The notes under the pieces: generated by a model
Databases searched by the model: none
Told to the model about the DNA's origin: nothing
The model's input: the letters and a program-made list of their open reading frames with translations, nothing else
UHGV virus genome: UHGV-0172001
Direction: 5' to 3' (one strand)
Source of the DNA: a virus
DNA length: 46,559 nt
Part shown: one piece after another, positions 1 through 46,559 of the stretch
Numbering within the stretch: the stretch's first letter is position 1
How the letters are laid out: each line of letters begins with the position of its first letter
Program-made: the position numbers and the translations under genes

Positions 1-349
1 ATAGCGGTCATAAAACCGCCGCGAAGCAGTCGACCGATCATTCGAGTTCCACCTTTTTATTCATAAGGCGGGACACTTTCAGGATTTTGAATTTATTCAA
101 TTTTTTCCTTTCTCCAAAATCTCTCCAAAACTTTTCCCCAAAACAGGACCACGCATTTTACAGCATTTTTATACATGGGTGAGCTTACTAGGACAGAAAA
201 GTATTCCAGTTTGTTTACCCATATCGCTTTCCGAATGAGATTTTTGATGTGATTTCTTCGTGTTGAAAAACCACATAATGTGGTATTAGAATTAGCTATC
301 AAGATTCACTTTGAATCCGTTTTGAATCCCATTGAACTCAGGAGTGACT

Positions 350-553
350 ATGAAGCGTAAAAGTGTGGCTTTGTTACAAGCCATTGGCTCGGTTATAGCC
401 CTGAGCCCGACGGTCGTTTCAGCAAATGGTATGCCAGCGAATCCAGTTTCCGCTTTGCGTCAGGATGCTGCGGCTATCAGAGGCGATTTCCAAAAAGCAA
501 TGGTATCCGTTAACGTTGAAAAGCTGAACAATGCCAGATCAAAAAGAAAGTGA
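350..553 (+). CDS. Small secreted protein, unknown function
   Basis: ATG at 350 after SD CAGGAGTGA; N-terminus MKRKSVALLQAIGSVIALSPTVVSA looks like a Sec signal peptide. Confidence 0.35.
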   Translation: MKRKSVALLQAIGSVIALSPTVVSANGMPANPVSALRQDAAAIRGDFQKAMVSVNVEKLNNARSKRK

Positions 554-998
554 GAACACCAAACTCACTTGTGAAGAACAAAAGGATAATGAACTGGTTT
601 CTCGAGTAATCGAAAATCCAGAGGTCTTAAACAGGGTTTTGGATAGTCCGCAGGTGCGGGCTATTGTTTGCCAGCATTTTCAGGGGCCTGTTCCGCCACC
701 TTCAATGCTTAAAAAGTATGATCAACTGGTGCCTGGGCTTGCAAATCGACTTGTTGAGTTGACCGAAAAAGAGCAGGCTCATCGCCATAAAACAGTGGCT
801 GATAGCATTGATATTGCCAGAGATGGTCAAACAAAGGCTTTTTGGTTGGCAATATTGATCATCTTAGCTGCCACTGTCTTTGGCGTCATGGGGGAGACAG
901 TTCTTGCCGGAACTCTCGTTTCAATAGATCTTGTTGCATTGGTTACGGCATTTATTGTTGGAAAACATTATTCTAAGCAGGAACCTGATCAAGATTAG
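531..998 (+). CDS. Membrane protein, unknown function (possibly DUF2335-like)
   Basis: 155-aa ORF with C-terminal hydrophobic helices (AFWLAILIILAATVFGV, LAGTLVSIDLVALVTAFIVG); followed by a hairpin terminator. Confidence 0.4.
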   Translation: MPDQKESENTKLTCEEQKDNELVSRVIENPEVLNRVLDSPQVRAIVCQHFQGPVPPPSMLKKYDQLVPGLANRLVELTEKEQAHRHKTVADSIDIARDGQTKAFWLAILIILAATVFGVMGETVLAGTLVSIDLVALVTAFIVGKHYSKQEPDQD

Positions 999-1004
999 TC
1001 TCCG

Positions 1005-1029
1005 AACCCCGGTTGATGCCGGGGTTTTT
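1005..1029. terminator. Rho-independent terminator-like hairpin, probably bidirectional, between the left-end cargo genes and int
   Basis: AACCCCGG-ttgatg-CCGGGGTT followed by a T run. Confidence 0.55.
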
Positions 1030-1074
1030 ACACTAGCAAAGCAATATCAACATTTTTCAGCTGTATTTATTTCG

Positions 1075-2193
1075 TCAAACAACCAATTTAACCCATTCCT
1101 GACCACGAGTATCGTTATAACGATCGGTGGTTGCCTGGACTTTATGTCCCAGTAATGTTTTTGTATCAATACCCTGCGCGCGGTACAGTCGTTCTGACAG
1201 GGAGCGTTGTTCATGAAATGTTGGCGGAGTTTTTCCTGCTGGTGGAGTTATCCCAGCCAGATCCCGTGCTTTGGCAAAGTAGTCGCTCAGGTTGTCTTTA
1301 CTCATCGGCTTTGGTTGTTTCTGGTGCCGACTATGGATTAGATATGGACTTAATATTCTGTCTCGGCACCCATCAATAACTTCTTTTAACGTTATCCCAA
1401 TGGCATCACAGCGTAGTGTAAGCGGTAACGCCAGACGCATTCCGGTTTTTCCCTGGGTGATATGCAAGTGTTCGTTCCACACATCTGAAAAACGCATGTG
1501 GCAAATGTCATCACGGCGCTGACCAGTAACAATCGCAAGAAGCATTGCGTTACGGATAAAGTGTTTTTCAGGCGTTGCGTTGTAAATTTTTTGCCAGTCT
1601 TCCAGGGTGAGCCTGGCTCTAGTTACTTTAGGGATCGGTTTACGGGTAGCCTCCGGAGGATTCCATCCAGGAGGAACTTCCCCTGCATGCTGTGCTTCTT
1701 TATAAATATCAACCCATAATCCACGATTTACTCTCGCTGTGCTGACCATGTCTTTATCCAGCCACTCATCCAGTATTAATGCAAAGTCTCTTACTTCCAG
1801 TTCTTTCAATGGGTAGTTTCCCAGACGGGAAACCAGGTATGCAGCCATTCGGGCTTTTTCTTTGTGAGTTGTAGCTGCAATATCTCCATTTTTCAGTCGC
1901 GTGTCCTGTATTTTCAGATATCGATCAACCCATGCCTTTAATCTGATACCCCGACGTTTTGTTGCTGACGGGCTTTCATCAATTTTGCGCATGAAATATT
2001 CAGCTTCTGCTGCTGCTATTCGCTGATTGGCTGTGGAAGCAATTTTTTCTGCTTTACCTTTATCTGTTCCGAGTCCGTGAAATTTTCCAGTCACAGGGTT
2101 TTTATACTGGTAGTAAACCCTGCCAGTTCTGCGATCAAACTTTTCGTAAAGACCGGCTACGTCAGTGCTGTTTTTTCGTGGCCTCGGTGACAT
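1075..2193 (-). CDS. int: Lambda-family tyrosine integrase
   Basis: 372 aa; C-terminus HEQRSLSERLYRAQGIDTKTLLGHKVQATTDRYNDTRGQEWVKLVV parallels the lambda Int catalytic C-terminus (H-x-x-R ... LLGH ... Y); start overlaps the xis 3' end as in lambda. Confidence 0.95.
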   Translation of the reverse strand: MSPRPRKNSTDVAGLYEKFDRRTGRVYYQYKNPVTGKFHGLGTDKGKAEKIASTANQRIAAAEAEYFMRKIDESPSATKRRGIRLKAWVDRYLKIQDTRLKNGDIAATTHKEKARMAAYLVSRLGNYPLKELEVRDFALILDEWLDKDMVSTARVNRGLWVDIYKEAQHAGEVPPGWNPPEATRKPIPKVTRARLTLEDWQKIYNATPEKHFIRNAMLLAIVTGQRRDDICHMRFSDVWNEHLHITQGKTGMRLALPLTLRCDAIGITLKEVIDGCRDRILSPYLIHSRHQKQPKPMSKDNLSDYFAKARDLAGITPPAGKTPPTFHEQRSLSERLYRAQGIDTKTLLGHKVQATTDRYNDTRGQEWVKLVV

Positions 2194-2431
2194 GAGTTAA
2201 AATCTCCTTCAGTGCATCATCATCGCCAGTATGAATTTCCGGCGCAATTCCCGTTTCACTTGGTCCAACAAATACTGCCCGGCGATCTATCAGCCAACGC
2301 CCACGAATTTTTTGTGGTCTCGGAACGATGTATCCAAGTTTTCCGTATTTCACCAAGGTAGTGTTTGTTATTGGGAGGCTGAACCGTTTAGGTTTCCACT
2401 CGTCGAGCGTTATCAGGTACTGTTCGCTCAT
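2162..2431 (-). CDS. xis: Excisionase (Xis-like)
   Basis: YLITLDEW...KPKRFSLPITNTTLVKYGKLGYIVPRPQKIRGRWLIDRRAVF resembles lambda Xis; sits immediately upstream of and overlapping int; ATG at 2431 with GGAG upstream (GTG at 2440 is an alternative start). Confidence 0.75.
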   Translation of the reverse strand: MSEQYLITLDEWKPKRFSLPITNTTLVKYGKLGYIVPRPQKIRGRWLIDRRAVFVGPSETGIAPEIHTGDDDALKEILTHVTEATKKQH

Positions 2432-2492
2432 GGCTATCACTCCGGAACGCGCCAGTTGCAGAATACCAACGACAACTGGCGACGGTTGAACA

Positions 2493-4949
2493 TTAAAAAT
2501 CAGCCTGACTCGGGATCAGTTTTTGCCAGATAGCTGAAACGTATTTTGCCTGGTAACGGGCGTCATCAAGTGCATTATGGCGCTCACCTTCGAATGGAAT
2601 AGCCGTTCTGGCATCGAAGTCTATGGCTTTCCCCAGCTCAACGATTGTGCGTACATCGCGATCGTTGTAGTAGCTCCACGGGCAGGGGATCCCCTGCCGT
2701 TCGTATGAACGGCGTAAAATCACGTTGTTGAAGTTGGCTTCCTTCCCCCAGATCTGAACAAAAAATTCACCGGAGTTTTCGTCGATAAATTCCCGCAATT
2801 GCAGCAGTGCATCATCTAACGGGATTTCATCGGTCATAATGGCAGATTGCGCTTCGCGTGATTGTTTACACCAGTACTTTATTGCGCCCCGGTCGATGAC
2901 TCCGCCAGCAGTTTCCAGATCGATGGTCTTGCTAAATTCCGGCCCCATATCTCCGGTTTGCGGATCGTAAAATATTGCACCTATTGAGATAATCGGGGCA
3001 TCGGGACTTGTGCCCATAGTTTTAAGGACGATCATCAAGTGGTGCCACACCCTGCTGGTGGATGTGCTTTCATGATGACCGTTCACCTTAACTGAGTGAT
3101 TTGTCGCCTCGCCAGTTTTATTATCGCTATCGTGATGCTGATTGCTGCCAGGGTTCTCCTTGTGTGGATGTTCAGCGTCTTCCATTTCCTTCGGATCATT
3201 TTCCTGAACTTCAACCTGATTCTCTTCATCGAATGTTTCCTGGTATGTTGCGTCGCCCATCACCGCGCCACAATCAGGGCAGTTGCCGCCACCGCTCTGA
3301 CCGCAGGCGGTGCAGACTTTTTCCAGTTCCTGTTGCGCTACTGGCTCGGATTGTTTCGTTTCTGGCTCGTTTTGTTGCGCATTTCGGCTGTTTTGTTCCG
3401 CTTTCTGGTCGTTCTGTTCCGATTCTTGCTGGTTCTGGTTTACAGAATCGCGGGTTTCAATCCCCTTCACCCATTTCGGATCATTCGGGTCGCTAATCCC
3501 TGCAACAAATTCTCCGCGAGAGGCCGCAAGCAACTTATTGGCGTCAGGCTGGCTGATATTGGATGCCTGCATAATTTTGTTTACTTCGTCAGCGGTAACT
3601 TTTACCTGATTAGCCGGATCTATCTGTGCCTGAGTATCCAGCGATTGCGTGTCCTGGCGATGTTCAGTTGTATCCGGCTCCATTGTTTCAGCCGTTGCCT
3701 GTTCATCTGCCATTGCGTCAGACGGTTGTGATTTTTCCTCATTATTTTTTTCTTCTTCTGTTTCGCGTTTAGCAGCCAGTTCGCGGTTAACTTCTTCCAG
3801 GATATCTTTTTCCGGTGTATGTCGTGCAGCAGCGAGAGTTTCCTCGGTAGGGTTCTCGTGATCAGTCTCCGTTAAATAGGCGTTGATATACCCCTGAAGG
3901 CGTCCCGGGTAATGATAAAACTCAGGGTGTGCGCTCCGGATAAGTGCAAAAATAGCGGCGCGGGAGTAATCCAGGATACCCGGGATTGCGCGAAGTGCTG
4001 CGGACCATTCTTTGAACGGACTTTCTTTCTTCCGGACGACTTCTTTTGCGCGACGATAAACGCTGCCCGGAATTTCATAAATATTAAAATCCATCGGAAG
4101 TGTGGCCGCTGCTATCTCCACATCCAGCGTATCGAAGGTGTGTACTAAATTCGGATTGCGATCGGTTTTGTTCCCTCCACCGGCATTAGCACCGGAAGCC
4201 GTGCGGGTGATGCGTGAAACACGATTTCCTCTCATCCACTCTTTTGTCAGCAGACCGCGATCGGTGTAGTCAGCGTCCAGATATGCTTCGAAAAAAGCAG
4301 TCATTAGCCCCAGGCCTGAATTGCCAGGATTAGGGAAAACTTTGTCAGTATCACGCACCAGTTTGTGGAGATCGCGAATTTCCAGTGGATCGAGCAGACT
4401 GGTTTTATGCGAAATAGCGAGGGCAGTAACAGCCGGTAGTTCTTCAGCCCGTGCAATGTGTAATGCCTGGAGTTCGTCGCGTGAAACGTGCGTTACCGGT
4501 TTTTCGCTGCCGCGTTGAGCAAGCCAGCGAATGGGCAGTTCCTGACCGGAAACCGGCAGGAGCATGTTCTCCTCAATCTCAGCCATGTCTTCGCCGTTGA
4601 CGTTGGTATTGTCAGTGCTGGCTGGTTTATCCTGAACAGAGGGCGAGGGCGCGATAAGTACCATTGTGATACCATCTTCCCCGCCTTTTTCGTATCGGTT
4701 GCAGAATTTGGTATCAAACACGCCTTCCGGAGGAAGGTCATTCACAACGGGTAAATGGACGCGAACAGGTTTTTTAAAATCCTCTTCGTCAAATCCAGCA
4801 TCGTCCATTGCGACAACACCGCGTGATATTGCAACCGATAATTTTTTTGCTGTGCGCCAGTAAAAACCGCCTTTAATCCCAAGGCGTTTTCTGACTTTGT
4901 CATTTTTTGCTTCGTAATATAGTGCAATTTCTTCTTTATCAGCGCTCAT
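2493..4949 (-). CDS. Large prophage exonuclease: N-terminal region resembling Rac RecE (exodeoxyribonuclease VIII) non-catalytic part, acidic low-complexity centre with a CxxC...CxxC knuckle, C-terminal DnaQ-like DEDDh 3'-5' exonuclease domain
   Basis: 818 aa; C-terminal motifs [10 protein letters not shown] (Exo I, DxE) and [13 protein letters not shown] (Exo III, H-x4-D); [16 protein letters not shown] zinc-ribbon-like; position between xis and the immunity region. Confidence 0.7.
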
Positions 4950-5026
4950 TGATAAACCTCGTAACTATTTTTAGTGTGAGCAAATCCCTGCCATTTCTGA
5001 CATATAAAAATGAAATCGGATATTAA

Positions 5027-5230
5027 TTACGGTGCTGTTTTAAGTCCTGCCGGGACTTCGTTATTATCCATGCGAATAACTTTATCGACCGGATAACAGT
5101 TACCGGGAATTTTCTGTTCATCTGCGGCAGCCATGCATTCTTCCATTGAGTCACGTATATCAACAATAAGATCAAGTGGTTCGCCTGTATTAAGAAAAAC
5201 TGTCAGAACGAGTGCGTATGCTGTATTCAT
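5027..5230 (-). CDS. Hypothetical early-left-operon protein
   Basis: 67-aa ORF from an internal ATG with AGGA upstream; 4-nt overlap with the upstream ORF suggests translational coupling. Confidence 0.4.
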   Translation of the reverse strand: MNTAYALVLTVFLNTGEPLDLIVDIRDSMEECMAAADEQKIPGNCYPVDKVIRMDNNEVPAGLKTAP

Positions 5231-5415
5231 TGCCAGTATCCTTTTTGCATCAGACGTAAACGGGCCAGCATTGAAACAATGCATATTTGATTTAATAACT
5301 CCCGTTCGTGTTTTCTCTTATTAATGGCATCTTCAGTAAATGCAGGGTTACTGATACTGACACCAATTTCAAAACAACCTTCAGACGTATTAACGTTTGG
5401 TAATAACGTTTCCAT
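5227..5415 (-). CDS. Hypothetical early-left-operon protein
   Basis: 62-aa ORF, ATGA overlap with the downstream ORF. Confidence 0.4.
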   Translation of the reverse strand: METLLPNVNTSEGCFEIGVSISNPAFTEDAINKRKHERELLNQICIVSMLARLRLMQKGYWQ

Positions 5416-5984
5416 TATCGCGTCCTCAACAATGAATTTTGTGATGCGGTGCCTGGTGCCTCCAGGTGACGTTAACCAGTTAACAATTAACGCCGGATAC
5501 AGGGAAACCCATAAACACCCGATACGGGGGAACTAATCGCTTTTTAACTGTTCCGCGTGCGCTGAGCCGCATTCACCGCATCACAAAATTCACTTTAAAA
5601 AGGGCGGACATCAGCCAGCAATGAAACTGATGCCGCCAAAAGGTAATCAACATGGGTTGTTGCAGCGGGGTTGTCACTTAAGCGTATGGTCAGCCTGACA
5701 ACCTGGTGCATTTTCTGGAGCAATGGAGGAAACCCCAGCCATACTTACCGCCGCGCCATTTCGCGGATTGCCACAACCGGAAGCGCACAATCGAAGAAAT
5801 CTAACGACAAGCCCTCTAAGGAAAAGACACCTCCGCCGTGCGCTTTCGCGTTATGCCCTGAGTTTTCAGGGATATATCCTTTCAGTAAACTGCCAGTGCC
5901 GGATTCTTATCCGTGTCCGGCGCACGACAACACGCTGTCACGTGTGGTCTCCATTCTCAACCAGTAACCTCAATGGAGGATAAA

Positions 5985-6194
5985 ATGCCAAACAAGCCAA
6001 TACATCCGCTTATTGAAAAACAGATTGAATGCCTGGTTAATCAACTCAGGCAATCAGGGTTATTAAAAACTCATTCAGAGCTAGGACTCACAGAATCGGC
6101 ATTCGACGATAAATTAAATAATGCGCTTTATAATGGCATCATTGATTACAATCGTGGTGCTGGTCGTCGTGGCCCTGCTGGTACAGCTTTGTAA
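5985..6194 (+). CDS. Hypothetical small protein, convergent and abutting the 6195-6833 gene
   Basis: ATG at 5985 preceded by GGAGGA; stop TAA at 6192-6194 directly abuts the stop of the minus-strand gene (TAATTA). Confidence 0.35.
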   Translation: MPNKPIHPLIEKQIECLVNQLRQSGLLKTHSELGLTESAFDDKLNNALYNGIIDYNRGAGRRGPAGTAL

Positions 6195-6833
6195 TTACCA
6201 GTTAATCCATAGCGGATAGTGTTCAGCATAAATATAGCTATACACATCCAGGTTGTATTTGCGGTCTGTCCTTAGCAGGTCGCAAATACACGCCGCAGCT
6301 TCCAGGGCGGAAGCTTTGTTGCTGAATAACCATGTAGCAACATTCCAGCGATTATCTTTATCCCACTCTTTTGCGAGAGCTGACACCACGAAGGAGCCGT
6401 TGGTGTTGCCATCAAATACTTCCGTTTCCAGATTTTTAAGTAATGCCTGGTGAATTTTTGCCAGGTATTCAGTCGGAATTTCGCCACGGATTCGGATAAG
6501 GTTGTCATAAACAAACATGTTTCCCGCATATGGCGATTTTTCTTCCTTGTTTTTTAAACCAGCATCATGAGCAAACTGATCAATTTCTTCTTCCGTTGGT
6601 TTCGTATTGATGTTTTGCGCTGTCGTTTCTGCAATTTTCTTTGCCGAATTCTCTTTGTAGTCATTGTTCGGGAACGAGTAAGAATACAGACCGACAAAAG
6701 AATTGCGGACATTATTTGATAAATTTCTGATGAACACTTTATCTACTAATATCATTGGGTTCTGCGCCAGTTGCGAGCGAATCACATCAGCGGCCATTTC
6801 CTGTATTGATATTGGTAAATCTTCAAATTCCAT
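6195..6833 (-). CDS. Hypothetical cargo protein in the rex-equivalent position downstream of the repressor; no recognisable domain
   Basis: 212-aa ORF (MEFEDLPISIQEM...); ATG at 6833 with GAGG upstream; locally AT-rich; same strand as the repressor. Confidence 0.5.
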   Translation of the reverse strand: MEFEDLPISIQEMAADVIRSQLAQNPMILVDKVFIRNLSNNVRNSFVGLYSYSFPNNDYKENSAKKIAETTAQNINTKPTEEEIDQFAHDAGLKNKEEKSPYAGNMFVYDNLIRIRGEIPTEYLAKIHQALLKNLETEVFDGNTNGSFVVSALAKEWDKDNRWNVATWLFSNKASALEAAACICDLLRTDRKYNLDVYSYIYAEHYPLWINW

Positions 6834-6844
6834 CGTCAACCTCA

Positions 6845-6997
6845 TCAGTCAGTGTTTCTGGCCAACCAGCGACGCGCGCCAGATTCGGTTTTAAACGTTT
6901 TGCTTTTGGTATACGTCATAGCGGTGAACGTGCCGTCCTGGTTTGGAAACACGCCGTACACCAGAGACTCGTTGTTGTCAAGATAGATAGTATCCAT
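6845..6997 (-). CDS. Small hypothetical protein downstream of the repressor (YdaF/YdaG-like position)
   Basis: 50-aa ORF from ATG 6997 with GAGG 7 nt upstream. Confidence 0.4.
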   Translation of the reverse strand: MDTIYLDNNESLVYGVFPNQDGTFTAMTYTKSKTFKTESGARRWLARNTD

Positions 6998-7193
6998 GCT
7001 GACCTCATTTCCCCTTAACGCCGGGGTAGCGGAACTAAGACCTGTCGCACCGTTGTGCTTTGATGGTTGAATGATACTATTCAAAGTAGATAAGTCAACA
7101 CAAAAAGTAGAATTTATTGTATCGTTTTCTATATAAAGTTGTTTTTTAAGGCAAAAAAAACCGGCAATGCCGGGTTTGTTAATGGATAAAAAA

Positions 7194-7679
7194 TCACTCG
7201 GAAGGAGGGGGGCAGGCGTATTCCTTGTAGAAATCGTAAAGCTTCTTGAGTCTCATCTCAAAAGCTAGGAGCATGTTCTTGGCTTCAACGGGGGGGAACT
7301 CTCGATACGTTCGTATCAGTCGTTTTTCATCCTCACTCAACTCGGCGAACTCACCACTACAGCTGGTGTCGGATTCTTGTGTTGTAAATGCTCCCCCTGT
7401 CGGTTCACTTCCTTTTTCCACCAGTTGACCATATTCCAGCCATGCGGGCTCGACCCCCAGGAACTCCGCTATTCGCTCAAGTTTTTCGTCTCGCGGTTTA
7501 GCGGTGCCCAGGGTATAGCGCCGCGCCATTTCGTATGTAACACCCGTGGACAGGCTTAAATCCCTGATGGATACATTTTTTTTGTCCATCTCAGACTTAA
7601 GCCTTGTCGCGAATGCGTGATGTTTATGTGTGCTTTCTATCATATGTGGAAGGTTAAAGCAGTTACCGTGTTTCGTCAT
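7194..7679 (-). CDS. Prophage repressor, XRE-family HTH (CI/RacR-like), no LexA-type peptidase domain
   Basis: HTH segment KKNVSIRDLSLSTGVTYEMARRYTLGTAKP; divergent from a cro-like gene; start uncertain (ATG 7679 or 7643, no strong SD). Confidence 0.8.
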   Translation of the reverse strand: MTKHGNCFNLPHMIESTHKHHAFATRLKSEMDKKNVSIRDLSLSTGVTYEMARRYTLGTAKPRDEKLERIAEFLGVEPAWLEYGQLVEKGSEPTGGAFTTQESDTSCSGEFAELSEDEKRLIRTYREFPPVEAKNMLLAFEMRLKKLYDFYKEYACPPPSE

Positions 7680-7694
7680 TTCTATTTTGTGTAG

Positions 7695-7722
7695 TTGCAA
7701 TTTCTACTTTTCGTAGTATTAT
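7695..7722 (+). promoter_or_regulatory. Candidate rightward early promoter (PR-like) with overlapping operator-like palindromes
   Basis: TTGCAA (7695-7700), 16-bp spacer, TATTAT (7717-7722); GTAG-N9-CTAC and CTAC-N5-GTAG palindromes at 7691-7716; about 28 bp upstream of the YdaS-like ATG. Confidence 0.5.
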
Positions 7723-7749
7723 GGCGTCATTCTTGAAACGAGGTTAACG

Positions 7750-8034
7750 ATGAGTACGACGCATAAAAACATCACAGAAAAGGCGGTTACGGCAATTGGA
7801 TCCCCTACAGCTGTAAGCCGCATGTTTGGTTTTAGATCGCCTCAATCCATCTTCAACTGGATTATCCGAAACAGGGTACCCGGCGAAAGGGTTATCAGGC
7901 TTTGTGAATTGGGGGGGTGGGTTGTTACACCGCATGATCTCCGTCCCGATCTGCATCCCACTCCGATTAGCGGGATTCCAGAAGATGTTATCAGATCCAA
8001 AAAAATAGGGTTGATTCATGAAAATCAAGCATGA
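7750..8034 (+). CDS. YdaS-like Cro-type HTH protein
   Basis: VTPHDLRPDLHPTP matches the Rac YdaS motif VTPHELRPDIYPNP; first gene of the rightward operon. Confidence 0.8.
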   Translation: MSTTHKNITEKAVTAIGSPTAVSRMFGFRSPQSIFNWIIRNRVPGERVIRLCELGGWVVTPHDLRPDLHPTPISGIPEDVIRSKKIGLIHENQA

Positions 8035-8443
8035 ACACATCCGCATGGCGATGAATACCTGGGCGCATCCGGACGGTGAAAAAGTTCCGGCAGCTGAAAT
8101 AACCCGGGCTTATTTTGAGCTGGGTATGACGTTCCCGGAATTATATGACGACAGCCATCCGGAAGCCCTGGCTCGCAATACCCAGAAAATTTTCCGCTGG
8201 GTAGAGAAAGACACTCCTGATGCGGTTAAAAAAATTCAGGCGTTGTTACCAGCGATCGAAAAAGCAATGCCGCCTCTGCTGGTGGCCCGAATGCGCAGCC
8301 ACAGTTCAGCCTGGTTTCGAGAGCTGGTGGAGACGCGGGAACGGCTGGTGAGAGATGCTGATGATTTTGTCGCAGTGGCGATCGCTGGTTTCAACCAGAT
8401 GAATCGTGGTGGTCCGGCGGGAAATGCTGTGGTGATGCACTAA
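8018..8443 (+). CDS. YdaT-like protein
   Basis: N-terminus MKIKHEHI identical to E. coli YdaT; follows the YdaS-like gene with overlap. Confidence 0.75.
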   Translation: MKIKHEHIRMAMNTWAHPDGEKVPAAEITRAYFELGMTFPELYDDSHPEALARNTQKIFRWVEKDTPDAVKKIQALLPAIEKAMPPLLVARMRSHSSAWFRELVETRERLVRDADDFVAVAIAGFNQMNRGGPAGNAVVMH

Positions 8444-8466
8444 AAGCACGGTGTTCGGAGTTTTTT

Positions 8467-9414
8467 ATGAGCAGCAAGCTTCATGGTCTTGTCTGGGAAG
8501 GGTGTGCCTTCACCGGCATGATCTTATCCCGGGTGGCAGTAATGGCTCGCCTTGCAGACTACAGCAATGACGAAGGTGTGTCATGGCCTGCAGTGGAGAC
8601 TATTCGTCGTCAGATTGGGGCAAAGAGTGAATCAACGGTTAAAGCGGCGATAGCGGAACTGGAAAAGAACGGCTGGCTGACGAAGGAGGAACGTAAGGTC
8701 GGTGGGCGTAATGAAAGCAATATCTACCGTCTTAATGTGGAAAAACTCGAAGCAGCAGCAGCGGCGGCGCGTGAGGCATATAAACCGAAAAGAAAAATTA
8801 ACCCGGTAAAAAATGACCCGTCAAATATTGACCCCTCAACGGTTGACCCGTCAAATTTTGATGGATCAACCGTTGATAAAAAACAGCCGGTTAGGGGGGC
8901 GATGGTTGGCCCCGATCCGTCAGTATTAAAACCTGATCCGTCAGATAAAAGATCTTCTTGTCCGGAAGCTTCGCAACCGGACCTGCAGGCGGCTGAACAG
9001 GATTTTTTAACCCGACACCCTGACGCGGTTGTGTTCAGTGCGAAAAAACGCCAGTGGGGCAACCAGGAGGATTTAGCGTGTGCGCAGTGGATCTGGGGAC
9101 GAATCGTGAGTCTTTACGAACAGGCTGCCAGCGATGATGGTGAGATCACGCGACCGAAAGAACCCAACTGGACTGCATGGGCCAATGACGTGCGCACAAT
9201 GCGGATGCTTGATGGCAGAACTCACAGACAAATTTGCGAAATGTTTGGTCGGGTACAGCGGGATCCATTCTGGGTAAAAAACGTCATGAGCCCGTCAAAG
9301 CTTCGCGAAAAATGGGACGAACTGGTCATCCGCCTGGGGCGTTCGCCTGTACAGCGTTGTGTGAATCACATTTCTGAACCGGACACCGAAATTCCGCCGG
9401 GCTTCAGGGGGTAA
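8467..9414 (+). CDS. Putative replication initiator (O-like) with internal iterons
   Basis: N-terminal winged-helix-like region; central repetitive linker DPSNIDPSTVDPSNFDGSTVD encoded by the iteron DNA; position after the cro/cII-equivalent genes. Confidence 0.55.
   Translation: MSSKLHGLVWEGCAFTGMILSRVAVMARLADYSNDEGVSWPAVETIRRQIGAKSESTVKAAIAELEKNGWLTKEERKVGGRNESNIYRLNVEKLEAAAAAAREAYKPKRKINPVKNDPSNIDPSTVDPSNFDGSTVDKKQPVRGAMVGPDPSVLKPDPSDKRSSCPEASQPDLQAAEQDFLTRHPDAVVFSAKKRQWGNQEDLACAQWIWGRIVSLYEQAASDDGEITRPKEPNWTAWANDVRTMRMLDGRTHRQICEMFGRVQRDPFWVKNVMSPSKLREKWDELVIRLGRSPVQRCVNHISEPDTEIPPGFRG
8814..8944. repeat. Iteron array (candidate replication origin) inside the initiator gene
   Basis: Repeated 11-13-bp units TGACCCGTCAAAT / TTGACCCCTCAAC / TTGACCCGTCAAAT / TGATGGATCAACC, plus two GATCCGTCAG copies. 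Confidence 0.6.
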
Positions 9415-9454
9415 GTGTTAATTTCTGGTCATGAGGTAATTTTCAGGAGGGCTT

Positions 9455-9874
9455 GTGGCAAAAGTATTTACACAAGAAGAGCGGGAAAAAATTAAGGGGC
9501 TGGTTGTTGAACTTGTACGCCAGAGCGGGCGCGAGACGTTACGACAACTGGAAGCTAAGACAGGTGCGACAAGATATTTAATAAGCGTTCTTGCCAGAGA
9601 GCTGGTTGCCAGTGGCGATGTATACAACTCTGGTTACGGGTTATTCCCGTCTGAACAGGCGCGTAAGGACTGGCAAAACGCCCGCAAAAAACTCTCGAGG
9701 GCAAAGCTGAAGAAAACATCTGTGGTTGATCCGGACCTTATCTGGTCGTTACCAGACGGAGAAATACGCCGCTACGACAGGCGTCAGAACATAATCTGTC
9801 GCGAGTGCCGGAGAAGTGAAGTTATGCAGCGAGTTTTGATGTTTTACAGGGGTAATAACGGAGCAACGATATGA
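9455..9874 (+). CDS. Hypothetical protein
   Basis: 139-aa ORF, GTG start at 9455 after CAGGAGG. Confidence 0.5.
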   Translation: MAKVFTQEEREKIKGLVVELVRQSGRETLRQLEAKTGATRYLISVLARELVASGDVYNSGYGLFPSEQARKDWQNARKKLSRAKLKKTSVVDPDLIWSLPDGEIRRYDRRQNIICRECRRSEVMQRVLMFYRGNNGATI

Positions 9875-10170
9875 GGGTTTATATCGCAGGGCCGATGACC
9901 GGGTATAAAAATTTCAACCGTGAGGCATTTCACGAGGCGGAAGAGAAGCTGAAACAGAAAGGGTGCACGGTGTTGAATCCGGCAGTGCTTCCTGGTGGGC
10001 TGACACAGGCGCAGTACATGGATATTTGTACGGCGATGCTCCGCTGTGTGGATACGATTTACATGCTGAAAGGCTGGCATCGGTCGGCAGACGCTAAGGC
10101 AGAACTGGCGCTGGCGGCGAAACTGGGGCATGAGGTTGTATTTCAGGAGGCAACCAGTGAGCGAGATTAA
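9871..10170 (+). CDS. Nucleoside 2-deoxyribosyltransferase-like (DUF4406-type) protein
   Basis: MRVYIAGPMTG N-terminus typical of this family; ATGA coupling with the upstream gene. Confidence 0.55.
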   Translation: MRVYIAGPMTGYKNFNREAFHEAEEKLKQKGCTVLNPAVLPGGLTQAQYMDICTAMLRCVDTIYMLKGWHRSADAKAELALAAKLGHEVVFQEATSERD

Positions 10171-10744
10171 CTATCAGGCACTGCGTGAGGCGGCAGAAGC
10201 AATAAAAATAGCAGCCACACCACAAAAATTGCTGGCATTTCGTATGAAGGTCACACCTCAGGTTGTGCTGGCACTGCTGGATGAACGGGAAAGAAACCAG
10301 CAATACATAAAACGCCGCGATCAGGAGAACGAGGAAATTGCGCTAACGGTAGGGAAGCTGCGTGTTGAGCTTGAAGCAGAAAAATCAAAACTCAACGAGC
10401 AGCGTGAGTATTACGAGGGAGTAATCGCGGATGGAAGTAAGCGCATAGCAGAACTGGAAGCACGGGAAATAAAACCAGCCAAAGGCGAAGTTCTTGTCGT
10501 TGTATCTGGTTTTACTGGTTGCGGGAAAAGCGCCATTGCCGGGGAAATAGAAATTGCGATGAAAGCTATTGGTGTGCCGGTTCTATGGACTAATGGCGAT
10601 GCGGAAAAGCGCATGACAGGAGCTGACTGGCTGACAGCGATTGAGATGTACAAACCAACTGTGTGCATCGTGGAAGTTAATGTGCCACGCGCCGCTGGCA
10701 TTCGCATCAAAGGAGAGGAGCATGCAAATAAAACCAGAAGATGA
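10157..10744 (+). CDS. Hypothetical protein: coiled-coil N-terminus, C-terminal Walker-A-like motif
   Basis: GTG at 10157 after CAGGAGG; heptad-rich KLRVELEAEKSKLNEQREYYEG; SGFTGCGKSA resembles a P-loop. Confidence 0.5.
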   Translation: MSEINYQALREAAEAIKIAATPQKLLAFRMKVTPQVVLALLDERERNQQYIKRRDQENEEIALTVGKLRVELEAEKSKLNEQREYYEGVIADGSKRIAELEAREIKPAKGEVLVVVSGFTGCGKSAIAGEIEIAMKAIGVPVLWTNGDAEKRMTGADWLTAIEMYKPTVCIVEVNVPRAAGIRIKGEEHANKTRR

Positions 10745-11078
10745 GTTAAGTAATATTGTTTTATTTCCGGTAAAGGAGGATGACCCACGTGATCAGGTTA
10801 ATTTTCTTTATGAGCCATCGGAAAGACCATACTGCCATCACGCTTCTGTCCGGGTTGACGAAAAAGAGCGTCAGGTCCGCTGTAAAATCTGCGGTGCAGT
10901 TGTGGAGCCGTTTGACTGGATGCTCTCAGTGGCGAAAAGAGAAACCAGACTGGCAGATGATGTAAGGCTATTGCGCCAGGAGGAACAGGAAAGGCGGAAA
11001 AATATAGAAAAGTTAATTCAGATTGAGCGTAACGCGAAAGCGCGGATACGCAGGGCGACAAAATCCAGAACTGAATAA
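10722..11078 (+). CDS. Hypothetical protein with CxxC pair
   Basis: ATG 10722 after AAAGGAGAGGAG; CHHASVRV...CKICG. Confidence 0.45.
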   Translation: MQIKPEDELSNIVLFPVKEDDPRDQVNFLYEPSERPYCHHASVRVDEKERQVRCKICGAVVEPFDWMLSVAKRETRLADDVRLLRQEEQERRKNIEKLIQIERNAKARIRRATKSRTE

Positions 11079-11171
11079 ATTTAGCGCTGTAAATACAATT
11101 TAATCCTTAACCGGAGGGATTCCTGCACCCTCAGAACATCAGGAGGCCGCCCGAAAGGGCGGTAATGAAAA

Positions 11172-11579
11172 ATGGCTGAATTAACCAAAGAGCAATTAAT
11201 CGAAGAGGCCAAATTAAAAATAGCGATTACGAAATGTCACCCCCATTCAGGGATGGCACGGATAGAGGGTGAGTTATTCAAAATTGCACTGGCATCGCTG
11301 GAATCAGAGCCGGTGGCGTCATGCATTATTGAAGATGGGGGCATGTGTGTTGATGGATTCGGTGAGTATGTAGGTCACTCACTGCCTGATGGAAGCCACG
11401 ACCTTTACACCGCCCCGCCAGCGCCGGTAGTGCCTGAAGGGCTTGTTAAAGCGGTACGCTTTTATGAACAGGTAAAGTGTGAGAATCCGCCAGCTGAAAC
11501 CGGAGCATGGAAAGACGCTGTTGACTGGGTGCTCAAAGAGGCTTGCCAGGCTGTAAACATTGGCAACAAAGGAGAGTGA
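11172..11579 (+). CDS. Hypothetical protein
   Basis: 135-aa ORF. Confidence 0.5.
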   Translation: MAELTKEQLIEEAKLKIAITKCHPHSGMARIEGELFKIALASLESEPVASCIIEDGGMCVDGFGEYVGHSLPDGSHDLYTAPPAPVVPEGLVKAVRFYEQVKCENPPAETGAWKDAVDWVLKEACQAVNIGNKGE

Positions 11580-11580
11580 T

Positions 11581-11799
11581 GTGTCTACATTATTCAGAAA
11601 AGAATATCCGCGAAAAAGTAGAGCGACAGAATTTTTGTTTCTCATTCTGTTTATCGTGTTGATGACACCGATATCCCCGCTAATTTTTGTCTGGGCAATC
11701 GGGAAAATAATTGAGCCAGTTATTGAATTATATAACGACGTGGTATGGGCGTCGTTCAATACACTGCACAATAAAATTAATCCATATAAGGAAAACTGA
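11581..11799 (+). CDS. Small membrane protein
   Basis: GTG 11581 after AAAGGAGAG; hydrophobic stretch FLFLILFIVLMTPISPLIFVWAIG. Confidence 0.4.
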   Translation: MSTLFRKEYPRKSRATEFLFLILFIVLMTPISPLIFVWAIGKIIEPVIELYNDVVWASFNTLHNKINPYKEN

Positions 11800-11800
11800 A

Positions 11801-12166
11801 ATGGCACTGACGAAAAAACAACGTGCAGAGCTGCGCATGAAGTTCGGCGGTCGCTGTGCTTATTGTGGCTGCGAACTTGGCGAAAAGTGGCATGTAGACC
11901 ATGTAAAACCGGTCATTCGTTTTGCTGGAAATATGCTTCACCAGGAACGTGACGATATATCCAACATGGTTCCGGCATGCCACCCATGCAATCTGCATAA
12001 GCATTGCAGTAGCCTGGAAGATTATCGGCGAATTATCAGTGATGGTCGTCGTGAATTCCTTGCGTCCGGGAAAGGCAAGGCGCTGGTTCGTATGGGATTG
12101 GTTGAAATGAAATCTGACCCGGTTGTGTTCTGGTTTGAAAAATATCAAGAAGGGGCTACCGCATGA
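11801..12166 (+). CDS. HNH endonuclease
   Basis: CAYCGC...HVDHVKP...N...CHPCNLHK: HNH motif with two CxxC pairs. Confidence 0.85.
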   Translation: MALTKKQRAELRMKFGGRCAYCGCELGEKWHVDHVKPVIRFAGNMLHQERDDISNMVPACHPCNLHKHCSSLEDYRRIISDGRREFLASGKGKALVRMGLVEMKSDPVVFWFEKYQEGATA

Positions 12167-12549
12167 CCACTTTTACCAATAGCAAACTAACAGACGAATA
12201 CGTTTCAAATGCAACGTTGATTCGGCTCATTCTGTGGGCTGACCAGCACAATAGCCATTATGTTGTAGCGGCTCTGCGCGAGCTACAGGAGCGCCGCAAG
12301 GCTGATAGTGTGCCTGTAGAAATCAACGACGACATGGCTTACGCATTTCACCATGCGCTTTCTGACTCATCGCTTGGCTCTGATGAAATCGAAGAAATTA
12401 AAACCGGGTTGCGCGCAGCCTTTGCCAATGTTGCCGTCCAGCCTGCGCTGATAGTGCCGGCTGAAATCGAGCCAGACGATAGCAATACGTTTGATTATGT
12501 TGATGGCTGGAACGCCTGCCGCGCCGCCATGCTTAAGGGAGATAAATAA
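12163..12549 (+). CDS. Hypothetical protein
   Basis: 128-aa ORF, ATGA overlap with HNH. Confidence 0.5.
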   Translation: MTTFTNSKLTDEYVSNATLIRLILWADQHNSHYVVAALRELQERRKADSVPVEINDDMAYAFHHALSDSSLGSDEIEEIKTGLRAAFANVAVQPALIVPAEIEPDDSNTFDYVDGWNACRAAMLKGDK

Positions 12550-13112
12550 TGATTAATCGAACCAAACTGGAACACATTCTCGAATATGCCAGGCAGCAGA
12601 AATGTATTGGGCAACTTTGTAAAATTCCACCAGGAGATATGGTTGAAATCGTGGAAATGGCCATGCGTAAGGCTGGCAACTCTCCGGTAACTCCGGCTCG
12701 CCTGCCTGGTGGTTTCACCATTGAGGATGCGAAGGAGTTACATGAAGACCTGGTTCGCAGCCACATAAGCCAGGCTTTAAGTGGTGAAAAGATGAAAAAG
12801 AACGATCGCGATACTGATTTGCGCTGGATTCATGGCGTTATAGTACAGGCAGCGTGGTTTGTGAAAGCTTCACTGGATGCGTTGCCTGAACCGCTGCGGG
12901 AGGAGAAGGGAGGAAGTGCCAACTGTACTGCCAGTCATGGTACAACCGACAATCCACCAGTACCAGGCAAACAGACTGACGAATTAACCATGCTGGTTAA
13001 GCAATTGGTCAGTCAACTGAAGAAAGTGAAGCCGGACTGTAAATTGCCGGATAAGGCGATGGACTACCTGAAACGGAACGAACTGATAAGTGCGGAGGAT
13101 GTTTTGCGATGA
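12549..13112 (+). CDS. Hypothetical protein
   Basis: 187-aa ORF. Confidence 0.5.
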   Translation: MINRTKLEHILEYARQQKCIGQLCKIPPGDMVEIVEMAMRKAGNSPVTPARLPGGFTIEDAKELHEDLVRSHISQALSGEKMKKNDRDTDLRWIHGVIVQAAWFVKASLDALPEPLREEKGGSANCTASHGTTDNPPVPGKQTDELTMLVKQLVSQLKKVKPDCKLPDKAMDYLKRNELISAEDVLR

Positions 13113-13192
13113 CCTGGCCTGAAGCATTCACAACGGTAGGAATTGCGATGGCGGTGGCGCTGATGGTGTATTCGATTTGCCGCTGGGGATAA
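13109..13192 (+). CDS. Possible 27-aa hydrophobic micro-protein
   Basis: ATGA overlap with the upstream gene; MTWPEAFTTVGIAMAVALMVYSICRWG; followed by a terminator. Confidence 0.25.
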   Translation: MTWPEAFTTVGIAMAVALMVYSICRWG

Positions 13193-13200
13193 CAAACAAA

Positions 13201-13228
13201 AACCCCGGATTGATGGTCCGGGGTTTTT
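13201..13228 (+). terminator. Rho-independent terminator
   Basis: AACCCCGG-attgatggt-CCGGGGTT plus T run; near-copy of the hairpin at 1005-1029. Confidence 0.7.
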
Positions 13229-13509
13229 GAAGGAAACAAAACAGAAACAACAATTGCCGTTACCTGTTGTTACCATGGCAAGTAAACGTATCTCAGGCGA
13301 GCGCATTGCGCCGTTCTGACGCAGATAAATTAGCCTGGATAGATGGTGCTGGCAATAAAAAATAGCGTTTTCTTATCGGTGTCGGTAAGATTGCTGCGGG
13401 TGCTTGAGGCTGTCTGCCTCGGGCATGCCACTGTAAGGCAGACAGAGAAAAGCCCCAGTTAACATTACGCGTCTTGCAGGACGCTTAACATTAATCTGAG
13501 GCCCAATCT

Positions 13510-13716
13510 ATGCCACACAAACATAGGTTAGCCTCTTACGGACCGAAAGGTCAAGGAGAAGCAGGCTATGAAGCAGCAAAAGGCGATGTTAATCGCCCTG
13601 ATCGTCATCTGTTTAACCGTCATAGTGACGGCACTGGTAACGAGGAAAGACCTCTGCGAGGTACGAATCCGAACCGGCCAGACGGAGGTTGCTGTCTTCG
13701 TAGACTACGAATCTGA
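13510..13716 (+). CDS. mok-like overlapping reading frame of the hok locus
   Basis: 68-aa ORF overlapping nearly all of hok in another frame, as in hok/mok/sok loci. Confidence 0.45.
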   Translation: MPHKHRLASYGPKGQGEAGYEAAKGDVNRPDRHLFNRHSDGTGNEERPLRGTNPNRPDGGCCLRRLRI

Positions 13717-13723
13717 GAAGTAA
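13568..13723 (+). CDS. Hok/Gef-family type I toxin (HokD/RelF-like)
   Basis: MKQQKAMLIALIVICLTVIVTALVTRKDLCEVRIRTGQTEVAVF is near-identical to HokD as recalled; 51 aa; structured leader with a 10-bp stem at about 13395-13430. Confidence 0.9.
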   Translation: MKQQKAMLIALIVICLTVIVTALVTRKDLCEVRIRTGQTEVAVFVDYESEK

Positions 13724-13792
13724 GAGTGACCAGGCGGGAGAGTAATCTCCCGCCACCTCTGATGTGTCGGCATCCTCAACGCACCCGCACTT

Positions 13793-13814
13793 AACCCGCT
13801 TCGGCGGGTTTTTT
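13793..13814 (+). terminator. Rho-independent terminator after hok
   Basis: AACCCGCTTCGGCGGG plus T6; identical 22-nt element recurs at 14633-14656. Confidence 0.75.
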
Positions 13815-13934
13815 CACGTACTGTGGTTGTGAATACGATTGGTATTAGGCTATGCTAACAACATTAGCCTGACTAATTTTGTATTGACTTGATTTTTTGT
13901 TAAAGAACAGGACGGAGAAGTAAGGGTACACCCA

Positions 13935-14114
13935 ATGAGCTACGCACTAAAAAAACACCCGCGATTGAGTATTCCCCCTCGCGATAAAAGCGTTGTGGCA
14001 GCTCCGCGCCCGGCTATTGATGAAAATTGCACACATCGTGAGCAGGTGAAAAATGCTTTCGATTTCGGTTTTTCTCGTTACGAGAAGGCAATGGAAGAAC
14101 TTTCAAAAGTGTAA
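13935..14114 (+). CDS. Small protein upstream of the Doc-like gene; candidate cognate antitoxin, not Phd-like
   Basis: 59-aa ORF ending 19 bp before the Doc-like start; palindrome AGGCT-N-AGCCT at about 13845-13871 upstream. Confidence 0.4.
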   Translation: MSYALKKHPRLSIPPRDKSVVAAPRPAIDENCTHREQVKNAFDFGFSRYEKAMEELSKV

Positions 14115-14132
14115 TAATGGGTATTGTGCTCT

Positions 14133-14618
14133 ATGGCTGAGATTGTTGAAGGAGTGCACTATCTTTCGGTTGATGATCTTACTGAAATCAATCGCCTTTT
14201 AATTGAGCTTCAAACACCAGATGAACCTGTAGGTGTGCTGAGTGTTGATAATTTAAGTTCTTCTCAGGCCCGTCCCAGCATGGTTCGATGGTATGAACAG
14301 ACTAATGACATGTTTGTACTGGCATCGGTATTGATTGAAAGTCTGATTCAGAATCATCCGTTTGCTAATGCGAACAAACGAACAGCTATGATGGCTGGTT
14401 ACGTCTTCTTGTTGTTGAATGGCTATGAGTTAACAGCACCAGGCGATGAAATCGTTGAAATGGCAGAGGGACTGGCCTGCAAAACCTATACTCGAGAAGA
14501 TCTCGAGAACTGGTTGTGTTATTGGTCTCGCGCGTATGACAGCCGGGAATTATGTAAAACAGGCGCAACTATTGTTTTGTATGAAACTATCAAGCTTAAA
14601 ATAGAACAGCAAAACTAA
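14133..14618 (+). CDS. Fic/Doc-family (death-on-curing-like) protein
   Basis: HPFANANKRTAMMAG matches the Doc/Fic motif HxFx(D/N)(A/G)NKR. Confidence 0.8.
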   Translation: MAEIVEGVHYLSVDDLTEINRLLIELQTPDEPVGVLSVDNLSSSQARPSMVRWYEQTNDMFVLASVLIESLIQNHPFANANKRTAMMAGYVFLLLNGYELTAPGDEIVEMAEGLACKTYTREDLENWLCYWSRAYDSRELCKTGATIVLYETIKLKIEQQN

Positions 14619-14632
14619 AGGTGCTTCCAATG

Positions 14633-14656
14633 AAAACCCGCTTCGGCGGGTTTTTT
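14633..14656 (+). terminator. Rho-independent terminator after the Doc-like gene
   Basis: AAACCCGCTTCGGCGGG plus T6. Confidence 0.75.
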
Positions 14657-14846
14657 GTTGTTTATTTTCGGTGAGTATGATGCATCTGGTTGTACTGATG
14701 TGATTGGCTGATTCTGTTATTCAGGTGGCTTATTGCTGTTGATTGGCATGTCTTCGCGGCTAGAATCGAGGCTCTTGAGTAGCGCGCAGGGAGAAGAGGG
14801 ATGGACCCCTTAAGGGGAGGTGTTTAAAGTTCACGGGATTTTGGTT

Positions 14847-15014
14847 ATGAACGATAAGGAATTAATTGCTGCGCTTTCTGTACCTGGTAATTATGAAGTA
14901 ATTGTTCTTGAGAATGGTGAATTTATCGTAATGCCATTGCCATCCGATGTTATTCTGATCACCAAAGAATCGCATGCGGATTCGGTCAGTCACTTCAGCA
15001 TTAAGAAAGACTAG
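14847..15014 (+). CDS. Hypothetical small protein
   Basis: ORF only; start uncertain (GTG 14820 or ATG 14847). Confidence 0.3.
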   Translation: MNDKELIAALSVPGNYEVIVLENGEFIVMPLPSDVILITKESHADSVSHFSIKKD

Positions 15015-15080
15015 ATTATAATGCCGTAGTCAAAGCCAGCCTGAACAACTGGCGTCTGTCGCACCATTACGAGGACAGTA

Positions 15081-15359
15081 GTGGTGCATTACAAGAAAAT
15101 TAACAATTCTGATAATTCAGCCGTCTTTGCCAGCAGGCACGGGCGGCGCTCTCACGCATTCAAATATGACTGGTACCAGCATGACCCCTGCACTGAAGAA
15201 CAGGCCGAATGGCTGATTCAGAACTACCGCAGGCGTGGGTACGAGTTTCAGAAAGACCTCAGTCCTGACTTCCGACACTGGATAATTTCTGTCAGGCTCC
15301 CTTATTCCGAACGCCCACCGTGTCCGTCCCGCACATTCCAGCAACGCATCTGGAGGTAA
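15081..15359 (+). CDS. Hypothetical protein
   Basis: GTG 15081 with GAGGA 5 nt upstream. Confidence 0.45.
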   Translation: MVHYKKINNSDNSAVFASRHGRRSHAFKYDWYQHDPCTEEQAEWLIQNYRRRGYEFQKDLSPDFRHWIISVRLPYSERPPCPSRTFQQRIWR

Positions 15360-15360
15360 C

Positions 15361-16410
15361 GTGCGGGTATTGCTTCGACCTGTTCCGGTACCGGAACTTG
15401 GGCTGGTGGTGCTAAAACCGGGCCGTGAATCCATGCGGGTATTTCATAATCCTCGAGTACTGGTGGAGCCGGAACCGAAAAGCATGTGCAGTCTGCCGTC
15501 CGGAGTTGTTCCTGCCGTTCGCCAGCCGCTGGCGGAAGATAAATCATTGCTGCCATTTTTCAGCGACGAACGGGTGATTCGTGCTGCCGGCGGCGCTGGT
15601 GCACTGTCTGACTGGCTCCTGCGTCATGTTAAATCCTGCCAGTGGCCTCATGGTGACTACCATCACAGTGAAACCGTCATACATCGTTACGGTACCGGCG
15701 CGATGGTGTTGTGCTGGCACTGCGACAACCAGCTGCGGGACCAGACCTCAGAATCACTTGAGCAACTTGCTCAACAAAACCTGACAGCATGGATGATTGA
15801 CGTCATCCGTCACGCAATAAGCGGTGCGCAGGAGCGTGAATTATCGCTGGCTGAATTATCCTGGTGGGCTGTCTGCAATCAGGTGGCGGACGCACTACCG
15901 GAGGTAGTATTACGTCGTTCTCTGGGGTTACGTGCGGAAAAAATTCGCTCGGTGTACCGCGAAAGCGACATCATACCGGGAGAGCAGACAGCCACCAGCA
16001 TACTGAAGCAGCGCACAAAAAATATTGCGCTACCACCTCACGCCCACCAGCAACAGAACCCACCACAGGAAAAGACGGTGGTAAGCATTGCCGTTGATCC
16101 AGATTCTCCGGAATCTTTCATGAAGCGCCCTAAACGTCGCCGCTGGGTTAACGAGAAATACACGCGCTGGGTAAAGATGCAGCCGTGTGCGTGTTGTGGT
16201 AAGCCAGCCGACGATCCCCATCACCTGATTGGTCACGGTCAGGGAGGGATGGGAACAAAGGCCCACGATATTTTTACGCTACCGCTGTGCCGGGAGCATC
16301 ACAACGAACTTCATGCTGATCCGCTGGCATTTGAAGAAAAGCATGGTTCCCAGATTGATTTAATTTTTCGTTTTCTTGATCACGCCTTTGCAACCGGTGT
16401 GCTCGGGTAA
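15361..16410 (+). CDS. DUF968-type prophage protein with C-terminal HNH-like Cys/His cluster
   Basis: CACCGKPADDPHHLIGHGQGGMGTKAHDIFTLPLCREHHNELH; start uncertain (GTG 15361 or ATG 15433). Confidence 0.65.
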   Translation: MRVLLRPVPVPELGLVVLKPGRESMRVFHNPRVLVEPEPKSMCSLPSGVVPAVRQPLAEDKSLLPFFSDERVIRAAGGAGALSDWLLRHVKSCQWPHGDYHHSETVIHRYGTGAMVLCWHCDNQLRDQTSESLEQLAQQNLTAWMIDVIRHAISGAQERELSLAELSWWAVCNQVADALPEVVLRRSLGLRAEKIRSVYRESDIIPGEQTATSILKQRTKNIALPPHAHQQQNPPQEKTVVSIAVDPDSPESFMKRPKRRRWVNEKYTRWVKMQPCACCGKPADDPHHLIGHGQGGMGTKAHDIFTLPLCREHHNELHADPLAFEEKHGSQIDLIFRFLDHAFATGVLG

Positions 16411-16422
16411 AAGAGGTTACTG

Positions 16423-16797
16423 ATGCGTATAGAGTTTGTTTTGCCTTATCCGCCGACGGTGAACACCTACTGGCGTCGTCGTGGCAGCACATATTTTGTA
16501 TCAAAAGCCGGTGAGCGTTATCGCCGTGATGTGGCGCTTATTGTTCGCCAGCAGCGGCTGAAATCAAACCTGTCCGGAAGGCTGGCAATAAAAATTACTG
16601 CAGAGCCACCAGATAAGCGCCGTCGTGACCTGGACAATATTCTGAAAGCACCACTGGATGCGCTGACGCATGCGGGACTGCTTATCGATGACGAGCAGTT
16701 TGATGAAATTAATATTGTGCGCGGTCAGGTCGTTCCTGGTGGTCGGTTGGGCGTGAAGATTTACGAAATAATGCATGACGGGCAGGTCAAAAAATGA
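16423..16797 (+). CDS. rusA: Holliday junction resolvase RusA
   Basis: PDKRRRDLDNILKAPLDALTHAGLLIDDEQ parallels E. coli RusA [30 protein letters not shown]. Confidence 0.9.
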   Translation: MRIEFVLPYPPTVNTYWRRRGSTYFVSKAGERYRRDVALIVRQQRLKSNLSGRLAIKITAEPPDKRRRDLDNILKAPLDALTHAGLLIDDEQFDEINIVRGQVVPGGRLGVKIYEIMHDGQVKK

Positions 16798-17615
16798 AGC
16801 TGGAAGATTTACCGAAATACTATTCCCCGAAATCGCCAGGCCTGACTGATGCATCCGCCTCGACATCAAAAGATGCACTGAGTATCACTGATGTGATGGC
16901 TGCACAGGGCATGACACAGAACCGGGCTGAGATGGGATTTTCTGCGTTCCTGGGGAAAATGGGCATTAGTATGAACGACAGGGCGCGGGCAACAGAATTA
17001 CTGGCAGATTATGCATTAAGTCAGTGCGATCGCGTGGCGGCGTTAAGAAAACTTCCGGCAGAAATAAAACCGGCAGTGATGCGCATTATGGCTTCGTATG
17101 CTTTTGAGGATTATGCCCGCAGCGCAGCGAGTAAAAAGCAGTGCCCTTGTTGCCATGGGGAAAAATTTATTGAAAGCGAAGTTTTTACAAACAAGGTTCA
17201 GTATCCGGATGGTAAGCCGCCAGTATGGGCAAAGTGTACAAAAGGCGTGTATCCGTCTTACTGGGAAGAATGGAAAAAAATCCGGGAGGTGGTGAAAGTT
17301 TCCTGTCCTGAATGTAAAGGGAAGGGGGAGATCTCCACTGCCTGTAAAGACTGCCGTGGGCGTGGTGTTGCCATTCATCGTGAAGAGTCAGAAAAACGGG
17401 GTATGCCTGTTATCAGGGACTGCCGGCGTTGTGGCGGTCGTGGCCATGAAAGATTACCGTCAACGGAGGCATTTAATGCCATATGCAAAGTGACGAGTGC
17501 TATCACGCTTGATACATGGAAAAAATCAGTGAAACGCTTTTACGATACGTTGGTGGTTCGGTTTGACATTGAAGAGGCATGGGCAGAGCGGCAGTTAAAG
17601 AGGGTAACGCGATAG
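16794..17615 (+). CDS. Late-gene antiterminator Q (phage 82/933W-type)
   Basis: SPKSP, TDVMAAQGM, ASYAFEDYARSAA, multiple CxxC zinc knuckles, RFYDTLVV; followed by a promoter-like element and terminator. Confidence 0.85.
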   Translation: MKLEDLPKYYSPKSPGLTDASASTSKDALSITDVMAAQGMTQNRAEMGFSAFLGKMGISMNDRARATELLADYALSQCDRVAALRKLPAEIKPAVMRIMASYAFEDYARSAASKKQCPCCHGEKFIESEVFTNKVQYPDGKPPVWAKCTKGVYPSYWEEWKKIREVVKVSCPECKGKGEISTACKDCRGRGVAIHREESEKRGMPVIRDCRRCGGRGHERLPSTEAFNAICKVTSAITLDTWKKSVKRFYDTLVVRFDIEEAWAERQLKRVTR

Positions 17616-17620
17616 TGTTG

Positions 17621-17648
17621 TTGATTTTTCCCGAATCTGTGGTAAATT
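17621..17648 (+). promoter_or_regulatory. Candidate late promoter PR' (Q-modified)
   Basis: TTGATT (17621-17626), 16-bp spacer, TGgTAAATT extended -10 (17640-17648); immediately downstream of Q. Confidence 0.4.
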
Positions 17649-17696
17649 CGCCATAACGATGGGCTTTTTGTGCCTGACGTTAGCGTGATTTCTACA

Positions 17697-17720
17697 GCCC
17701 GCCAGCGAGCGGGTTTTTTG
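17697..17720 (+). terminator. tR'-like terminator downstream of the late promoter
   Basis: CCCGCCAGCGAGCGGG plus T6. Confidence 0.7.
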
Positions 17721-17880
17721 TTGTGATAGATAACAACTCCAGGTGGCATTCATTAGTGAATATTAGTTAATGTGTGCTGCCATGCGTTAAAAGATGTCAA
17801 TTCGTTATTGACCGATATCAAATTATGGAAAGATGAATATCATTACTATTGAAAATTCGTTGTTTCAATAGGTGATATTT

Positions 17881-18597
17881 ATGCATAAACTAATTAAGCT
17901 GTTTTCATTTTTTATTGCACTATCGATATCTCAGTGTTATGCCACTAGTAATGAATTCATAAGCGCCAGTAACAGTAGGGCATTTTCATTTTTTTTGCCT
18001 ACAGGGCAAGCAATGGCTATCCAGTATCTTGATGGACTTAAAAGATATTCAGCGAGCGAGATTATAGACGACTTCAATAATAATGAATTGAGAGCGAAGA
18101 AAAAGTATAAAGATGTATTCATCATAAACTCAACAGCGCGGGCGATTAAGCAAGACCTTGATGATAGGTTTTTTGTTCTGCTAAGGGATGGTAATAGTGG
18201 ATTTGAATCGTTTTATGCTTACTATGATAAGAAATCAGAAGGTGACTTAGAGTTTCTTAACGAAGGTGATAATGTGGAGTTTATTTGCTCCAATGTTAAA
18301 AACATCATTATGCCAAGAGCGGAATGTTTTTCTATCGCTTTAAATCTTGAATCTCAAAATATTCAGGGAAATCCTATAAGATTTTTTGATAATGCTTATA
18401 AGTTGCAAAACACTTATAAGGCTACAAAAATAACATTTATACTTTATTCTCTTCTGAAGGATAAAATTGAAAAGGACTGCGAAGAATCTATTGAAGCATG
18501 CAACCTAGCTGCCAGGAAGTTTACGGATAATGGCGCATTACTTGACTCCATGCTTGAACCTTATGCGGATATGTTAAGTAAAATCGGTAACAATTAA
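17881..18597 (+). CDS. AT-rich secreted protein of unknown function (moron)
   Basis: Signal-peptide-like MHKLIKLFSFFIALSISQCYA; markedly AT-rich coding sequence; own hairpin plus T run at 18610-18640; located between Q and lysis. Confidence 0.6.
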   Translation: MHKLIKLFSFFIALSISQCYATSNEFISASNSRAFSFFLPTGQAMAIQYLDGLKRYSASEIIDDFNNNELRAKKKYKDVFIINSTARAIKQDLDDRFFVLLRDGNSGFESFYAYYDKKSEGDLEFLNEGDNVEFICSNVKNIIMPRAECFSIALNLESQNIQGNPIRFFDNAYKLQNTYKATKITFILYSLLKDKIEKDCEESIEACNLAARKFTDNGALLDSMLEPYADMLSKIGNN

Positions 18598-18609
18598 CAA
18601 GGTTACATT

Positions 18610-18640
18610 CCAGCCATCCTGCCAGGGCTGCTTTTTTTTA
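18610..18640 (+). terminator. Terminator-like hairpin after the moron
   Basis: CAGCC-N10-GGCTG followed by T8. Confidence 0.5.
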
Positions 18641-18720
18641 CCTCATTTACATCTATTGCTTGCTGGCTTTTTCGACAAGAGTTATTGGTATGTCACGTTA
18701 ACCAGAAAAGGGAAAAAGAC

Positions 18721-18918
18721 ATGCTAAAACAGCAGGATATGACCGAAACCGCCAGAGTGGTGTTTAATGAGTTAAGCGTCAGCGAACCGGCGACCGTCGG
18801 GGAGATTGCACAGAATACTTACCTTTCACGCGAACGCTGCCAGTTAATACTGACCCAGCTTGTTATGGCGGGTCTGGCAGATTATCAGTTCGGTTGTTAC
18901 AGACGCCTTCCGCAGTGA
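18721..18918 (+). CDS. Hypothetical small protein
   Basis: ORF; start uncertain. Confidence 0.35.
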   Translation: MLKQQDMTETARVVFNELSVSEPATVGEIAQNTYLSRERCQLILTQLVMAGLADYQFGCYRRLPQ

Positions 18919-19068
18919 AGGCTTTTTAATTTGTGGTAATGGGCGGCTGGTGGGTGTTAGCGGCACCTGCCAGCCATCTGCTCATGCGTTGGGGTCACAA
19001 GCAAACCTCAGGCCCATCTGCTTTGCGCAAAAGCAGAATGAGCCTATCAGAGAAGTGCTTATTGATCT

Positions 19069-20115
19069 ATGGCTAATACTGTAAAAATATCCAGTTGTGA
19101 GTTAATCAACGCTGATTGCCTGGAATTTATCCAGACCTTACCGGAAAACTCTGTCGATCTGATAGTCACAGACCCGCCATACTTTAAAGTGAAGCCCGAA
19201 GGCTGGGATAACCAGTGGAAGGGTGACGATGATTATCTGAAATGGCTGGACCAGTGTCTGGCGCAATTCTGGCGGGTATTAAAGCCTGCCGGAAGTCTTT
19301 ACCTGTTCTGTGGTCATCGCCTGGCATCTGATATCGAAATCATGATGCGTGAACGCTTTAATGTGCTGAACCACATTATCTGGGCGAAGCCGTCCGGGCG
19401 CTGGAACGGGTGCAACAAGGAAAGCCTGCGGGCGTATTTTCCGGCAACAGAACGCATTCTGTTTGCTGAACATTATCAGGGGCCATACCAGCCCAAAAAT
19501 GACGGCTATGCGGCAAAGGGGCGCGAGCTAAAACAGCACGTCATGGCCCCGCTGATTTCTTACTTTCGTGATGCGCGTGAATTACTGGGAATAACGTCAA
19601 AACAGATAGCGGAAGCCACCGGAAAGAAAAACATGGCTTCGCACTGGTTTGGCACCAGTCAGTGGCAGTTGCCGAACGAAGGCGATTATCTGAAATTACA
19701 GGCGTTGTTTGCGCGTGTTGCAGCAGAAAAACATCAGCGCGGTGAACTGGAAAAGCCACACCACCAGCTGGTCAGCACATACAGTGAACTGAACCGGCAA
19801 TATGCCAGTCTGCTGGAGGAGTACAAATCCCTGCGGCGTTATTTTTCCGTATCGGCTGCCGTTCCGTATACGGATGTCTGGACGCACAAGCCTGTGCAGT
19901 ATTACCCCGGCAAACATCCCTGTGAGAAACCGGCGGATATGTTGCGTCAGATAATTACCGCCAGCAGCCATCCGGGAGATTTGGTCGCTGATTTTTTTAT
20001 GGGGTCGGGGTCAACAATAAAAGCAGCATTATCGCTGGGAAGGCGTGCAATAGGTGTGGAACTGGAAGAAGAGAGATTTAACCAGACTGTAATTGAAATA
20101 AAAAATAATCGTTAA
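19069..20115 (+). CDS. DNA N6-adenine/N4-cytosine methyltransferase, beta class, orphan
   Basis: Motif IV DPPY near the N-terminus (LIVTDPPYF) and motif I FxGxG near the C-terminus (DFFMGSGST); no adjacent restriction gene. Confidence 0.9.
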   Translation: MANTVKISSCELINADCLEFIQTLPENSVDLIVTDPPYFKVKPEGWDNQWKGDDDYLKWLDQCLAQFWRVLKPAGSLYLFCGHRLASDIEIMMRERFNVLNHIIWAKPSGRWNGCNKESLRAYFPATERILFAEHYQGPYQPKNDGYAAKGRELKQHVMAPLISYFRDARELLGITSKQIAEATGKKNMASHWFGTSQWQLPNEGDYLKLQALFARVAAEKHQRGELEKPHHQLVSTYSELNRQYASLLEEYKSLRRYFSVSAAVPYTDVWTHKPVQYYPGKHPCEKPADMLRQIITASSHPGDLVADFFMGSGSTIKAALSLGRRAIGVELEEERFNQTVIEIKNNR

Positions 20116-20284
20116 ATGTGTGTATCATCATTTCTGCATTTTATGAATAATAGAAATTTATACATATATTTACGAATATTGACACGGTTTTTAATTGAAA
20201 AAGTATCTGTCCTCATTAATATTCTTTTTCGGTTCCGAGGGGGATGTAAAGCGCGGTCATTTTTATTTTTCCTGAGGAACCAAT

Positions 20285-20360
<76 letters not shown>

Positions 20361-20363
20361 TAT

Positions 20364-20439
<76 letters not shown>

Positions 20440-20801
20440 CATTTGAAATAAGCCTTATTGTATTGCAGCACTGGCGTATTTTTTATTACGTGGGAGCAGG
20501 TTGTTTTGAAAAAGCATTCTGTTCTCTGGCTATGATTTGAGGCCAGGTTAGCCTCAGTGCTGATTTTTCTGCGACAGCAGAATGGTGCATTGCTGGTGGA
20601 GATTTTGTATTTCCTGGCAGGGTCGGTGATGCATCATTCTGGTGTTGTAAATAACACCACCGGGGTGTTCCTCAGAGCGAGGGTGGTTAAAAGAGTCGGT
20701 TTAACGGGAAATCACAGTATTCATACAGGACGGAATACTTCGGGAGGCACCCGACACCTCGGTTTTATTACAATTAAGAATGTATTTCTTGCATTGACCA
20801 A

Positions 20802-20827
20802 CCGCCGTATCCGGCGGTTTTTTTTAT
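20802..20827 (+). terminator. Rho-independent terminator
   Basis: CCGCCG-tat-CCGGCGG plus T10. Confidence 0.7.
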
Positions 20828-20957
20828 TCAGAATCTCGTTTCTTTATGGTTCGCTGCGGCGGGCCTTTTTTATATCTGCGTTTCACTCAACGTGTATTGA
20901 ATCTGAATACATCACATAAAAGACATCGGTGGATGCCTTCGACGGGGTGTTTTATTA

Positions 20958-20981
20958 CGGGCCGCTGGCGGCCCTTTTTTA
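20958..20981 (+). terminator. Rho-independent terminator just upstream of the lysis genes
   Basis: GGGCCGC-tg-GCGGCCC plus T6. Confidence 0.7.
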
Positions 20982-20999
20982 TTTACAGGAGAAAAAAGT

Positions 21000-21392
21000 A
21001 TGTCTGAACCCTTGTCCGGTTCCGGCACGGCTGCGGCGCTCGGTGGGGCGACGGTATTCGGGCTGTTTACCGGAACGGATTTCGGGATTGTGTTTGGTGC
21101 GTTCGCCGGGGCGTTATTTGTGGCAACGATGCCGCAGGCGCTTTCAGCCTGGCGTGTGGCGGCGCATTTTCTGGTGTCGTTCATTATCGGCGTGCTGGGC
21201 GCAGAGGTTCTGGCATCCTGGCTGGTAAAGCATACAGGGTTTGACGGTGCACCTGTTGACGCACTGTGTGCAGTACTGGTGTCAGTGGTGTCGGTGAAGA
21301 TTCTGTCATTCATCCACCAGCAGGATATTGCATCACTGGTGTCCGGCCTGTTCTCCCGTCTGCGTGGCGGAGGAGGCGGCAATGTTAAGTAA
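21000..21392 (+). CDS. Putative holin (multi-TM lysis protein)
   Basis: Three to four hydrophobic helices, charged C-terminus; first gene of the lysis cluster after SD CAGGAGAAAAAAG. Confidence 0.5.
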   Translation: MSEPLSGSGTAAALGGATVFGLFTGTDFGIVFGAFAGALFVATMPQALSAWRVAAHFLVSFIIGVLGAEVLASWLVKHTGFDGAPVDALCAVLVSVVSVKILSFIHQQDIASLVSGLFSRLRGGGGGNVK

Positions 21393-21657
21393 CCTTCCCG
21401 GATTACTGAATGTGGCGTTATGCACGGTTATCGTGCTGACGCTCTTTTTTTATCGTCGCCGTGATTCCAGACATAAACCGCTGATGTCATGGCTGGCCTG
21501 GCTGCTGATGCTGCTGTATGCCTTTGCGCCCCTCAGCTATCTGTGTGGTCGCCCGTTAGCAACGGGCTGGCTGGAAGTGTTTTTTAACCTGCTGTTCTGC
21601 GTGCTGGTGATACGCGCACGCGGGAACGTCACAAAAATCTTTCCATTGTTGAGGTGA
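21382..21657 (+). CDS. Second small membrane protein of the lysis cassette (holin/antiholin-like)
   Basis: ATG 21382 after GGAGGAGGCGGC; two to three TM helices; overlaps the holin 3' end. Confidence 0.45.
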   Translation: MLSNLPGLLNVALCTVIVLTLFFYRRRDSRHKPLMSWLAWLLMLLYAFAPLSYLCGRPLATGWLEVFFNLLFCVLVIRARGNVTKIFPLLR

Positions 21658-21659
21658 AT

Positions 21660-22037
21660 ATGTCGGGTAAATTCAGATTTAGTCGTCGCAGCGAAAAGAA
21701 TCTGGAGGGCGTTAAACCACAGCTGGTTGCTGTCGTTCGCCGTGCGCTGGAGCTGACGGAGGTTGATTTCGGTATTACGGAAGGCCTGCGCAGTAAGTAT
21801 CGCCAGAAACAGCTGGTCGCGGAAGGGAAAAGCCAGACCATGAACAGCCGCCACCTGACCGGTGATGCGGTGGATGTTGTGGCCTACATTGGCAGCCAGG
21901 TGTCATGGGACTGGCCTCTGTACGAGAAAATCGCGCAGGCATTTAAGCAGGCTGCTGCAGAGCTGGGGACTGCCATCGAATGGGGCGGGGACTGGAAAAC
22001 ACTGAAAGACGGGCCTCACTTTCAGTTGAAACGCTGA
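21660..22037 (+). CDS. Endolysin, peptidase M15 family (L-alanyl-D-glutamate peptidase type)
   Basis: About 125 aa; VRRALELTEVDFGITEGLRS...SRHLTGDAVDV...GGDW pattern of small VanY/M15 phage endolysins (His/Asp zinc ligands). Confidence 0.75.
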   Translation: MSGKFRFSRRSEKNLEGVKPQLVAVVRRALELTEVDFGITEGLRSKYRQKQLVAEGKSQTMNSRHLTGDAVDVVAYIGSQVSWDWPLYEKIAQAFKQAAAELGTAIEWGGDWKTLKDGPHFQLKR

Positions 22038-22051
22038 TAACCAGGTGTGTT

Positions 22052-22249
22052 ATGAGCAGAAAACACTGGACGCACAGAATGCCGCGAACGGCGGCGAAAT
22101 GGGTACTGGTAGAGATACTGGTGCCTTTTTTATTGGTGGGATGCGTCAGCCTGGATAAAGCGCGTCAGCTTTTCGATACAGCCTCTCAGGTCTGTGAAAT
22201 TGTCGACGCTGTTAGATGCTGCGTTAAAATAAATGATCATTATCAATGA
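22052..22249 (+). CDS. Small lipoprotein, possible o-spanin-like lysis accessory
   Basis: Lipobox L-V-G-C after a hydrophobic leader (ILVPFLLVGC); immediately after the endolysin. Confidence 0.4.
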   Translation: MSRKHWTHRMPRTAAKWVLVEILVPFLLVGCVSLDKARQLFDTASQVCEIVDAVRCCVKINDHYQ

Positions 22250-22307
22250 GTTAGATTGTGCCCGGTGATAATTTCTCCATGCGTACGCAACAATTGGAGA
22301 AATACGT

Positions 22308-22514
22308 ATGAAGTACTATGTTCACACTCTTGAAGATGCTCAGAACGATCACGAAGTTCATACAGAAACTTGTTTTCGACTTCCTGACGCAAACAATCGT
22401 AAGGAGCTGGGTGAGTTTAACTCATGCGAGCCAGCTGTGAGGGCTGCAAAAAATCTGGGCTACACAAGAGCAAATGGGTGTTACTGGTGCTGTAGAGATT
22501 GCCATACATCCTGA
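22308..22514 (+). CDS. Hypothetical Cys-rich small protein
   Basis: ATG 22308 with GGAG upstream; CYWCCRDCH. Confidence 0.4.
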   Translation: MKYYVHTLEDAQNDHEVHTETCFRLPDANNRKELGEFNSCEPAVRAAKNLGYTRANGCYWCCRDCHTS

Positions 22515-22593
22515 CAGAAGATGTGAACTTAATGGTAAAGGTCGCTTCGGCGGCCTTTTTTATTGCTCAAAAAACGAAAGAACGGAGGTACGT

Positions 22594-22875
22594 ATGTACG
22601 CACTGAAAAAAATTACGGTAACTGAAGATGGTCGCCAGGTTGAGGAAGTGCATGTCCTTGGGGATATGTATCGCCTGGAGTTCTATCCGCGTGACACTCA
22701 TCTTGCTGCAAAAATTGAGTATTGCCGGGACGGGAATACTCCATGTATTCCGGTAGAAAAAGAGGATGAGGTTTACATTACCACACTGACCGGAGACACG
22801 GTGCGTTGTATCTGTCGCGGTGACAGTAAAGCCCGGGATGAAATAGCCAGATGTCGCACTCATACCAGTAAATAA
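22594..22875 (+). CDS. Hypothetical protein
   Basis: ATG 22594 after GGAGG. Confidence 0.4.
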   Translation: MYALKKITVTEDGRQVEEVHVLGDMYRLEFYPRDTHLAAKIEYCRDGNTPCIPVEKEDEVYITTLTGDTVRCICRGDSKARDEIARCRTHTSK

Positions 22876-23138
22876 AAAGTAAAGTCCCGGCTGCGCCAAT
22901 TATTTGATGCAGCTCCTCAGGCCTGTCCGCTGATTGATGGCATCCGGCAGTGTCTGCAGAACTGATCGCCTGTAAGAGCAGAATATTTCGCTGAAAAATG
23001 AAGGATGCGCCAGCGTCCGGAAAGCATGAAATTCTGCTGTGTGTGTCAATTTGTCTTATACATTCTGAATCTTGCCGAATCAGGATGAACTTTGAACAAC
23101 AGCCCGGGCGGCAAGGGGCATTTTTATCCGGAGGGGAT

Positions 23139-23363
23139 ATGAAGAGATTACTGGTAACCGTAAAGCCCTTTAACGGAACGATTCCATTCAGGGTTTTGCA
23201 GCGTGGACGTGTTCTGGTTAAGGATATCTTCAGTGGTAAATGCACGGAGTGTTATTCCCGGACATATGAAGTGGATGCCACGGATGAAGAAATTTCTGTT
23301 GAATGTGATCTGAACGCAAATATGGCGGGGATTGTAACGGCCACGTTGTTGCCTATTTCATGA
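23139..23363 (+). CDS. Hypothetical protein
   Basis: ATG 23139 after GGAGGGG. Confidence 0.4.
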   Translation: MKRLLVTVKPFNGTIPFRVLQRGRVLVKDIFSGKCTECYSRTYEVDATDEEISVECDLNANMAGIVTATLLPIS

Positions 23364-23403
23364 ATGACATAGAATGTCTCTGGGTACCCAAAAGGAGAAC
23401 ACT

Positions 23404-23619
23404 ATGTTTGTAGAAAATAACCTGAAGGCTGATCCTGATAATCAGGGATGGGTTCTGGGTTGGGCTGTAGTACGTGACAAACCCTGGCATCTGGTCGGCA
23501 TTTATGCAACGGAGGATGGCGCAAAGTCTAAACGCTCTGAATTGAATGGGGAGTATGAAGTTCGTTATGGTTCCCATCGTTTAGGTAGTGATGATTTTAT
23601 GTCTGTCGGACTTAGCTAA
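23404..23619 (+). CDS. Hypothetical protein
   Basis: ATG 23404 after AAAGGAG; followed by terminator 23641-23667. Confidence 0.4.
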   Translation: MFVENNLKADPDNQGWVLGWAVVRDKPWHLVGIYATEDGAKSKRSELNGEYEVRYGSHRLGSDDFMSVGLS

Positions 23620-23640
23620 CTGGCTGTGATGCCTGTTTGT

Positions 23641-23667
23641 AGCCCCGCAAATGCGGGGCTTTTTTAT
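23641..23667 (+). terminator. Rho-independent terminator
   Basis: AGCCCCGC-aaat-GCGGGGCT plus T6. Confidence 0.75.
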
Positions 23668-23675
23668 ATCTGGAG

Positions 23676-23978
23676 ATGATGATGGAAAAAACAGAAAACA
23701 AACCGGTTGTAATTGGTGCCGCTGCTGTTCCGTTTAAGTTTGAACTGTCACAACTGGTGGAAGTATGCATCAGTGATGAATGGGGTGAGGTTAAAGCTCG
23801 CGCTCAGTATGCGGGTGGCGAAAATCAGTACTTACTCCACTACAAAGCAGCTGATGGTCGCGCCACGACGGAGTGGTTTGGTGAGTCAATGCTGGAAGCA
23901 ACAGAAGATGATCGTCATCCTGGTTGTCCGGTATTTGCCGGTATGGAATTACCGAAAGGCGCGGTAGTTACTGAGTAA
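23676..23978 (+). CDS. Hypothetical protein
   Basis: 100-aa ORF; followed by a 14-bp perfect stem-loop at 23983-24021. Confidence 0.45.
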   Translation: MMMEKTENKPVVIGAAAVPFKFELSQLVEVCISDEWGEVKARAQYAGGENQYLLHYKAADGRATTEWFGESMLEATEDDRHPGCPVFAGMELPKGAVVTE

Positions 23979-24342
23979 CAGGCATTACAGCAGCCCTTCA
24001 CTCTAAGGGGCTGCTGTAATGTGAGAAATAAAAAACCGGCAGGGGAAATCCATTGAAGATTTGCCGGTGGCAAAAGAGGGCCATGTTTTTAACCTTAGTC
24101 GCAGAGTTACGGAGTGCAACTACGAATGCTGCCGGTATATGGCTGAATGGCGTTTCAATGATGTACGTCATCTTATCTGTAAATGTTAATGATAAACGCT
24201 CCCATTTGTGCGGGTCCTTTCCGGAATCTGAAACACCGAGGGTACGCGTACGCGCAAAAACGCGCTATTTATGAAAATTTTCAGGGAAAAAGCAGATCCG
24301 TTCTTCTTCTGGCTAACCTGTTGTTTAATATAATTTTCTTGA

Positions 24343-24410
24343 AAAAAAGAAAGGATCTGGCAGCGGTAATTTTTCGCTGAAAAAAGCATTTTGAGATCCT
24401 TTCTTCTTTT
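24343..24410. repeat. Inverted repeat immediately upstream of the terminase small subunit (candidate cos / terminase-recognition region)
   Basis: AAGAAAGGATCT (24347-24358) and AGATCCTTTCTT (24394-24405), perfect 12-bp arms, 35-bp spacer. Confidence 0.4.
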
Positions 24411-24427
24411 TGTGGGGGATATGTGAC

Positions 24428-24976
24428 GTGAAGGTTAACAAAAAGAAACTGGCGGAGATTTTTGAGTGCGATGTCAGAACAATCACTGGCTGGCAAAGTC
24501 AGGGGCTGAGAATTTTGTCGGGGGGAGGCAAAGGTATCGAGGCCATGTTCAATACTGCAGAAGCCATTGAGTGGTATGCGCAGCGGGAAAAAGATATCGA
24601 AAACGAAAAGCTCCGCAAGGAACTGGAAGATTTGCGTTCGGCTGCAGAATCAGATTTACAACCCGGCACCATTGACTATGAACGCTACCGGCTCACAAAA
24701 GCACAGGCTGACGCACAGGAGCTGAAAAATGCCCGCGAAGAAGGGCTGGTGCTGGAAACGGAATTGTTTACCTTCATTCTGCAACGTGTGGCTCAGGAGA
24801 TTTCGGGAATACTTGTACGTGTGCCGCTGACATTACAGCGTAAATATCCGGATATTTCACCGTCACACCTTGATGTGGTGAAAACTGAAATCGCAAAAGC
24901 CTCCAATGTTGCAGCTAAAGCCGGTGAAAACGTGGGCAGGTGGATTGATGATTTCAGACGCACAGAAGGCAGCTAA
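24428..24976 (+). CDS. Terminase small subunit (lambda Nu1-like)
   Basis: [12 protein letters not shown]...GGGKG...[29 protein letters not shown] parallels lambda Nu1; GTG 24428 preferred (TTG 24410 opens the ORF). Confidence 0.9.
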
Positions 24977-26864
24977 TGCAGCCGGTGCGATAACCACAGG
25001 GCTTTTATCTCTCAATATTCCGGTACCACTGACGACAGTTCAGTGGGCTGATCGACATTATTATCTGCCGAAAGAATCTTCATATACCCCCGGGCAATGG
25101 GAAACACTGCCGTTTCAGGTCGCCATTATGAACAGCATGGGAAATGACCGGATCCGCACTGTTAATCTGATTAAATCGGCGCGCGTTGGCTACACCAAAA
25201 TGCTGTTGGGGGTGGAGGCTTATTTTATTGAGCATAAATCCCGTAACAGTCTGCTTTTTCAGCCAACAGATTCTGCTGCAGAAGATTTCATGAAATCTCA
25301 TGTTGAGCCAACGATAAGGGATGTCCCTGCATTGCTGGAGCTGGCTCCATGGTTCGGAAGAAAGCACCGCGATAATACACTCACCCTGAAGCGTTTTTCC
25401 TCCGGCGTGGGTTTCTGGTGCCTGGGCGGTGCCGCGGCTAAAAACTACCGTGAAAAATCTGTGGATGTGGTCTGCTATGACGAACTCTCCTCGTTTGAAC
25501 CGGATGTGGAAAAAGAAGGTTCGCCGACGTTGCTTGGCGATAAACGTATCGAAGGCTCTGTATGGCCTAAATCCATACGCGGTTCAACGCCAAAAATTAA
25601 AGGCTTCTGCCAGATTGAGAAAGCCGCGAATGAATCTGCGCATTTCATGCGGTTTTATGTTCCTTGCCCTCATTGCGGGGAGACCCAGTATCTGAAGTTT
25701 GGCGATGATGCGACGCCGTTTGGCCTGAAATGGGAGAAGGGTAAACCGGAAACGGTGTATTACCTGTGTGAACACAATGGCTGTGTGATCCGCCAGTCAG
25801 AACTTGACCAGAGCGACGGACGCTGGATTTGTGACAATACCGGGATGTGGACGCAAGACGGCCTGACATTTTACAGCGCCAGTGATGAGGAGATACCGCC
25901 ACCGCGCTCAATCACGTACCACGTGTGGACGGCGTACAGTCCGTTCACCACCTGGGTACAGATTGTTTATGACTGGCTGGATGCGCTGAAGGATCCGAAC
26001 GGCGTCAAGACGTTTATTAACACCACGCTCGGAGAACCCTATGAAGAGGCCGTGGCAGAAAAGCTGAGTTTCGAGTTATTGCTGGAAAAGGTCTGTCACT
26101 ATGGCGCGCAGGTTCCCCTGCGGGTGGTTTACCTGACTGCCGGGATCGACTCCCAGAAAGATCGCTATGAAATTTATGTCTGGGGCTGGGCTCCCGGCGA
26201 AGAAGCCTTTCTGATTGACAAGCAAATTATCATGGGGCGACCGGAAGACGAGGACACCCTTAAACGTGTTGATGCGGTGATCAGGAAAAAATACCGCCAT
26301 GCTGACGGTACTGAAATTTCCATTTCCCGCGTCTGCTGGGATACCGGTGGTATCGACCAGGACATTGTGTATCAGCGTTCCAGAAAGCACGGCACTTTTT
26401 TTGTGCTTCCCATTAAAGGAGCATCGGTGTACGGCAAGCCGGTGATCACCATGCCCAAAAAGCGCAACCAGCGTGGGGTGTTTTTGTGTGAGGTGGGCTC
26501 TGATACCGTCAAGGAAATGCTGTACGCCCGTTTTGCCCTGCCGGTGGTCTCTGCCAGTGAAGCCGCCCCGTATACCTTCCGTTTTCCGGATAACCCGGAC
26601 ATTTTTTCGGAAGAAGAGGCGCGTCAGATCGTGGCGGAAGAACTGGTGGAGAAGGTGGTTAATGGCAGAGTGAAACTGCTGTGGGATAAAAAAGGGCGAC
26701 GCAACGAAGCCCTCGACTGCCTGGTATATGCCTATGCTGCCCTGCGTATTTCAGTTCAGCGATGGCAGCTGGACCTTGAGGCGCTGGCCCGGGCACGAAG
26801 AGATGAGCAGGATGAGGATGATATGAGTCTGGAAGAAATCGCGGCTGCACTGAGTGGAGGATAA
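24948..26864 (+). CDS. Terminase large subunit (lambda gpA-like)
   Basis: [80 protein letters not shown]: extensive collinear similarity to lambda A. Confidence 0.95.
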
Positions 26865-26867
26865 GTG

Positions 26868-27077
26868 ATGATTTATACACATGAGATGCTTTGCGAAGCA
26901 CGTCGGGCGCTGCATGAACTGATGATCGGGCGTGCTGTGGCTTCTGTCAGTAAGAACGGACGGCAGGTACAGTATTCGCGGGCGACGATTAATGAATTAC
27001 GGCGATATATTGAGGAAATTGAAAGTGCGCTTGGAATGTCAGGTCGTCGCCGTGGCCCTGTAGGAGTACGACTGTGA
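26868..27077 (+). CDS. Head-tail joining protein (lambda gpW-like)
   Basis: ARRALHELMIGRAVASVSKNGRQV...RRRGP matches lambda W. Confidence 0.85.
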   Translation: MIYTHEMLCEARRALHELMIGRAVASVSKNGRQVQYSRATINELRRYIEEIESALGMSGRRRGPVGVRL

Positions 27078-28645
27078 GCGGGGGACTGGTGGATCTTCAT
27101 GGGCAACCTCTGCGGCATAGCATGGGATATTCCGGTGGTGGTACCGGATTTGGCGGGCAACTGGCTGAATGGCTGCCTGCACCGGAAAGTGCTGATGTGG
27201 CACTCTTACCTTCCATTCAGCTGGGTAACGCCCGTGCGGATGATCTGGTCCGTAACAACGGTATTGCCGCAAATGCTGTGGAAATTCATAAAGACCATAT
27301 CGTCGGGCACATGTTTCGCCTGAGTTACCGACCCAACTGGCGCTGGCTGGGGATGTCGGAAGCTGATTCGCATGCCTTTATTGAAGATGTTGAGGCGGCG
27401 TGGATGGAATATTGCGATCCGGTGTTTGGTTCGATGGATGTGGAAGGGCGTCGCTCGTTTACCGAATTTATTCGTGAAGGGGTGGGGGTCCATACTTTTA
27501 ACGGTGAAATTTTTGTCCAGCCAGTATGGGATACGGAATCCACGTCATTATTCAGAACAAAATTCAAGACCATCAGTCCGAAGCGCGTCAGCACGCCCGG
27601 TTATGGCATCGGCGATCGTTTTATGCGTGCCGGAGTGGAAATCAACCGTCACGGAAAGGCGATGGCTTATCATGTTCAGGACGATGACTGGCCTGGCTAC
27701 GGTGTCAGCAACTGGACACGGATTGCGGCGACGCTGCCCTCCGGGCGACCGGGAATGATCCATGTGTTTCAGCCGCAGGAGGACGGACAGACGCGCGGGG
27801 CCAACCAGTTTTATTCCGTGATGGAGCGCCTCAAGATGCTCGACACACTACAGGCCACGCAACTGCAGTCGGCGGTGGTGCGGGCGATGTATGCCGCGAC
27901 GATTGAATCCACACTGGATTCGGAAAAAGCATTTGAATATATCGCCGGTGTGGGTGATGGCGGAAAAAATCCCCTGAACACCATCATGAAAGGCTATGCG
28001 CGCTATTACGCCACCAATACGGTAAAGATGGGTGGGGTTCGTATTCCGCATCTTTATCCGGGGGATTCACTGAATCTGCAGACAGCACAGAATGCGGATA
28101 ATGGTTTCTCTGAACTGGAAAAGGCGCTGTTACGTTACATTGCTGCCGGACTGGGCGTGTCCTATGAGCAGCTTTCCCGTGATTATTCACAGGTCAGTTA
28201 TTCCAGTGCCAGGGCATCCGCCAATGAGTCGTGGCGGTATTTTATGGGGAAACGAAAATTTGTGGCCAGCCGACTGGCGTCACAGATGTTTGCCTGCTGG
28301 CTGGAGGAAGCCCTTATTCGCGGTGTGATCCGCCCACCGAAATCCCGTTTCTCATTCTGGGAGGCCCGTTCCGGGTGGTGTCGTGCCGAGTGGATTGGTG
28401 CCGGTCGCATGGCGATTGATGGCCTTAAGGAGGTGCAGGAGGCGGTGATGCGTATTGAAGGTGGCCTGAGCACGTACGAGAAGGAGCTGGCCCTGATGGG
28501 CGATGACTATCAGGAGATTTTCCGCCAGCAACTGCGTGAAAGCCAGGAGCGACAGGCGGCTGGTCTTCCCCGCCCCATCTGGATAAAGGATACGTTTCAG
28601 CAGCAGATCCGACAGACAACGGGAGAAAAAGTCGATGCGTCGTAA
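27074..28645 (+). CDS. Portal protein (lambda gpB-like)
   Basis: GNARADDLVRNNG, LQTAQNADNGFS, LLRYIAAGLGVSYEQLSRDY, GRMAIDGLKEVQEAVM: near-collinear with lambda B. Confidence 0.95.
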   Translation: MSGGLVDLHGQPLRHSMGYSGGGTGFGGQLAEWLPAPESADVALLPSIQLGNARADDLVRNNGIAANAVEIHKDHIVGHMFRLSYRPNWRWLGMSEADSHAFIEDVEAAWMEYCDPVFGSMDVEGRRSFTEFIREGVGVHTFNGEIFVQPVWDTESTSLFRTKFKTISPKRVSTPGYGIGDRFMRAGVEINRHGKAMAYHVQDDDWPGYGVSNWTRIAATLPSGRPGMIHVFQPQEDGQTRGANQFYSVMERLKMLDTLQATQLQSAVVRAMYAATIESTLDSEKAFEYIAGVGDGGKNPLNTIMKGYARYYATNTVKMGGVRIPHLYPGDSLNLQTAQNADNGFSELEKALLRYIAAGLGVSYEQLSRDYSQVSYSSARASANESWRYFMGKRKFVASRLASQMFACWLEEALIRGVIRPPKSRFSFWEARSGWCRAEWIGAGRMAIDGLKEVQEAVMRIEGGLSTYEKELALMGDDYQEIFRQQLRESQERQAAGLPRPIWIKDTFQQQIRQTTGEKVDAS

Positions 28646-30251
28646 TTTATCGCATATTGCCGCCATGGCATTTAATGAACCGCTTTTACTGGAGCCCGCT
28701 TATGCGCGGGTTTTCTTTTGCGCGCTGGGTAAAGAGATGGGGGCCGGCAGCCTTGCCGTTCCTCAGCAGGCTGTTCAGCTTGATGCTGATGGTATGCAAC
28801 TGGCTGTGACTGACTATATGGCGGGCGGTCAGCGCCCGGCAAAGAGTTACCAGGTGAAGAATGGCATCGCCATTCTGCCGGTGAGCGGCACGCTGGTGCA
28901 TAAACTGGGTACCCTGCGCCCTTACTCCGGCATGACAGGCTATGACGGCCTGACTGCCCGTCTTCAGATGGCGGTGAATGATCCGGATGTGCGCGGCATT
29001 TTGCTGGATATCGACAGCCCGGGCGGTCAGGCTGCCGGGGCGTTTGACTGTGCTGACATGATTTACCGCCTGCGGGAACAGAAGCCCGTGTGGGCGCTGT
29101 GTAATGATATGGCCTGTTCAGCCGCCATGTTGCTGGCGGCAGCCTGTACGCGTCGGCTGGTCACGCAGACGGCAAAAATTGGTTCGATTGGTGTGATGAT
29201 GGCGCACACCAGTTACGAGAAACAACTGGCACAGGAAGGGGTGGATATCACGCTGATTTACTCCGGGCAGCACAAGGTTGACGGCAACAGTATTCAGGCA
29301 TTGCCGGCAGGTGTGCGTGCAGATTTTCAGCGCCGTATTGATGAGGCCCGCCGGATGTTTGTCGACAAGGTGGCGCTTTATACGGGGCTGAGTTCAGAGG
29401 CGGTGATGAATACCGAGGCTGCCGTTTATGACGGTCAGGCAGGCATTGATGCAGGCCTGGCTGATCAACTGATTAATGCTGCAGATGCCGTTGAAGTGAT
29501 GGTTTCTGCACTGAATGACTCTGTTACGAAGGAGAATGCAATGACTGTTAAAAATCTCACCGTTGCTGAAGCGGTGGCCCAGGAAAATCAGCGCGTGATG
29601 GGGATCCTGAATTGTCAGGAGGCGAAAGGGCGCGAGCAACTGGCGCAAATGCTGGCAGAACAACCGGGAATGTCGGTTGAGCAGGCGAAAACGTTGCTGG
29701 CAGCTGCGCCGGTTGCCGGTACTGACAGCACGGGGGGGCAGATTATGGCGCTGCCGGAAGCAAAGGGGCGTGAGCAACTGGCACAGATGCTGGCAGGTCA
29801 ACCGGGAATGACGGTGGAGCAGGCGAAAGCGTTTCTGGCAGCAGCCCCTGCTGCCAGTGCTGCAGGCACAGGCGATAAGATTATGGCGTTGCCGGAAGCT
29901 AAAGGGCGTGAACAACTCGCGCAGGCGCTGGCTGAACAGCCGGGAATGACCGTTGACCAGGCAAAAACGTTACTGGCAGCGGCACCGGTTGCCTGTTCTG
30001 CAAGTGTCGGCGAGCAGATTATGGCGCTGCCGGAGGCGAAAGGGCGCGAGCAACTTGCACAGGCACTGGCAGAACAACCGGGAATGACAGTGGCGCAGGC
30101 AAAAACGTTGCTGGCAGCCGCGCCGACGGCATCGCAGCCGTCACAGGAAACACTTTTTGATCGCTTTATGGCACAGCATGCTGCCAGTGCGGTTTCCGGT
30201 GGTGGAGCTGCCGGGCACGGAGAAGAAGATCTGCTGATGAGTATGCCGTAA
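28635..30251 (+). CDS. Head maturation protease / scaffold (lambda gpC with Nu3-equivalent region), with an expanded repeat domain
   Basis: HIAAMAFNEPLLLEPAYARVFFCAL, PYSGMTGYDGL, GVMMAHTSY match lambda C; C-terminal part contains four 46-aa tandem repeats. Confidence 0.9.
   Translation: MRRNLSHIAAMAFNEPLLLEPAYARVFFCALGKEMGAGSLAVPQQAVQLDADGMQLAVTDYMAGGQRPAKSYQVKNGIAILPVSGTLVHKLGTLRPYSGMTGYDGLTARLQMAVNDPDVRGILLDIDSPGGQAAGAFDCADMIYRLREQKPVWALCNDMACSAAMLLAAACTRRLVTQTAKIGSIGVMMAHTSYEKQLAQEGVDITLIYSGQHKVDGNSIQALPAGVRADFQRRIDEARRMFVDKVALYTGLSSEAVMNTEAAVYDGQAGIDAGLADQLINAADAVEVMVSALNDSVTKENAMTVKNLTVAEAVAQENQRVMGILNCQEAKGREQLAQMLAEQPGMSVEQAKTLLAAAPVAGTDSTGGQIMALPEAKGREQLAQMLAGQPGMTVEQAKAFLAAAPAASAAGTGDKIMALPEAKGREQLAQALAEQPGMTVDQAKTLLAAAPVACSASVGEQIMALPEAKGREQLAQALAEQPGMTVAQAKTLLAAAPTASQPSQETLFDRFMAQHAASAVSGGGAAGHGEEDLLMSMP
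29607..30160 (+). repeat. Four tandem 138-bp in-frame repeats within the protease/scaffold gene
   Basis: Units starting near 29607, 29745, 29883 and 30021, each encoding ALPEAKGREQLAQxLAEQPGMTVxQAKxLLAAAP... Confidence 0.85.
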
Positions 30252-30288
30252 GCGTTATCCGTGATTCAGATAAATCAGGAGACTGAAA

Positions 30289-30624
30289 ATGATTAAAACA
30301 ACCACAGAAAAGCGCGCGGATGTGCATATTTTTGCCGGAAGCGATCCGGCGCATACCGCAACAGCCACCAGTGGTATCAGTGCTGCCACGCCCGCACTGA
30401 CGCCGCTGATGCTGGATGACGCCACCGGCAAACTGGTGGCATGGGATGGTCAGAAAGCAGGAACGGCAGTGGGCGTGCTGGCTCTGGCGCTTGCCGGAAC
30501 AGAACCCACGCTGACGTACTACAAAAGCGGTACATTTGCCACTGAGTCGCTGGTCTGGCCTGATTCTGTGGATGCGGTGAAAAAAGCCAACGCATTTGTG
30601 GGAAGTGCCATCAGCCACGCCTGA
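30289..30624 (+). CDS. Head decoration protein (lambda gpD-like)
   Basis: [29 protein letters not shown] match lambda D. Confidence 0.9.
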
Positions 30625-30693
30625 TGGTGAAGTGATTGACTGAAAAAACGGGTCGCGATGCGGCCCGTTTGTGTTTCTGAAGGAAAATAAATT

Positions 30694-31722
30694 ATGGGGT
30701 TATTTACCACGCGTCAGTTACTCGGGTACACCGAGCAGAAAGTGAAATTTCGTGCGCTGTTTCTGGAGCTGTTCTTTCGTCGCACGATCACTTTCCATAC
30801 TCAGGAAGTCATGCTGGATAAAATTACCGGCAAAACACCGGTTGCGGCGTATGTGTCTCCGGTGGTGTCAGGCAAAGTGCTGCGCAGCCGTGGTGGTGAA
30901 ACCCGCGTGTTACGTCCCGGTTATGTAAAACCAAAACACCGCTTTGATTATCAGCAGGCAGTGGAACGTCTTCCGGGGGAAGATCCGGCCCGTCTTAATG
31001 ACCCGGCCTACCGCCGCCTGCGTATTCTGACTGACAACCTGAAGCAGGAAGAGCAGGCGATTGTACAGGTGGAAGAAATGCAGGCGGTCAGTGCCGTTCT
31101 GCAGGGTAAGTACACCATGAGCGGGGAACAGTTTGAGACGGTGGAAGTGGATTTTGGGCGCTCTGCCACCAATAACATTACGCAGGCTGGCGGCAACAGA
31201 TGGTCACAGCAGAATGCTGACACCTTTGATCCAACGCACGATCTGGATGCGTACTGTGATTTTGCCTCCGGGACCATCAATATCGCGATTATGGATGGCA
31301 CAGTCTGGCGTATGCTGAATGGCTTTAAGCTTTTCCGTGAAAAACTGGATACCCGTCGTGGTTCAAAATCGGAACTGGAAACCGCGCTGAAAGACCTGGG
31401 CTCCGTAGTCTCTTTTAAGGGTTATTACGGTGATCTGGCTATTGTGGTGGCGAAAACCGCTTACGTCGATGAAAACGGGGATGAACAGCGTTATCTGCCG
31501 GAAGGCACACTGATTCTGGGGAACACTCAGGCGGAAGGCGTCCGTTGCTATGGGGCCATTCAGGATAACCAGGCGCTGAGTGAAGGGATCACCTCTGCAA
31601 TTCGTTATCCAAAACACTGGCTGGAGGTGGGTGATCCTGGTTGCGAATATACCATGACGCAGTCTGCGCCGTTGATGGTGTTGCCGGATCCTGACGCGTT
31701 TGTGGTGGTTCAGGTGAAATAA
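30694..31722 (+). CDS. Major capsid protein (lambda gpE-like)
   Basis: YVSPVVSGKVLRSRGG, PGYVKPKH, DPAYRR, VEEMQAVSAVLQGKYTM, KLDTRRGSKSELETA, MTQSAPLMVL match lambda E. Confidence 0.95.
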   Translation: MGLFTTRQLLGYTEQKVKFRALFLELFFRRTITFHTQEVMLDKITGKTPVAAYVSPVVSGKVLRSRGGETRVLRPGYVKPKHRFDYQQAVERLPGEDPARLNDPAYRRLRILTDNLKQEEQAIVQVEEMQAVSAVLQGKYTMSGEQFETVEVDFGRSATNNITQAGGNRWSQQNADTFDPTHDLDAYCDFASGTINIAIMDGTVWRMLNGFKLFREKLDTRRGSKSELETALKDLGSVVSFKGYYGDLAIVVAKTAYVDENGDEQRYLPEGTLILGNTQAEGVRCYGAIQDNQALSEGITSAIRYPKHWLEVGDPGCEYTMTQSAPLMVLPDPDAFVVVQVK

Positions 31723-31727
31723 GGCGG

Positions 31728-31750
31728 GGCGGGATATTCCCGCCTTTTTC
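31728..31750 (+). terminator. Terminator/attenuator after the major capsid gene
   Basis: GGCGGG-atatt-CCCGCC plus T5. Confidence 0.6.
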
Positions 31751-31772
31751 TTTAGCGCACGGGAGAGATGTG

Positions 31773-32138
31773 ATGACAAAAGAGCAGATGACTGAACGTT
31801 TGCAGGAACTGGCAGTGATTCTGGGGCGTGAAGCAGATATTTCAGGTTCAAAGGCCGATCTTGAGCAGCGCCTGGCGGAATGGGAAGAGGAGGCCGCCGG
31901 ATTCGATGGGGAGGATACCGGGGCGGAAGAGGTGGACAACGATGCATCCGGCGACGGGATGCATTCTGAGCGGGGACTCGTCCGGGTGCGCATGCTGAAA
32001 ACAGCGCATATGCCAGCCTGTGATGCTGTGACGGGAAAAATGTTGATGTTCGCCCGGGCCTCCAGTGTTGTGCTGGTTAATGAAGCCGCAGTTCCTGCAT
32101 TGCTGGCGGACGGTCTGGCAGAAAAAATTCGGGAGTAA
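31773..32138 (+). CDS. DNA packaging / head completion protein (lambda FI position)
   Basis: Acidic protein after the capsid gene in the FI position; N-terminus MTKEQMTERLQEL resembles lambda FI. Confidence 0.55.
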   Translation: MTKEQMTERLQELAVILGREADISGSKADLEQRLAEWEEEAAGFDGEDTGAEEVDNDASGDGMHSERGLVRVRMLKTAHMPACDAVTGKMLMFARASSVVLVNEAAVPALLADGLAEKIRE

Positions 32139-32542
32139 TGATGTTTGATAATCTGTTCGATCAGGCCATGAGTGATGCGGATAACATCATCCTGGATACG
32201 ATGGGGACGGAAATCAGCATATATCCGGGCGGCACGGAAAGAAAAATCCGTGCCGTTTTTGATGCCCCGGCAGATAACACCGGGATGAACACTGGCAGTG
32301 GCGAAATTCGTGATACTGCGCCCGTGTTATTTACCCGGAGCACATGGGCCGCCGGTCTGAAAAAATATGACAGGGTCATGATCCACGGCGAACCCTACCA
32401 GGTGGTCGATCCCGGCTGGGATGAGTCGGGTACTGCGGGTCATGGTGTGATTACCATTACTCTTGCGCGGGGAGAACCCGGAAGAAGTACACCTGCTGCC
32501 CCTGTCCGACCGAGTAAACGTTATGGCAGTCAGAGAGCATGA
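32138..32542 (+). CDS. Head-tail connector (lambda FII-like)
   Basis: FDNLFD N-terminal motif shared with lambda FII; position after FI. Confidence 0.7.
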   Translation: MMFDNLFDQAMSDADNIILDTMGTEISIYPGGTERKIRAVFDAPADNTGMNTGSGEIRDTAPVLFTRSTWAAGLKKYDRVMIHGEPYQVVDPGWDESGTAGHGVITITLARGEPGRSTPAAPVRPSKRYGSQRA

Positions 32543-33245
32543 GCGAAGCAGTGCCCGGCAGCGACGGCTGGCACGAAACCTCGTCGTCGATATTGACGAG
32601 GATGAGGTGCTGAAAATTATCGCGAAACTGGGTGGTTCAAAAAGCCAGATCCGTAAAGCCTGGGGTGTGGCGCTAAAAAGAGCCGCGTCCGCACTGCGGA
32701 TGAAGGCCATGGCAGAGTTTAAAAAACAGGTTGCGCCACGCAGCCAGAAAATGATCAAAAACCGTGTCTTGAATGCTTTTATCATTCGTCGAAATGGCGA
32801 TGAGTTTGATGAGGCGAAGGTATGGTTTGGCCTGAACGCCATCAAAGTCCGTGATTTGCGCGGACGTATTACCGGTGGAAGGCGTGGCGAACGCCATCAG
32901 TTGCGCGATGAACGGGGGCGTTTTGCACCGGCCACACGCCGAAGACAGGCGAGGGAGATTCGTTTTAAACCTGCCGGGGAGGCAATACCGGTCACTACCT
33001 GGTCAGGTGAAGAGGCTTTCATTAATGAATTTGAGTCTGAAAACCGGAGCGGATGCATTTCACGACGTAAGACGGTACTGGTCCGGCAGGCATCCGGACG
33101 ACGAAGGGTACGCGAAGCAGAAATTGATATTTATGAAGCCATGCTGAACCGTATAGAGGATTTTGTTTTCCCGGATGCGGAAGCGCTGATCCTGAAAAAT
33201 TTTGAGCATGAACTGAAATTCCGGGTATTTAAGGGGCTGGAGTGA
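32523..33245 (+). CDS. Putative head-tail joining / tail completion protein
   Basis: Basic 240-aa ORF between FII and the baseplate genes; start uncertain (ATG 32523; TTG 32463 opens the ORF). Confidence 0.4.
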   Translation: MAVREHERSSARQRRLARNLVVDIDEDEVLKIIAKLGGSKSQIRKAWGVALKRAASALRMKAMAEFKKQVAPRSQKMIKNRVLNAFIIRRNGDEFDEAKVWFGLNAIKVRDLRGRITGGRRGERHQLRDERGRFAPATRRRQAREIRFKPAGEAIPVTTWSGEEAFINEFESENRSGCISRRKTVLVRQASGRRRVREAEIDIYEAMLNRIEDFVFPDAEALILKNFEHELKFRVFKGLE

Positions 33246-33808
33246 TGGAACCATTGATGATGGGAACCTGGCATCAGGCAGTGATTGACAGTCTGAAACA
33301 AATTCCCTGGGTGGAAGATGCCGATGACTACCCGGAAAAAGTGACGCAACTGGTGACGCCTGCCGTGTTTGTGGATGTGCCTGGCTGGGACAAGGCACAG
33401 TTTGCCGACGGGCAAACGCGGGTCACACTGAAATGCGATCTGTTTGTGGTGACTGATCGGGCCGGAAAGACGGAAAACGTGCCAAAACCGCAGATATTTG
33501 CCCGCTGTCTGGCAATGGATTTATCTGACTGGATTGATGGAGCCACGTTCGGGCTGGATAACGTTGACCCGGCGGTTTTTATCGATGCTGAGGTGGATAC
33601 CTTCGACCGACTGCTGGACGACTACATCGTTTTCCGTGTCTCTTTTGAACAGGACATTCCGGTCGGCGAAGATCCGTTTGCAGTTCCGGCAGGTGCGCCG
33701 TTACAGGAAGTCTGGCTGGGTAAAGTACCGGAAACCGGTAAAAAGCATGTGCAGGATTATCGTCTTATCTGGAAAGCGGAGGGCACCGGCGATGAGTCTG
33801 GCGGATGA
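33242..33808 (+). CDS. Putative tail terminator / completion protein (gpU-like position)
   Basis: 188-aa ORF, ATGA coupling with the upstream gene; precedes baseplate gpV. Confidence 0.4.
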   Translation: MMEPLMMGTWHQAVIDSLKQIPWVEDADDYPEKVTQLVTPAVFVDVPGWDKAQFADGQTRVTLKCDLFVVTDRAGKTENVPKPQIFARCLAMDLSDWIDGATFGLDNVDPAVFIDAEVDTFDRLLDDYIVFRVSFEQDIPVGEDPFAVPAGAPLQEVWLGKVPETGKKHVQDYRLIWKAEGTGDESGG

Positions 33809-34415
33809 AGTGGCAGAGTTACGCCGCAGGGTGGCGGACATGGTCCGTCGCGGCGTGGTGGAAGAGGTGATCCCGGGTAGCCCGGTGATGGTCCGGGTGG
33901 ATATCGGAGATGTGCTTTCGCCGCCGTTGCCCTGGATTCAGGTGCAGTCCGGGCGTTACATGCAGGTCAGTAATTACCCGGCACCCGGAGATGCGGTCAC
34001 GGTGATATCGGAGGCAGGTGATCTGCGTAATGGTCGGGTGTATCCGGGGGCCAACATTGACGCGATTCCGGTACCGGCGGGCAGTGAACACGAGCATGTT
34101 ATTTTGTTTGATACCGGAACGGAGATCCGTTACGACCGCCAGGCTAATGCCCTGTCCATCACGCTGGTTGAAGGCGGCAGCTATAAAATCACCGGCAGGG
34201 GAACGCTTGACGGTCCGGTGGAAATCACGGATACCCTGACTGTGCAGGGAAAAACGAAGATTAATGCCGATACGCAGGTTCTGGGCAATATCGGTGCCTC
34301 ACAGGAGATCACCGACAAAACCGGTAGCATGAGTAAAATTCGCAAAATTTATAATACTCATGATCACCCTGGCGACAGCGGGGGAACCACCCGTAAACCT
34401 AACCAGGAAATGTGA
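33792..34415 (+). CDS. Baseplate assembly protein V (P2 gpV-like spike)
   Basis: C-terminal NTHDHPGDSGGTT matches P2 V HTHKHPGDSGGTT; ATG 33792 after GGAGGG. Confidence 0.85.
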   Translation: MSLADEVAELRRRVADMVRRGVVEEVIPGSPVMVRVDIGDVLSPPLPWIQVQSGRYMQVSNYPAPGDAVTVISEAGDLRNGRVYPGANIDAIPVPAGSEHEHVILFDTGTEIRYDRQANALSITLVEGGSYKITGRGTLDGPVEITDTLTVQGKTKINADTQVLGNIGASQEITDKTGSMSKIRKIYNTHDHPGDSGGTTRKPNQEM

Positions 34416-34416
34416 A

Positions 34417-34437
34417 CGCCGCACCGGCGTTTTTTTT
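34417..34437 (+). terminator. Intra-operon terminator/attenuator between gpV and gpW
   Basis: CGCCG-cac-CGGCG plus T8. Confidence 0.55.
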
Positions 34438-34449
34438 CGGAAAAATTTC

Positions 34450-34806
34450 ATGATTGGTATTGATTCCGCCACTGGCAGATATCTGCACGGTAACGAACAT
34501 CTGCGTCAGTCCGTCACCGATATTTTATCAACACCGGTCGGCAGCCGGGTACTTCTCAGGGAATACGGCAGTAGGTTGTTCAGTCTGCTTGATAACCCGC
34601 AGGATGATTTTACGCGGGTGAGGATTGTCCGTGAAACGGCAACCGCCCTTGAACGCTGGGAACCCCGCCTGACCCTCCGGCGGGTGGAGGTGACGTGGAC
34701 AGGAGAAGGAAGCGCCTGGCTGACGCTTGTCGGGGTGAACAACGAAACACAGGAAACGATTCGACTCGAGGAGATAAAAATTGGCAGCATCTCAGGCAAT
34801 CATTGA
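34450..34806 (+). CDS. Baseplate protein W (P2 gpW / gp25-like)
   Basis: 118 aa; MIGIDSATGRYLHGNEHLRQSVTDILSTPVGSRVLLREYGSRL is typical of the GPW/gp25 family. Confidence 0.85.
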   Translation: MIGIDSATGRYLHGNEHLRQSVTDILSTPVGSRVLLREYGSRLFSLLDNPQDDFTRVRIVRETATALERWEPRLTLRRVEVTWTGEGSAWLTLVGVNNETQETIRLEEIKIGSISGNH

Positions 34807-35695
34807 TCTGTCCGCGATACCTGTACCGGATGCGGTGGAGGTGCCGGACACCGCTGTACTGATCACTCAGATAGTGGCGAAATACCAGGAACTGGACACG
34901 TTGTTTTCGGCCCTGGTGGAATCCGATCCGGCGTATAAATGGGCAGAGGCACTGGCTTTTCGGGTGGCGCTGATGCGCCAGCAGGTCAATGATGCTGTCC
35001 GGGCTGTACTGCTTGCCAGTGCCCGCAGGAACGATCTGGATCAGATTGGTGCGAATTTTCAGGTGCAACGTCTGGTGATTACCCCGGCAGATGACAGCAC
35101 TATTCCGCCCACGCCTGCGGTGTATGAAGATGATGACGCTTTTCGCGAACGTATTCAGTTGTCATGGGCACGACTCAGCACCGCAGGCGCGAGAAACGCA
35201 TACCACTATTTTGCACAGAGTGCCGATCCTGATGTGCTGGATGTGAAAGCCTACGGACCGGAAACGCATTCACAGGAAGGGCGTGTTTTTCTTTATGTGT
35301 TAGCGCGTACAGGAAATGGTACGGCATCACAACCTCTGCTGGATAAGGTGGCGGCGTCAGTCAATGATGATGAAATTCGACCCCTGACGGATTTTGTCAG
35401 CGTCCGTGCGGCAGAAATTATTCCCTACGATGTGGTGGCGGATATCCATATTCCCTACGGGCTGGATGGTGAACTGGTGATGAAAAATGCCCGCCAGGCG
35501 CTGCAGACCTACACTGACAGTGTGCACCGGATTGGCTCTGTGGCGTCCTGCTCAGGTATGGACGGAGCCCTGCATCAGACGGGGGTGATTACGGTGGCAC
35601 TGAAATCGCCGGCCAGTGATATTGTTCCGGCGATGGGGCAGGCTCCATGGTGTCGCTCAGTCACACTGAACAAGGTGGAGACAACCGATGAATGA
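34781..35695 (+). CDS. Baseplate assembly protein J (P2 gpJ-like)
   Basis: IIDLSAIPVPD N-terminus and LVITPADDSTIPPTPAV match P2 J; TTG start at 34781 with GAGGAG 7 nt upstream. Confidence 0.85.
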   Translation: MAASQAIIDLSAIPVPDAVEVPDTAVLITQIVAKYQELDTLFSALVESDPAYKWAEALAFRVALMRQQVNDAVRAVLLASARRNDLDQIGANFQVQRLVITPADDSTIPPTPAVYEDDDAFRERIQLSWARLSTAGARNAYHYFAQSADPDVLDVKAYGPETHSQEGRVFLYVLARTGNGTASQPLLDKVAASVNDDEIRPLTDFVSVRAAEIIPYDVVADIHIPYGLDGELVMKNARQALQTYTDSVHRIGSVASCSGMDGALHQTGVITVALKSPASDIVPAMGQAPWCRSVTLNKVETTDE

Positions 35696-38096
35696 CAAAA
35701 TCAGAAGCATACTACCGGTCAGCGCCAGCCGGGCAGAGCGGGTGGTGGACAGTACCGCCGGTGATATGCTGGCGGAAATCGCGGTCTGTCTGATCCGGTA
35801 TGTCAAAAATCCCGATTTATGTCCTGCTGAATTGCTGCCATGGCTGGCCTGGGAAATGTCGGTGGATACCTGGAACGAACACTGGACAGAGGCGGAAAAA
35901 AGGGCGGCAATAAAGCGTGCTGCCTATATCCATCGTCACAGGGGAACAAAAGCCGCACTGAATGAATCCCTGGCAGACAGTCCGTTCCGGTCGCAGATTG
36001 TGGAGTGGTATGAGCAGACACCACCGGGGGAGCCCTATACCTTCCGGCTGAATGTGGAGCAGAAGGACCTGCCGGTTCTGATGAACGACCACCAGGATTT
36101 GAAGCATGCCGTATTACGGGCAAAAAATCTGCGCAGCTGGTTCAGTGTTCATATTTACGGAAGTAGTCGCGGAAATGGCTTTGGTTATGGTTATGTCACT
36201 GCGACGGAAAAACTGAAAAACAGGATACTGCCGTCAGAAATACAGCTGATACCAGATAATCTGCGACTGCTCCCCGGAGAAGAGGTGTCTGTAAAGGTGA
36301 CGGTGCTTCCCCGGATTGCAGATGATCGTTCGTTTACGGTACAGCCCGAAGATGAAGGCGTGGCGGCAATCAGTATCTCTGGCGATATTATTACTCTGAC
36401 AGGGAAGCGGTTTGGTCACACCACTGTAATTGTTTCAACGGTGAATGGTGTGATTGCCAGACTGCCCGTAAATGTTGTGTCTGTTGTTCAGGTTATTGTT
36501 CGTGCTGATAATGTCAGCAGACCTCTGTTTTTTATAGACGCTCAGGATAATGACTTCACCATTGATTATGGTGATGGAGTGGACTGCAGGGATTATGTCA
36601 TTGAAGCAGGTATGGTTAAAACCACCCGGGAATTACCCGTCGGGGAAGAAATTACGCTGACGATTAAAGGTGCTGAGAGTGTGACATTCTACTCATCATC
36701 AGCATTAAACAGACCCAACCCATTACTGGAGATTATCAGGGTCAGTGGCACCAGAAGATATATGTCGCAGTTTGCAAATTTGCAGAATACATTACGAAAA
36801 ATTCATGCTGGTGCTTTTGATAATTTGCCTCGTGCGCTTTCATTCTCGGGGGCGTTTCGGGGATGTTCAGCATTAACTGAATTACCTGAAAACCTTTTTG
36901 CACAATGTGCAGAGGTATCTTCATGGAATGAGGCATTTTACGGATGTACTGGTCTGACAGATATTCCGGTTTTATTTGCACCTGAATCAAATGCGCGCAC
37001 GCTTTCAAAGTTGTTCTACGGTTGTTCGAAAATAGTCCGGGTTCCGGAAGCGTTGTTTGCAGGTATGGATGACGCCTGGACTTTTGAGTCAGCATTTTAC
37101 GGATGCAGCAAGATGGTTAATGCTCCGGCCATTCCCGCACGCAGTCTTCAGAGCCTTTACATGACTTTTTCCGGTTGTAGTGAGCTGGCTGAGCTTCCTG
37201 TGATATGGGGGAAAGAAAACGAAAGCCATGCGTTATCGATTAATTTGTCTTACGCATTTTACGATTGCCGGTCTCTGACTGTTATTCCTGAAAACTGGCT
37301 GGATGTTATCCGGCATCGGATGGCGCATGTCAGAGGGATATTTAATAGGTGTTCCAGCATACGCAGTGTCCCCTCACGATTATTTGCCGGAGCAAATAAT
37401 CTACGCACTGCTGACAATGCGTTTGATGGCTGCCGCGGTATTACCTGTATCGGAGAGGGGGTGTTTGAGGGATGCCGGAGTCTGAGCGAAATAAACTATG
37501 CGTTCCATTACTGCAGTGCGCTTGAGACAATCGGCAACAGGGTTTTTGCGGATTGTGTGTCTCTGAGATCAATGGCATCTACGTTTGCCAACAGCAGTAT
37601 TGTCAATGCCGGAGAAGAACTTTTCGCTGGTTGTACATCCCTGACATTAATGGAGTCCGTTTTTGTAAACTGCCGGAAACTGGTTATGTTGCCGGACAGT
37701 ACGTTCAGAGGGTGCACTTCGCTGAAAAGCGTACCTTATCTTTTTTCTGGTTGCAGTGCATTAACGAGGATCCAGGAGGCATTATTTTCCGACTGCTCAC
37801 TTACCGGAGGAGGTGGTATGTTCCGGTGGTGTTCGTCGCTGACACAAATTCCATCTGGATTAATTAATCATCGGGACAGCAATGCGGGTATAGCTGAAAT
37901 GTTCCGGGAATGCACATCACTGGCAATGGATATTAATGAAATATTTCCTCATGCCTTCACTGAAAGGCGCAATCTGTCGTATGTGTTTTATCGTTGCAGT
38001 AATGTGACGGGGAGTAAGTCAGAATTTCTGGCGAAATTCCCGGAACCGATATCTGTTGCTTATGCATTTGATTATTGTCCGCTACTTACAGACTGA
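35688..38096 (+). CDS. Baseplate protein I (P2 gpI-like N-terminal ~175 aa) fused to an Ig-like segment and about 20 BspA-type leucine-rich repeats; putative receptor-binding baseplate protein
   Basis: N-terminus NPDLCPAELLPWLAWEMSVDTWNEHWTEAEKRAAIKRAAYIHRHRGT parallels P2 gpI; Ig-like segment about aa 210-290; from about aa 380, about 20 repeats of the 23-aa unit aFxGCxxLxxIPxxxF. Confidence 0.8.
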   Translation: MNDKIRSILPVSASRAERVVDSTAGDMLAEIAVCLIRYVKNPDLCPAELLPWLAWEMSVDTWNEHWTEAEKRAAIKRAAYIHRHRGTKAALNESLADSPFRSQIVEWYEQTPPGEPYTFRLNVEQKDLPVLMNDHQDLKHAVLRAKNLRSWFSVHIYGSSRGNGFGYGYVTATEKLKNRILPSEIQLIPDNLRLLPGEEVSVKVTVLPRIADDRSFTVQPEDEGVAAISISGDIITLTGKRFGHTTVIVSTVNGVIARLPVNVVSVVQVIVRADNVSRPLFFIDAQDNDFTIDYGDGVDCRDYVIEAGMVKTTRELPVGEEITLTIKGAESVTFYSSSALNRPNPLLEIIRVSGTRRYMSQFANLQNTLRKIHAGAFDNLPRALSFSGAFRGCSALTELPENLFAQCAEVSSWNEAFYGCTGLTDIPVLFAPESNARTLSKLFYGCSKIVRVPEALFAGMDDAWTFESAFYGCSKMVNAPAIPARSLQSLYMTFSGCSELAELPVIWGKENESHALSINLSYAFYDCRSLTVIPENWLDVIRHRMAHVRGIFNRCSSIRSVPSRLFAGANNLRTADNAFDGCRGITCIGEGVFEGCRSLSEINYAFHYCSALETIGNRVFADCVSLRSMASTFANSSIVNAGEELFAGCTSLTLMESVFVNCRKLVMLPDSTFRGCTSLKSVPYLFSGCSALTRIQEALFSDCSLTGGGGMFRWCSSLTQIPSGLINHRDSNAGIAEMFRECTSLAMDINEIFPHAFTERRNLSYVFYRCSNVTGSKSEFLAKFPEPISVAYAFDYCPLLTD

Positions 38097-38108
38097 TAAG
38101 GAGAGCTT

Positions 38109-39539
38109 ATGCCATCAGGGCTGACGTTAACAAAAAAAGGGGCTGCCGAAATAGAGTCTGCTTATCAGGCTGGACAGGTAGTGACGATCACTCATGTACT
38201 GACAGGAGATGGCGGCGGGCAGACGTTACCGTCAACGCCGGATGAAATGGCAGCAATGTCGGCATTGCTGGGGCAATTTGGTCAGGAGCCATTTTCAGAA
38301 GGTAAGGTTGATGAGGGATTTATTAGTGGTGACATTGTTATTGACTGTAAAAAATACCCAGGAAAGACACTGCGTGAACTGGGGATTGTAAGCAGCAGCG
38401 GTACGCTGATAGCGTACGGGCGTTATCCGGATACGTACTTACCGGCACAGACAGATTCTGTCATCAAAGAGGTTATCCTGACACTGGTACTGGGGCTGAC
38501 GCATGCGCAGAACGTGACGCTGGAGCTTGACCCGTCCAGGGTGATTATCACGCAGGAGGCAGGAGATAAACGCTATCTGCGTATCAGAGAGAATCTTGCC
38601 GATGTGGAAGATAAAGATGAAGCGGTTGATAACCTCGGGTTAAAACCGACGGTGGACAAGGCAAAAAATGCCGTCCAGCGCGACGGCGATACCATGACCG
38701 GCGAGCTGAAAATCCGTGGTGTTAATGCGCTGCGAATTTTCAACGAAGCCTTTGGTCTGATTTTTCGTCGTTCGGAAGAGTGCCTGCACCTTATTCCTAC
38801 CAGTGAAGGTCAGGGCGAGAATGGTGATATTGGTCCACTTCGCCCGTTCACTATTAATCTGCGGACGGGTGAAATATCTATGTCGCATAAAGTGTCTGTT
38901 GGCGGTGGTTCGCAGGTCAATGGTGCACTGGGTATCGGCGTTCAGAACGCGCTGGGCGGAAACTCAATTGCTTTCGGGGATAACGATACAGGTATAAAAC
39001 AAAACGGTGACGGTATTCTGGATGTTTATGCGAATGGTCAGCATGTATTTCGTTTTCAGAATGGTGTTGCCATGGCGTTAAAAAATATTCAGGCCGGGAA
39101 TGCCAGAATATTCACATTATCCAGTTCCAACAGCTCCACGAAAAATGCAGGGTTTAATTTATGGGGTAATTCATCCCGACCTGTAGTTGCAGAGCTTGGT
39201 GATGATTCCGGCTGGCATTTTTACAGCCAGAGAAATACCGATGGCAGTATCACATTCGCTGTAAACGGACAGATGATCCCATCAAACTATGGAAATTTCG
39301 ATGCCCGTTATCAGCAGCGAAATGGCGGCGTGCAGGATGTGCGTTATGGTTCCGAAATGTTTTATAACCCGGGAGGTAACCAGGTGTCCTGGACATTTCG
39401 CTCACCTTCAGGCCACGGATTATCCGGTATTAATGTGCAGGAAACCGGAAGCAATTCGGCAGATAACATCGGCGGCGTATATTACCGACCTCTTCAGAAA
39501 CTGATTAATGGCACCTGGTATAACGTGGCGAGTGTTTAA
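38109..39539 (+). CDS. Tail fiber protein (gpH-like)
   Basis: N-terminus KKGAAEIESAYQAGQVVTITHVLTGDGGGQ resembles the conserved N-terminal domain of P2-type tail fibers; Gly/Asn-rich C-terminal region. Confidence 0.8.
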   Translation: MPSGLTLTKKGAAEIESAYQAGQVVTITHVLTGDGGGQTLPSTPDEMAAMSALLGQFGQEPFSEGKVDEGFISGDIVIDCKKYPGKTLRELGIVSSSGTLIAYGRYPDTYLPAQTDSVIKEVILTLVLGLTHAQNVTLELDPSRVIITQEAGDKRYLRIRENLADVEDKDEAVDNLGLKPTVDKAKNAVQRDGDTMTGELKIRGVNALRIFNEAFGLIFRRSEECLHLIPTSEGQGENGDIGPLRPFTINLRTGEISMSHKVSVGGGSQVNGALGIGVQNALGGNSIAFGDNDTGIKQNGDGILDVYANGQHVFRFQNGVAMALKNIQAGNARIFTLSSSNSSTKNAGFNLWGNSSRPVVAELGDDSGWHFYSQRNTDGSITFAVNGQMIPSNYGNFDARYQQRNGGVQDVRYGSEMFYNPGGNQVSWTFRSPSGHGLSGINVQETGSNSADNIGGVYYRPLQKLINGTWYNVASV

Positions 39540-39541
39540 CA

Positions 39542-40084
39542 ATGTTGCATTTAAAAAATATTACTGCGGGTAATCCGAAAACCGCAGAACAATACCAGAT
39601 GACAAAAAAATATGATGTTACCTGGCTTTTTTCGGAAGACGACAAAAACTGGTATGAAGAACTGAAGAATTTCGCCAGCGACACAATAAAAATAGCTTAC
39701 ACCGGAGATGGTCGCGTGGTATGGGTCGGTAAGGATGTGACAGGCATTGAACCCCGCAACACCAGTGTTATTGAGGTTCCGGACATTACCGCTAACCGTC
39801 GTATCACCGCGCCGGGCTACTGGTTTTACCGCGACGATAAATTTGTCTTCGACTACAAACTTAAAGCAGAAGATGAGCGCGATGCTCTTCTGGCTCAGGT
39901 CAGCATCATAACCAGCGAATGGGAAAAAGACCTGCTGCTGGGATTAATCAGTGACGAAGACAGGGAGAAGCTGAAAGCGTACCGCATTTACGCGAAATCG
40001 CTGCAGGCGATGGATTTCAGCGCTATTACGGATAAGACCACTTACAACAATATTAGCTGGCCTGAGCAGCCACAAAATACCTGA
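39542..40084 (+). CDS. Tail fiber assembly protein (Tfa / gpG-like)
   Basis: Immediately downstream of the fiber gene; C-terminal ISWPEQP motif typical of Tfa proteins. Confidence 0.8.
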   Translation: MLHLKNITAGNPKTAEQYQMTKKYDVTWLFSEDDKNWYEELKNFASDTIKIAYTGDGRVVWVGKDVTGIEPRNTSVIEVPDITANRRITAPGYWFYRDDKFVFDYKLKAEDERDALLAQVSIITSEWEKDLLLGLISDEDREKLKAYRIYAKSLQAMDFSAITDKTTYNNISWPEQPQNT

Positions 40085-40102
40085 AAAAGAAGTTAATCAT
40101 CT

Positions 40103-40127
40103 GACCGCCTGAGGGCGGTTTTTTTAT
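40103..40127 (+). terminator. Terminator/attenuator before the sheath gene
   Basis: CCGCC-tgag-GGCGG plus T9. Confidence 0.6.
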
Positions 40128-40138
40128 GGGAGAAATGT

Positions 40139-41614
40139 ATGTCCGGATTACATGGTGTTGAAACCATTGAACTGACGACAGGCACGGTTGCCGTGCAGAC
40201 CATCTCCACGGCAGTGATTGGCCTGGTGGGGACAGCGCCGGACGCCTCTGGTGGTGTGTGCGCTTCCGGCACAGCCGGCTCCTGGCTGCTGGGAACGGCG
40301 CTGGATTTCACGGCGAAACAGGAAGGCCGGGCCGGCAATAAGATTTCGGTGGTTGCCGTCGCGGCCACAGAACAAAGCGCGCAGACCACGGCCTCACTGG
40401 AAGGTACAACCCTGACGATAAAGCTGGGGACGGATGAACACAGCCAGGTTAACGCCACGGTGGACCGTGTAACTGAAGTGGTGAATGCACTGGGTGATTC
40501 ACCTGTGACGGCGGCGGTCAGTACCCTGAATGCAGGGAGCGCTGAAAATAATGTGGTGTCGCCATTCAGCCTGACGTTATCCGGCGGGGAAGATGAGGCG
40601 TTCCCGGTTAATACACCAGTTGTGGTGGCAGGAGCCATTACTCAGGCAGGAAAACTGGGGGCCGCCGGAACACTGTATCCGGCCCTGCGAGATATTTTTG
40701 ATCAGACCGGTGCACTGGTGATTGTGGTACGTGCGGAAAGCAAACCGAAAGCGAAAGAGGCTGAACAACGCGCGGCGGTGATTAAGGCCATGGAAGCGCT
40801 GACAGAGAGTAAAGGTGTGACGGGCTATCAGCCGCGCATTCTCATTGCCACGGGTTACAGTGAGGATGATGGTGTGGCAAAGGCGCTGGAAACGTATGCC
40901 GCGAAGCTGCGGGCTGTGGCCTATATCGACTCTCCCTCAATGGCAACGCCGCAGGATGTGGTTCAGCGGCGCGCATCCTTTGGCGGGCGCGTGGAACTGA
41001 TGCGCCCACGCGTGTCAGTAACGGATGACAGCGGGCAGATGGTATTTCGTCCGTATTCGGCGCGCGCTGCCGGGCTGCGTGCCCGTATTGATTACGAAAA
41101 AGGGTGGTGGTGGTCCAAATCAAACCAGGACGTGATGAATATCACCGGTCTGGAGCAGGTGGATACGTTTATTCTCGGGGAGCAGAACTGCACGGCAAAC
41201 CTGCTGAACATGGAAAATATCTCCACCATTATTCGTCACGACGGCTTTAAGCACTGGGGGAACCGTCTGTGTTCATCCCACAGTCAGTGGCGCTTTGAGC
41301 CGGTACGCCGTACTGCAGATGTGATTGAGGACAGTATTCAGGAGGCCATGCTGCCTTATGTCGATCGCCCGCTGGATCGTGATGTGGCGGACGACATTCT
41401 TGGCAGTATTAATGCCTATATGCGTCAGCTTAAAAATCTGGGCGCGATCCACGGTGGCAGAGCCTGGCTGAATGATGAACTGAACACAGCAGAAACCCTG
41501 GCTGCCGGGCAGTTGTATATCGATTATGACTTTGGACCGAAGTCACCACTGGAACGCCTGACACTGCGGGCGATGATTAACAATAAACTGGCGCTGGAGG
41601 AGCTGACGGTATGA
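40139..41614 (+). CDS. Contractile tail sheath protein (P2 FI-like)
   Basis: 491 aa; position and length match a tail sheath; followed by tube and frameshifted chaperone genes. Confidence 0.85.
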   Translation: MSGLHGVETIELTTGTVAVQTISTAVIGLVGTAPDASGGVCASGTAGSWLLGTALDFTAKQEGRAGNKISVVAVAATEQSAQTTASLEGTTLTIKLGTDEHSQVNATVDRVTEVVNALGDSPVTAAVSTLNAGSAENNVVSPFSLTLSGGEDEAFPVNTPVVVAGAITQAGKLGAAGTLYPALRDIFDQTGALVIVVRAESKPKAKEAEQRAAVIKAMEALTESKGVTGYQPRILIATGYSEDDGVAKALETYAAKLRAVAYIDSPSMATPQDVVQRRASFGGRVELMRPRVSVTDDSGQMVFRPYSARAAGLRARIDYEKGWWWSKSNQDVMNITGLEQVDTFILGEQNCTANLLNMENISTIIRHDGFKHWGNRLCSSHSQWRFEPVRRTADVIEDSIQEAMLPYVDRPLDRDVADDILGSINAYMRQLKNLGAIHGGRAWLNDELNTAETLAAGQLYIDYDFGPKSPLERLTLRAMINNKLALEELTV

Positions 41615-42129
41615 TTACGGGTGAAAAAAAACTGTTGCGCGCGTGGGCGTTATTTCTTCCTGGCGGGATCCGTCTTCAGGGGGCGCATGAGTACACGCCG
41701 CCAGCCATTAATATCACGACAGTGGATATCAAAACCGGTGCAATGGATGCACCGGTGGCAGTGGATGACGGCATGGAAGCGCTGACCTGCTCATTTAAGA
41801 TTTATGGCTACGATGTTGCCATGCTGACCCTGCTGGGATTACAGGCCGGGCTTTATTCGCCGGAGATCGTTGTCCGCCAGGCTTACCGGGTGGGGAATGC
41901 GACCAGCGGACAGGTGGAAACACTGCAGGGGATGATCACCAGTATCACGCCGGATGCGCGCCCGGCAACGTCACAGGCGGAGGCTTCGGTGACGGTGGAG
42001 ATGTCGCTGAGTTATTACCGTCAGGCTGTAGATGGTCTGGAAACCATCTGCATTATTCCGGAGGAATTTGTTCGTCGTATTAACGGCGTTAATGTTCTGT
42101 CGGATCTGAAAAAAATCATCCGGGTTTAA
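41611..42129 (+). CDS. Tail tube protein (P2 FII-like)
   Basis: 172 aa; ATGA overlap with the sheath gene. Confidence 0.8.
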   Translation: MITGEKKLLRAWALFLPGGIRLQGAHEYTPPAINITTVDIKTGAMDAPVAVDDGMEALTCSFKIYGYDVAMLTLLGLQAGLYSPEIVVRQAYRVGNATSGQVETLQGMITSITPDARPATSQAEASVTVEMSLSYYRQAVDGLETICIIPEEFVRRINGVNVLSDLKKIIRV

Positions 42130-42150
42130 TCCGGGTATCCGGTTATTCAG

Positions 42151-42178
42151 GCGGCTCAGGCCGCCTTTTCTTTTTTTA
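42151..42178 (+). terminator. Terminator/attenuator between the tube and chaperone genes
   Basis: GGCGGC-tcag-GCCGCC plus T run. Confidence 0.6.
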
Positions 42179-42190
42179 AAGGAGATGCTT

Positions 42191-42493
42191 ATGTCGGAAA
42201 AAAACAGTGTGCCTGCCAGCAGCGTGGAAATTGTGTTATCCGTGCCGTATGTCACCGCATCAGGACAGACGATCACGCACGTCACCATGCGTGCGCCCAC
42301 TGTCCGCGATCGTCTGTTGCATCGCCGGAGTACCAAACCGGAAGCAGAGGCTGATCTGGATATGATTGCCGGTCTGTGTGGGATGGACGCGGCAGACATG
42401 ATGAACATGGAAGCGTGTGATTACCTGGCCCTGGAGCGTCAGTTTAATGTTTTTTTGCTGCCGCCGGTCCGGCGGAAGAAGAAAGTATCCTGA
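42191..42493 (+). CDS. Tail assembly chaperone gpE; a -1 frameshift product E+E' would extend to 42630
   Basis: ATG 42191 after AAAGGAG; slippery heptamer T_TTT_TTG in frame; the -1 frame stays open to TAA at 42628-42630. Confidence 0.7.
   Translation: MSEKNSVPASSVEIVLSVPYVTASGQTITHVTMRAPTVRDRLLHRRSTKPEAEADLDMIAGLCGMDAADMMNMEACDYLALERQFNVFLLPPVRRKKKVS
42451..42457 (+). other. Programmed -1 ribosomal frameshift site (slippery heptamer T TTT TTG)
   Basis: Zero-frame codons GTT TTT TTG; same heptamer class as P2 E/E' and analogous to lambda G/GT. Confidence 0.7.
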
Positions 42494-42610
42494 CAGCGAT
42501 ACGGCGTGCCGGTGCCTGGTTCGGGTGGTCTCCCGGAGATGTGATGGCGCTGCCGTATACGGATTTTGTGTCAATGATGCTGGCGGAGTCGGAAGAGAGG
42601 AAGCGACGTT

Positions 42611-44263
42611 ATGGCAACGGTTGGCGATAACCTTAAAGCGAATATCAGGATCGGCGGCACGATAGATCCGTCGTGGAAAAAATCGGTAGATGGACTTAAG
42701 CACGGATTATCAGGAGCAACGCAGGAAGTGGCTCGCCTGACACGCCAGCAGGATGTACTGAAACGAAAAATTCAGGCTGGCGTACTGGCTGGACAGGATA
42801 TTACTGAACTGCGAAAGCAGTATGAAAAGCTGGGCAAAAAAATTCATGATGCCGCCGGAGAGCAGGACAAATTTAACCGTAAGCTGGCTCGTGCTGAACG
42901 TCTGGAACGCTGGAAAGGGCGGGCCGGGACGGTCCTTAAAACCGGTTTTGGGCTTTCTGTTGGTTCGGGGTTGACGCTGGCAGCGGGCACTACCGCTGTG
43001 CTTAACCGGAATACGGAAACGGCAGAGCGGGCAGGGATAGCCCGCAGTTACGGGGTGGATTATGAAACCTATGCGGCATGGGATTCACTTGCCCGGCTGA
43101 TGGGGCTGAACGGTGAAAACATCGGTGATCTGTTTGAGGAGTACCGGAACAAGGTTTTTGACGATGATAATGGTGCCACGGATAAAGGGGCCATTCAGGA
43201 GGTGTTTGGTGCGCTGGGGCTGAAAGCCGGGGTGATGGCCGGAAAAAGCAACCAGGAGCAGGTCGAGTTTTTATTTGATCGCTTACTGCAGGTAGAGAAT
43301 GAACAGGTGGCTGCCGGGATGGCAGATGCGCTGTTTGGTGGTGAGGCCAATAAAATTCTGACCTGGATGCGTCTGTCAGGAAAAACTTACCGGGAGCTTA
43401 TCAGTGAGCAGAAACGCTATAACCTGGTGACAAAGGCAGGGGCAGATGGCGCAGTTCAGGGGCATATGGCGCTGTCAAATCTCAGTAATGTTCTGAGTTC
43501 GTCCATTGATGAAATCAGCGGGCAACTGGGTAAGGAGCTGGCACCACATATTCAACAGGTGACGGATGACCTTGCGGCCTGGTTTAAGTATGGTGGACTG
43601 GAAAAAATCCGGGCATTTATCCGTGATGATGCCCTGCCGGCGCTGATCGACATGGCAGCATGGATGTGGAAATTCGGAAAAGTTCTGGCTGGAATCACAC
43701 AAAAAGCCATTGAGTGGGGGTTAGCGGATGATCCACGAGAGGACCGGCGAGAGGTGCTGGAATATCTGGCAAAAATGGGGTCGCCGGAGCTGGCGAGAGC
43801 GGTGGCGCAGAAAAACGGTCAGGGTGAATGGTTTGATGAACTTATCAGGCAAAATCCGGACCTGACGAAACAGGTTGTACAGGCCTATAAAGACACCCGC
43901 GGTTATTTCCCCTGGAATCATGACGATAAAAAGTTTGATGCATTTCTCGACCCTTTGCTGGGACCGAAGGAAGAACCTGATTTTAAGGCGATAAAAGAGA
44001 AATCCCGCACCTACATTGACGGACTTCCTGCGGCAGGTCAGGGACAGGAAAATCCTGATCGCCTTTCAGCCCTCCAGTATACACCCGGCAGTATCAGCCA
44101 GGTGGAAGTAAAACCCACATATCAGATACGGGCCGAATTTAACATCACCCAGAAATCTGGCGAGGATGCCGGACAACTGGCAGACAGGGTGACGAAAAAT
44201 CTGGGGGATATTAATTTTGGCCAGCGTTCCCGTATGACTGATGGTTATGAATCCTGGGGGTGA
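42611..44263 (+). CDS. Tail tape measure protein
   Basis: 550-aa largely helical protein directly after the frameshifted chaperone genes. Confidence 0.75.
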   Translation: MATVGDNLKANIRIGGTIDPSWKKSVDGLKHGLSGATQEVARLTRQQDVLKRKIQAGVLAGQDITELRKQYEKLGKKIHDAAGEQDKFNRKLARAERLERWKGRAGTVLKTGFGLSVGSGLTLAAGTTAVLNRNTETAERAGIARSYGVDYETYAAWDSLARLMGLNGENIGDLFEEYRNKVFDDDNGATDKGAIQEVFGALGLKAGVMAGKSNQEQVEFLFDRLLQVENEQVAAGMADALFGGEANKILTWMRLSGKTYRELISEQKRYNLVTKAGADGAVQGHMALSNLSNVLSSSIDEISGQLGKELAPHIQQVTDDLAAWFKYGGLEKIRAFIRDDALPALIDMAAWMWKFGKVLAGITQKAIEWGLADDPREDRREVLEYLAKMGSPELARAVAQKNGQGEWFDELIRQNPDLTKQVVQAYKDTRGYFPWNHDDKKFDAFLDPLLGPKEEPDFKAIKEKSRTYIDGLPAAGQGQENPDRLSALQYTPGSISQVEVKPTYQIRAEFNITQKSGEDAGQLADRVTKNLGDINFGQRSRMTDGYESWG

Positions 44264-44265
44264 AG

Positions 44266-44754
44266 ATGGTGGATTTACTGGGCTGGGGCGTAAACCGGCT
44301 TGAGCGCGAAGCATGGGACGCAGTGGGCTCATTAACGGAGGTGGCTTCCCGCGTCATGCTGTCGTTTGGTGAGTTTGAATTCAGTATCGATACGGCAGCG
44401 TATAACGCCATGAAGCGCACCATGGAATGGCGGTGGGATGAACAGCAGCTTATCGGAAAAAACGACCTGCTGCAGTATACCGGCAAAGGAGCCAGAGCAA
44501 TAACCCTTGAAGGTATGGTGCATGCAGGATTTCGTGACGGTGTGGGAATGGATGCCCTTGATACACTGGTTCAGATGGTGGATGACAATCCGGCTCCCCA
44601 CCTTCTGGTTTCAAGCACAGGTGATGTGATGGGGTATTTTGTTGCAACCTCCTATTCAGATAACACCACGTCCTTTCTTCCCGGCGGTGCGCCGAAGAAC
44701 AAAACGTTCACACTGGAGCTGAAATACTATGGCGAAAAACTGGCGGACCACTGA
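44266..44754 (+). CDS. Tail protein gpU-like
   Basis: Position between tape measure and X/D as in P2; ATG 44266 after GGGGG (GTG 44260 is an alternative). Confidence 0.7.
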   Translation: MVDLLGWGVNRLEREAWDAVGSLTEVASRVMLSFGEFEFSIDTAAYNAMKRTMEWRWDEQQLIGKNDLLQYTGKGARAITLEGMVHAGFRDGVGMDALDTLVQMVDDNPAPHLLVSSTGDVMGYFVATSYSDNTTSFLPGGAPKNKTFTLELKYYGEKLADH

Positions 44755-44947
44755 CGGCGATATGCTGGATGATATCTGTCAGAGACACTATGGCAGCGCC
44801 GGACTTAACCAGTCACTGGCGGCGGTACTGGAAGCCAATCCCGGACTGGCTGACCTTGGTCCGGTCTATCCGGCGGGAGTGGAAATCGTGTTGCCGGACT
44901 GGACATATGAACCGGAGCAAAAGGAGGCGTTTCAGTTATGGGACTGA
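44729..44947 (+). CDS. Tail protein X (P2 gpX-like, LysM-like)
   Basis: GDMLDDICQRHYG...VLEANPGLADLGPVYPAGVEIVLPD parallels P2 X. Confidence 0.8.
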   Translation: MAKNWRTTDGDMLDDICQRHYGSAGLNQSLAAVLEANPGLADLGPVYPAGVEIVLPDWTYEPEQKEAFQLWD

Positions 44948-46038
44948 ATGAGTATCAGCCGGATTTCAGCCTGACAGCAGAGGGGGAGGATATCACGAAG
45001 GCCATAAAGCGGGGGCTGGCTGAACTGCGTTATACCGATAATGGTGCTGCCACAAAGCGGTCCGATGAACTGATGATAACCCTGTTCAGTGAGACGATGG
45101 CGCTGCCGCCAAAAGGCGCGGTATTAACGCTGGGGCTGGGATTCAACGGAAACCTGGTAAATAAAGGCAGTTTTACCGTCTGTCAGGTGGCAAGTGGTGG
45201 TCCTCCCCGCCGAATCACCATTTATGCCACAGCCGCCCCCATGAATGCGTCAAAACATGGCGCAGACGTGACTGCACTGAAAACCCGTGCGTTCAGCGAT
45301 GTTACGCTGGGTGACCTGGTGAAAACGATCGCCACTGAAAATAATCTGGTGGCGCGGGTCTCACCGGCGCTGGCAAAAATTCGTATCCCGTGGGTGATGC
45401 AGTCATCTGAATCGGATGCGTCCCTGCTGTCCCGGCTTGCAGGTATGTATGGTGCCACCAGTAAACCGACGAACGGTTACTGGTTATTTCTGGAGTATGG
45501 CGCATCACAGAGCGCGGGTGGCAGGGATGCGCCTGTAATGACCATCACGCCGGGCATGGTGTCAGACTGGGATTACCGGGAGGGGGAGCGGCAGGGAGCA
45601 TCCGGAGGCGGAAAAGGAACAACAAAAAAAGGGAAAGTGGGTGTCAGATATTTTGACTCTCGCGACGGGAGAACGCGTGAATTTAAAGTGGATGTGGAGT
45701 CCACAGACAAGCGACATCCATTCACTCAGCCGGATCAGGATACAGCAAAACACTGCGCAGACTCTAAGGTTAAACGTGTGCAGAAAGCCGGACGCCAGAT
45801 GACGATAACGCTGCCCTGCAGGCCCGCATTGTTGAAAGCTGGGGCGGAAATGCGTTTTATCACGCAGGGATTTGGGGTACGGGAAGATCATAACTGGCAG
45901 GCTGAGTCGGTGGAGTTTTCACTGGCACCGGGGCAGGGATTTACGCTGAATCTGTCGCTGGCCACCGATATCTCCGCGAAAGGGAAAGCATCAGGGAAGA
46001 AGAAAGCGGATAAAAAAGGCGTGAATTATTACGGGTAA
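44938..46038 (+). CDS. Late control protein D (P2 gpD-like baseplate hub)
   Basis: 366 aa, terminal gene of the P2-type tail operon. Confidence 0.85.
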   Translation: MGLNEYQPDFSLTAEGEDITKAIKRGLAELRYTDNGAATKRSDELMITLFSETMALPPKGAVLTLGLGFNGNLVNKGSFTVCQVASGGPPRRITIYATAAPMNASKHGADVTALKTRAFSDVTLGDLVKTIATENNLVARVSPALAKIRIPWVMQSSESDASLLSRLAGMYGATSKPTNGYWLFLEYGASQSAGGRDAPVMTITPGMVSDWDYREGERQGASGGGKGTTKKGKVGVRYFDSRDGRTREFKVDVESTDKRHPFTQPDQDTAKHCADSKVKRVQKAGRQMTITLPCRPALLKAGAEMRFITQGFGVREDHNWQAESVEFSLAPGQGFTLNLSLATDISAKGKASGKKKADKKGVNYYG

Positions 46039-46559
46039 AAAAAAGCGCGCTTCGCCAATCCGGGGCGAAGCACGTCTGAATGACACCTGAAAATTTCCCG
46101 TCCGTTAAGTGTCCGTCCCGAGAGAAGTGGGGAACCATAACACCCTGTCGGGACGCAGAAAGAAACAACACAACTTGCAGGGATATTTTCTTGATAAAGT
46201 ATGAATGAGCAAGTGATTGTTTGTGCTGGCGGGGATTTTAGGAATTTTTCTTTAACAAATGATAACCCCGACTGTTTTAGCAGACGGGGTTTTTAAGTGG
46301 AGAGCTATAAAAGAGCCTTAGTGAGAAAGTGATAGTAAGGATTAAAAGTGCTCGAAACTATTCTCCAAAACAAGATTGCAATAGACTGATATCAATGGAA
46401 TTACCTGCATTGTTACACCAATCCTTAAACCCCCTCAAAATTGATTCTATTGCATTGAATATAAAGGATTAATCATCTAATTCGCTCACCTTCTTATTCA
46501 GCAGACGAGAAGCGCGCCAGTAAACCAGCAACATCAGGCCCATTACGATAGTCAGCGTA

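Follow-up and report, generated by a model that had tools for sequence, protein, structure and literature searches.

The two arms of a perfect inverted repeat in a 46,559-nucleotide viral genome (UHGV-0172001, the whole of which is referred to below as the window) are the two strands of the long closing stem of a folded minus-strand RNA that lies between the small RNA DicF and dicB. This stem, denoted P1, is in all likelihood a helix that RNase III cleaves in a dicBF-type transcript, separating DicF from the dicB message, and the interior is, by sequence comparison, a divergent copy of the structured 5' domain of STnc100.

The 17-nt repeat described in the original prediction is present: AATTTTGTGATGCGGTG spans 5435-5451, and 5574-5590 holds its exact reverse complement. 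The perfect repeat is actually 19 nt long (5433-5451 and 5574-5592), with 122 nt between the arms, and in the minus-strand RNA it grows to 21 pairs (5594-5574 with 5451-5431) through the addition of one A-U and one G.U pair. As delineated by repeat search and folding, the 5' strand of P1 (5574-5594, minus strand) corresponds to the right-hand repeat of the original prediction and the 3' strand (5431-5451, minus strand) to the left-hand one, and the stem is uninterrupted over all 21 pairs in the predicted fold. The repeat is far beyond chance: the 19-mer, with up to three mismatches allowed, was found twice compared with 0.08 occurrences expected from the shuffled window, and the folding energy of the 170-nt segment that includes it was -72.4 kcal/mol on the minus strand compared with -45.8 +/- 3.8 kcal/mol for shuffled sequences (z = -7.0). 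The fold of the plus strand is weaker, at -62.6 kcal/mol.

The 570-bp stretch around the repeat had been reported as gene-free. It indeed contains no minus-strand open reading frame (ORF) of 60 or more amino acids between 5416 and 5985, the longest one having 42, but a covariance model scan with Rfam detected the gene for DicF within it, on the minus strand at 5652-5602, together with a sub-threshold match to STnc100 on the same strand. The presence of DicF and dicB, which had not been recognized on either side of the element, accounts for both the gene-free stretch and the stem. On the minus strand, DicF (5652-5602) is followed by the stem-enclosed element (5594-5431), the Shine-Dalgarno sequence of dicB (GAGGA, read from the sequence at 5423-5427, 3 nt from the base of P1) and dicB itself (5415-5227), which encodes a cell division inhibitor of 62 amino acids (Pfam PF05358, DicB; 130 bits, E = 2.4e-38). 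No promoter-like site and no separate terminator was detected between DicF and dicB in the window. In phage Tritos and in the Qin prophage of Escherichia coli K-12, the order is immunity repressor, ydfA-type gene, DicF, dicB, ydfD and exonuclease VIII, and this gene order, shared with homologous phages and with Qin, shows that the window belongs to a lambdoid prophage of E. coli and holds its leftward, dicBF-type operon. The counterpart of the 570-bp stretch in K-12 is the non-coding region between ydfC and dicB.

The DicF copy of the window (5602-5652, minus strand) was identified with the Rfam model RF00039 (34.1 bits, with the cutoff at 48; E = 6.5e-05), by the DicF annotation that its homologue carries in phage Tritos, and by alignment with K-12 dicF. 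The score falls below the Rfam cutoff because the 5' region is unlike that of K-12 DicF, with the segment UUUCUGGUGACG swapped for UGUUGAUUACC, and the hairpin loop differs as well. Related loci contain at least five different variants of the DicF hairpin or 5' end, and the sets of DicF targets may, judging from these sequences, differ between the variants. The terminator hairpin with its U tract (GGCGGCAUCAG...CUGAUGUCCGCCC UUUUU) occupies 5597-5637 on the minus strand (terminator-like site at 5634-5607). On the minus strand, formation of P1 brings the CCUU of this terminator (5597-5602) beside the GAGG of the dicB Shine-Dalgarno sequence (5423-5427), and when the arms and flanking sequences are folded as a duplex, the two can form 4 bp; perhaps, such pairing may occlude the ribosome-binding site of dicB until RNase III cuts.

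Several features place the start of the operon at about 1.6 kb from the element. The C-terminal 51 residues (6845-7000) of a 79-aa ORF at 6845-7084 (minus strand) are what we take to be a relative of K-12 YdfA (DUF1391), a 168-aa ORF (7194-7700, minus strand) occupies the position of the immunity repressor of phage Tritos and K-12 (dicA), and promoter-like sites lie close to the latter ORF, at 7098-7071 and 7261-7233. On the opposite strand inside the leftward operon, a 69-aa ORF (MPNKPIHPLIEKQIE...; 5986-6194, plus strand) is located between a 216-aa ORF and the DicF leader, in the place that ydfB and ydfC occupy in K-12, and may be an inserted moron. Elsewhere in the window, a strong match to the sok antitoxin RNA at 13398-13570 on the plus strand (109 bits, with the cutoff at 59) points to a toxin-antitoxin locus of the hok/sok type in the prophage, and two adjacent tRNA genes, tRNA-Thr (UGU) and tRNA-Gly (UCC), are found at 20285-20438, also on the plus strand.

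The element is conserved in related prophages, with both arms present in 58 of the 63 distinct regions upstream of DicB-anchored loci; a scan of the genome contigs with DicB yielded only 8 loci, one of them (L010) spurious. A homologue of a 281-nt region was detected in 4642 of the 5426 complete E. coli genomes, in a median of two places per genome and in up to nine, and dicB was the annotated feature under the match in nearly all cases among the 30 matches listed. In the K-12-derived strains C600 and EV36, the identity is about 86.5% over 93% of the 281-nt query, and the Qin spacer of MG1655 aligns column by column outside the variable centre. Between the arms, the interiors of the dicB-linked elements range from 102 to 137 nt. 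About 55 nt on the 5' side and about 70 nt on the 3' side form conserved blocks, which flank a hypervariable centre that contains insertions and deletions. Two loci (L036 and L080) have dicB without DicF and without the element; here, a different coding sequence extends to a junction located within the 3' arm (...CTCAAAATTCATTG), a position suggesting that the stem sequence is where recombination breakpoints occur.

The association is not confined to dicB. A motif-anchored scan showed that the long-stem domain, joined to the DicF terminator by the linker UUUUUAAAG, is also found upstream of kil (phrog_294, a septation inhibitor), a regulator of the Ash family and an unknown small protein, and in one example from each of these downstream-gene groups the long-stem copy is preceded by the DicF-type terminator and this linker. 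In the group with the unknown small protein, U-A to C-G and A-U to G-C exchanges in the outer stem keep the helix intact.

RNase III needs about two helical turns of double-stranded RNA. P1 is 21 bp long in 55 of 58 dicB-linked copies compared with 5-9 bp (mode 8) in 106 free-standing copies of STnc100. When the substitutions in P1 were pooled, 200 copies gave 27 distinct arm pairs, all but one of them long-stemmed, which include three full Watson-Crick exchanges and four sites where pairing is lost on both strands. Variable sites that retain pairing on the sense RNA only number eight (144 copies) and those that retain it on the antisense RNA only number three (12 copies), a bias that is not significant by site count (8 vs 3, p = 0.11). 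Two C-to-U changes distinguish the K-12 stem from that of the window; in the sense RNA both give G.U pairs, whereas in the antisense RNA both would be A.C mismatches. The persistence of the stem substitutions, taken with the operon's direction, points to a helix that probably forms in the dicB-sense RNA.

The segment bounded by the repeat matches STnc100 (Rfam RF02076) over the full length of the model with a score of 34.6 bits (E = 4.3e-05), short of the gathering cutoff (47 bits); the kil-linked copy reaches 44.5 bits, and free-standing copies lie at 58-131 bits. The motif that the element has in common with the STnc100 consensus occurs at more than 120 loci in viral contigs, with up to three copies per contig, and the loci from this motif scan that were tested are true STnc100 (58-131 bits). 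One of the sequences (L156) is intermediate between the dicB-type and free-standing classes. On some phage contigs (L097, L138, L102 and L091), free-standing STnc100 copies form arrays of two or three within about 1 kb, and in one of these (L091) a copy directly follows three tRNA genes. In the window, a second, canonical copy of STnc100 was not found at E-values up to 0.01.

The enclosed domain is predicted to fold into a pseudoknotted four-way junction, for which a joint alignment of 11 dicB-type and 30 diverse free-standing domains provides covariation support. Across these 41 sequences, the proposed fold pairs 87.7% of the cells compared with about 40% when the partners are slid, and the covariation score is 0.492 compared with 0.173 for shuffles (0 of 500). 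The first hairpin, P2 (5555-5570, minus strand; GCGGC-UCAGC-GC(A)CGC, with a UNNGC pentaloop and a bulged A), is paired in 99.5% of the cells and is fully compensatory between the classes, with GCGGC/GCCGC here vs CCCCC/GGGGG in the free-standing copies. P4 (5468-5494, minus strand; GGCGUUAA / UUAACGUC with the loop UUGUUAACUGG) is paired in 92.3% of the cells, with changes on both sides at six of the eight pairs, and P5 (5452-5466, minus strand; CCUGG-AGGCA-CCAGG, with an invariant loop) in 100%, its middle pair being U-A here vs G-C in the free-standing class (11 vs 30 sequences). The smaller palindromes noticed in the original prediction are thus real and turn out to be helices of this fold: CCTGG-N5-CCAGG is P5 (5466-5452), and the GTTAAC...TTAAC repeats are the hairpin P4 along with its loop (5494-5468). 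Between P2 and P4, the alignment shows unrelated sequences and insertions or deletions between the conserved blocks, which define a hypervariable central (P3) region of 49 nt (5495-5543, minus strand). The longest stretch in the window complementary to this variable centre, which was searched for as a potential antisense target, is 11 nt, compared with a mean of 10.9 for shuffled sequences.

The 5' half of the pseudoknot is the segment X (CAGUUAA; 5544-5550, minus strand), and its partner, revealed by covariation, is X' (UUAACUG, 5483-5477) in the loop of P4. The pseudoknot columns are paired in 76% of the cells, with changes on both sides at all four of the four pairs, and the partners swap wholly between subtypes, from CAGUUAA/UUAACUG here to CCAGUC/GACUGG and AUCAGC/GCUGGU elsewhere. 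In an alignment-free test, cognate partners gave 6.5 contiguous base pairs vs 4.6 for non-cognate ones, a difference reached in 0 of 5000 permutations. The loops of P2 (UNNGC, 5565-5561) and P5 (AGGCA, 5461-5457) are invariant or nearly so; these loops are columns 22-26 and 149-153 of the alignment, and the GC of the former and the GGC of the latter could, in a structural model, form a loop-loop contact, for which such invariance leaves no covariation signal. P5 directly precedes the 3' strand of P1, which gives the four-way junction a cloverleaf-like layout.

With regard to the function of P1, the element can be compared with K-12. There, as stated in two papers (PMC5069750 and PMC9438474, citing Faubladier et al.), RNase III generates a 72-nt DicF from the full-length mRNA and a 53-nt form arises by termination; the RNase III substrates named in a review (PMC2777011) include the intergenic regions of dicA-dicF-dicB. 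A count of 72 nt from the start annotated for K-12 dicF leads to position 10 of the 19-nt 5' arm, equivalent to 5583 in the window, a placement that is arithmetic from secondary citations of Faubladier 1990 and not the original mapping; if the 53-nt form includes terminal U residues, the end moves to arm positions 10-14, still inside the arm. Because the published end falls at arm position 10, we take the stem to be an RNase III site, very probably, by analogy with K-12, the known one 3' of DicF. According to the in vivo rules for this enzyme (PMC6212723), the valley spans about 22 bp, the 3' overhangs measure 2 nt and the cuts usually have a G-C pair between them. Based on K-12 homology and the 2-nt overhang geometry, the cuts in the window are inferred to fall after 5583 and between 5441 and 5440, with two pairs, G-C and U-A, between them, so that the 21-bp length, the 3' overhang and the G-C pair fit the published rules. 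A central cut of this kind leaves a closing stem of 9 bp, a length that free-standing copies also show.

Upstream of DicF, at about 5773-5855 (minus strand), CAUAACGCGAAAGCGCACGGCGGAGG and CUUCGAUUGUGCGCUUCCGGUUGUGG pair in a second helix, long but imperfect, that K-12 and the window have in common. An RNase III cut produces the 5' end of a 190-nt DicF precursor (PMC10448788), and in K-12 this end falls in the 3' strand of the second helix. The same 2023 study, which deals with dicBF processing, considers no RNase III cut other than the one upstream of DicF, and two transcriptome-wide maps of RNase III sites (PMC6212723, PMC5371410) cite DicF as background only.

Under the mechanism that we propose, some transcripts would read through the DicF terminator into P1, which would form, close the 122-nt structured domain and end 3 nt before the dicB Shine-Dalgarno sequence. 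RNase III would then cut both strands of P1 near the middle. This would release a long, 72-nt-type DicF that ends near 5583 and excise an RNA of about 142 nt (5582-5441), which the 9 bp left of P1 would keep closed. The dicB-ydfD mRNA would retain a leader of about 25 nt that carries a 5'-monophosphate and starts at about 5440, near the Shine-Dalgarno sequence. Such cutting would uncouple DicF from dicB and may change the translation or stability of the dicB message. The helix, its conservation and strand, where it lies with respect to DicF and dicB, and the homology of the interior to STnc100 are observed directly, and dependence on RNase III would carry over from the K-12 literature.

Other interpretations of the repeat have to be considered, some of which had been offered in the original prediction. 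The suggestion of a small RNA gene was right in that the repeat is an RNA helix on the minus strand that encloses an STnc100-homologous domain; it does not hold in that the element lacks a promoter and a terminator and resides inside the DicF-dicB transcript. In the strict form of this reading, the element is an independent gene for a trans-acting small RNA of the STnc100, PasD or EcOnc27 type, with a promoter and a terminator of its own and Hfq-dependent base pairing. The match to the full STnc100 model and the covarying core fold in common with that family are what such a gene would display, and free-standing relatives are expressed and associated with Hfq (PMC5331693, PMC12711010). However, the match does not reach the Rfam cutoff, only 9 nt separate the DicF terminator from P1, a promoter-like site precedes P1 in none of 57 dicB-linked copies and a terminator precedes dicB in none of 60, and the variable tail and terminator of many free-standing copies are missing. 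Because the element is without promoter, tail and terminator, an independent small RNA gene is unlikely, and we assign it a low probability. Among the free-standing copies, a terminator-like site was found in 58 of 106 (within the 60 nt examined). The idea that all such copies have their own promoter was discarded, given that a strict sigma-70 consensus is present in only 21 of 106; in those 21, the -10 element ends 3-7 nt before P1.

The possibility that the element acts in cis on transcription, as a repressor operator, a lambda-type nut site or an antitermination RNA of the HK022 put type, is lower still and is rejected. A structured RNA in a leftward operon where the original prediction had found no N gene invites this view, all the more so as dicB expression requires read-through of a terminator. 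Yet the element is downstream of the DicF terminator and so cannot aid read-through of that terminator, and about 1.6 kb separates it from the region of the repressor and promoters. Furthermore, boxA (YGCTCTTTA) is absent from the whole window, and a scan of the HK022 genome gave no STnc100-like match at E-values up to 0.1 and no occurrence of the core motif with up to three mismatches, a comparison that covers the genome as a whole, which carries putL and putR.

We also reject, as even less credible, the proposal of a miniature inverted-repeat element (MITE) or another mobile DNA insertion with terminal inverted repeats. A perfect 19-bp terminal inverted repeat around a short non-coding segment, present in several copies per E. 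coli genome (median two, up to nine), has the outward appearance of such an element, but the flanks, ...UUUUUAAAG and UUGUUGAGG..., show no target-site duplication, and a search for a direct repeat in the flanks CCCTTTTTAAAG and TTGTTGAGGACG found none. The long-stem element is confined to a single context, always after a DicF-type terminator in leftward operons of prophages, and its multiple copies reflect multiple prophages. Moreover, the arms correspond to the 5-9-bp stem of a structured RNA in lengthened form, the stem substitutions favour G.U pairs on one strand, and the two element-less loci (L036 and L080) show a junction inside the 3' arm and no clean empty site. Least plausible of all, and likewise rejected, are an invertible DNA switch, suggested by inverted repeats that bound a short segment, given that the interior is in one orientation in all 36 of the 36 distinct dicB-anchored elements, and a small-protein gene, suggested by a 30-aa sense ORF (5572-5480) and an antisense ORF that start inside the arms, given that the sense ORF ends in three different frames and is only 13 aa long in the commonest variant, and the antisense ORF changes frame between variants.

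The proposed RNase III-cleaved helix around an STnc100-type domain has relatives among known systems. The closest is the dicBF operon of K-12 Qin (ydfABC-dicF-dicB-ydfD), which has the same gene order, an orthologous spacer with about 86% identity and the same long stem, in the middle of which the published 3' end of 72-nt DicF maps; the second helix upstream of DicF is conserved as well. Unlike Qin, the prophage in the window has a different 5' region of DicF, a different central segment in the element and other ORFs in the place of ydfB and ydfC, and its processing would follow the K-12 pattern by analogy.

With STnc100, the element shares P1 ending in GGUG/CACC, the AAU linker, P2 with the UNNGC loop, P4, P5 (CCNGG-AGGCA-CCNGG) and the covariation-supported pairing of the P4 loop with the segment after P2. 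EcOnc27 overlaps STnc100, and PasD has been reported as related; these are small RNAs of the late regions of lambdoid and Stx prophages. By contrast, the element is embedded in the early-left operon, lacks the promoter, 3' tail and terminator, and has a P1 of 21 bp vs 5-9 bp. Strain EDL933 has 11 annotated STnc100 copies, none of which adjoins any of its four DicF copies, and a published ncRNA table that contains both RNAs gives them only as separate entries.

The intercistronic RNase III hairpins of the lambda N leader and of T7 early mRNA are similar. In such hairpins, cleavage parts the two sides and fixes where the downstream message begins. The same arrangement, in which a long intramolecular helix stands between an mRNA and the upstream cistron or small stable RNA, occurs at metY-nusA and rpsO-pnp, which are listed with dicF in PMC2777011. 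Unlike these, the helix in the window encloses not a simple loop but a conserved pseudoknotted domain of 122 nt, so cleavage would also free a discrete folded RNA.

Part of the present picture is known: RNase III processing next to DicF was described in 1990, and the stem in the window is an orthologue of that site. The link of the enclosed RNA to STnc100 is a modest new point. We did not find a relation between the dicF-dicB spacer and STnc100 in the literature searched, and neither DicF nor dicB is mentioned in a 2026 preprint devoted to PasD and STnc100. The spacer, which has no annotated feature between the two genes in the K-12 RefSeq record, holds a conserved pseudoknotted domain of the STnc100 type, supported by covariation, whose closing stem is specifically lengthened to the size required by RNase III. 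Standard Rfam-based annotation misses this operon-embedded subfamily of STnc100.

For the biology of these prophages, DicF together with the domain is a portable leader placed before different genes, including two septation inhibitors, dicB and kil. The dicBF operon is predicted to yield a third product, a folded RNA of about 140 nt, and the excision of this RNA would give RNase III a concrete way to uncouple DicF from DicB synthesis. Conceivably, and here we speak tentatively, as of an idea more doubtful than probable, the excised RNA of about 142 nt is a functional autonomous module with a role other than base pairing, in which the hypervariable arm is the specificity determinant and which lambdoid phages deliver in two ways. 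If so, the module might, for example, bind a host or phage protein or mimic a tRNA-like junction, and would be delivered both as the 5' body of stand-alone small RNAs and through excision by RNase III from the DicF-kil/dicB operon. The pseudoknotted four-way junction with invariant P2 and P5 loops would then be a widespread RNA module of phages.

Follow-up and report, generated by a model that had tools for sequence, protein, structure and literature searches.

A probably non-cleavable repressor in the immunity region of a lambda-like Escherichia coli prophage, with four predicted operators and YdaS- and YdaT-type partners

How does a prophage leave lysogeny when its repressor carries no domain for cutting itself? 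The question is raised by positions 7071-8443 of the window, the term used here for the whole 46,559-nucleotide stretch of DNA that was analysed. In a lambda-like E. coli prophage, this segment forms the immunity region, which controls the choice between lysis and lysogeny. Repressors without a self-cutting domain are already known from the Salmonella Gifsy phages and from Qin of E. coli, and the switch, though well built, is a fairly ordinary case of the non-cleavable-repressor type. The full model, which we regard as fairly probable, joins a non-S24 repressor, four operators, YdaS as Cro, YdaT as CII and derepression by a small-protein antirepressor. The immunity type is widespread: clustering at 90% identity gave about 60 protein clusters, which come from E. 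coli, Klebsiella, Enterobacter, Leclercia and Salmonella. The region displays the wiring of this uncharacterised enterobacterial type with its operator set fully predicted.

The repressor gene and its terminator are read leftward:

7194..7679, minus strand: repressor gene, 161 aa (open reading frame; HTH_3 as the sole Pfam family type; AF2 model)
7153..7173, minus strand: intrinsic terminator 3′ of the repressor gene, CCGGCATTGCCGG and then a T run (hairpin shared by all relatives at the same place)

The open reading frame spans 7194-7700 on the minus strand (168 aa), and the start was assigned to the ATG at 7679, which gives 161 aa and a Met-Thr start kept across 25 homologues. The product, identical to the uncharacterised E. 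coli protein P0001, begins with an N-terminal arm and an XRE helix-turn-helix (HTH) domain, from which a disordered linker leads to a two-helix hairpin of the DicA/GtgR type at the C-terminus. The AlphaFold2 (AF2) model has five HTH helices with pLDDT above 90, a low-confidence linker of about 30 residues (94-120), two C-terminal helices and zero strands; the hairpin covers residues 123-162 of the 168-aa frame at pLDDT 84-91. An earlier note had described the protein as an XRE-type HTH repressor lacking a recognisable S24 domain. This description holds, since Pfam returned HTH families alone (HTH_3, E 1.9e-8) and the modelled C-terminus is all-helical. The C-terminal domain search that the note proposed found no S24 by profile.

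A cryptic S24 domain was ruled out: Peptidase_S24 (PF00717) was absent from the Pfam search even at E<=1, and the AF2 structure and profile alignment to S24 relatives were equally negative. Similarity to the S24-bearing relatives ends with the HTH domain, at about residue 99 of the 168-aa frame. The features that define LexA and lambda CI (MEROPS S24), namely a beta-fold, a Ser-Lys dyad and an Ala-Gly or Cys-Gly site, are lacking, and direct reading of the repressor sequence found neither dipeptide anywhere. All computational tests thus agree with the earlier inference that the repressor is probably not self-cleaving in the LexA/lambda CI manner. Proteolysis of another kind might still be imagined, if RecA stimulated cleavage at a cryptic site or if a host protease (Lon, ClpXP) attacked the disordered linker or C-terminal tail; the long low-confidence linker (residues 94-120 of the model) would suit it, as would an N-terminal domain 47% identical to those of true S24 repressors. 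With no S24 fold, no Ser-Lys catalytic domain and no Ala-Gly or Cys-Gly in the repressor, and with homologous Gifsy repressors that small antirepressors inactivate and that stay uncleaved on induction (PMC3121763), this route is very improbable. In the favoured model, RecA-stimulated self-cleavage would play no part in derepression.

Membership of the non-cleavable lambdoid class was assessed against GfoR, GtgR and DicA (Lemire 2011). The repressor has the N-terminal HTH of this class, a length of 161 aa within its range of about 135-165, no S24 domain and no Ala-Gly. Its gene takes the place of cI, next to divergent early promoters that carry operators, and the protein shares homology with DicA and GtgR that includes the C-terminal helical segment. 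Profile alignment reached DicA (hhalign 94.6%, E 7e-8) and Gifsy-2 GtgR (95.7%, E 9e-9), the latter across the N-terminal arm, HTH and C-terminal motif; both alignments take in the motif L-S-x-x-E-x-x-L-[IL]-x-x-[FY]-R-x-[FL]-P. Against the NCBIfam DicA model, residues 27-158 align with a score of 28.8, well short of the family cut-off of 101, so the relationship is a distant one and not orthology. On sequence grounds it is a new, distant member beside DicA (Qin) and GtgR (Gifsy-2). Homology to RacR was rejected (best BLASTP E 0.37 over 23 residues). Placement beside Gifsy GfoR/GtgR, Qin DicA and the PaaR2/YdaS/YdaT set of CP-933P had been missed in the earlier note (PMC3121763, PMC10448788, PMC8630535).

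Among solved structures, nothing past generic HTH matches was found for the repressor family, and deposited phage genomes hold no full-length members. Foldseek matched the HTH part to 434 Cro and the P22 C2 N-terminal domain. Structural analogues that extend past the HTH are regulators with an HTH plus a helical tail; some of the structures have a small protein partner bound (SinR/SinI, phi106 repressor/AimX), and the same list holds DdrO and 5d4z, a Salmonella temperate-phage repressor. The C-terminal DicA/GtgR-type hairpin would most likely serve dimerisation.

The switch contains two early promoters, each with a pair of predicted operators:

7695..7722, plus strand: early promoter PR, reading rightward into ydaS-ydaT and the replication genes, TTGCAA-16-TATTAT (sequence match)
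7703..7718, plus strand: predicted operator OR1, TCTACTTTTCGTAGTA (matrix score 24.7; fills the PR spacer and abuts the -10)
7681..7696, plus strand: predicted operator OR2, TCTATTTTGTGTAGTT (matrix score 21.8; abuts the PR -35, 2 nt from the repressor ATG; kept in relatives)
7071..7098, minus strand: leftward PL-like early promoter, TTGACT-16-TATCAT (10/12 matches; kept in relatives)
7075..7090, minus strand: predicted operator OL1, TCTACTTTGAATAGTA, in the PL spacer (matrix score 20.7; kept in relatives)
7096..7111, minus strand: predicted operator OL2, TCTACTTTTTGTGTTG, over the PL -35 (matrix score 21.4; kept in relatives)

The repressor, cro-side genes, promoter and palindromes named in the earlier note each lie at or near the positions it gave. 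Its sigma70 promoter between the divergent genes is PR, with TTGCAA at 7695-7700 and TATTAT at 7717-7722 on either side of a 16-nt spacer, both hexamers being kept in seven loci from five genera. Its guess that the GTAG/CTAC palindromes are candidate operators gains backing from pattern enrichment, a weight matrix and conservation. The palindromes are CTATTTTGTGTAG at 7682-7694 and CTACTTTTCGTAG at 7704-7716, spaced by 22 bp. The pattern CTAYTTNNNRTAG has three matches in the 46.5-kb window, all at the switch, where 0.15 are expected, and three were reached in 0 of 100 shuffles. A matrix trained on the relatives' operators alone and then run over the window picks exactly four sites (20.7-24.7), the next best scoring 11.4 and the shuffled maximum 16.8. 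The predicted operators are 16 bp long with a CTAC-N5-GTAG core, two at PR and two at the mirror-image PL (7071-7111), and a 29-nt inverted repeat (I1) joins PL to the PR region. All four sites are kept in loci of E. coli, Klebsiella, Enterobacter, Leclercia and Salmonella, OR1 in L005, L007, L009, L011, L013 and L014 with a varying central dinucleotide. Each operator-bearing relative has a divergent YdaS-type gene, and all except the Salmonella locus have a YdaT gene.

The operator pair on the leftward promoter lies outside the coordinates of the earlier note and was missed there. A third PL operator at 7128-7143 was rejected because its score, 10.2, is under the shuffled maximum. LexA control of the switch itself was also rejected, as CTGT-N8-ACAG is absent from the window and no matrix match exceeds 8 in 7000-7800.

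In the proposed mechanism, the 161-aa repressor would bind as a dimer to the four 16-bp CTAC-N5-GTAG operators. At PR it would shut off ydaS, ydaT and the replication genes, and at PL the operon of DUF1391, the DicF-like RNA, dicB and an exonuclease. The repressor start codon has no Shine-Dalgarno sequence and lies immediately beside the operators. A candidate leftward promoter for the repressor, TTAACC-18-CATAAT (7747-7718), overlaps the PR -10 and the ydaS Shine-Dalgarno, and relatives allow weaker forms of it to be drawn. Leaderless translation from the repressor ATG would demand a -10 within OR2 and an unusually short discriminator.

Three features of the leftward operon were identified:

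6845..6997, minus strand: DUF1391 gene (ydfA/ydaF-like), first of the leftward operon (Pfam DUF1391, E 2e-26)
5602..5652, minus strand: DicF-like small RNA (Rfam DicF, 34.1 bits, E 1.2e-5)
5227..5415, minus strand: dicB homologue, cell-division inhibitor (87% identity to K-12 DicB)

The DUF1391 gene starts with the ATG at 6997, preceded by a GAGG Shine-Dalgarno. The DicF-like RNA is below the Rfam threshold, at 34.1 bits versus a gathering score of 48, and dicB is a likely toxic payload. Because the repressed operon holds dicB and the DicF-like RNA, loss of the repressor is expected to poison the host, as is the case for RacR and DicA.

On the cro side lie two genes and a predicted site at their junction:

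7750..8034, plus strand: YdaS-type protein, putative Cro analogue, 94 aa (YdaS_toxin, phrog_35, 3bd1)
8018..8443, plus strand: YdaT-type protein, putative CII analogue, 141 aa (YdaT_toxin, phrog_163 CII-like, 3c4r, 8bt1)
8011..8028, no strand assigned: predicted YdaT operator OM, TTGATT-CATGAA-AATCAA (end of ydaS and start codon of ydaT; one exact match in the window)

The earlier note called these genes YdaS/YdaT-like, and profile scores and PDB matches agree. The first product scores 29.7 bits against YdaS_toxin (PF15943), just under the cut-off of 30. It matches phrog_35 and, at E 5e-6, the Xfaso1 Cro 3bd1, and is 32% identical to Rac YdaS (E 2e-6); its orthologues in related loci carry PF15943 matches, and its position and size fit YdaS. 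The second scores 38.7 bits against YdaT_toxin (PF06254; cut-off 21), and PDB entries 3c4r (E 1e-88) and 8bt1 (E 1e-80) are almost identical to it. By these matches it belongs to the YdaT family, which is marked by a POU-like HTH and a four-helix-bundle tetramer, and TTGATT-N6-AATCAA lies at the junction. YdaT is a DNA-binding tetramer, and OM agrees in motif and position with the site footprinted in CP-933P (PMC9986795); an establishment promoter of the PRE kind is expected there. In CP-933P, PaaR2, YdaS and YdaT work as analogues of CI, Cro and CII (PMC8630535). By analogy, YdaS would here take the Cro role on the same four operators as the repressor, and YdaT would take the CII role from TTGATT-N6-AATCAA at the ydaS/ydaT junction.

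The Pfam names YdaS_toxin and YdaT_toxin recall a proposal first made for RacR/YdaS/YdaT, in which the repressor restrains two toxins in a toxin-antitoxin-like addiction module and the locus is not a phage decision switch. In K-12, racR is indeed essential because expression of ydaS/ydaT is toxic (PMC5700373, PMC5700377). Here the genes sit at the exact cI, cro and cII positions between the PL operon and the replication genes, with paired OL and OR operators, and the operator of the tetrameric DNA-binding protein YdaT is present (PMC9986795). YdaS and YdaT have been shown to act as Cro and CII analogues (PMC8630535; PMC5917428), while dicB and other early genes explain toxicity on derepression. 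An addiction module is hardly credible for this locus, and we retain the reading as a phage switch.

Since the repressor has no S24 autopeptidase, derepression of the antirepressor type is the most likely. As in Gifsy and Qin, a small antirepressor would bind the repressor and take it off the DNA; in Qin, DicA is antagonised by Rem (PMC10448788). [quoted passage not shown] Searches with tblastn and PHROG found no homologues of Rem, GftA or DinI in the window, and the open reading frames at 9455-24000 encode no antirepressor, Ant, Rha or Bro domains. A matrix scan that recovers the known Gifsy-2 LexA box found none ahead of a small gene in the window, whose sole strong box sits inside a methyltransferase gene. 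One small gene drew attention:

14847..15014, plus strand: 55-aa gene (phrog_34610), antirepressor candidate of low confidence (slot, weak Rem match, co-occurrence)

The gene lies between hok and a DUF968 gene, the slot held by rem in Qin. Its family matches the Rem family weakly (hhalign 37%, E 3.5e-4), which is a lead only. GftA and Rem, both proven antirepressor families, miss each other in the same kind of comparison (0.3%), so a poor profile match is no ground for discarding a candidate. The 55-aa gene and the C-terminal module of the repressor occur together in six sequence-read prophages (the window, KFu019, A25, ETEC1731, OkiPb01714 and FDAARGOS_943). In a seventh, F8092B, the module is present and the gene is matched by DNA alone, while in STEC316, STEC276 and RMDEC465 co-occurrence was placed by coordinates alone. 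The gene accompanies the module on two different HTH domains; besides the repressor type of the window, a 127-aa repressor of O157:H7 and ETEC prophages bears the module on an HTH of another kind. Of 5426 genomes, 91 contain the 55-aa gene; nine genomes have this immunity type, and at least 5 of those are among the 91. The gene is missing from Klebsiella phage records with a related C-terminal module. A LexA box lies upstream of it in just one of the relatives checked, and a fold search of BFVD with its model gave nothing significant. This co-occurrence, the second new point of the locus, weakly suggests the 55-aa gene as the antirepressor gene, which could also be a gene beyond the window or one of another prophage.

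The scarcity of inducer candidates would suit a bistable repressor/Cro circuit that has no dedicated inducer, flips stochastically or under general stress and is effectively not SOS-inducible. Such flipping has been reported for DicA/DicC (Qin) and PaaR2/YdaS (CP-933P), with spontaneous, antirepressor-independent switching for dicBp (PMC10448788) and CP-933P (PMC8630535). The window has neither an antirepressor homologue nor a suitably placed LexA box, and among deposited phage genomes none has a full-length member of this repressor family. Moreover, a P/DnaC-like helicase loader was not seen 3′ of the O-like gene, a hint that the prophage may be defective. However, different genera share a strongly conserved C-terminal module that also recurs on different HTH domains, and this argues for a selected protein-protein function past plain dimerisation. 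The prophage also looks otherwise complete through its tail genes; the window ends inside these, so the rest lies beyond it. We therefore consider a circuit without an inducer unlikely, and antirepression remains the preferred reading.

The first new point is that S24 and non-S24 C-termini occur on one set of HTH, operators and Cro, which indicates, from sequence comparison, a swap of the C-terminal module. The locus would be a clean natural case in which a repressor kept its DNA specificity but traded one signal-sensing C-terminus for another. Such a swap bears on how prophages alter their inducing signal and on cross-talk between co-resident prophages. A bolder proposal, and a doubtful one, is that a single immunity specificity (HTH, CTAC-N5-GTAG operators, YdaS-type Cro) is served by two sensor modules, with the 55-aa protein as cognate antirepressor. 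The S24 autopeptidase would sense RecA directly and the DicA-type helical hairpin a small protein, the 55-aa protein recognising the hairpin regardless of the attached DNA-binding domain. If so, one small protein could co-induce heteroimmune prophages that share the hairpin, and a non-cleavable repressor could give SOS-proof immunity against homoimmune S24 phages.

Among known systems, Qin DicA resembles this repressor in being a short XRE protein that lacks S24, and it carries the same C-terminal helical motif. Beyond the repressor gene, both loci have a terminator and then the repressed promoter for DUF1391 (ydfA), DicF and dicB. The nin-region slot from hok to DUF968 holds rem in Qin, whereas it holds the 55-aa gene here, and no Rem homologue was found in the window. 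Pairwise identity to DicA is about 16-28%, with the NCBIfam DicA cut-off not reached; the cro-side gene is DicC in Qin but YdaS and YdaT here, and the operators are unlike. Gifsy-1, -2 and -3, with GfoR, GfhR and GtgR and the LexA-controlled GfoA, GfhA and GftA, belong to the same non-cleavable lambdoid repressor class, and inactivation here would be expected to occur by small-protein binding, as in Gifsy (PMC3121763). In contrast to Gifsy, a dinI-antirepressor-irsA unit is absent from the window, as is a LexA box 1-2 kb past the replication genes, and the Cro and CII types differ.

The cryptic CP-933P of E. coli O157:H7 likewise has a short non-S24 repressor, PaaR2, divergent from ydaS-ydaT. 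The YdaT protein here is almost the same as the one crystallised from CP-933P, and the footprinted TTGATT-N6-AATCAA lies at the same ydaS/ydaT junction. The repressor start without a Shine-Dalgarno beside operators recalls the leaderless paaR2 (PMC8630535). In contrast, a paaA2-parE2 toxin-antitoxin pair lies behind the repressor in CP-933P and is absent here, and the published operator repeats are of the GTTTAGTAA type rather than CTAC-N5-GTAG. Rac has the same order of DUF1391, repressor, ydaS and ydaT and a short repressor without S24, but RacR has no detectable similarity to the repressor here, and YdaS and YdaT are 31-32% identical. The S24 CI repressors P0069 and P0072 of Enterobacter/Citrobacter prophages differ in their C-terminus, an S24 autopeptidase with an Ala-Gly site, and in a CP76-type CII in place of YdaT. 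Nevertheless, they share the N-terminal arm and HTH (47% identity, hhalign 99.9%), a near-identical operator motif at PR and PL and a YdaS-type Cro that is 58% identical.

The repressor of this prophage (161 amino acids) has an XRE-type helix-turn-helix (HTH) domain and lacks an S24 peptidase, as the earlier note had claimed. Pfam returned helix-turn-helix families only (HTH_3, E 1.9e-8), with no Peptidase_S24 match in the repressor even at E<=1.

Principal features of the immunity switch, with the integrase gene
1075-2193, minus strand: integrase gene
7098-7071: strong leftward promoter PL, TTGACT-16-TATCAT
7075-7090: predicted operator at PL, TCTACTTTGAATAGTA
7096-7111: predicted operator at PL, TCTACTTTTTGTGTTG
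7161-7173 and T run: intrinsic terminator after the repressor stop codon
7194-7700, minus strand: repressor ORF, with a Met-Thr start at 7679
7750-8034: gene for a YdaS-like small HTH protein
8018-8443: YdaT gene, nearly identical to crystallised 3c4r and 8bt1

The Met-Thr start is nearly invariant among 25 homologues, and S24-bearing relatives start there too; the length of 161 residues follows from this conservation. Public databases contain an unnamed E. coli protein of identical sequence. With 25 homologues as input, AlphaFold2 modelled (numbering of the 168-aa ORF) a five-helix HTH at residues 28-90 with confidence, then a linker of low confidence (94-120) and a C-terminal pair of confident helices (123-133 and 137-162). 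The modelled C-terminus is all-helical, the model has no beta strands, and neither Ala-Gly nor Cys-Gly occurs in the sequence. Self-cleavage of this repressor is very unlikely.

Profile-profile comparison relates the repressor to Qin DicA (94.6%, E 7e-8) and Gifsy-2 GtgR (95.7%, E 9e-9). Both alignments extend through the HTH into a C-terminal motif, which reads LSEDEKRLIRTYREFPPVEAKNML in the window repressor, LSPKELELLELFNALPESEQDTQL in DicA and LDEKEETLLSLFNQLPEAEKLRVI in GtgR. The NCBI DicA model aligned along the whole repressor with a score far under its cut-off. These alignments place the repressor as a distant member of the DicA/GtgR class and not as a DicA orthologue. It is not RacR either, to which sequence comparison found no homology. 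Gifsy repressors stay uncleaved during induction, when small antirepressors under LexA control take them off DNA; DicA and RacR have been named as E. coli members of this non-cleaved class (PMC3121763). Rem, encoded by Qin, derepresses the DicA-controlled dicBF promoter (PMC10448788). By homology, the best-supported route to induction would be antagonism through a small protein bound to the repressor. Some structural analogues of like architecture, among them SinR and the phi106 repressor, also have solved structures that include a small protein partner (SinI and AimX, respectively).

The earlier note's description of the switch also held. The cro-side genes are YdaS/YdaT-like, and the sigma70 promoter between the divergent genes, TTGCAA-16-TATTAT, lies at 7695-7722 (PR, the rightward early promoter), overlapped by GTAG/CTAC palindromes. 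These comprise two 13-bp cores spaced 22 bp apart, CTATTTTGTGTAG (7682-7694), which abuts the PR -35, and CTACTTTTCGTAG (7704-7716), which fills the PR spacer. PL repeats the PR region in inverted orientation and has two further sites, so that the predicted operators of the switch form OL and OR pairs like those of lambda. A degenerate core pattern has three matches across 46.5 kb, against 0.15 expected, and all lie at the immunity switch. The comparison loci, whose repressor homologues are 49-81% identical, come from E. coli, Klebsiella, Enterobacter, Leclercia and Salmonella. Layout, both promoters and all four sites recur in every one of them; conservation within the sites covers the flanks TCTAC-TTT and GTAG and spares the central dinucleotide, which is free to vary. 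A weight matrix trained on these other loci alone singled out precisely these four sites in the window (20.7-24.7 bits; next 11.4, shuffled maximum 16.8).

On the right, the YdaS/YdaT side matches the switch of CP-933P, whose YdaS and YdaT serve as analogues of Cro and CII and whose repressor has a leaderless mRNA (PMC8630535). The window repressor's ATG lies 2 nt from the predicted operator OR2 (7681-7696) without a Shine-Dalgarno sequence, recalling leaderless cI and paaR2; no convincing promoter of the repressor's own could be placed. The footprinted YdaT operator, TTGATT-N6-AATCAA (PMC9986795), has one copy in the window, at the ydaS/ydaT junction (8011-8028).

[quoted passage not shown] Upstream of dicB, the operon also includes a divergent DicF-like RNA (5602-5652, minus strand; 34.1 bits, below the Rfam gathering score of 48), adjoined by an STnc100-like stretch (5438-5590, minus strand; 34.3 bits, below the Rfam value of 47). 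A 69-aa gene (phrog_4274; 5985-6194, plus strand) lies within this early operon on the opposite strand and is therefore not under PL control.

In overall make-up the window is a lambda-like mosaic prophage of E. coli type. The genes of its leftward arm lie on the minus strand and are, in rising coordinates, integrase, excisionase, an 818-aa exonuclease, dicB and DUF1391, followed by the immunity region. To the right lie an O-like replication gene, nin-type genes, hok/sok, a Doc-like toxin, DUF968, RusA and Q, then the methyltransferase, tRNAs, and lysis, terminase, head and tail genes. DNA flanking the immunity region is common to prophages of other immunity types; this sharing ends at ~7037 and ~8007, so the stretch between is an exchangeable immunity cassette. 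In the interval 8467-9874, the O-like gene has a DnaT-like C-terminal end and is directly followed by a Ren-like/DUF977 gene. No P- or DnaC-like helicase loader, present in relatives, was seen after it in this interval; the prophage may be replication-defective or use a host loader. The hok/sok type I toxin-antitoxin locus (13398-13723; Rfam sok, 109 bits) directly precedes a 59-aa gene and Doc-like toxin gene (13935-14618), a pair that looks like an insertion when set against related prophages. Two tRNA genes (20285-20357 and 20364-20435) lie between the methyltransferase and lysis genes.

More distant database matches are 239-aa LexA-family repressors sharing only the first ~90 residues (47% identity). 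In two such S24-type loci, one of Enterobacter ludwigii and one of Citrobacter portucalensis, the recognition helix is nearly identical to that of the window repressor (SYEMARRYTLGTAKPR), both promoters carry the operator motif seen in the window (e.g., CTACTATAAGTAG, CTACTTAAAGTAG), and the YdaS-type Cro shares 58% identity with the window protein. In contrast to the window, their repressors have an Ala-Gly site and S24 domain, and a CP76-type CII replaces YdaT. The window-type C-terminal hairpin is in turn found on unrelated HTH domains, in a 133-aa repressor of Klebsiella prophage records and in a 127-129-aa repressor of prophages of E. coli O157:H7, ETEC and other strains. From these sequences, the sensing end of such repressors is evidently exchangeable.

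No homologues of Rem, GftA or DinI were detectable in the window, which means little because profile comparison does not connect the two proven antirepressor families. No carrier of the repressor family was found among deposited phage genomes. A LexA matrix that recovered the known Gifsy-2 box as a positive control picked out a single strong box across the window, lying in the opening codons of the methyltransferase gene. This 20-mer (TACTGTAAAAATATCCAGTT, 19077-19096) scores 23.9 (training sites, 13.9-27.1), falls within codons 3-10 of the gene (19069-20115) and is identical at the same position in three other E. coli prophages; it may reflect SOS control or coincidence. A weaker box (TGCTGTATTCATTGCCAGTA, 5219-5238, score 16.4) spans the dicB stop and DUF1482 start codon and is kept in E. 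coli KFu019, a conservation likely due to coding constraint.

While no partner was identified with confidence, the best lead for an antirepressor, a weak but testable one, is a 55-aa gene (14847-15014; phrog_34610) between hok/doc and the DUF968 gene, the slot of rem in Qin. Its family matches Rem weakly at the N-terminus (37%, E 3.5e-4). The gene is present in only 91 of 5426 complete genomes of E. coli, yet in at least five of the nine with the window's immunity type. It accompanies the window-type C-terminal module in all six prophages in which both sequences were read, where the module is borne by two different HTH domains in two different nin-region contexts; in a seventh, F8092B, the module is present and the gene was matched by DNA alone. 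This co-occurrence may come simply from linkage in related mosaics. Also against the lead, the gene was found in none of the 50,697 phage records, among them the Klebsiella records with a related hairpin, and among the relatives checked only KFu019 has a LexA box upstream of it. KFu019 is the closest relative (immunity region 97.7% identical), and its strong box (TACTGTAATTGTATACAGTA, 27299-27318 of its locus L015) lies ~235 bp upstream of the homologue, within an insertion missing from the window and from strain A25. A further point against it is that the predicted alpha-beta-beta-alpha fold of the 55-aa protein (pLDDT 83) matched nothing informative in a fold search.

What the analysis adds is a complete operator map, a C-terminus swap on a conserved DNA-binding, operator and Cro system, and a weak but testable antirepressor candidate. 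The class of repressor is already documented, and the window contributes a new, distant member of it, not a new kind.

Follow-up and report, generated by a model that had tools for sequence, protein, structure and literature searches.

A Walker-A-bearing C-terminal cassette in an Ea22-family early protein of a Rac/lambda-like Escherichia coli prophage

The ea22-type gene, its neighbourhood and its mosaic architecture

The window analyzed in the present work is the whole 46,559-nt stretch of viral DNA designated UHGV virus genome UHGV-0172001, and it represents a Rac/lambda-like prophage. Its left end carries, on the minus strand, an integrase, a RecE-like exonuclease gene and an HTH repressor, and a lambda gpA-type terminase is found farther to the right. 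The rightward genes follow the order YdaS/YdaT-like, O-like replication, DUF977, DUF4406, Ea22-like, zinc-ribbon and HNH. The Ea22-like gene, whose features are collected in Table 1, overlaps the DUF4406 gene by 14 nt and the zinc-ribbon gene by 23 nt, and is thus part of a tightly packed early operon, in which the zinc-ribbon gene is probably translationally coupled to it. An earlier sequence-only reading of this DNA had proposed an early-region protein at this position, and both elements of that proposal hold: the gene lies in a rightward operon after the replication genes, and its reading frame is supported by a GTG start, a Shine-Dalgarno sequence and the gene boundaries assigned by PGAP. 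These boundaries are identical in E. coli BCE049, where the DNA identity is 99.7% and the product is named 'ead/Ea22-like family protein' (WP_097501433.1). An open reading frame on the minus strand (10411-10788, 125 aa) is unsupported and carries no annotation in the near-identical E. coli locus. None of the neighbouring genes or partner domains points to nucleotide chemistry, and PADLOC gave merely a sub-threshold P-loop match to Avs2, so that no tie to a known defence system emerges.

Table 1. Features of the Ea22-like gene and its immediate neighbours (positions in the window)
Feature	Position	Strand	Basis or remark
Upstream gene: DUF4406, nucleoside 2-deoxyribosyltransferase-like protein	9871..10170	+	
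Shine-Dalgarno AGGAGG	10145..10150	+	6 nt 5' of the GTG start; read off the sequence
CDS, 195 aa, Ea22-family early accessory protein	10157..10744	+	GTG start at 10157; BLASTP, Pfam, PGAP
N-terminal segment MSEINxQALREAAE, common to lambda Ea22	10157..10197	+	alignment columns 1-41 near-identical
Variable stretch, diverged from lambda ea22	10198..10249	+	alignment columns 42-93
Central coiled coil, residues 32-101	10250..10459	+	about 93% DNA identity with lambda ea22
C-terminal cassette, 233 nt, ~75 aa	10460..10692	+	unlike lambda, alignment columns 304-536
Walker A GFTGCGKS, residues 118-125	10508..10531	+	fits GxxxxGK[ST]; VLVVV on its 5' side, helix after
GEIEI, residues 129-133, in the post-P-loop helix	10541..10555	+	invariant in A1, A2 and A3
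E150-K151, loop or short helix beyond predicted beta-2	10604..10609	+	invariant
Walker-B-like V-x-I-V-E-x-N, residues 169-175	10661..10681	+	E173 invariant, N175 97%
3' junction, 25 nt, CGCTGGCATTCGCATCAAAGGAGAG, encodes AGIRIKGE	10693..10717	+	25/25 identical to lambda ea22
Extension EHANKTRR (8 residues) and stop	10718..10744	+	alignment
Downstream gene: zinc-ribbon protein (phrog_1621)	10722..11078	+	

The protein is almost certainly an Ea22 mosaic in which the C-terminal cassette has been swapped. The Pfam family Ead_Ea22 (PF13935) covers residues 2-101 (E 2e-26; 93.5 bits against a gathering cut-off of 27), and BLASTP pairs the 195-aa protein with lambda Ea22 (P03756; PF13935/IPR025153) at E 2e-51. 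The similarity is restricted to residues 1-14, residues 32-103 and a final 8-10 residues (AGIRIKGE), while residues 104-178 (nt 10460-10692) show no similarity to the lambda C-terminal domain by BLASTP or in the DNA alignment. The two genes have in common the GTG start, within the sequence GTG-AGC-GA(A/G)-ATT-AAC in the DNA alignment, the N-terminal peptide, the coiled coil and the 25-nt junction, as well as an organization in three parts, of which the C-terminal domain comprises about 75-80 aa. The junction forms the mosaic boundary, and its AAAGGAGAG stands directly 5' of the ATG of the downstream gene. Lambda Ea22 and most relatives end right at KGE, whereas the protein in the window continues for a further eight residues. 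A coiled-coil N-terminus had also been recognized in the sequence-only reading, and this assignment gains from the Ead_Ea22 match, from the DNA identity to the lambda coiled coil and from a crude heptad score, whose peak windows begin at residues 45-77 and cover roughly residues 45-105. By analogy with other Ea22 proteins, this segment (residues 32-101) would serve as an oligomerization scaffold. The relation to lambda Ea22, with its exchanged C-terminal cassette, is the main fact that the earlier reading did not contain.

Ea22 proteins follow a plan of N-terminal segment, central coiled coil and C-terminal domain, and lambda ea22 is pro-lysogenic (PMC10834534; PMC7093339; PMC8614690). Full-length lambda and P27 Ea22 are tetramers, while isolated C-terminal domains are dimers; the domains of lambda, V1, V2 and V3 bear no relation to one another and are predominantly acidic, and to those studied so far no catalytic activity has been assigned, the purified ones being dimeric (PMC10834534). 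A '+GE' C-terminal tripeptide is common in the family (PMC7093339). The V1, V2 (DUF551) and V3 proteins of Shiga-toxin phages display the same kind of mosaicism as the protein described here, in which a common N-terminus and coiled coil carry exchangeable acidic C-terminal domains that finish in '+GE' (PMC10834534, PMC7093339), and the module in the window, with a pI of 5.2, is acidic like the other Ea22 C-terminal domains. There are also clear differences from lambda. The lambda C-terminal domain is a beta1-beta2-alpha1-beta3-beta4-alpha2 dimer by NMR (PMC10834534), whereas the protein in the window has an unrelated Walker-A module in its place, and lambda ea22 belongs to the leftward early operon, where it is flanked by exo and xis, whereas the gene described here lies on the plus strand after the replication genes.

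The Walker-A tail on an Ea22-type scaffold seems to add another type to the C-terminal domains of the family, one set apart from V1-V3 by their descriptions. In the Ea22 literature that was checked (PMC10834534, PMC7093339), no variant is described as having a P-loop, Walker motif or kinase, and searching the literature for a connection of Ea22 with P-loop or ATP-binding brought up nothing relevant. In addition, the Shiga-toxin phages of PMC10834534 are not represented among the 17 phage records, out of 50,697 searched by tblastn, in which the module was found. The type is therefore apparently undescribed.

A portable module and its conserved positions

The conserved part of the cassette is a module of about 70 aa and 7.4 kDa, extending from G110 to R178 (nt 10484-10690), and the stretch matched in its relatives is constantly about 72 residues long. 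With residues 102-195 as query, an exhaustive HMMER search identified the module in 439 clusters at 50% identity, in several settings: as the C-terminal part of Ea22-type scaffolds, at either end of unrelated proteins of 260-620 aa, and as a free-standing protein. The free-standing forms, such as P0344, P0345 and P0354, are 70-80 aa in their whole length, and their genes are arrayed with other small early genes of phages on marine and other metagenomic contigs. The carriers of 260-620 aa are devoid of Pfam domains, and among 20 long proteins with the module that were scanned with Pfam, Ead_Ea22 was the sole informative partner domain. The 17 phage records that contain the module by tblastn include phiV10, D6 and Burkholderia BcepC6B, and its DNA occurs in 365 of the 5426 complete E. 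coli genomes, both in chromosomes and in phage-plasmids. A third homologue search, started from the divergent Burkholderia SURPRISE13 domain, gave no matches, which limits the alignments to their present diversity. The module is matched by phrog_250 and phrog_11761, is not covered by any family of Pfam or NCBIfam or by any PHROG that bears a name, and in some sources its relatives already bear the names 'ATP-binding protein' or 'adenylylsulfate kinase-like'.

The module is under purifying selection. Among five E. coli alleles, dN/dS ranges from 0.03 to 0.15 in nine out of ten pairs, at dS of 0.14-0.23, the tenth pair being almost identical and its ratio thus uninformative. The differences between alleles cluster at residue 143, at residue 170 and in the tail.

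The sequence SGFTGCGKSA (residues 117-126, nt 10505-10534) had been singled out in the earlier reading as a fit to GxxxxGK[ST], and it does fit, the eight residues GFTGCGKS following directly on the hydrophobic run VLVVV. As in P-loop proteins, the motif lies between a hydrophobic run and a helix (VLVVVSGFTGCGKSAIAGEIEIAMKAIG), the strand being assigned from sequence only. The bare pattern in itself does not exceed chance: translation of the window in six frames contains it three times, compared to 2.06 ± 1.40 times in shuffles, and of these three matches the SGFTGCGKSA copy alone sits in a long open reading frame. Shuffles of the 195-aa protein produce the motif in 0.47% of cases, and in 0.028% when four hydrophobic residues are required before it. 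The motif stands above chance by virtue of its conservation across relatives rather than by the bare count. Each of the 82 aligned relatives (48-98% identity to the domain in the window) has GKS unchanged, and G-[FLYI]-T-G-x-GKS is found in 146 of 149 representatives of the clusters at 50% identity. In SURPRISE13_138, a protein of a Burkholderia jumbo phage with 39% identity, GRTGVGKS and VRVVEKN are kept and GEIEI is lost. The Walker-A motif is thus not degenerate, but is among the most conserved parts of a module that has been subject to strong purifying selection.

Further invariant or near-invariant positions are distributed along the entire module. The N-terminal half contains G110-E-V-x-V-x-V, G118-x-T-G-x-G-K-S-A, A-G-E-I-E-I, G139 and V142-x-W, and the C-terminal half E150-K, T154-x-A-D-W, E163-x-Y-K-P and V169-x-I-V-E173-x-N-x-P. 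GEIEI is family-specific and has no counterpart in known P-loop NTPases. The segment V169-x-I171-V172-E173 is a candidate Walker B, in which the glutamate is invariant and for which neither of two AlphaFold models contains strand pairing; D148, at a DGD-like position, is D in 71% of sequences and variable otherwise. Polar, variable residues occupy positions 115 and 170, in alternation with the invariant hydrophobic ones, such that one face of the presumed sheet would be exposed to solvent or to a partner. Covariation among 135 unique domain sequences, computed as APC-corrected mutual information with Neff of about 35, yielded clade-level signals only and no information on strand pairing.

Relationship of the module to P-loop proteins

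The domain in the window scores 15.4 bits against the Pfam APS_kinase profile, for which the cut-off is 21.1, and its matches to AAA_16, nSTAND and ParA are likewise sub-threshold. When 38 diverse members were scanned individually against Pfam at E < 1, AAA_16 was matched by 37, APS_kinase by 34 and AAA_18 by 30, and one relative exceeded the APS_kinase gathering score (24.1 versus 21.1 bits, E 4e-5). The APS_kinase matches are confined to positions 3-40 of the 152 in the profile. NCBIfam and a profile search of PDB sequences gave almost exclusively P-loop kinases, MinD/Mrp/ArsA, UvrA and a de novo designed P-loop ATPase, all of them sub-threshold at E 0.005-2. Matches to SRP54 and FtsY had E 0.1-0.6. 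The top PDB match, HasAp (E 0.02), aligns as GEV..V.GL....SALAGEI without GKS and was rejected as chance. The similarity to APS kinase and SIMIBI proteins reaches past the loop, through alpha1 and beta2. At the level of sequence, the first 40 residues or so are at least indistinguishable from, and may be homologous to, the strand-loop-helix-strand of P-loop kinases and SIMIBI proteins, and the remaining 30 or so are family-specific. The order of motifs, namely beta1, Walker A, alpha1, beta2, a loop or short helix, alpha2 and a beta3 ending in hhhhE, is that of strands one to three in a P-loop domain of the kinase/GTPase type, the Glu lying at the place of a Walker B, and derivation of the module from a P-loop protein is considered probable.

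The likeness to APS kinase (PF01583), SIMIBI proteins and P-loop kinases resides in a common layout of a hydrophobic strand, G-x-x-G-x-GKS, a helix and a short strand. In APS kinase this short strand reads 'vyvLDGD', which may be compared with 'VLWTNGD' in the window. P-loop kinases and SIMIBI proteins comprise about 150-250 residues, however, of which the module matches the first 40 or so only, and it is devoid of the full kinase domain of APS kinase, its DGD(N) Mg/APS site, its lid and its substrate site. The motif S-G-[FL]-T-G-x-GKS also lacks the signature lysine of the deviant Walker A of SIMIBI proteins (KGGxxGK[ST]), the members compared being MinD/ParA/Mrp, SRP54/FtsY and dethiobiotin synthetase. 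A P-loop core is a three-layer alpha/beta structure with at least five parallel strands and about 150 aa or more, whereas the module has about 70 aa and at most three predicted strands, with 53 residues from GKS to R178 and with no strands 4 and 5, lid or base-recognition element. The view expressed in the sequence-only reading, that the domain is too short for a typical P-loop NTPase, is upheld by this distance as well as by the size of the free homologues. Its description as a degenerate or minimal nucleotide-binding module survives in part: the conserved Walker A and the P-loop matches suggest a minimal module, but not a degenerate one.

The profile search and the structure prediction that had been recommended as checks gave divided answers. 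P-loop families are matched across the members, one of them above the APS_kinase cut-off, but the domain in the window itself remains below threshold. The predictions, made on monomers, produced neither a confident P-loop fold nor an alternative fold. AlphaFold2 modelled residues 100-195 from the 82-sequence alignment with a pLDDT of 78 and a pTM of 0.66, and placed helices at K124-A137 (directly after GKS), G147-T154 and W158-Y165. The model of the free-standing P0345 has matching helices (pLDDT 75), and DSSP assigns no strands in the models of either domain. Foldseek searches of PDB and BFVD returned nothing at E <= 0.001. It may be added that AlphaFold may merely reproduce P-loop geometry from a Walker A sequence. 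For Ea22 C-terminal domains in general, monomer models are unreliable, and that of lambda gave a correct prediction only when modelled alone and as a dimer (PMC10834534). The domain modelled here probably acts as an oligomer, while the AlphaFold models are monomers.

Possible function and significance

The account that best explains the observations as a whole, and which is held with modest confidence, is that of an Ea22 mosaic in which a coiled coil pairs P-loop-like modules that bind a phosphate ligand. The gene is an early accessory gene of the ea22 family in a Rac/lambda-like E. coli prophage, built of three parts: a short lambda-type N-terminus, the lambda coiled coil (residues ~32-103) and a cassette of about 75 aa, which stands in for the C-terminal domain of lambda and is bounded by two conserved junctions. 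By analogy with lambda and P27 Ea22, the coiled coil would assemble a tetramer and hold two to four modules side by side. Each module may form a three-strand half-P-loop with an exposed edge at beta1, and paired modules could then build a phosphate site from K124/S125 and E173, to which a nucleotide, polyphosphate, nucleic acid or other phospho-ligand may bind. Binding, rather than turnover, would be the switch that tunes the contact of the Ea22 scaffold with a host or phage target in early development. In this scheme oligomerization is carried over from lambda and P27, and the biological role from the pro-lysogenic lambda ea22, while we infer the three-strand fold and the ligand binding. Binding of a phospho-ligand by the module is a tentative proposal, somewhat more doubtful than assured, and hydrolysis of NTP would be improbable.

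The size of the module bears on these proposals in two ways. Without strands 4 and 5, a lid and a base element, it cannot be a self-sufficient NTPase. [quoted passage not shown] These P-loop prototypes of Tawfik (bioRxiv 10.1101/2020.07.30.228619, PMC10119929) are likewise very small beta-(P-loop)-alpha units that need oligomerization for function, which the coiled coil would be expected to supply in the protein described here. They differ in being products of design or ancestral inference with demonstrated ligand binding, whereas the module is a natural phage domain, known from sequence and models, with the additional conserved motifs GEIEI, EK and ADW. It is conceivable, though unlikely, that the module is a natural minimal P-loop, amounting to half of a kinase/GTPase-class core, whose putative ligand site, or weak NTPase, forms only upon juxtaposition of at least two copies. 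The joint idea, that such an oligomer-dependent minimal P-loop has been passed between the early proteins of phages as a plug-in cassette with a sensor or effector role, is likewise offered as speculation.

The foremost alternative holds that the module is a small dimerization or protein-binding domain in which the loop has been kept for reasons of structure or protein contact, as a relic of an ancestral P-loop or by convergence, and which has no nucleotide or phosphate ligand. The AlphaFold models without a sheet, the lack of a significant fold match and the missing strands 4/5, lid and base-binding elements would all be expected from such a domain, as would the equally invariant GEIEI without an NTPase counterpart; moreover, the other Ea22 C-terminal domains, acidic like the module, have no known enzymatic function, and the purified ones are dimeric (PMC10834534). 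Yet the contact residues of G-x-GKS and the acidic residue that ends the hydrophobic strand are invariant, as nucleotide binding predicts, Walker A and VRVVEKN are retained at 39% identity where GEIEI is not, and the similarity to APS kinase and SIMIBI proteins continues through alpha1 and beta2. This alternative is thus regarded as a genuine possibility, though one that carries less than even weight.

A complete and autonomous small ATPase or kinase is far less credible. It could be advocated on the grounds of a Walker A combined with a Walker-B-like Glu, of the one relative that passes the APS_kinase gathering score, and of the names 'ATP-binding protein' or 'adenylylsulfate kinase-like enzyme' that some pipelines give to relatives. 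However, the match spans just positions 3-40 of the 152-position profile, the module ends about 53 residues past GKS and its free forms have 70-80 aa, the DGD-like position is variable, and there is no fold match, all of which renders such an enzyme very improbable. That an ordinary Ea22 protein merely happens to contain GxxxxGK[ST] would be in keeping with the lack of enrichment of the bare pattern over shuffles, but has a negligible probability in view of a motif that is invariant across enterobacterial, Burkholderia and marine phage modules, of the low dN/dS, of the rarity of shuffles with the hydrophobic context and of P-loop family matches that are consistent across members.

The preferred reading, that of coiled-coil-paired, P-loop-like modules on an Ea22 scaffold, concerns a gene and a motif that are already visible to automated annotation, as evidenced by the Ea22-like label of PGAP and the 'ATP-binding' names. 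What is new is the interpretation, namely an Ea22 C-terminal type that does not appear in the Ea22 papers checked, and a widespread, strongly conserved, also free-standing 70-aa Walker-A/Walker-B-like module that has no family entry. Ea22, which affects both lysogeny and the induction of Shiga-toxin prophages, is among the last early proteins of lambda that lack a mechanism. The Walker-A tail gives it an experimental handle (K124, S125 and E173) that is missing from the domains of lambda, V1, V2 and V3. Should no ligand be bound, the module would merely be another interchangeable Ea22 tail. As a widespread and conserved Walker-A module of 70 residues that also exists as a free protein, it would constitute a natural test of the smallest functional P-loop, and, if the notion of an oligomer-dependent minimal P-loop is true, it would be the natural equivalent of the engineered 'P-loop prototypes'.

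Movement of the module without the Ea22 scaffold

The Walker-A-bearing module is not confined to proteins of the Ea22 type. In the hypothetical protein of E. coli Ecol_448 and in gp37 of Burkholderia phage BcepC6B, the N- or C-terminal regions joined to it show no Ead_Ea22 signature, and in gp37 it occupies the N-terminus and is followed by an unrelated region of about 100 aa. These arrangements show that the mobility of the module does not depend on the Ea22 scaffold.

Features of the window and of related loci
Feature	Coordinates	Strand	Remarks
Module-bearing gene, E. coli Ecol_448	L010:186-749		187-aa 'hypothetical protein'
Module-bearing gp37, Burkholderia phage BcepC6B	L002:3917-4516
Stand-alone module P0345	L004:6001-6243		marine metagenome contig, phage-like
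Adenylosuccinate-synthetase-like and YfbR-like/HD_3 genes	L004:1333-3532
DUF4406 gene	9871-10170	+	nucleoside 2-deoxyribosyltransferase-like (phrog_355); directly upstream of focal gene
818-aa protein	2493-4949	-	Exonuc_VIII and Rv2179c-like domains
Leu143 of window allele	10583-10585
Cys170 of window allele	10664-10666
25-nt block common to window and lambda ea22 3' end (L007)	within 10693-10724		CGCTGGCATTCGCATCAAAGGAGAG

Gene neighborhoods

The DUF4406 gene and the focal Ea22-family gene overlap by 14 nt, and the same order, DUF4406 followed by the module gene, recurs in Ecol_448 and in the E. coli genome BCE049. The module gene adjoins a nucleotide-metabolism-like gene. On the marine contig that carries the stand-alone module, a gene resembling adenylosuccinate synthetase (362 aa, PF00709) is located two genes away from one for a YfbR-like/HD_3 phosphohydrolase, a pair which we take to resemble the PurZ/DatZ cluster, known from phages in which 2-aminoadenine replaces adenine.

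Elsewhere in the window, residues 56-189 of the 818-aa protein form an N-terminal Exonuc_VIII (RecE-type) region, and residues 637-808 a C-terminal Rv2179c-like 3'-5' exoribonuclease domain. This pairing is unusual for a gene that takes the place of RecE in a Rac-like prophage.

Allele differences and the 3' junction

Most of the non-synonymous change among the E. coli alleles falls at residues 143 and 170, both within the module. Nearly all relatives carry a polar residue (Q/K/N/E/T) at the former and Arg (also V/K) at the latter, whereas the window allele has Leu and Cys, respectively.

The block held in common with lambda ea22 codes for the Ea22 'KGE' end, which is reported to be shared by all Ea22 proteins and to have no known significance (PMC7093339). 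The window ORF lacks the lambda stop codon and reads 8 further codons past the block. Within the block, AAAGGAGAG lies 5' of the downstream gene's ATG (10722), separated from it by 4 nt; the '+GE' motif may therefore owe its conservation to the DNA, where it would serve as a recombination junction, a Shine-Dalgarno site or both, and not to the protein.

Follow-up and report, generated by a model that had tools for sequence, protein, structure and literature searches.

The region 13386-13814 of the window (i.e. the whole stretch of DNA that was analysed, 46,559 nucleotides of virus genome UHGV-0172001) very probably represents a hok/mok/sok type I toxin-antitoxin module that is intact and belongs to the hokW-sokW (prophage) subtype, and it most likely works as in plasmid R1 and prophage Sp5. 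The kind of locus is already known, this being a real but ordinary RNA-controlled hok/sok module in a lambda-like prophage, and judging from its sequence this copy is apparently functional. What is directly established for the locus is that each sequence element is present, along with its conservation, covariation and energetics, and that its toxin is identical with HokW. All regulatory elements of the plasmid R1 paradigm were found, i.e. the tac/fbi closure, the anti-Shine-Dalgarno ucb, the dcb, a mok frame equipped with a Shine-Dalgarno sequence (SD), a protective 3' hairpin and a terminator. The initial annotation had taken it for a hok/mok type I toxin locus, complete in appearance and carried by the prophage. 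This reading is supported, and a Pfam protein model as well as an Rfam RNA model assign the locus to the hok/sok family.

The protein-coding part of the module consists of two frames, each preceded by its own SD:

13568..13723, plus strand: hok toxin gene, 51 aa, MKQQKAMLIALIVICLTVIVTALVTRKDLCEVRIRTGQTEVAVFVDYESEK.
13554..13558, plus strand: hok SD AGGAG, 9 nt 5' of the ATG, at which the homology to K-12 hokD starts.
13510..13716, plus strand: mok frame of 68 codons (68 aa), starting 58 nt before hok and out of frame with it, with its stop 7 nt before the hok stop.
13498..13501, plus strand: mok SD GAGG, 8 nt upstream of the mok start, in columns that are almost invariant in the alignment.

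The 51-aa ORF matches Pfam PF01848 (HOK_GEF) over profile positions 1-42 of 42 with 81.1 bits (cutoff 22, E=4e-23), and scores under the curated cutoffs of the NCBIfam Hok models (53.6 vs 73; 38.8 vs 89). It is identical to HokW of phage 933W/Sp5 at 51/51 residues, to K-12 HokD at 47/51 and to the R1-type Hok at 23/51. Where the initial annotation saw a Hok/Gef toxin near-identical to HokD/RelF, the family and the likeness to HokD both stand, but the peptide is a HokW. The overlapping mok-like frame that had also been noticed is indeed present and has an SD of its own. Its ATG is kept in 85 of the 90 aligned relatives, among which the mok-to-hok spacing is 58, 57 or 56 nt. Because the frame relative to hok varies in this way, the mok peptide is not conserved, and it had no match in Pfam and NCBIfam, as expected of a coupling frame.

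The module is shorter at its 5' side than had been proposed. A start at 13300 had been given, whereas the conserved module begins at ~13386-13398, which places the first ~90 nt (13300-13385) outside of it. In megablast searches, phages, plasmids and most E. coli genomes are homologous from query base 191 (window 13390) onwards, while 13200-13390 is common to only 26 E. coli genomes. As homology to other hok loci ends at ~13386-13390, a regulatory role of 13300-13385 in the locus was rejected, and no support was found for the small ORFs (30-39 aa) in this part. Of 5426 complete E. coli genomes, 4716 have sequence related to the locus, the nearest copies being 95-97% identical, and hok/sok copies are found at a median of 2 places per genome (up to 9).

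The elements of the sense RNA, including a candidate promoter, are arranged as follows:

13386..13391, plus strand: candidate hok promoter -10, TAAGAT, read from the sequence, 6 nt upstream of the putative mRNA start.
13398..13814, plus strand: predicted full-length hok mRNA of ~417 nt, with its 5' end taken from the start of the RF01794 model and the conserved GGGUGC start, and its 3' end from the terminator.
13398..13409, plus strand: tac (translational activator element), GGGUGCUUGAGG, pairing with fbi in the full-length fold and with ucb in the predicted truncated conformer, and nearly invariant in relatives.
13410..13445, plus strand: leader hairpin with a 10-bp stem (13410-13419 with 13436-13445).
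13416..13429, plus strand: segment that would pair with 13398-13410, and thereby with tac, in a predicted metastable hairpin at the 5' end.
13450..13458, plus strand: ucb (upstream complementary box, mok anti-SD), pairing as GCC/CAG with the mok SD region 13496-13502 in the full-length fold and as AAGC/CCC with tac in the predicted truncated conformer.
13531..13535, plus strand: dcb (downstream complementary box), GCCUC, which in the predicted truncated conformer pairs with GAGGC (13498-13502) at the mok SD.
13733..13754, plus strand: stable 3' hairpin of 9 bp with a GUAA loop, present in the fold.
13774..13786, plus strand: fbi (fold-back inhibition element), CCUCAACGCACCC, forming 12 bp with tac (13398-13409) with C13780 bulged.
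13793..13814, plus strand: intrinsic terminator, AACCCGC-TTCG-GCGGGTT plus T-run (7-bp stem, UUCG loop, U-run), common to K-12 hokD.

The leader (13398-13570, plus strand) matches Rfam RF01794 over the full model (1-157) with 109.4 bits (gathering 59, E=3e-25). Although this model is named 'sok', its match lies on the sense strand with its end at the hok ATG, so that it identifies the leader and not the antisense RNA itself. Weak Rfam matches at 13192-13352 and 13728-13814 (STnc30, rsmX, leader models and others) were rejected, being far below the gathering scores and driven by terminator hairpins. The TAAGAT at 13386..13391 may serve as the -10 of the hok promoter, since the same column in relatives holds T-A-x-x-x-T (TAGAAT in 36, TATATT in 12, TAAGAT in 11, TACAAT in 8 and TATAAT in 7); no convincing -35 for this candidate was found in the sequence. 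A consensus promoter/terminator scan of 13150-13950 called no Sok promoter, hok promoter or hok terminator and was treated as uninformative, the terminator probably having been missed since its extended stem consumes two T's. The initial annotation was right about both the terminator, which lies at 13793-13814, and the structured leader with its 10-bp stem, which is 93.8% paired over the 90 aligned sequences, 6 of the 10 pairs being altered on both sides. An exact second copy of the terminator is found at 14635-14656. The 3' hairpin is 95-97% paired in relatives, with both-side changes at 5/9 pairs, and presumably marks where the processed mRNA ends on the 3' side and protects it, a role taken from R1 (PMC9841398).

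The 417-nt mRNA has a minimum free energy (MFE) of -177.5 kcal/mol (z=-8.15 vs shuffles), which together with the E-value of the RF01794 match excludes a chance resemblance. The unconstrained fold of 13398-13814 contains the 12-bp tac/fbi helix, a pairing of ucb with the mok SD (which is thereby covered), the 3' hairpin and the terminator; the closed state was likewise recovered for R100 and 933W. The open conformer, in which tac pairs with ucb and the mok SD with dcb, lies 14.6 kcal/mol above the MFE with fbi present and 0-1.9 kcal/mol above it after truncation at 13756-13772. For the active 933W locus the same gaps are 14.6 kcal/mol with fbi and 0.6-2.5 kcal/mol when truncated. These gaps for the enforced conformer were used instead of the plain MFE of truncated mRNAs, which gives the open fold at only 1 of 4 truncation end points in the window and does not reproduce the published truncated fold of the positive control R100; being dependent on the end point and failing in R100, thermodynamic prediction of the truncated state is no strong test. 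The 5' metastable hairpin is the MFE structure for 3' ends at 13764-13772 and is found in 933W too, and a metastable 5' structure of this type has been described for R1 (PMC9841398).

Comparative evidence for the fold comes from the alignment of 90 sequences, which ranges from Escherichia to Photorhabdus, Erwinia and R100. With the structure of the window imposed, 89.1% of cells are paired (vs 38-47% for slid partners), 30 pairs are changed on both sides (vs 12-22) and the covariation score is 0.154 (vs 0.04-0.06), while 0/500 shuffles attain what was observed, with the reservation that the slid-partner control is inflated because the tested structure came from the window sequence itself. The segments of the tac/fbi helix are 95.3% and 88.1% paired, with a compensatory U-A to C-G change in 12 sequences. 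The truncated structure is 90.3% paired over the same sequences, the tac/ucb pairs being 98.4% and the four pairs of the SD/dcb helix 99.2% paired; as these are almost invariant, they show conservation and no covariation.

Whether the antisense RNA and its promoter are intact had been left open in the initial annotation, and it is this question that alignment to reference loci, which had been proposed there, now largely answers, pointing to an intact Sok at the level of its nucleotides:

13448..13518, minus strand: predicted Sok antisense RNA of ~71 nt, homologous by position to the annotated sokW of 933W, from which its ends are transferred (record L001, 1559..1629, minus strand; offset to the window 11889).
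13525..13530, minus strand: Sok promoter -10, TAACCT (AGGTTA on the plus strand), identical to the 933W/Sp5 hexamer.
13549..13554, minus strand: putative Sok promoter -35, TTGACC, read from the sequence, with an 18-nt spacer.

In the predicted fold of Sok (-29.6 kcal/mol, z=-4.56), 9 nt at the 5' end stay free and are followed by a long hairpin with a U-rich tail. Its -10 is the majority allele (45/90 relatives) and fits the sigma-70 consensus at only 3/6 positions, which is why the scan did not call it. The -35 TTGACC is shared by 25 of the 90 relatives, the rest having TTGCC(T) with a 17-nt spacer, and at the equivalent place R100 has TTGCGC, which we take to be the R1 Sok -35. The Sok -10 has been validated in Sp5, where a 'pro-less' construct with TAGGTTA changed to CCGGCTC at this site lost antitoxin activity (PMC8621323). 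The northern probe used for sokW in the same study corresponds to 13489-13518 (PMC8621323).

The closest characterised system is hokW-sokW of Stx2 phage 933W / Sakai prophage 5 (AF125520; Takada et al. 2021, PMC8621323), which is 92% identical at the DNA level over 13390-13796. It shares with the window the same tac, ucb, dcb, fbi, 3' hairpin and Sok -10, a Sok with the same long hairpin carrying an extra GCGUC/GACGC top, and a conserved 27-aa hydrophobic ORF upstream. The two differ in that the leaders are only ~88% identical, TTGACC and an 18-nt spacer in the Sok promoter of the window stand against a -35 of TTGCCT and 17 nt in 933W, several positions in the first 20 nt of Sok are changed, and the AACCCGC terminator after fbi is present in the window and absent from 933W. 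In addition, a 1-nt insertion relative to 933W shifts the mok frame in the window: the mok-hok spacing in 933W is 57 nt, which puts Mok (70 codons) in frame with Hok, to which it adds 19 residues, whereas in the window it is 58 nt, out of frame, with 68 codons.

The R1 system (parB), in which the mechanism was established (PMC9841398), is represented here by the locus of R100 (NC_002134). That locus has the same architecture as the window, all named RNA elements, the Sok promoter at the same place and a closed full-length fold. Its mok ATG (2310) and hok ATG (2368) are 58 nt apart and out of frame, exactly as in the window. On the other hand, Hok is the same at fewer than half of the residues, identity between the leaders is ~64%, the hairpin of Sok is shorter, without the 16-nt insertion that the window has in the Rfam alignment, the Sok -10 is TATCCT instead of TAACCT, and the R1-type locus is plasmid-borne with a role in post-segregational killing, whereas the window copy is part of a prophage. 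We take the R100 locus to be of the R1 type on the basis of the R1 sequence and of an identity figure quoted in PMC8621323. Chromosomal loci of the hokC (gef) type in Escherichia (L018-L026) have 78-80% protein identity, align throughout with the window and follow the same tac/fbi and ucb/SD logic, but have a short Sok-target hairpin, different -10 alleles and a chromosomal instead of a prophage context.

Completeness to the eye does not necessarily mean function, and the locus could be a decayed relic, as are most hok loci of K-12, in which promoter, processing or coupling were lost by point changes. Broken relatives are in fact common: strain AH19B041 has TAA at hok codon 4, L011, L041 and L088 combine a near-identical coding sequence with an unrelated leader, and in L018 and L131 foreign sequence replaces the 3' elements. 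Moreover, the promoters are weak by consensus, and the mok frame is unlike that of the experimentally active 933W copy. However, in the window all elements are present and correctly spaced and the ORFs are open, the toxin is the same as the active HokW, the validated Sok -10 is unchanged, and the energy switch equals that of 933W, while a mok that is out of frame with hok is also what the functional R1 locus has. Furthermore, selection would act against an intact toxin that has no working Sok. A relic therefore seems improbable, and an intact module remains the reading that we prefer.

A second possibility is that only the toxin ORF matters, i.e. that the locus is an orphan of the hokD/relF type as in Qin, expressed if at all by read-through from upstream and lacking antisense control. 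This would fit the name 'hokD' given by PGAP to close relatives, as well as the 93.9% DNA identity with K-12 hokD (relF, Qin cryptic prophage) from the hok SD to the terminator, including the same fbi, 3' hairpin and terminator. The locus is also syntenic with Qin, as hokD has the same position relative to a ydfU-like gene that precedes Q, the rem/ydfU region is matched by window 15096-16163, and Doc replaces the sequence in between. Homology between the two loci, however, begins only at the hok SD. In K-12, relE abuts this SD, the tac, ucb, mok start and Sok gene with its promoter are absent, and hokD has no match to RF01794. The window instead keeps the full 170-nt leader (109 bits), with mok, tac, ucb, dcb and the Sok region, while ORFs, Pfam and NCBIfam gave no relBE upstream of its hok; this agrees with the initial annotation, according to which hokD follows relBE in K-12 and relBE is missing here. 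The orphan arrangement is thereby refuted at the sequence level, and we consider it hardly credible for this locus. The PGAP label on the relatives reflects protein similarity, not a hokD/relF architecture. It rather appears that the window locus resembles the intact form, from which K-12 hokD would be a truncated derivative.

For the intact module, transcription, processing, Sok turnover, toxicity of this copy and biological role would follow by analogy with the known systems, with the mechanism as defined for hok/sok in PMC9841398. A weak promoter would give rise to the stable ~417-nt mRNA, of which the 5' end (tac) would pair with the 3' fbi and close the molecule, while ucb would cover the mok SD. 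With this closure and with the mok SD masked, it is proposed that the full-length mRNA escapes translation as well as binding by Sok. Its 3' end would then be trimmed slowly as far as the 13733-13754 hairpin, with loss of fbi, upon which tac could pair with ucb, and the mok SD would be passed to dcb and open. As long as it is made, the short-lived Sok (minus strand, from ~13518 to 13448) would pair with the mok start region and the duplex would be destroyed; once its synthesis stops, mok would be translated and hok along with it by coupling. The 51-aa Hok would subsequently enter the inner membrane, so that the cell would be killed or lysed. Experiments on the subtype have shown that HokW is toxic and localises to the inner membrane, that it is neutralised by sokW expressed from the sokW promoter, that under mitomycin C sokW is lost and HokW induced, depending on RecA, and that dependence on RNase III and Hfq is only partial (PMC8621323).

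As to the role of the prophage copy, the one with direct evidence, and by analogy the one proposed here, would be to aid host lysis and phage release after induction, since deletion of hokW-sokW halves the release of Sp5 (PMC8621323). Prophage addiction and the exclusion of other phages may be alternative or additional roles. That the mechanism is the same and mainly serves prophage addiction or abortive-infection defence instead of lysis is a serious possibility, although we would put it on the doubtful side. R1 hok/sok stabilises plasmids and, from a high-copy plasmid, cut T4 plating by 42% (cited in PMC8621323), but the sole direct experiment on the hokW-sokW subtype found promotion of phage release and not defence (PMC8621323). 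The locus is situated in a lambdoid prophage between an O-like replication gene and Q, and in this accessory region it adjoins a second toxin module, Doc (TIGR01550, 126 bits). Accessory and defence genes of phages often gather in such regions. In PADLOC, however, no model matches Hok, the 59-aa ORF, Doc or their neighbours. The window copy lies before Q and is co-oriented with it, whereas 933W carries hokW on the opposite strand, close to the right end of its genome; given the early-region position of the window copy, the role found for Sp5 may not transfer. Since the window copy is co-oriented with the delayed-early operon and located downstream of a terminator, one might speculate that anti-terminated transcription after induction could cross the locus, silence the convergent Sok promoter and couple Hok release to induction.

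One part of the module departs from the general conservation, namely the region around the Sok 5' end:

13503..13524, no strand assigned: hypervariable patch, into which fall the 5' tail of Sok, the first codons of mok and, from the target hairpin (13505-13512 with 13522-13529), its loop.

This patch is the entropy peak among 51 close relatives, with 19 alleles compared to 1-10 for flanks of equal length, and the allele of the window, CCAATCTATGCCACACAAACAT, is private, being absent from the 50 close relatives. Per nucleotide, the recognition end of Sok varies ~5x faster than the rest of the RNA in this set, to which the window contributes one more allele. As Sok is encoded in cis, changes stay self-complementary, which means that alleles can drift or be selected apart. 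It is a tentative and rather uncertain thought that the ~20 nt at the Sok 5' end (13499-13518) form a specificity code under diversifying pressure, in which case allele divergence may keep co-resident hok/sok copies from cross-neutralising each other.

With respect to annotation, the locus should be recorded as a complete hokW/mok/sokW-type module with a minus-strand Sok RNA, and not as 'hokD' or as a lone small ORF; beyond correct annotation its importance is small. It does illustrate what K-12 hokD would have looked like before relBE took the place of the leader. If the specificity idea is true, the natural alleles would form a ready panel for studying how cis-antisense toxin-antitoxin pairs avoid cross-talk, and they would also help to test if lysis after induction is timed by prophage hok/sok modules.

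The locus is a real and complete type I toxin–antitoxin module of the hokW/sokW type; the kind is known already, and the sequence nearly so. Its 51-residue product matches Pfam HOK_GEF with 81.1 bits (E=4e-23; cutoff 22) and is identical to HokW of the Stx2 phage 933W at 51/51 positions, to K-12 HokD at 47/51, and to the R1-type Hok of R100 at 23/51; the identical protein is encoded on at least 25 IMG/VR viral contigs. The comparison with hok/sok reference loci therefore leaves the peptide within the Hok family, and the near-identity to HokD described in the initial annotation holds, although HokW is the closer relative. The elements of the module are as follows:

13568..13723, plus strand: hok open reading frame, 51 aa
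13510..13716, plus strand: mok open reading frame, 68 codons, overlapping hok
about 13518 to 13448, minus strand: predicted Sok, coordinates transferred from sokW
13549-13554 (plus-strand positions), minus strand: Sok promoter TTGACC, with an 18-nt spacer to TAACCT
13525-13530, minus strand: Sok promoter −10, TAACCT, agreeing with 3/6 consensus positions

The window matches K-12 both at hokD (13554-13813, 93.9% identical) and in the rem/ydfU region of Qin (15096-16163, 87% identical), so that the locus and hokD are syntenic. Homology in K-12, however, begins only at the hok Shine-Dalgarno (SD), with relE directly upstream, whereas the window has the entire leader and, as the initial annotation had pointed out, no relBE. 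Most likely, hokD is a truncated derivative and the window represents the intact form. With 933W, the record of which annotates mokW, hokW and antisense sokW, the DNA is 92% identical over 13390-13796.

The Rfam family RF01794 ('sok') matches 13398-13570 (plus strand) over its whole model (109.4 bits, E=3e-25; gathering score 59); it is the only non-tRNA family at gathering score in the whole window, and gives no match at K-12 hokD. Since the match lies on the plus strand and terminates on the hok ATG, RF01794 in practice detects the hok mRNA leader, while the antisense RNA sits inside the matched stretch on the opposite strand. Automatic annotation by this family would therefore place 'sok' on the wrong strand and with the wrong extent.

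In megablast searches of phages, plasmids and complete E. coli genomes, query bases 191 to about 615 (window 13390 to 13814) form the conserved unit, and the 190 nt before it are found in just 26 E. coli genomes. Therefore, of the extent originally proposed (13300-13814) the end stands, but the start lies ~90 nt too far left. Related sequence is present in 4716 of 5426 E. coli genomes, at a median of two places per genome and a maximum of nine, the best matches being 95-97% identical and annotated as 'Hok/Gef family protein' or 'hokD'. Near-identical Hok-coding fragments also occur in records titled Acinetobacter idrijaensis, Xanthomonas pisi and Candidatus Scatousia MAG (L017, L025 and L052); these contigs are very short (275-2995 nt) and come from unrelated taxa, and they probably reflect contamination by E. 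coli or phage DNA, not true occurrences.

With the hok mRNA elements (tac, fbi, ucb, dcb etc.) defined as in PMC9841398, unconstrained folding of 13398-13814 gave −177.5 kcal/mol (z=−8.15) and the following structures:

13398-13409 with 13774-13786: tac/fbi helix, 12 bp, C13780 bulged
13410-13419 with 13436-13445: leader stem, 10 bp
13452-13458 with 13496-13502: ucb/mok SD region
13733-13754: 3' hairpin, 9 bp
13793-13814: terminator

Both the structured leader with its 10-bp stem and the terminator at the locus end, recognised earlier by eye, are thus part of this fold, and the same procedure recovered the closed state of R100 and 933W. The published open state consists of tac/ucb plus SD/dcb (13498-13502 with 13531-13535). 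Plain minimum free energy folding of the processed mRNA was set aside, because in the window just one of the four end points yielded this state, and because it failed in the R100 control, where the open state has been shown experimentally. The energy cost of enforcing the open conformer relative to the optimum was used instead: 14.6 kcal/mol with fbi present, and 0-1.9 kcal/mol after truncation (seven end points, 13756 to 13772). For the experimentally active locus of 933W the costs are 14.6 and 0.6-2.5 kcal/mol, and the modelled match thus points to a fold-back switch as large as that of a working copy.

The structure was also assessed comparatively, using Hok-encoding loci from viral contigs and species-representative genomes (including Escherichia species, Shigella, Kluyvera, Citrobacter, Pantoea, Photorhabdus and Erwinia), of which the mRNA-equivalent regions were extracted and 90 distinct sequences, R100 among them, were aligned. 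In the full-length structure, which was taken from one member of an alignment of sequences that share kinship, 89.1% of cells were paired (38-47% in the slid-partner control), 30 pairs had changed on both sides (12-22) and the covariation score was 0.154 (0.04-0.06), values on the three measures that were reached by 0 of 500 shuffles. Compensatory changes occur in the tac/fbi helix (U-A in 72 sequences, C-G in 12), the leader stem (A-U 52, G-C 19, U-A 7), the Sok-target hairpin (A-U 59, G-C 28) and the 3' hairpin (G-C 47, A-U 35). For the truncated state, the paired share is 90.3%; the helices diagnostic of this state, tac/ucb and SD/dcb, hardly vary, and therefore show conservation but not covariation.

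The overlapping mok-like frame noticed in the initial annotation is borne out, its ATG and GAGG being kept in 85 of the 90 relatives, while its frame with respect to hok varies. At a mok-to-hok distance of 57 nt (63/90, including 933W) 'Mok' extends Hok N-terminally in the same frame; at 58 nt (13/90, including the window and Rac, with the same spacing in R100) it is out of frame and terminates 7 nt ahead of the hok stop codon (4 nt ahead in R100); at 56 nt (8/90) a 19-codon frame ends at the hok start. The 57- and 58-nt spacings are set apart by a single-base indel in a small GACC-GAAA-GGUC hairpin (13541-13552). This fits a mok that works by being translated and not via its peptide.

The fold of the predicted Sok (−29.6 kcal/mol, z=−4.56) leaves 9 nt free as a 5' tail, continues with a long hairpin and closes with a U-rich tail. 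A consensus promoter scan did not call its −10. In the 'pro-less' construct of Sakai prophage 5 (Sp5), however, primer YO-421 changed TAGGTTA to CCGGCTC and antitoxin activity was lost (PMC8621323); the window carries TAGGTTA at that position, and TAACCT is the majority −10 allele among relatives (45/90). By analogy, TAACCT would be a functional element despite its weak consensus match, and both the promoter and the RNA of Sok look intact, which at the level of sequence answers the question left over from the initial annotation.

Variability among 51 close relatives has a sharp peak at 13500-13524 (mean entropy up to 0.85 bit, versus <=0.05 in the adjacent leader). The patch 13503-13524, which spans the Sok 5' tail, the first mok codons and the target-hairpin loop, has 19 alleles, compared to 1-10 in equally long flanking segments, and the window allele is unique. 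Against the relatives, the 5' 20 nt of Sok show 1-8 differences (mostly 5-6) and its remaining 51 nt show 0-4. The patch may simply lack constraint, since a cis-antisense RNA always complements its own target, or it may be under selection for insulation between co-resident copies; it may set Sok/hok specificity.

The window is a lambdoid prophage, with the gene order:

1075-2193, minus strand: integrase, first
after integrase: RecE-like exonuclease
8467-9414: O-like replication protein, before hok
14124-14618: Doc-family toxin, after hok
15361-16410: HNH endonuclease-annotated PHROG match (close relatives DUF968 per PGAP), after Doc
16794-17615: Q, after the HNH/DUF968 gene
after Q: large terminase subunit, then major head protein

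Two phage-borne tRNA genes, tRNA-Thr(UGU) (20285-20360, plus) and tRNA-Gly(UCC) (20364-20438, plus), lie downstream of Q. Upstream of hok, a 27-aa hydrophobic ORF (MTWPEAFTTVGIAMAVALMVYSICRWG; 13109-13192, plus) overlaps the stop of a 187-aa ORF (ATGA); its counterpart immediately upstream of hokW in 933W (L001 1384-1467) is open, unannotated and 85% identical in nucleotides, and it may encode a small membrane protein travelling with hok. Between this ORF and the hok promoter, a strong 13-bp palindromic hairpin (13197-13229, called on the minus strand), flanked on both sides by A-runs and T-runs, resembles a bidirectional terminator; it accounts for several Rfam matches below threshold in this stretch, which were rejected.

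Directly after hok lies a second toxin module (13935-14618):

13935..14114: 59-aa ORF, phrog_2208, preceding the Doc ORF
14124..14618: Doc (death-on-curing)/Fic ORF, TIGR01550 126 bits, Pfam Fic 46 bits

The 59-aa ORF, which has no Pfam match, is a candidate Phd-like antitoxin. The cassette is bracketed by two copies of the 22-nt hok terminator AACCCGCTTCGGCGGGTTTTTT, at 13793-13814 and, exactly repeated 842 nt downstream, at 14635-14656; the second copy is followed by GTTGT..., as is the single hok terminator of Doc-less relatives. It looks as if the cassette was inserted at the terminator, or swapped in there by recombination. The order hok / 59-aa / Doc recurs in E. coli AH19B041 (NZ_CP196316), the sole E. 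coli match to the full 631-nt query (95.3% identity). Its hok (L002 6369-6524) is a decaying copy, in which a C-to-T change creates TAA at codon 4 and PGAP annotates a 45-aa 'Hok/Gef family protein' from an internal ATG.

Judged from its sequence, the hokW/sokW-type locus in the window is probably active. Working with the identical toxin and a locus 92% identical to this one, Takada et al. found that HokW halts growth and localises to the inner membrane, that sokW under its own promoter counteracts the toxin in a manner partly dependent on RNase III and Hfq, that mitomycin C removes sokW and induces HokW by a RecA-dependent route, and that deletion of the locus halved Sp5 release (PMC8621323). 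Prophage addiction and phage exclusion, known for R1 hok/sok, are alternative roles, and the role in Sp5 may not transfer, because the window copy belongs to the early region and has the same orientation as Q, whereas in 933W hokW is found near the right end on the opposite strand. By analogy with the Sp5 results, lysis assistance after induction would nevertheless be the best-supported role of the module.

What the first reader, a model, noticed from the sequence alone, without database searches (positions are those of the whole stretch)
13935..14618. Doc/Fic-family toxin paired with a small upstream protein that does not resemble Phd
The 161-aa protein carries the Doc-type motif HPFANANKRTAMMAG. 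The only candidate partner is a 59-aa ORF ending 19 bp upstream (MSYALKKHPRLSIPPRDK...), which does not resemble Phd-family antitoxins as I recall them. A palindrome (AGGCT...AGCCT, about 13845-13871) upstream could be an autoregulatory operator. This may be a type II toxin-antitoxin pair with a non-canonical antitoxin, or a Fic-type effector.
Basis: partly seen in the sequence, partly recalled or inferred. Interest (0 to 1): 0.55.

Follow-up and report, generated by a model that had tools for sequence, protein, structure and literature searches.

The report
Prophage Doc toxin with mini-antitoxin
A two-gene toxin-antitoxin cassette inserted in a lambda-like prophage pairs a Doc kinase toxin with an unannotated 59-residue antitoxin that keeps the Doc-binding tail helix of known antitoxins but has no DNA-binding domain; this is a modest new variant of a well-known system.

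Summary
ORFs 13935-14114 (59 aa) and 14133-14618 (161 aa) exist. The larger one is a Doc-family toxin (TIGR01550 126 bits; motif HPFANANKR). The small one matches no Pfam or NCBIfam model and does not resemble Phd.

The small ORF is a real gene (dN/dS 0.12 in frame, 1.3 and 2.1 out of frame). It lies directly upstream of this Doc clade in 80/80 viral loci and 31/31 genomic loci, in unrelated phage contexts.

Its C-terminal 24 residues are predicted to form one helix. At profile level they match the tail of MazE/AbrB-type Doc antitoxins (hhalign 92%, E 6e-7; 0/200 shuffles). That family includes E. faecalis EFPhd, whose tail is seen in crystal structure 9VZC as the helix inserted into Doc. The N-terminal half has no DNA-binding fold, only a conserved IPxRDK block of unknown role.

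The pair is an 842-bp low-GC moron bracketed by a duplicated terminator, next to a hok/sok module.

The "operator" palindrome has 6-bp arms, is at chance level, and is not conserved.

Verdict: a type II Doc toxin-antitoxin pair with a neutralisation-only mini-antitoxin, not a Fic effector. It is a new variant of a known kind, of moderate-low interest and useful for annotation. Toxicity, neutralisation and binding are untested.

The parts
13935..14114 (+). 59-aa mini-antitoxin gene (phrog_2208; 'hypothetical protein' in RefSeq). It has an N-terminal conserved block L-x-I-P-x-R-D-K (residues 11-18), a variable Pro-rich linker (19-35), and a C-terminal helix QVKNAFDFGFSRYEKAMEELSKV (residues 37-59).
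   Evidence: ORF. phrog_2208 at 5e-42, with no Pfam or NCBIfam hit. dN/dS 0.118 in frame against 1.30 and 2.12 out of frame. Family alignments A1 and A2. AF2 predicts a helix at 34-57 with pLDDT 92-95 and a coil N-terminal half. Tail against the MazE-type Doc antitoxin tail: hhalign 92%, E 5.8e-7.
14133..14618 (+). Doc-family toxin gene (161 aa). The catalytic motif HPFANANKR is at residues 75-83 (nt 14355-14381). A clade-specific C-terminal extension, WLCYWSRAYDSRELC, is at residues 127-141.
   Evidence: Pfam PF02661 at 8e-12; TIGR01550 at 126 bits (cutoff 38.65); phrog_577 'Doc-like toxin' at 2e-50. The closest solved structure is E. faecalis Doc 9vzc_A (E 1.8e-13), followed by P1 Doc 3k33 (E 9.5e-5). 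Invariant motif residues are listed.
14115..14132 (+). 18-nt intergenic spacer (TAA TAA TGG GTA TTG TGC TCT) with no strong Shine-Dalgarno sequence before the Doc ATG. This is consistent with translational coupling (inference).
   Evidence: Sequence. In related loci the distance from the small-protein match to the Doc match is mostly 11-55 nt (63 nt in L102, 233 nt in L114, where the Doc gene looks truncated).
13840..13848 (+). Extended -10-like element TGGTATTAG, 86 nt upstream of the small gene's ATG. It is the candidate promoter of the cassette.
   Evidence: TGGTAT[AT][ACG] is present at a similar distance in 45 of 90 unique upstream regions across lineages. Other lineages have TTGACT...TATAAT-type promoters. 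This is a consensus match only and was not picked up by the generic scan.
13847..13870 (.). It is probably not functional.
   Evidence: Chance-level. Present in 17 of 112 related loci, all near-identical to the window. L011, L015, L020 and L027 carry non-compensatory arm changes.
13793..13814 (+). Left copy of the 22-nt terminator hairpin AACCCGCTTCGGCGGGTTTTTT (the hok terminator). It marks the left boundary of the inserted cassette.
   Evidence: Exact direct repeat. The empty-site phage has a single copy.
14635..14656 (+). Right copy of the same terminator hairpin. It is the intrinsic terminator of the antitoxin-Doc operon and the right boundary of the cassette.
   Evidence: Downstream sequence rejoins the empty-site phage sequence.
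13815..14656 (+). 842-bp moron unit (promoter region, small gene, Doc, terminator), 41-45% GC against roughly 48-53% in the flanks.
   Evidence: (H1-H12 join query ~320 to ~1320).

Best explanation
The two genes form a type II toxin-antitoxin operon carried as a moron in a lambdoid prophage. The 161-aa protein is a Doc-type Fic-fold kinase. By analogy with P1 and Salmonella Doc, it is expected to phosphorylate EF-Tu (Thr382/383) and stop translation. The 59-aa protein is its antitoxin. [quoted passage not shown] Unlike Phd/YefM-, MazE/AbrB- or RHH-type Doc antitoxins, it has no DNA-binding domain. It is therefore essentially a neutralisation element plus a short conserved N-terminal block (IPxRDK) of unknown role. 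The operon has its own promoter and terminator. When antitoxin supply stops or the antitoxin is degraded, free Doc would arrest the cell, which would serve prophage retention or abortive defence. Shown here: the family assignment of Doc, the coding status of the small gene, the strict gene linkage, the tail similarity, the absence of a DNA-binding fold, and the moron structure. Inferred: binding, neutralisation, the EF-Tu target, antitoxin lability and the biological role.
For: Doc: TIGR01550 at 126 bits against a cutoff of 38.65; Pfam Fic/DOC; Doc-type motif invariant across the clade. Small gene is coding: dN/dS 0.118 in frame against 1.30 and 2.12 off frame, with pN ~0.08 in the two conserved blocks and 0.32 in the linker. 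Linkage: small gene directly upstream of Doc in 80/80 viral loci, and in all 31 genomic loci whose Doc is at least 37% identical, spanning Enterobacterales, Orbaceae, Pseudomonas, Halomonas, Kushneria and Marinobacter. The pair moves as a unit between unrelated contexts: the nin region here, a tail/baseplate module in an Ewingella prophage, next to dinI-umuDC, and next to the integrase in Pseudomonas phages Sirocco and LPPA56. Tail: hhalign of the family against MazE-type Doc antitoxins gives 72.6% for the whole proteins and 92%, E 5.8e-7 for the tails alone; the score is 26.3 against 7.0 +/- 1.7 for column shuffles, with 0/200 reaching it. With the family HMM, the best sub-threshold hits among 19,193 ORF segments are all ORFs immediately upstream of Doc genes. 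The MazE-type profile matches EFPhd (9vzc_B) including its tail at E 2.3e-6, and in the crystal that tail (residues 52-79) is the bent helix inserted in Doc (PMC13034048). Among solved structures, the window's Doc is closest to that same EFDoc. AF2 predicts one helix at 34-57 with pLDDT 92-95 and nothing globular. The near-invariant F42 and L56 are 14 residues apart, like the 'gatekeeper' F56 and L70 of Salmonella Phd (PMC9207808); this is a pattern match only. A SUMO-fused Phd-C element alone neutralises a Doc (PMC10440598), so a neutralisation-only antitoxin is feasible.
Against: The tail similarity covers only ~24 residues of an amphipathic helix, so convergence cannot be excluded. The AF2 model of Doc was poor (pLDDT 56), so the groove was not examined. 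The conserved IPxRDK block is not explained by a simple neutralising-tail model. Without a DNA-binding domain, the usual autoregulation is unexplained, yet some lineages carry promoter palindromes with compensatory changes. One locus (L007) has the small gene without Doc.
Confidence: 0.8

Rival explanations
1. The small protein is a complete antitoxin-repressor. Its N-terminal IPxRDK segment forms a DNA-binding beta-ribbon when two copies are brought together (for example on a Doc dimer), so the operon is autoregulated like a classical type II system, and the upstream palindrome or a neighbouring site is its operator.
For: The N-terminal block is as constrained as the tail (pN 0.083) and has moderately high pLDDT of 84. 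'v-x-I-P-x-x' resembles the DNA-contacting strand of AbrB/MazE domains (by eye). EFPhd drives Doc dimerisation (PMC13034048). The Providencia and Morganella loci have a palindrome between -35 and -10 with compensatory variants. Seven of 38 lineages have promoter-proximal inverted repeats at p<=0.05, against about 2 expected.
Against: hhalign of the N-terminal 24 residues against the MazE domain is at background: 7.5 against 6.4 +/- 1.5, with 38/200 shuffles reaching it. AF2 gives no strand or fold there. About 20 residues with 4-5 prolines is too short for any known antitoxin DNA-binding fold. The inverted repeats differ in sequence and position between lineages although the protein block is nearly invariant. 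The window's own palindrome is at chance level and decays non-compensatorily in close relatives.
Confidence: 0.1
2. The pair is not an addiction or defence module. It is a phage host-takeover or effector function: a Fic-type enzyme that modifies a host target during lytic growth, with the small protein acting as a specificity or targeting subunit rather than an inhibitor.
For: It lies in the nin region and so would be transcribed from the early rightward promoter during lytic growth. The PHROG category of Doc-like toxins is 'moron, auxiliary metabolic gene and host takeover'. This Doc clade has a C-terminal extension absent from P1 Doc, which loosely co-varies with the small protein's N-terminal block.
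Against: The motif is the Doc kinase type HxFx(D/N)(A/G)NKR, not the AMPylation motif HxFx(D/E)GNGRxxR (sequence; knowledge from Castro-Roa 2013 as cited in PMC10440598). The cassette has its own terminator and promoter-like element and occurs at many positions in different phages, including tail modules and att-proximal sites, which fits lysogen-expressed morons. The small protein's tail matches antitoxin tails that are known inhibitors. No secretion signal or extra domain is present.
Confidence: 0.07
3. The small ORF is a chance or vestigial ORF, and Doc is a solitary (orphan or inactivated) toxin.
For: The small ORF has no annotation beyond 'hypothetical protein' in any source, and no Pfam or NCBIfam family.
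Against: dN/dS is 0.12 in frame only. A Shine-Dalgarno GAGG is conserved before the ATG across lineages. Thirty-seven clusters at 50% identity have two conserved blocks. Synteny with Doc is 100% in the 111 loci scored. The catalytic residues of Doc are invariant.
Confidence: 0.02

Closest known systems
MazE/AbrB-type Doc antitoxin with Doc: the 'composite mazE-doc' systems such as TasA-TasB (PMC1626090), S. pneumoniae phd-doc (PMC4257102) and E. faecalis EFPhd-EFDoc (PDB 9VZC, PMC13034048)
   Same: The gene order is the same, with the antitoxin upstream and a short gap. The Doc toxin has the same motif, and EFDoc is the closest solved homologue of the window's Doc. The C-terminal antitoxin tail is profile-similar (hhalign 92%; EFPhd belongs to that profile). 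In 9VZC that tail is the Doc-inserted helix.
   Different: The ~45-residue SpoVT/AbrB beta-sheet DNA-binding domain is absent. The N-terminal 24 residues show no similarity to it, and AF2 predicts coil. In its place is a short IPxRDK block plus a Pro-rich linker. The protein is 59 aa rather than 75-81 aa.
Phd-Doc of phage P1 and the Salmonella chromosome (Phd/YefM-type antitoxin; PDB 3K33, 3DD7; PMC9207808)
   Same: The toxin is a Doc kinase (E 9.5e-5 to 3k33_A). Both are prophage-borne two-gene modules. Neutralisation is by a C-terminal helix of ~22 residues that is disordered when free. The spacing of hydrophobic positions matches: F42, F46, Y49, M53 and L56 here correspond to hot spots F56, M60, H63, L67 and L70, with the gatekeeper pair 14 residues apart in both.
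   Different: There is no detectable sequence homology to Phd (hhalign 0.2%) and no Phd/YefM N-terminal domain. No operator could be demonstrated. Doc here is 161 aa, with a conserved C-terminal extension, against 126 aa for P1 Doc.
Neutralisation-only antitoxins and the 'Phd-C' linear neutralising element (NetFlax, PMC10440598)
   Same: The concept is the same: a linear, fold-on-binding element is sufficient to neutralise Doc (SUMO-Phd-C works). That paper notes that single-domain antitoxins consisting of the neutralisation domain alone exist.
   Different: This is a natural, widespread, free-standing version for Doc, with an extra conserved N-terminal block. I could not check whether it is a node in the NetFlax dataset.
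Class I Fic toxin with VbhA-type small antitoxin (VbhT-VbhA)
   Same: A ~60-aa protein is encoded upstream of a Fic-fold enzyme.
   Different: The small protein has no (S/T)xxxE(G/N) inhibitory motif (direct inspection of the sequence). The enzyme has the Doc kinase motif, not the AMPylation motif.

Membership tests
Doc (death-on-curing) Fic-fold kinase toxins | Fic/DOC domain and a DOC_P1 model score above the curated cutoff | tested here: met
   PF02661 at 46.3 bits (cutoff 24); TIGR01550 at 126.2 bits (cutoff 38.65)
Doc (death-on-curing) Fic-fold kinase toxins | Doc-type active-site motif HxFx(D/N)(A/G)NKR | tested here: met
   HPFANANKR at residues 75-83. H75, F77, N79, N81, K82 and R83 are invariant in 18 clade members.
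Doc (death-on-curing) Fic-fold kinase toxins | Phosphorylates EF-Tu Thr382 and arrests translation; toxic when expressed alone | not testable with these tools
   Requires toxicity and kinase assays
Phd/YefM antitoxins | Sequence membership (Pfam PhdYeFM; similarity to P1 Phd) | tested here: not met
   No Pfam or NCBIfam hit. The PDB profile search finds no Phd.
Phd/YefM antitoxins | Globular N-terminal dimeric DNA-binding domain | tested here: not met
   AF2 with a 37-sequence alignment predicts coil for residues 1-33 and a pTM of 0.36
MazE/AbrB-type Doc antitoxins (EFPhd/TasA type) | N-terminal SpoVT/AbrB swapped-hairpin DNA-binding domain | tested here: not met
   hhalign of the N-terminal part against the MazE domain scores 7.5 against shuffles of 6.4 +/- 1.5, with 38/200 reaching it. 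No PF04014 hit.
MazE/AbrB-type Doc antitoxins (EFPhd/TasA type) | C-terminal Doc-neutralising helix (...F..A...V..RY.KAL..LAE) | tested here: met
   hhalign of the tails gives 92%, E 5.8e-7, with 0/200 shuffles reaching the score. The whole proteins give 72.6%. The profile includes 9vzc_B. AF2 predicts a helix at 34-57.
Type II toxin-antitoxin operon | Small antitoxin gene immediately upstream of the toxin, inherited as a unit | tested here: met
   18-nt gap here. Adjacent in 80/80 viral and 31/31 genomic loci, in varied contexts.
Type II toxin-antitoxin operon | Autoregulation through antitoxin binding to a promoter operator | tested here: inconclusive
   No DNA-binding fold. The window palindrome is at chance level and not conserved. 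Some lineages do have promoter palindromes.
Type II toxin-antitoxin operon | Direct protein-protein neutralisation; labile antitoxin | not testable with these tools
Biochemistry is needed.
Class I Fic / VbhA-type antitoxin | Inhibitory motif (S/T)xxxE(G/N) in the small protein, and the HxFx(D/E)GNGRxxR motif in the enzyme | tested here: not met
   Neither motif is present in the sequences (direct inspection)
Phage moron | Presence/absence polymorphism at a fixed site, its own terminator (and promoter), and deviant base composition | tested here: met
   Empty site in the Stx2a phage. Duplicated terminator. GC of 41-45% against roughly 48-53% in the flanks. The promoter rests only on a consensus match.

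The most novel reading that the evidence does not exclude
The conserved N-terminal IPxRDK block is a second functional site, making this a new type of Doc antitoxin. One possibility is a clamp on the clade-specific C-terminal extension of Doc (WLxxWSR). Another is a toxin-dependent DNA-binding ribbon, which would explain the promoter palindromes in some lineages. A third is a pseudo-substrate mimicking the EF-Tu loop GGR-T382-V with Asp in place of Thr. In any of these cases, neutralisation or regulation would work by a mechanism not seen in Phd, EFPhd or VbhA.
Probability: 0.15. Interest if true: 0.6.

Novelty: new variant of a known kind. Interest (0 to 1): 0.36.

Why it matters
Doc toxins in thousands of E. 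coli, Salmonella, Providencia, Serratia and Pseudomonas genomes and prophages are currently annotated next to a "hypothetical protein", so they look like orphan toxins. Recognising the 59-aa family as the cognate antitoxin would correct toxin-antitoxin inventories. It gives a natural example of a Doc antitoxin reduced to its neutralising helix, which is useful for peptide-inhibitor design of the kind done for Salmonella Phd. It also raises the question of how such an operon is regulated without an antitoxin DNA-binding domain. The cassette sits in tandem with a hok/sok module in STEC-type lambdoid prophages, so it may contribute to prophage stability or to defence against other phages.

Tried and rejected
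1. I considered that the small protein is a MazE/AbrB antitoxin with an internal deletion, because the N-termini look alike by eye (MIKTLTKHGNSLALVIEKP against MSYALKKHPRLSIPPRDKS). Rejected: the hhalign score is at shuffle background.

2. Single-chain prediction of the complex. 

3. The AF2 model of Doc from an 18-sequence alignment was too poor to use (pLDDT 56), so I ran no fold search.

4. The palindrome as an operator: chance-level and not conserved. The generic promoter scan found nothing upstream on the + strand.

5. Prior art. Salmonella Phd-Doc (PMC9207808) and Dickeya phd-doc (PMC8198452) are both canonical Phd/YefM pairs, not this family. The accession WP_000119356 appears in no paper in the library.

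6. PADLOC has no defence-system model for the pair, only weak Fic-like hits at E 2e-3.

7. EF-Tu pseudo-substrate idea: the family profile does not hit any EF-Tu chain in the PDB at E<=10, so it has no statistical support.

8. Back-translation search with the diverse alignment A2 failed because no stretch was conserved enough. I used A1 instead.
Full report

Yes. The + strand carries a 59-aa ORF at 13935-14114 and a 161-aa ORF at 14133-14618. They are in the same reading frame, separated by TAA TAA and four codons.

The larger protein matches Pfam Fic/DOC (8e-12), NCBIfam TIGR01550 'death-on-curing family toxin' (126 bits, cutoff 38.65) and PHROG 577 'Doc-like toxin'. The motif HPFANANKRTAMMAG is at residues 75-89. 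H75, F77, N79, N81, K82 and R83 are invariant in an 18-member alignment of the clade.

The small protein has no Pfam or NCBIfam hit. It matches only PHROG 2208, function unknown. RefSeq and every other source call it 'hypothetical protein' or 'bacteriophage protein'. A profile of the family finds nothing significant in the PDB, and hhalign against P1 Phd gives 0.2% probability.

**2. Context**

The window is a lambdoid prophage of E. coli type. The pair lies in the nin region, downstream of a hok/mok/sok type I module (hok 13568-13723; sok RNA 13398-13570, Rfam 109 bits). It is upstream of ydfU-like, rusA-like and Q-like genes.

An exact 22-nt direct repeat, AACCCGCTTCGGCGGGTTTTTT (an intrinsic terminator hairpin), lies at 13793-13814 and 14635-14656. 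The 842 bp from just after the first copy to the end of the second have 41-45% GC, against roughly 48-53% in the flanks.

Phages that have hok but not Doc, such as Stx2a phage Stx2_14040, have one copy of the terminator followed by the same downstream sequence as the window. The pair is therefore a moron inserted at the hok terminator. The full cassette is present in 119 of 5,426 complete E. coli genomes.

**3. Is the small ORF a gene, and is it linked to Doc?**

Across 50 unique 177-nt orthologues, pooled dN/dS is 0.118 in the annotated frame, against 1.30 and 2.12 in the other two frames. Non-synonymous divergence is lowest in codons 11-18 (pN 0.083) and 36-59 (0.076), and highest in the linker 19-35 (0.318). 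A GAGG Shine-Dalgarno sequence is conserved before the ATG across lineages.

The word-indexed search found 17 clusters of at least 66% identity. The exhaustive HMM search found about 37 representative clusters at the 50% level, nearly all of them 44-95 aa proteins.

The alignment shows two conserved blocks separated by a variable Pro-rich linker. One is L-x-I-P-x-R-D-K near the N-terminus. The other is QVxNAFxxxFxRYxKAxxxLSKV at the C-terminus.

Using HMMs of both families on fetched loci, the small gene lies immediately upstream of Doc in 80 of 80 viral contigs. The same holds in all 31 genomic loci whose Doc is at least 37% identical to the window's. These span Enterobacterales, Orbaceae, Pseudomonas, Stutzerimonas, Halomonas, Kushneria and Marinobacter, and the distance between the two matches is mostly 11-55 nt.

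The pair appears in quite different neighbourhoods:
- inside a tail/baseplate module of an Ewingella prophage;
- beside dinI and umuDC;
- next to the integrase or the genome end in cultured Pseudomonas phages LPPA56 and Sirocco.

Only one short metagenome contig (L007) has the small gene without Doc. This is the signature of an obligate two-gene module.

**4. What is the small protein?**

More distant Doc homologues (31-42% identity; Streptococcus, Mageeibacillus, Patescibacteria, Chloroflexi, cyanobacteria) are preceded by longer antitoxins of 66-89 aa. Their N-terminal domains are MazE/AbrB-type or RHH-type, and their C-terminal tails look like the tail of the 59-aa protein.

I tested the resemblance in three ways.

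- I ran the small-family HMM at full sensitivity against all 19,193 ORF segments of all loci. The three best sub-threshold hits are all ORFs immediately upstream of a Doc gene. These are L119, a 55-aa bridging form (E 0.003), and the MazE-type antitoxin of L121/L123, aligned through its tail (E 0.4).
- hhalign of the small family (37 sequences) against a 23-sequence alignment of MazE-type Doc antitoxins (a family of more than 570 clusters) aligns residues 23-58 with residues 42-75. The probability is 72.6% and E is 3.2e-5.
- With the tails alone, the probability is 92% and E is 5.8e-7. The score is 26.3, against 7.0 +/- 1.7 for 200 column shuffles, none of which reaches it.

The same MazE-type profile matches chain B of PDB 9VZC (E. 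faecalis 'EFPhd') over its full length, tail included (E 2.3e-6). In that crystal structure only residues 52-79 of the antitoxin are ordered, and they form a bent helix inserted into the concave surface of Doc (PMC13034048). EFDoc (9vzc_A) is also the closest solved relative of the window's Doc: E 1.8e-13, against 9.5e-5 for P1 Doc.

AlphaFold2 on the small protein with the 37-sequence alignment predicts one helix at residues 34-57 (pLDDT 92-95). The N-terminal half is extended with no secondary structure, and pTM is 0.36.

The spacing of hydrophobic positions also fits the alanine-scan data for Salmonella Phd. Its hot spots F56, M60, H63, L67 and L70 correspond to F42, F46, Y49, M53 and L56 here. 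The two 'gatekeeper' residues F56 and L70 are 14 apart, as are the near-invariant F42 and L56 (PMC9207808). I count this as a consistent pattern, not as homology.

The N-terminal half is not a degenerate MazE domain. hhalign of residues 1-24 against the MazE domain scores 7.5, against 6.4 +/- 1.5 for shuffles, and 38 of 200 shuffles reach it.

**5. Most likely mechanism**

The pair is a type II toxin-antitoxin operon. The 59-aa protein neutralises the Doc kinase through its C-terminal fold-on-binding helix. It has dispensed with the DNA-binding domain that Phd/YefM-, MazE/AbrB- and RHH-type Doc antitoxins carry.

That a neutralising element alone can suffice is shown experimentally for another Doc: SUMO-Phd-C neutralises C. 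doosanense Doc. The same authors note that antitoxins consisting of the neutralisation domain alone exist (PMC10440598).

The following are inferences from P1, Salmonella and E. faecalis Doc and from what is generally known of morons. None was tested here.
- EF-Tu as the target.
- Lability of the antitoxin.
- A role in prophage retention or abortive defence.

The Fic-effector alternative is unlikely. The motif is the kinase type (NKR, lacking the GNGRxxR arginine), and the small protein lacks the (S/T)xxxE(G/N) inhibitory motif of VbhA-type partners.

**6. Regulation and the palindrome**

One such repeat in the 120-nt upstream region is what shuffles give: 0.5 +/- 0.9, with 33% of shuffles having at least one. 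It occurs in only 17 of 112 related loci, all nearly identical to the window. Close relatives (L011, L015, L020, L027) carry non-compensatory changes in the arms.

What is shared across many lineages is an extended -10-like TGGTATTA(A/G) element. Here it is at 13840-13848, 86 nt before the ATG, and it is found in 45 of 90 unique upstream regions. Other lineages have clear TTGACT...TATAAT promoters. The cassette therefore looks like an autonomous transcription unit.

A per-lineage test found promoter-proximal inverted repeats at p<=0.05 in 7 of 38 lineages, where about 2 are expected. They are heterogeneous and include upstream terminators and 5'-UTR hairpins. The clearest case is in Providencia and Morganella, where a palindrome lies between -35 and -10 with compensatory variants (TAATGTA..TACATTA, TAATGAAA..TTTCATTA, TAATGAAAG..CTTTCATTA).

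This keeps alive, at low probability, the rival that the small protein, possibly with Doc, binds DNA after all.

**7. The unexplained part**

The IPxRDK block is as constrained as the tail, but no known function can be assigned to it. This Doc clade has a conserved C-terminal extension (WLxxWSRxYDxRxLC, residues 127-141) that P1 Doc lacks.

The block and the extension co-occur in about 24 divergent loci. Both are absent in the two Marinobacter loci. Three or four loci are mixed. This is suggestive but confounded by phylogeny.

A pseudo-substrate idea (R16-D17 mimicking EF-Tu R381-T382) has no statistical support: the family profile does not hit any EF-Tu chain in the PDB at E<=10.

**8. Comparison with what is known, and novelty**

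The toxin is an ordinary member of the Doc family. The antitoxin is not a member of the Phd/YefM family or of the MazE/AbrB family, because the defining N-terminal domains were tested and not met. It does share the Doc-neutralising tail with the MazE-type group.

I found no paper describing it. The Salmonella and Dickeya 'phd-doc' systems are canonical Phd/YefM pairs. No Pfam, NCBIfam or PADLOC model covers it.

I rate it a new variant of a known kind: an unannotated, widespread, neutralisation-only antitoxin family for a Doc clade. Interest is moderate-low (0.36). A toxin-antitoxin specialist would not be surprised by domain shuffling or loss in antitoxins, but the family is worth annotating and the N-terminal block is a small open question.

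**9. Limits**

No binding, toxicity or expression data exist for this pair. The complex could not be modelled with the tools. The Doc model was poor. The tail similarity rests on about 24 residues.

Noticed in passing
window 13398-13723: A complete hok/mok/sok type I toxin-antitoxin locus lies immediately upstream (hok 13568-13723, Pfam HOK_GEF 4e-23; sok RNA RF01794, 109 bits, at 13398-13570). The prophage therefore carries a type I and a type II module in tandem, sharing the same terminator sequence.
   Followed up: partly
window 13793-13814 and 14635-14656: There is an exact 22-nt duplication of the terminator hairpin AACCCGCTTCGGCGGGTTTTTT at both ends of the cassette. The empty-site phage (L002 3269-3290) has one copy. 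This suggests insertion or exchange by recombination at the terminator.
   Followed up: yes
L089, L091, L092, L093, L102 (Providencia/Morganella), ~60-90 nt upstream of the small gene: A palindrome lies between the -35 TTGACT and the -10 of the cassette promoter, with compensatory variants between species (TAATGTA..TACATTA; TAATGAAA..TTTCATTA; TAATGAAAG..CTTTCATTA). It is operator-like, but the antitoxin has no recognisable DNA-binding domain.
   Followed up: partly
L007 853-1286: On one metagenome contig the small antitoxin-like gene is followed by an unrelated 76-aa ORF instead of Doc. This is an apparent orphan antitoxin, or a replacement of the toxin.
   Followed up: partly
window 14484-14555 (Doc residues ~118-141) and L088-L119: This Doc clade has a conserved C-terminal extension (EDLENWLCYWSRxYDSRxLC) absent from P1 Doc. 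It loosely co-varies with the IPxRD block of the small protein. Both are missing in Marinobacter L118 and L119.
   Followed up: partly
window 20285-20438: Two adjacent tRNA genes, tRNA-Thr(tgt) and tRNA-Gly(tcc), lie downstream of the Q-like region, as is common in Stx-type lambdoid prophages.
   Followed up: no
window 14820-15014 and 15081-15359: Two small ORFs downstream of the cassette match PHROG families of unknown function (phrog_34610 at 1e-42; phrog_1212 at 5e-36). In the empty-site phage the corresponding genes follow hok directly.
   Followed up: no
L167 (Pseudomonas phage Sirocco) 2450-3181; L168 (phage LPPA56) 2501-3175: The same small-gene-plus-Doc pair is present in cultured temperate Pseudomonas phages, next to the integrase or the att-proximal genome end. 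In LPPA56 even the Doc gene is annotated 'hypothetical protein'.
   Followed up: partly

Follow-up and report, generated by a model that had tools for sequence, protein, structure and literature searches.

In lambdoid and Stx phages, the late promoter pR' is always active, and without the antiterminator Q its transcription halts at the terminator tR' (PMC7547250). The toxin genes stx and subAB and the morons bor and lom have several features in common with the gene described here: each is an AT-rich extra gene of the late region, located 3' of Q, absent from close relatives, and encoding an exported product. In the strict sense, a moron has its own promoter and its own terminator. The genes bor and lom have their own promoter, and the Stx subunits have a signal peptide and conserved cysteines.

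The protein encoded by our locus is best compared with members of the PF12869 (tRNA_anti-like OB fold) family. The only member for which we found a tested phenotype is Sie2009, the superinfection exclusion protein encoded by orf2 of Lactococcus phage Tuc2009, which matches PF12869 at 43.3 bits. It has 173 residues and an uncleaved N-terminal membrane helix, in which 20 hydrophobic residues follow a basic N-terminus, and its gene lies between the integrase and the repressor of a Gram-positive phage. Sie2009 is reported to prevent DNA injection (PMC7693887, PMC10883804), the mechanism of such proteins still being described as unknown (PMC10883804). TcdC of Clostridioides difficile, a membrane-anchored, dimeric protein of a Gram-positive bacterium with a debated role in toxin regulation, has an OB domain that is PF12869-like (PMC3575817) and exposed outside the cell (bioRxiv 10.1101/872283). 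The closest solved structure, 3f1z, is a structural genomics entry for a "putative nucleic acid-binding lipoprotein" of Klebsiella pneumoniae, for which we found no reported function. PF12869 is a broad family of mostly unknown functions, and possession of the common domain does not fix the function of a protein; we found no functionally characterised Gram-negative protein with this OB domain.

Here, we describe what sequence comparison indicates is a divergent Gram-negative variant of this domain family, in which the one phage member so far characterised is a superinfection exclusion protein. We regard the finding as a candidate rather than an established discovery.

The late region of the prophage

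The window, by which we mean the whole stretch of 46,559 nucleotides analysed (UHGV-0172001), represents a prophage of E. coli: at the left end, the sequence has 100% identity to the potC region of several E. coli chromosomes, and an integrase gene comes next. The local gene order is DUF968 (15361-16410), RusA (16423-16797), Q (16794..17615, + strand), the open reading frame in question, of 238 codons (17881-18597, + strand), a gene for a 65-residue winged-helix-like protein (18721..18918, + strand; phrog_331, E 3.5e-37), an N6/N4 DNA methyltransferase gene (19069..20115, + strand; PF01555, E 5e-45; PADLOC MTase_II, E 2.9e-153), tRNA-Thr and tRNA-Gly (20285-20438), two holin genes (21000-21392 and 21382-21657), and an M15 endolysin gene (21654-22037). 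The 273-residue Q protein matches PF03589 (Antiterm) at E 1.7e-49, and its homologues are named "antitermination protein" by PGAP.

Between Q and the open reading frame, a promoter-like site is followed by a terminator, which is the usual Q, pR', tR' layout. The candidate pR' (TTGATT-16 nt-TGgTAAATT, 17621..17648, + strand) was the best sigma-70-like match of our scan in the interval 17600-17900 and is conserved among prophages that share the Q gene; its function as pR' is taken from its position. The tR'-like intrinsic terminator (CCCGC-loop-GCGGG followed by T6, 17696..17723, + strand), found by terminator scan and by folding, is kept in the related prophage loci L002, L005, and L006. A search of Rfam over 17550-18750 gave no known RNA family, the sole match being one by chance (E 0.66). 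The open reading frame, which we call the OB gene for the domain described below, lies after Q and the tR'-like terminator and before the lysis genes (21000-22037), as the first-pass annotation had placed it.

An AT-rich cassette inserted after tR'

BLAST against six related prophage loci, with inspection against L002-L006, placed the breakpoints at 17723/17724, right after the T-run of tR', and at 18657/18658. They delimit an AT-rich cargo cassette of 934 bp (17724..18657, + strand). In empty alleles, which we defined from prophages sharing the Q gene, the gene for the 65-residue protein, and the methylase, a 57-bp spacer links tR' to the conserved right flank where the window has the cassette. 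This spacer is seen in L005, which has the same Q gene without the cargo, and in L004, the Stx2a phage Stx2_EH2201. The right flank itself (18658-19100) has about 97% nucleotide identity in phiP27 and in several prophages, whether or not they carry cargo, and the gene for the 65-residue protein serves as its marker, outside the cassette.

In a spread sample of 60 records from 2,269 matching E. coli genomes, the records with both flanks had about 1,320 bp against 2,201 bp in the window, barring one carrier of the cassette. The cassette is present in 8 of 5,426 complete E. coli genomes. The copies in SC407 and PSJ-22 have 92% nucleotide identity, that of SC407 being frameshifted after about residue 169, and six STEC from goat or mutton carry the cassette with 79% nucleotide identity, a different Q type, and the same left junction. 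IMG/VR holds three further copies, on 3 contigs, and a tblastn search of 50,697 phage records gave no match and hence no sequenced phage isolate with the gene. A Salmonella homologue with 71% amino acid identity lies in the same order of Q, OB gene, small gene, methylase, and holin.

The open reading frame begins with ATG, preceded by a Shine-Dalgarno sequence, AGGTGA, at 17870-17875, and is intact; its initial methionine is the same methionine in the homologues. Because dN/dS is 0.15-0.29 against copies at 64-99% amino acid identity, it is a real coding gene under purifying selection. Its GC content is 0.342 (GC3 0.318), against a window mean of 0.498 and 0.49-0.54 in the flanking genes, and among 717-nt stretches of the window it ranks lowest (z = -3.4; 0.3% of windows lower), so that the much lower GC content noted in the first-pass annotation is borne out quantitatively.

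The empty alleles and the rarity of the cassette in complete genomes support its being horizontally acquired cargo. The earlier designation as a "horizontally acquired moron" thus stands as far as acquisition is concerned: the gene is present in some phages and absent from otherwise similar ones, and its composition is unlike that of the flanking phage genes. The strict definition fits less well, with an unconvincing promoter and a weak terminator.

A consensus scan of the + strand of the cassette gave no sigma-70 promoter, and none that we saw is convincing. The best candidate under relaxed conditions (ATATCA-17-TATCAT, 17815-17843) is weak, and its -10 element is not conserved in Salmonella according to our reading of alignment A4. 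In this respect, the OB gene, for which no clear promoter of its own was found, differs from bor and lom. The terminator-like hairpin attributed to the gene does exist: a 5-bp stem with a 10-nt loop (18611-18630) precedes U8 (18632-18639). It is weak, however, as the structure (18611..18639, + strand) folds at -9.3 kcal/mol, no better than shuffled sequences (z = -1.1), and does not appear among the results of the terminator scan. In the STEC005 copy, the hairpin is apparently stronger, as judged by eye.

The leader also contains a 9-bp perfect inverted repeat, CTATTGAAA/TTTCAATAG, with an 8-nt loop (17846..17871, + strand), which was found by repeat search and extends to the Shine-Dalgarno sequence. 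The E. coli copies conserve it; in Salmonella, a different short hairpin is possible at its place, again from A4. The repeat may affect translation or bind a regulator.

Late transcription that Q has antiterminated must pass through the cassette, which begins immediately 3' of tR', and a boost of expression on induction, as the first-pass annotation anticipated, may therefore be soundly inferred.

Domain architecture of the protein

The sole strongly hydrophobic segment of the protein is at the N-terminus, which has the classic n-h-c form of a Sec signal peptide, as had been claimed: an n-region MHKLIK, an h-region of 11 residues (LFSFFIALSIS), and a c-region in which hydropathy and the -3/-1 rule predict cleavage between QCYA and TS. 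The signal peptide comprises residues 1-21 (17881..17943, + strand). Its cleavage would leave a soluble, acidic, periplasmic protein of about 24.7 kDa with a pI of 4.9.

The view that the protein has no recognisable domain did not hold. Residues ~53-150 (18037..18330, + strand) form an OB-fold domain of the PF12869 type, with conserved cysteines C136 and C149, and residues 151-238, with the stop codon (18331..18597, + strand), form a C-terminal helical domain, delimited by the secondary structure of the AlphaFold2 model, with a conserved CX6C motif (C200, C207). By itself, the protein matches PF12869 at 19.6 bits (E 6.9e-4), below the Pfam gathering cut-off of 23.5 bits. For its homologues P0002-P0008, PF12869 matches had been precomputed, PGAP annotates the homologues as "OB-fold protein", and each of the 53 sequences in a wider family alignment (A2) matches PF12869 at E <= 0.01. 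By transitive homology, the protein is thus assigned to PF12869 as a divergent member.

AlphaFold2 gave a pLDDT of 80.6 with the 53-sequence alignment, as compared with 36.4 with 9 close homologues only. In the model, a signal helix is followed by a helix (residues 32-51), then by an OB barrel (~54-150), and finally by a C-terminal domain of helices (152-237). The barrel is five-stranded with a preceding helix, as in 3f1z, which is 15-17% identical to our protein and differs from it in being a lipoprotein and in having no C-terminal domain. C136 and C149 are found on neighbouring strands of one hairpin, and C200 and C207 flank a helix-helix turn, an arrangement in which two disulfides, C136-C149 and C200-C207, would plausibly stabilise the protein. 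By description, TcdC resembles our protein in its PF12869-like OB domain and, like 3f1z, lacks the C-terminal helical domain. A profile of that C-terminal domain matched no Pfam family, and its best match among PDB sequences had E 0.92. For the whole protein, NCBIfam gave no match and PADLOC-DB 2.0 gave 0 families at E <= 0.1.

The family in other prophages

All 53 alignment members match phrog_13333, a family of unknown function, with a best E of 2.5e-80. Our protein matches it at E 8.2e-9, its relatives over their full length, with E values as low as 4.6e-58 in a separate search. A profile search of 1.84 billion cluster representatives gave one close cluster and one 225-residue relative (E 3.7e-45), and about 200 proteins with the OB domain, many of them of 240-290 residues and aligned over most of their length. 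For the E. coli/Salmonella subgroup, only 2 of the 1.84 billion representatives reached E <= 1e-30, and this subgroup appears from these searches to be a small, divergent branch of phrog_13333.

N68, C136, and C149 are invariant in all 53 members, and C200 and C207 are kept in 52. An N-terminal hydrophobic segment is found in 51 of the 53, with a lipobox-like motif instead in at least 13. Thus the phrog_13333 relatives and our protein have in common a signal peptide or lipobox, the OB domain, and the four-cysteine helical domain. Named members come from Pectobacterium, Serratia, Yersinia pseudotuberculosis, and Klebsiella oxytoca.

We examined the genomic context of nine distant members. Eight are in prophages, and all close members are prophage-borne as well. 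Seven of the nine belong to E217-like myovirus prophages, where they occupy four different sites in the tail modules. Four of these are flanked by Baseplate_J and the wedge gene, another two follow Pam3_gp18 and the tail fibre, respectively, and the last separates E217_GP41 from the hub. The eighth member, encoded on the opposite strand, has a Q gene on one side and the small terminase gene on the other, and the ninth is chromosomal, beside a GGDEF gene. The E. coli/Salmonella subgroup, by contrast, sits after Q and tR' rather than in myovirus tail modules. All copies measured have 30-39% GC, against 49-52% in the upstream flank at seven of the nine loci, and this contrast holds wherever the flanks are not AT-rich themselves. 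On these contexts and compositions, phrog_13333 is best described as recurrent AT-rich cargo of temperate phages of Enterobacterales.

A pattern search of genome contigs with an intermediate alignment gave 47 pattern matches, of which none was confirmed. In the literature, we found no functional study of phrog_13333 or of an OB-fold moron.

Relation to Sie2009

Of the 53 family members, 48 match phrog_8545, labelled "superinfection exclusion Sie-like". This label stems from Sie2009, the founder of that group, which matches phrog_8545 at E 1.7e-79. When the family profile (A2) was aligned by hhalign with the ectodomain of Sie2009, the probability was 97% (E 7.8e-11) over 92 columns spanning a common ...N..A..KYKGK... 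motif, and an SSB control gave 0.1%. These profile comparisons indicate that the OB domain of the family is homologous to the surface-exposed domain of Sie2009. Our protein alone matches phrog_8545 weakly (E 0.1). Because the profile of the close family alone (A1) had no significant match to Sie2009, the link between our protein and Sie2009 is transitive, by way of more distant relatives. A BFVD match has the same OB domain fused to an Ltp-type "host cell surface-exposed lipoprotein".

Sie2009 and our protein are both prophage-encoded and extracytoplasmic, with an OB domain of the PF12869 type. The differences are several. Our protein, at 238 residues, has a signal peptide of the cleavable type in place of the uncleaved membrane anchor, and it has an extra domain of 88 residues, whereas Sie2009 has neither the C-terminal helical domain nor the conserved cysteines. 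The gene lies after Q and tR', in the late operon of a phage of a Gram-negative host, and not in a lysogeny module.

Possible functions

Since the OB domain of the family is homologous to that of Sie2009, the most likely role of the protein is at the envelope, in blocking superinfection. We tentatively propose, with a little less than even confidence, that it is an envelope-acting, Q-dependent accessory protein that probably interferes with the entry of superinfecting phages. In this proposal, the horizontally acquired, AT-rich cassette of 934 bp sits directly after tR' of a lambdoid prophage beside potC, and its single gene, the first after tR', would be the first gene of the Q-dependent late transcript. 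After induction, Q-modified RNA polymerase from pR' would read past tR' and transcribe the OB gene; this would account for most of the production, perhaps with a low level in the lysogen as well. It would be exported by the Sec pathway and its signal peptide cleaved, and the mature periplasmic protein, made up of the PF12869 OB domain and the helical domain with two disulfides, would act at the cell envelope against the entry of superinfecting phages. Against exclusion, it must be said that classical exclusion needs expression in the lysogen, and no convincing promoter of its own was found for the gene.

It is tempting to go further and to consider the protein a Gram-negative counterpart of Sie2009, that is, a soluble, disulfide-bonded, periplasmic OB protein that would intercept incoming DNA or ejection proteins, with late, induction-coupled exclusion as its function. 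In so specific a form, we think the idea rather improbable. The protein would then be mainly the first product of the Q-dependent late transcript, and exclusion would protect the producing cell or its progeny rather than being maintained in the lysogen. The OB module would likewise have been shuffled among lambdoid and myovirus prophages of Enterobacterales.

Among the alternatives, the one that survives best, though we consider it unlikely, is that the protein binds a ligand or protects against stress in the periplasm and adds to the fitness of the lysogen in ways unrelated to phages. The protein would in that case be similar to other OB-fold proteins of the periplasm. Such a role would suit the closest solved structure, the uncharacterised Klebsiella lipoprotein 3f1z, and the one distant member that is chromosomal, beside a GGDEF gene. 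However, eight of nine distant members and all close members are carried by prophages, the gene is very rare in E. coli, and the only member of the domain family found with a tested phenotype is an exclusion protein.

Distinctly unlikely, in our view, is a host-interaction or virulence factor following the logic of stx, in which a late-made periplasmic protein would be released by lysis and act on eukaryotic cells or on competitors. The gene does lie in a Q-dependent late operon upstream of the lysis genes, its product has a signal peptide and conserved cysteines like the Stx subunits, six of its carriers are the STEC from goat or mutton, and related late regions carry stx or subAB. The position is not that of the toxins, however. 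In the closest relatives, stx2e (phiP27), stx2a, stx2g, and subAB sit 3' of the methylase and the tRNAs, immediately before the next late genes, and the OB gene precedes the gene for the 65-residue protein and the methylase. In phiP27-like late regions, the toxin slot is about 2.3 kb further on than the OB cassette, and the corresponding place in the window is about 560 bp with no convincing gene. The analogy with stx drawn in the first-pass annotation is therefore a loose one. Furthermore, comparison with toxin families found none similar in sequence or fold, only generic OB-fold matches, and there was no similarity of either kind to AB5 toxin subunits. The family is spread over plant-associated and environmental genera, and distant members in prophages of Pectobacterium, Serratia, Yersinia, and Klebsiella do not suggest a mammal-specific role. 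Because the domain points to phage exclusion, we favour exclusion over a toxin, and the OB protein is a plausible phage-resistance candidate.

We find it slightly less probable again that the protein is a helper in the late lytic cycle, one that would tune lysis timing, sense superinfection, or stop progeny from adsorbing to debris. As the first gene after tR', with no promoter of its own found, the OB gene is placed as such a helper might be, and its myovirus relatives lie inside co-directional tail operons with short intergenic gaps. On the other hand, the gene is dispensable, since it is missing from the sampled related prophages that have the same Q gene and methylase, its position varies among phages with no tie to the lysis genes, and in one case the family member and the late genes are on opposite strands. 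Finally, a chance open reading frame in AT-rich DNA, or a decaying remnant such as the frameshifted SC407 copy might suggest, is most improbable given the dN/dS values, the full-length reading frame kept in both E. coli and Salmonella, the conserved cysteines and OB motif, and the confident AlphaFold2 model.

If the family does exclude phages, as we tentatively propose, it would add a common, unannotated class to the repertoire of prophage-encoded resistance, and our locus, for which the structure prediction is confident, would offer a tractable model in E. coli. The segment after tR' would then be a second cargo slot in late regions like those of Stx phages. Were lysis instead to release the protein so that it acts on other cells, it would represent a new factor coupled to induction, on a backbone common to Stx and SubAB phages.

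Other occupants of the late region

The only other occupant that we found directly after tR' is in the Stx2g prophage (L006), where an unrelated AT-rich gene encodes a multi-pass membrane protein of 237 residues with no sequence similarity to the OB protein. We count its membrane location towards the exclusion reading.

We also considered whether L22 of phiP27, a PD-Lambda-1-like defence gene, sits in the slot of the OB cassette, in which case that slot would have been a defence hotspot. This was rejected, as alignment puts L22, and likewise an ORF6N gene in STEC005, between Q and pR'/tR', that is, in a third slot.

Accessory Genes and Their Slots

The slot directly after the terminator tR', which in the window holds the gene at 17881-18597 for a predicted exported OB-fold protein, has another occupant in a related prophage. 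In the Stx2g prophage of E. coli MFDS1022581, an AT-rich (38% GC) gene for a 237-aa protein, not related to the gene in the window, lies at 3262-3975 of locus L006 in exactly the same slot, behind a Q gene of the same type. Judged by eye, the sequence of this protein has several hydrophobic segments that resemble membrane spans; searches of Pfam and PADLOC gave no match to it.

A distinct cargo slot, between Q and the pR'/tR' element, is seen in phage phiP27, where L22 (locus L003, 3618-4847), annotated as "unknown", contains a T5orf172 domain and is hit by the PADLOC model for the defence system PD-Lambda-1 (E 2.1e-89). In relatives, stx2e, stx2a, stx2g, subAB or TerB+DUF3927 fills a slot that follows the tRNAs. 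Its equivalent in the window (20439-20999), of ~560 bp, contains hairpins that look, on visual inspection, like terminators; no ORF there matches a family. Upstream of the DUF968-RusA-Q genes, a stretch of lower GC (0.42-0.44) carries two ORFs that look like additional accessory cargo of this prophage: one for a Hok/Gef toxin (13568-13723; E 4.3e-23 to PF01848) and one of the Fic/Doc type (14124-14618; E 8.6e-12 to PF02661).

Putative Regulatory Elements

The candidate promoter pR' together with tR' (17621-17723) would give a short RNA of roughly 70 nt, predicted to be made constitutively. It would be analogous to the StxS RNA described in Stx phages (PMC7547250), and it has no match among the Rfam families. 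In the leader of the gene, a perfect 9-bp inverted repeat, CTATTGAAA / TTTCAATAG (17846-17871), adjoins the ribosome-binding site, and the motif AATTCGTT(A/G)TT occurs in two copies 55 nt apart (17799-17864). These leader repeats could constitute an operator or a translational hairpin.

Fate of the Gene and Its Family

The gene is being lost in at least one carrier, E. coli SC407, whose copy (locus L001, 6278-7010) carries a frameshift beyond residue ~169; its annotation is an "OB-fold protein" of 169 aa. Distant relatives in Serratia, Pectobacterium, Yersinia and Klebsiella prophages (L012, L014, L015 and L017; family gene at 7001-~7800) have a hydrophobic, signal-like N-terminal segment. The prophages are of the E217-like myovirus type, and in all four genera the family gene has the same neighbours, Baseplate_J on one side and the wedge gene on the other. 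This position is unusually stable for an AT-rich cargo gene.
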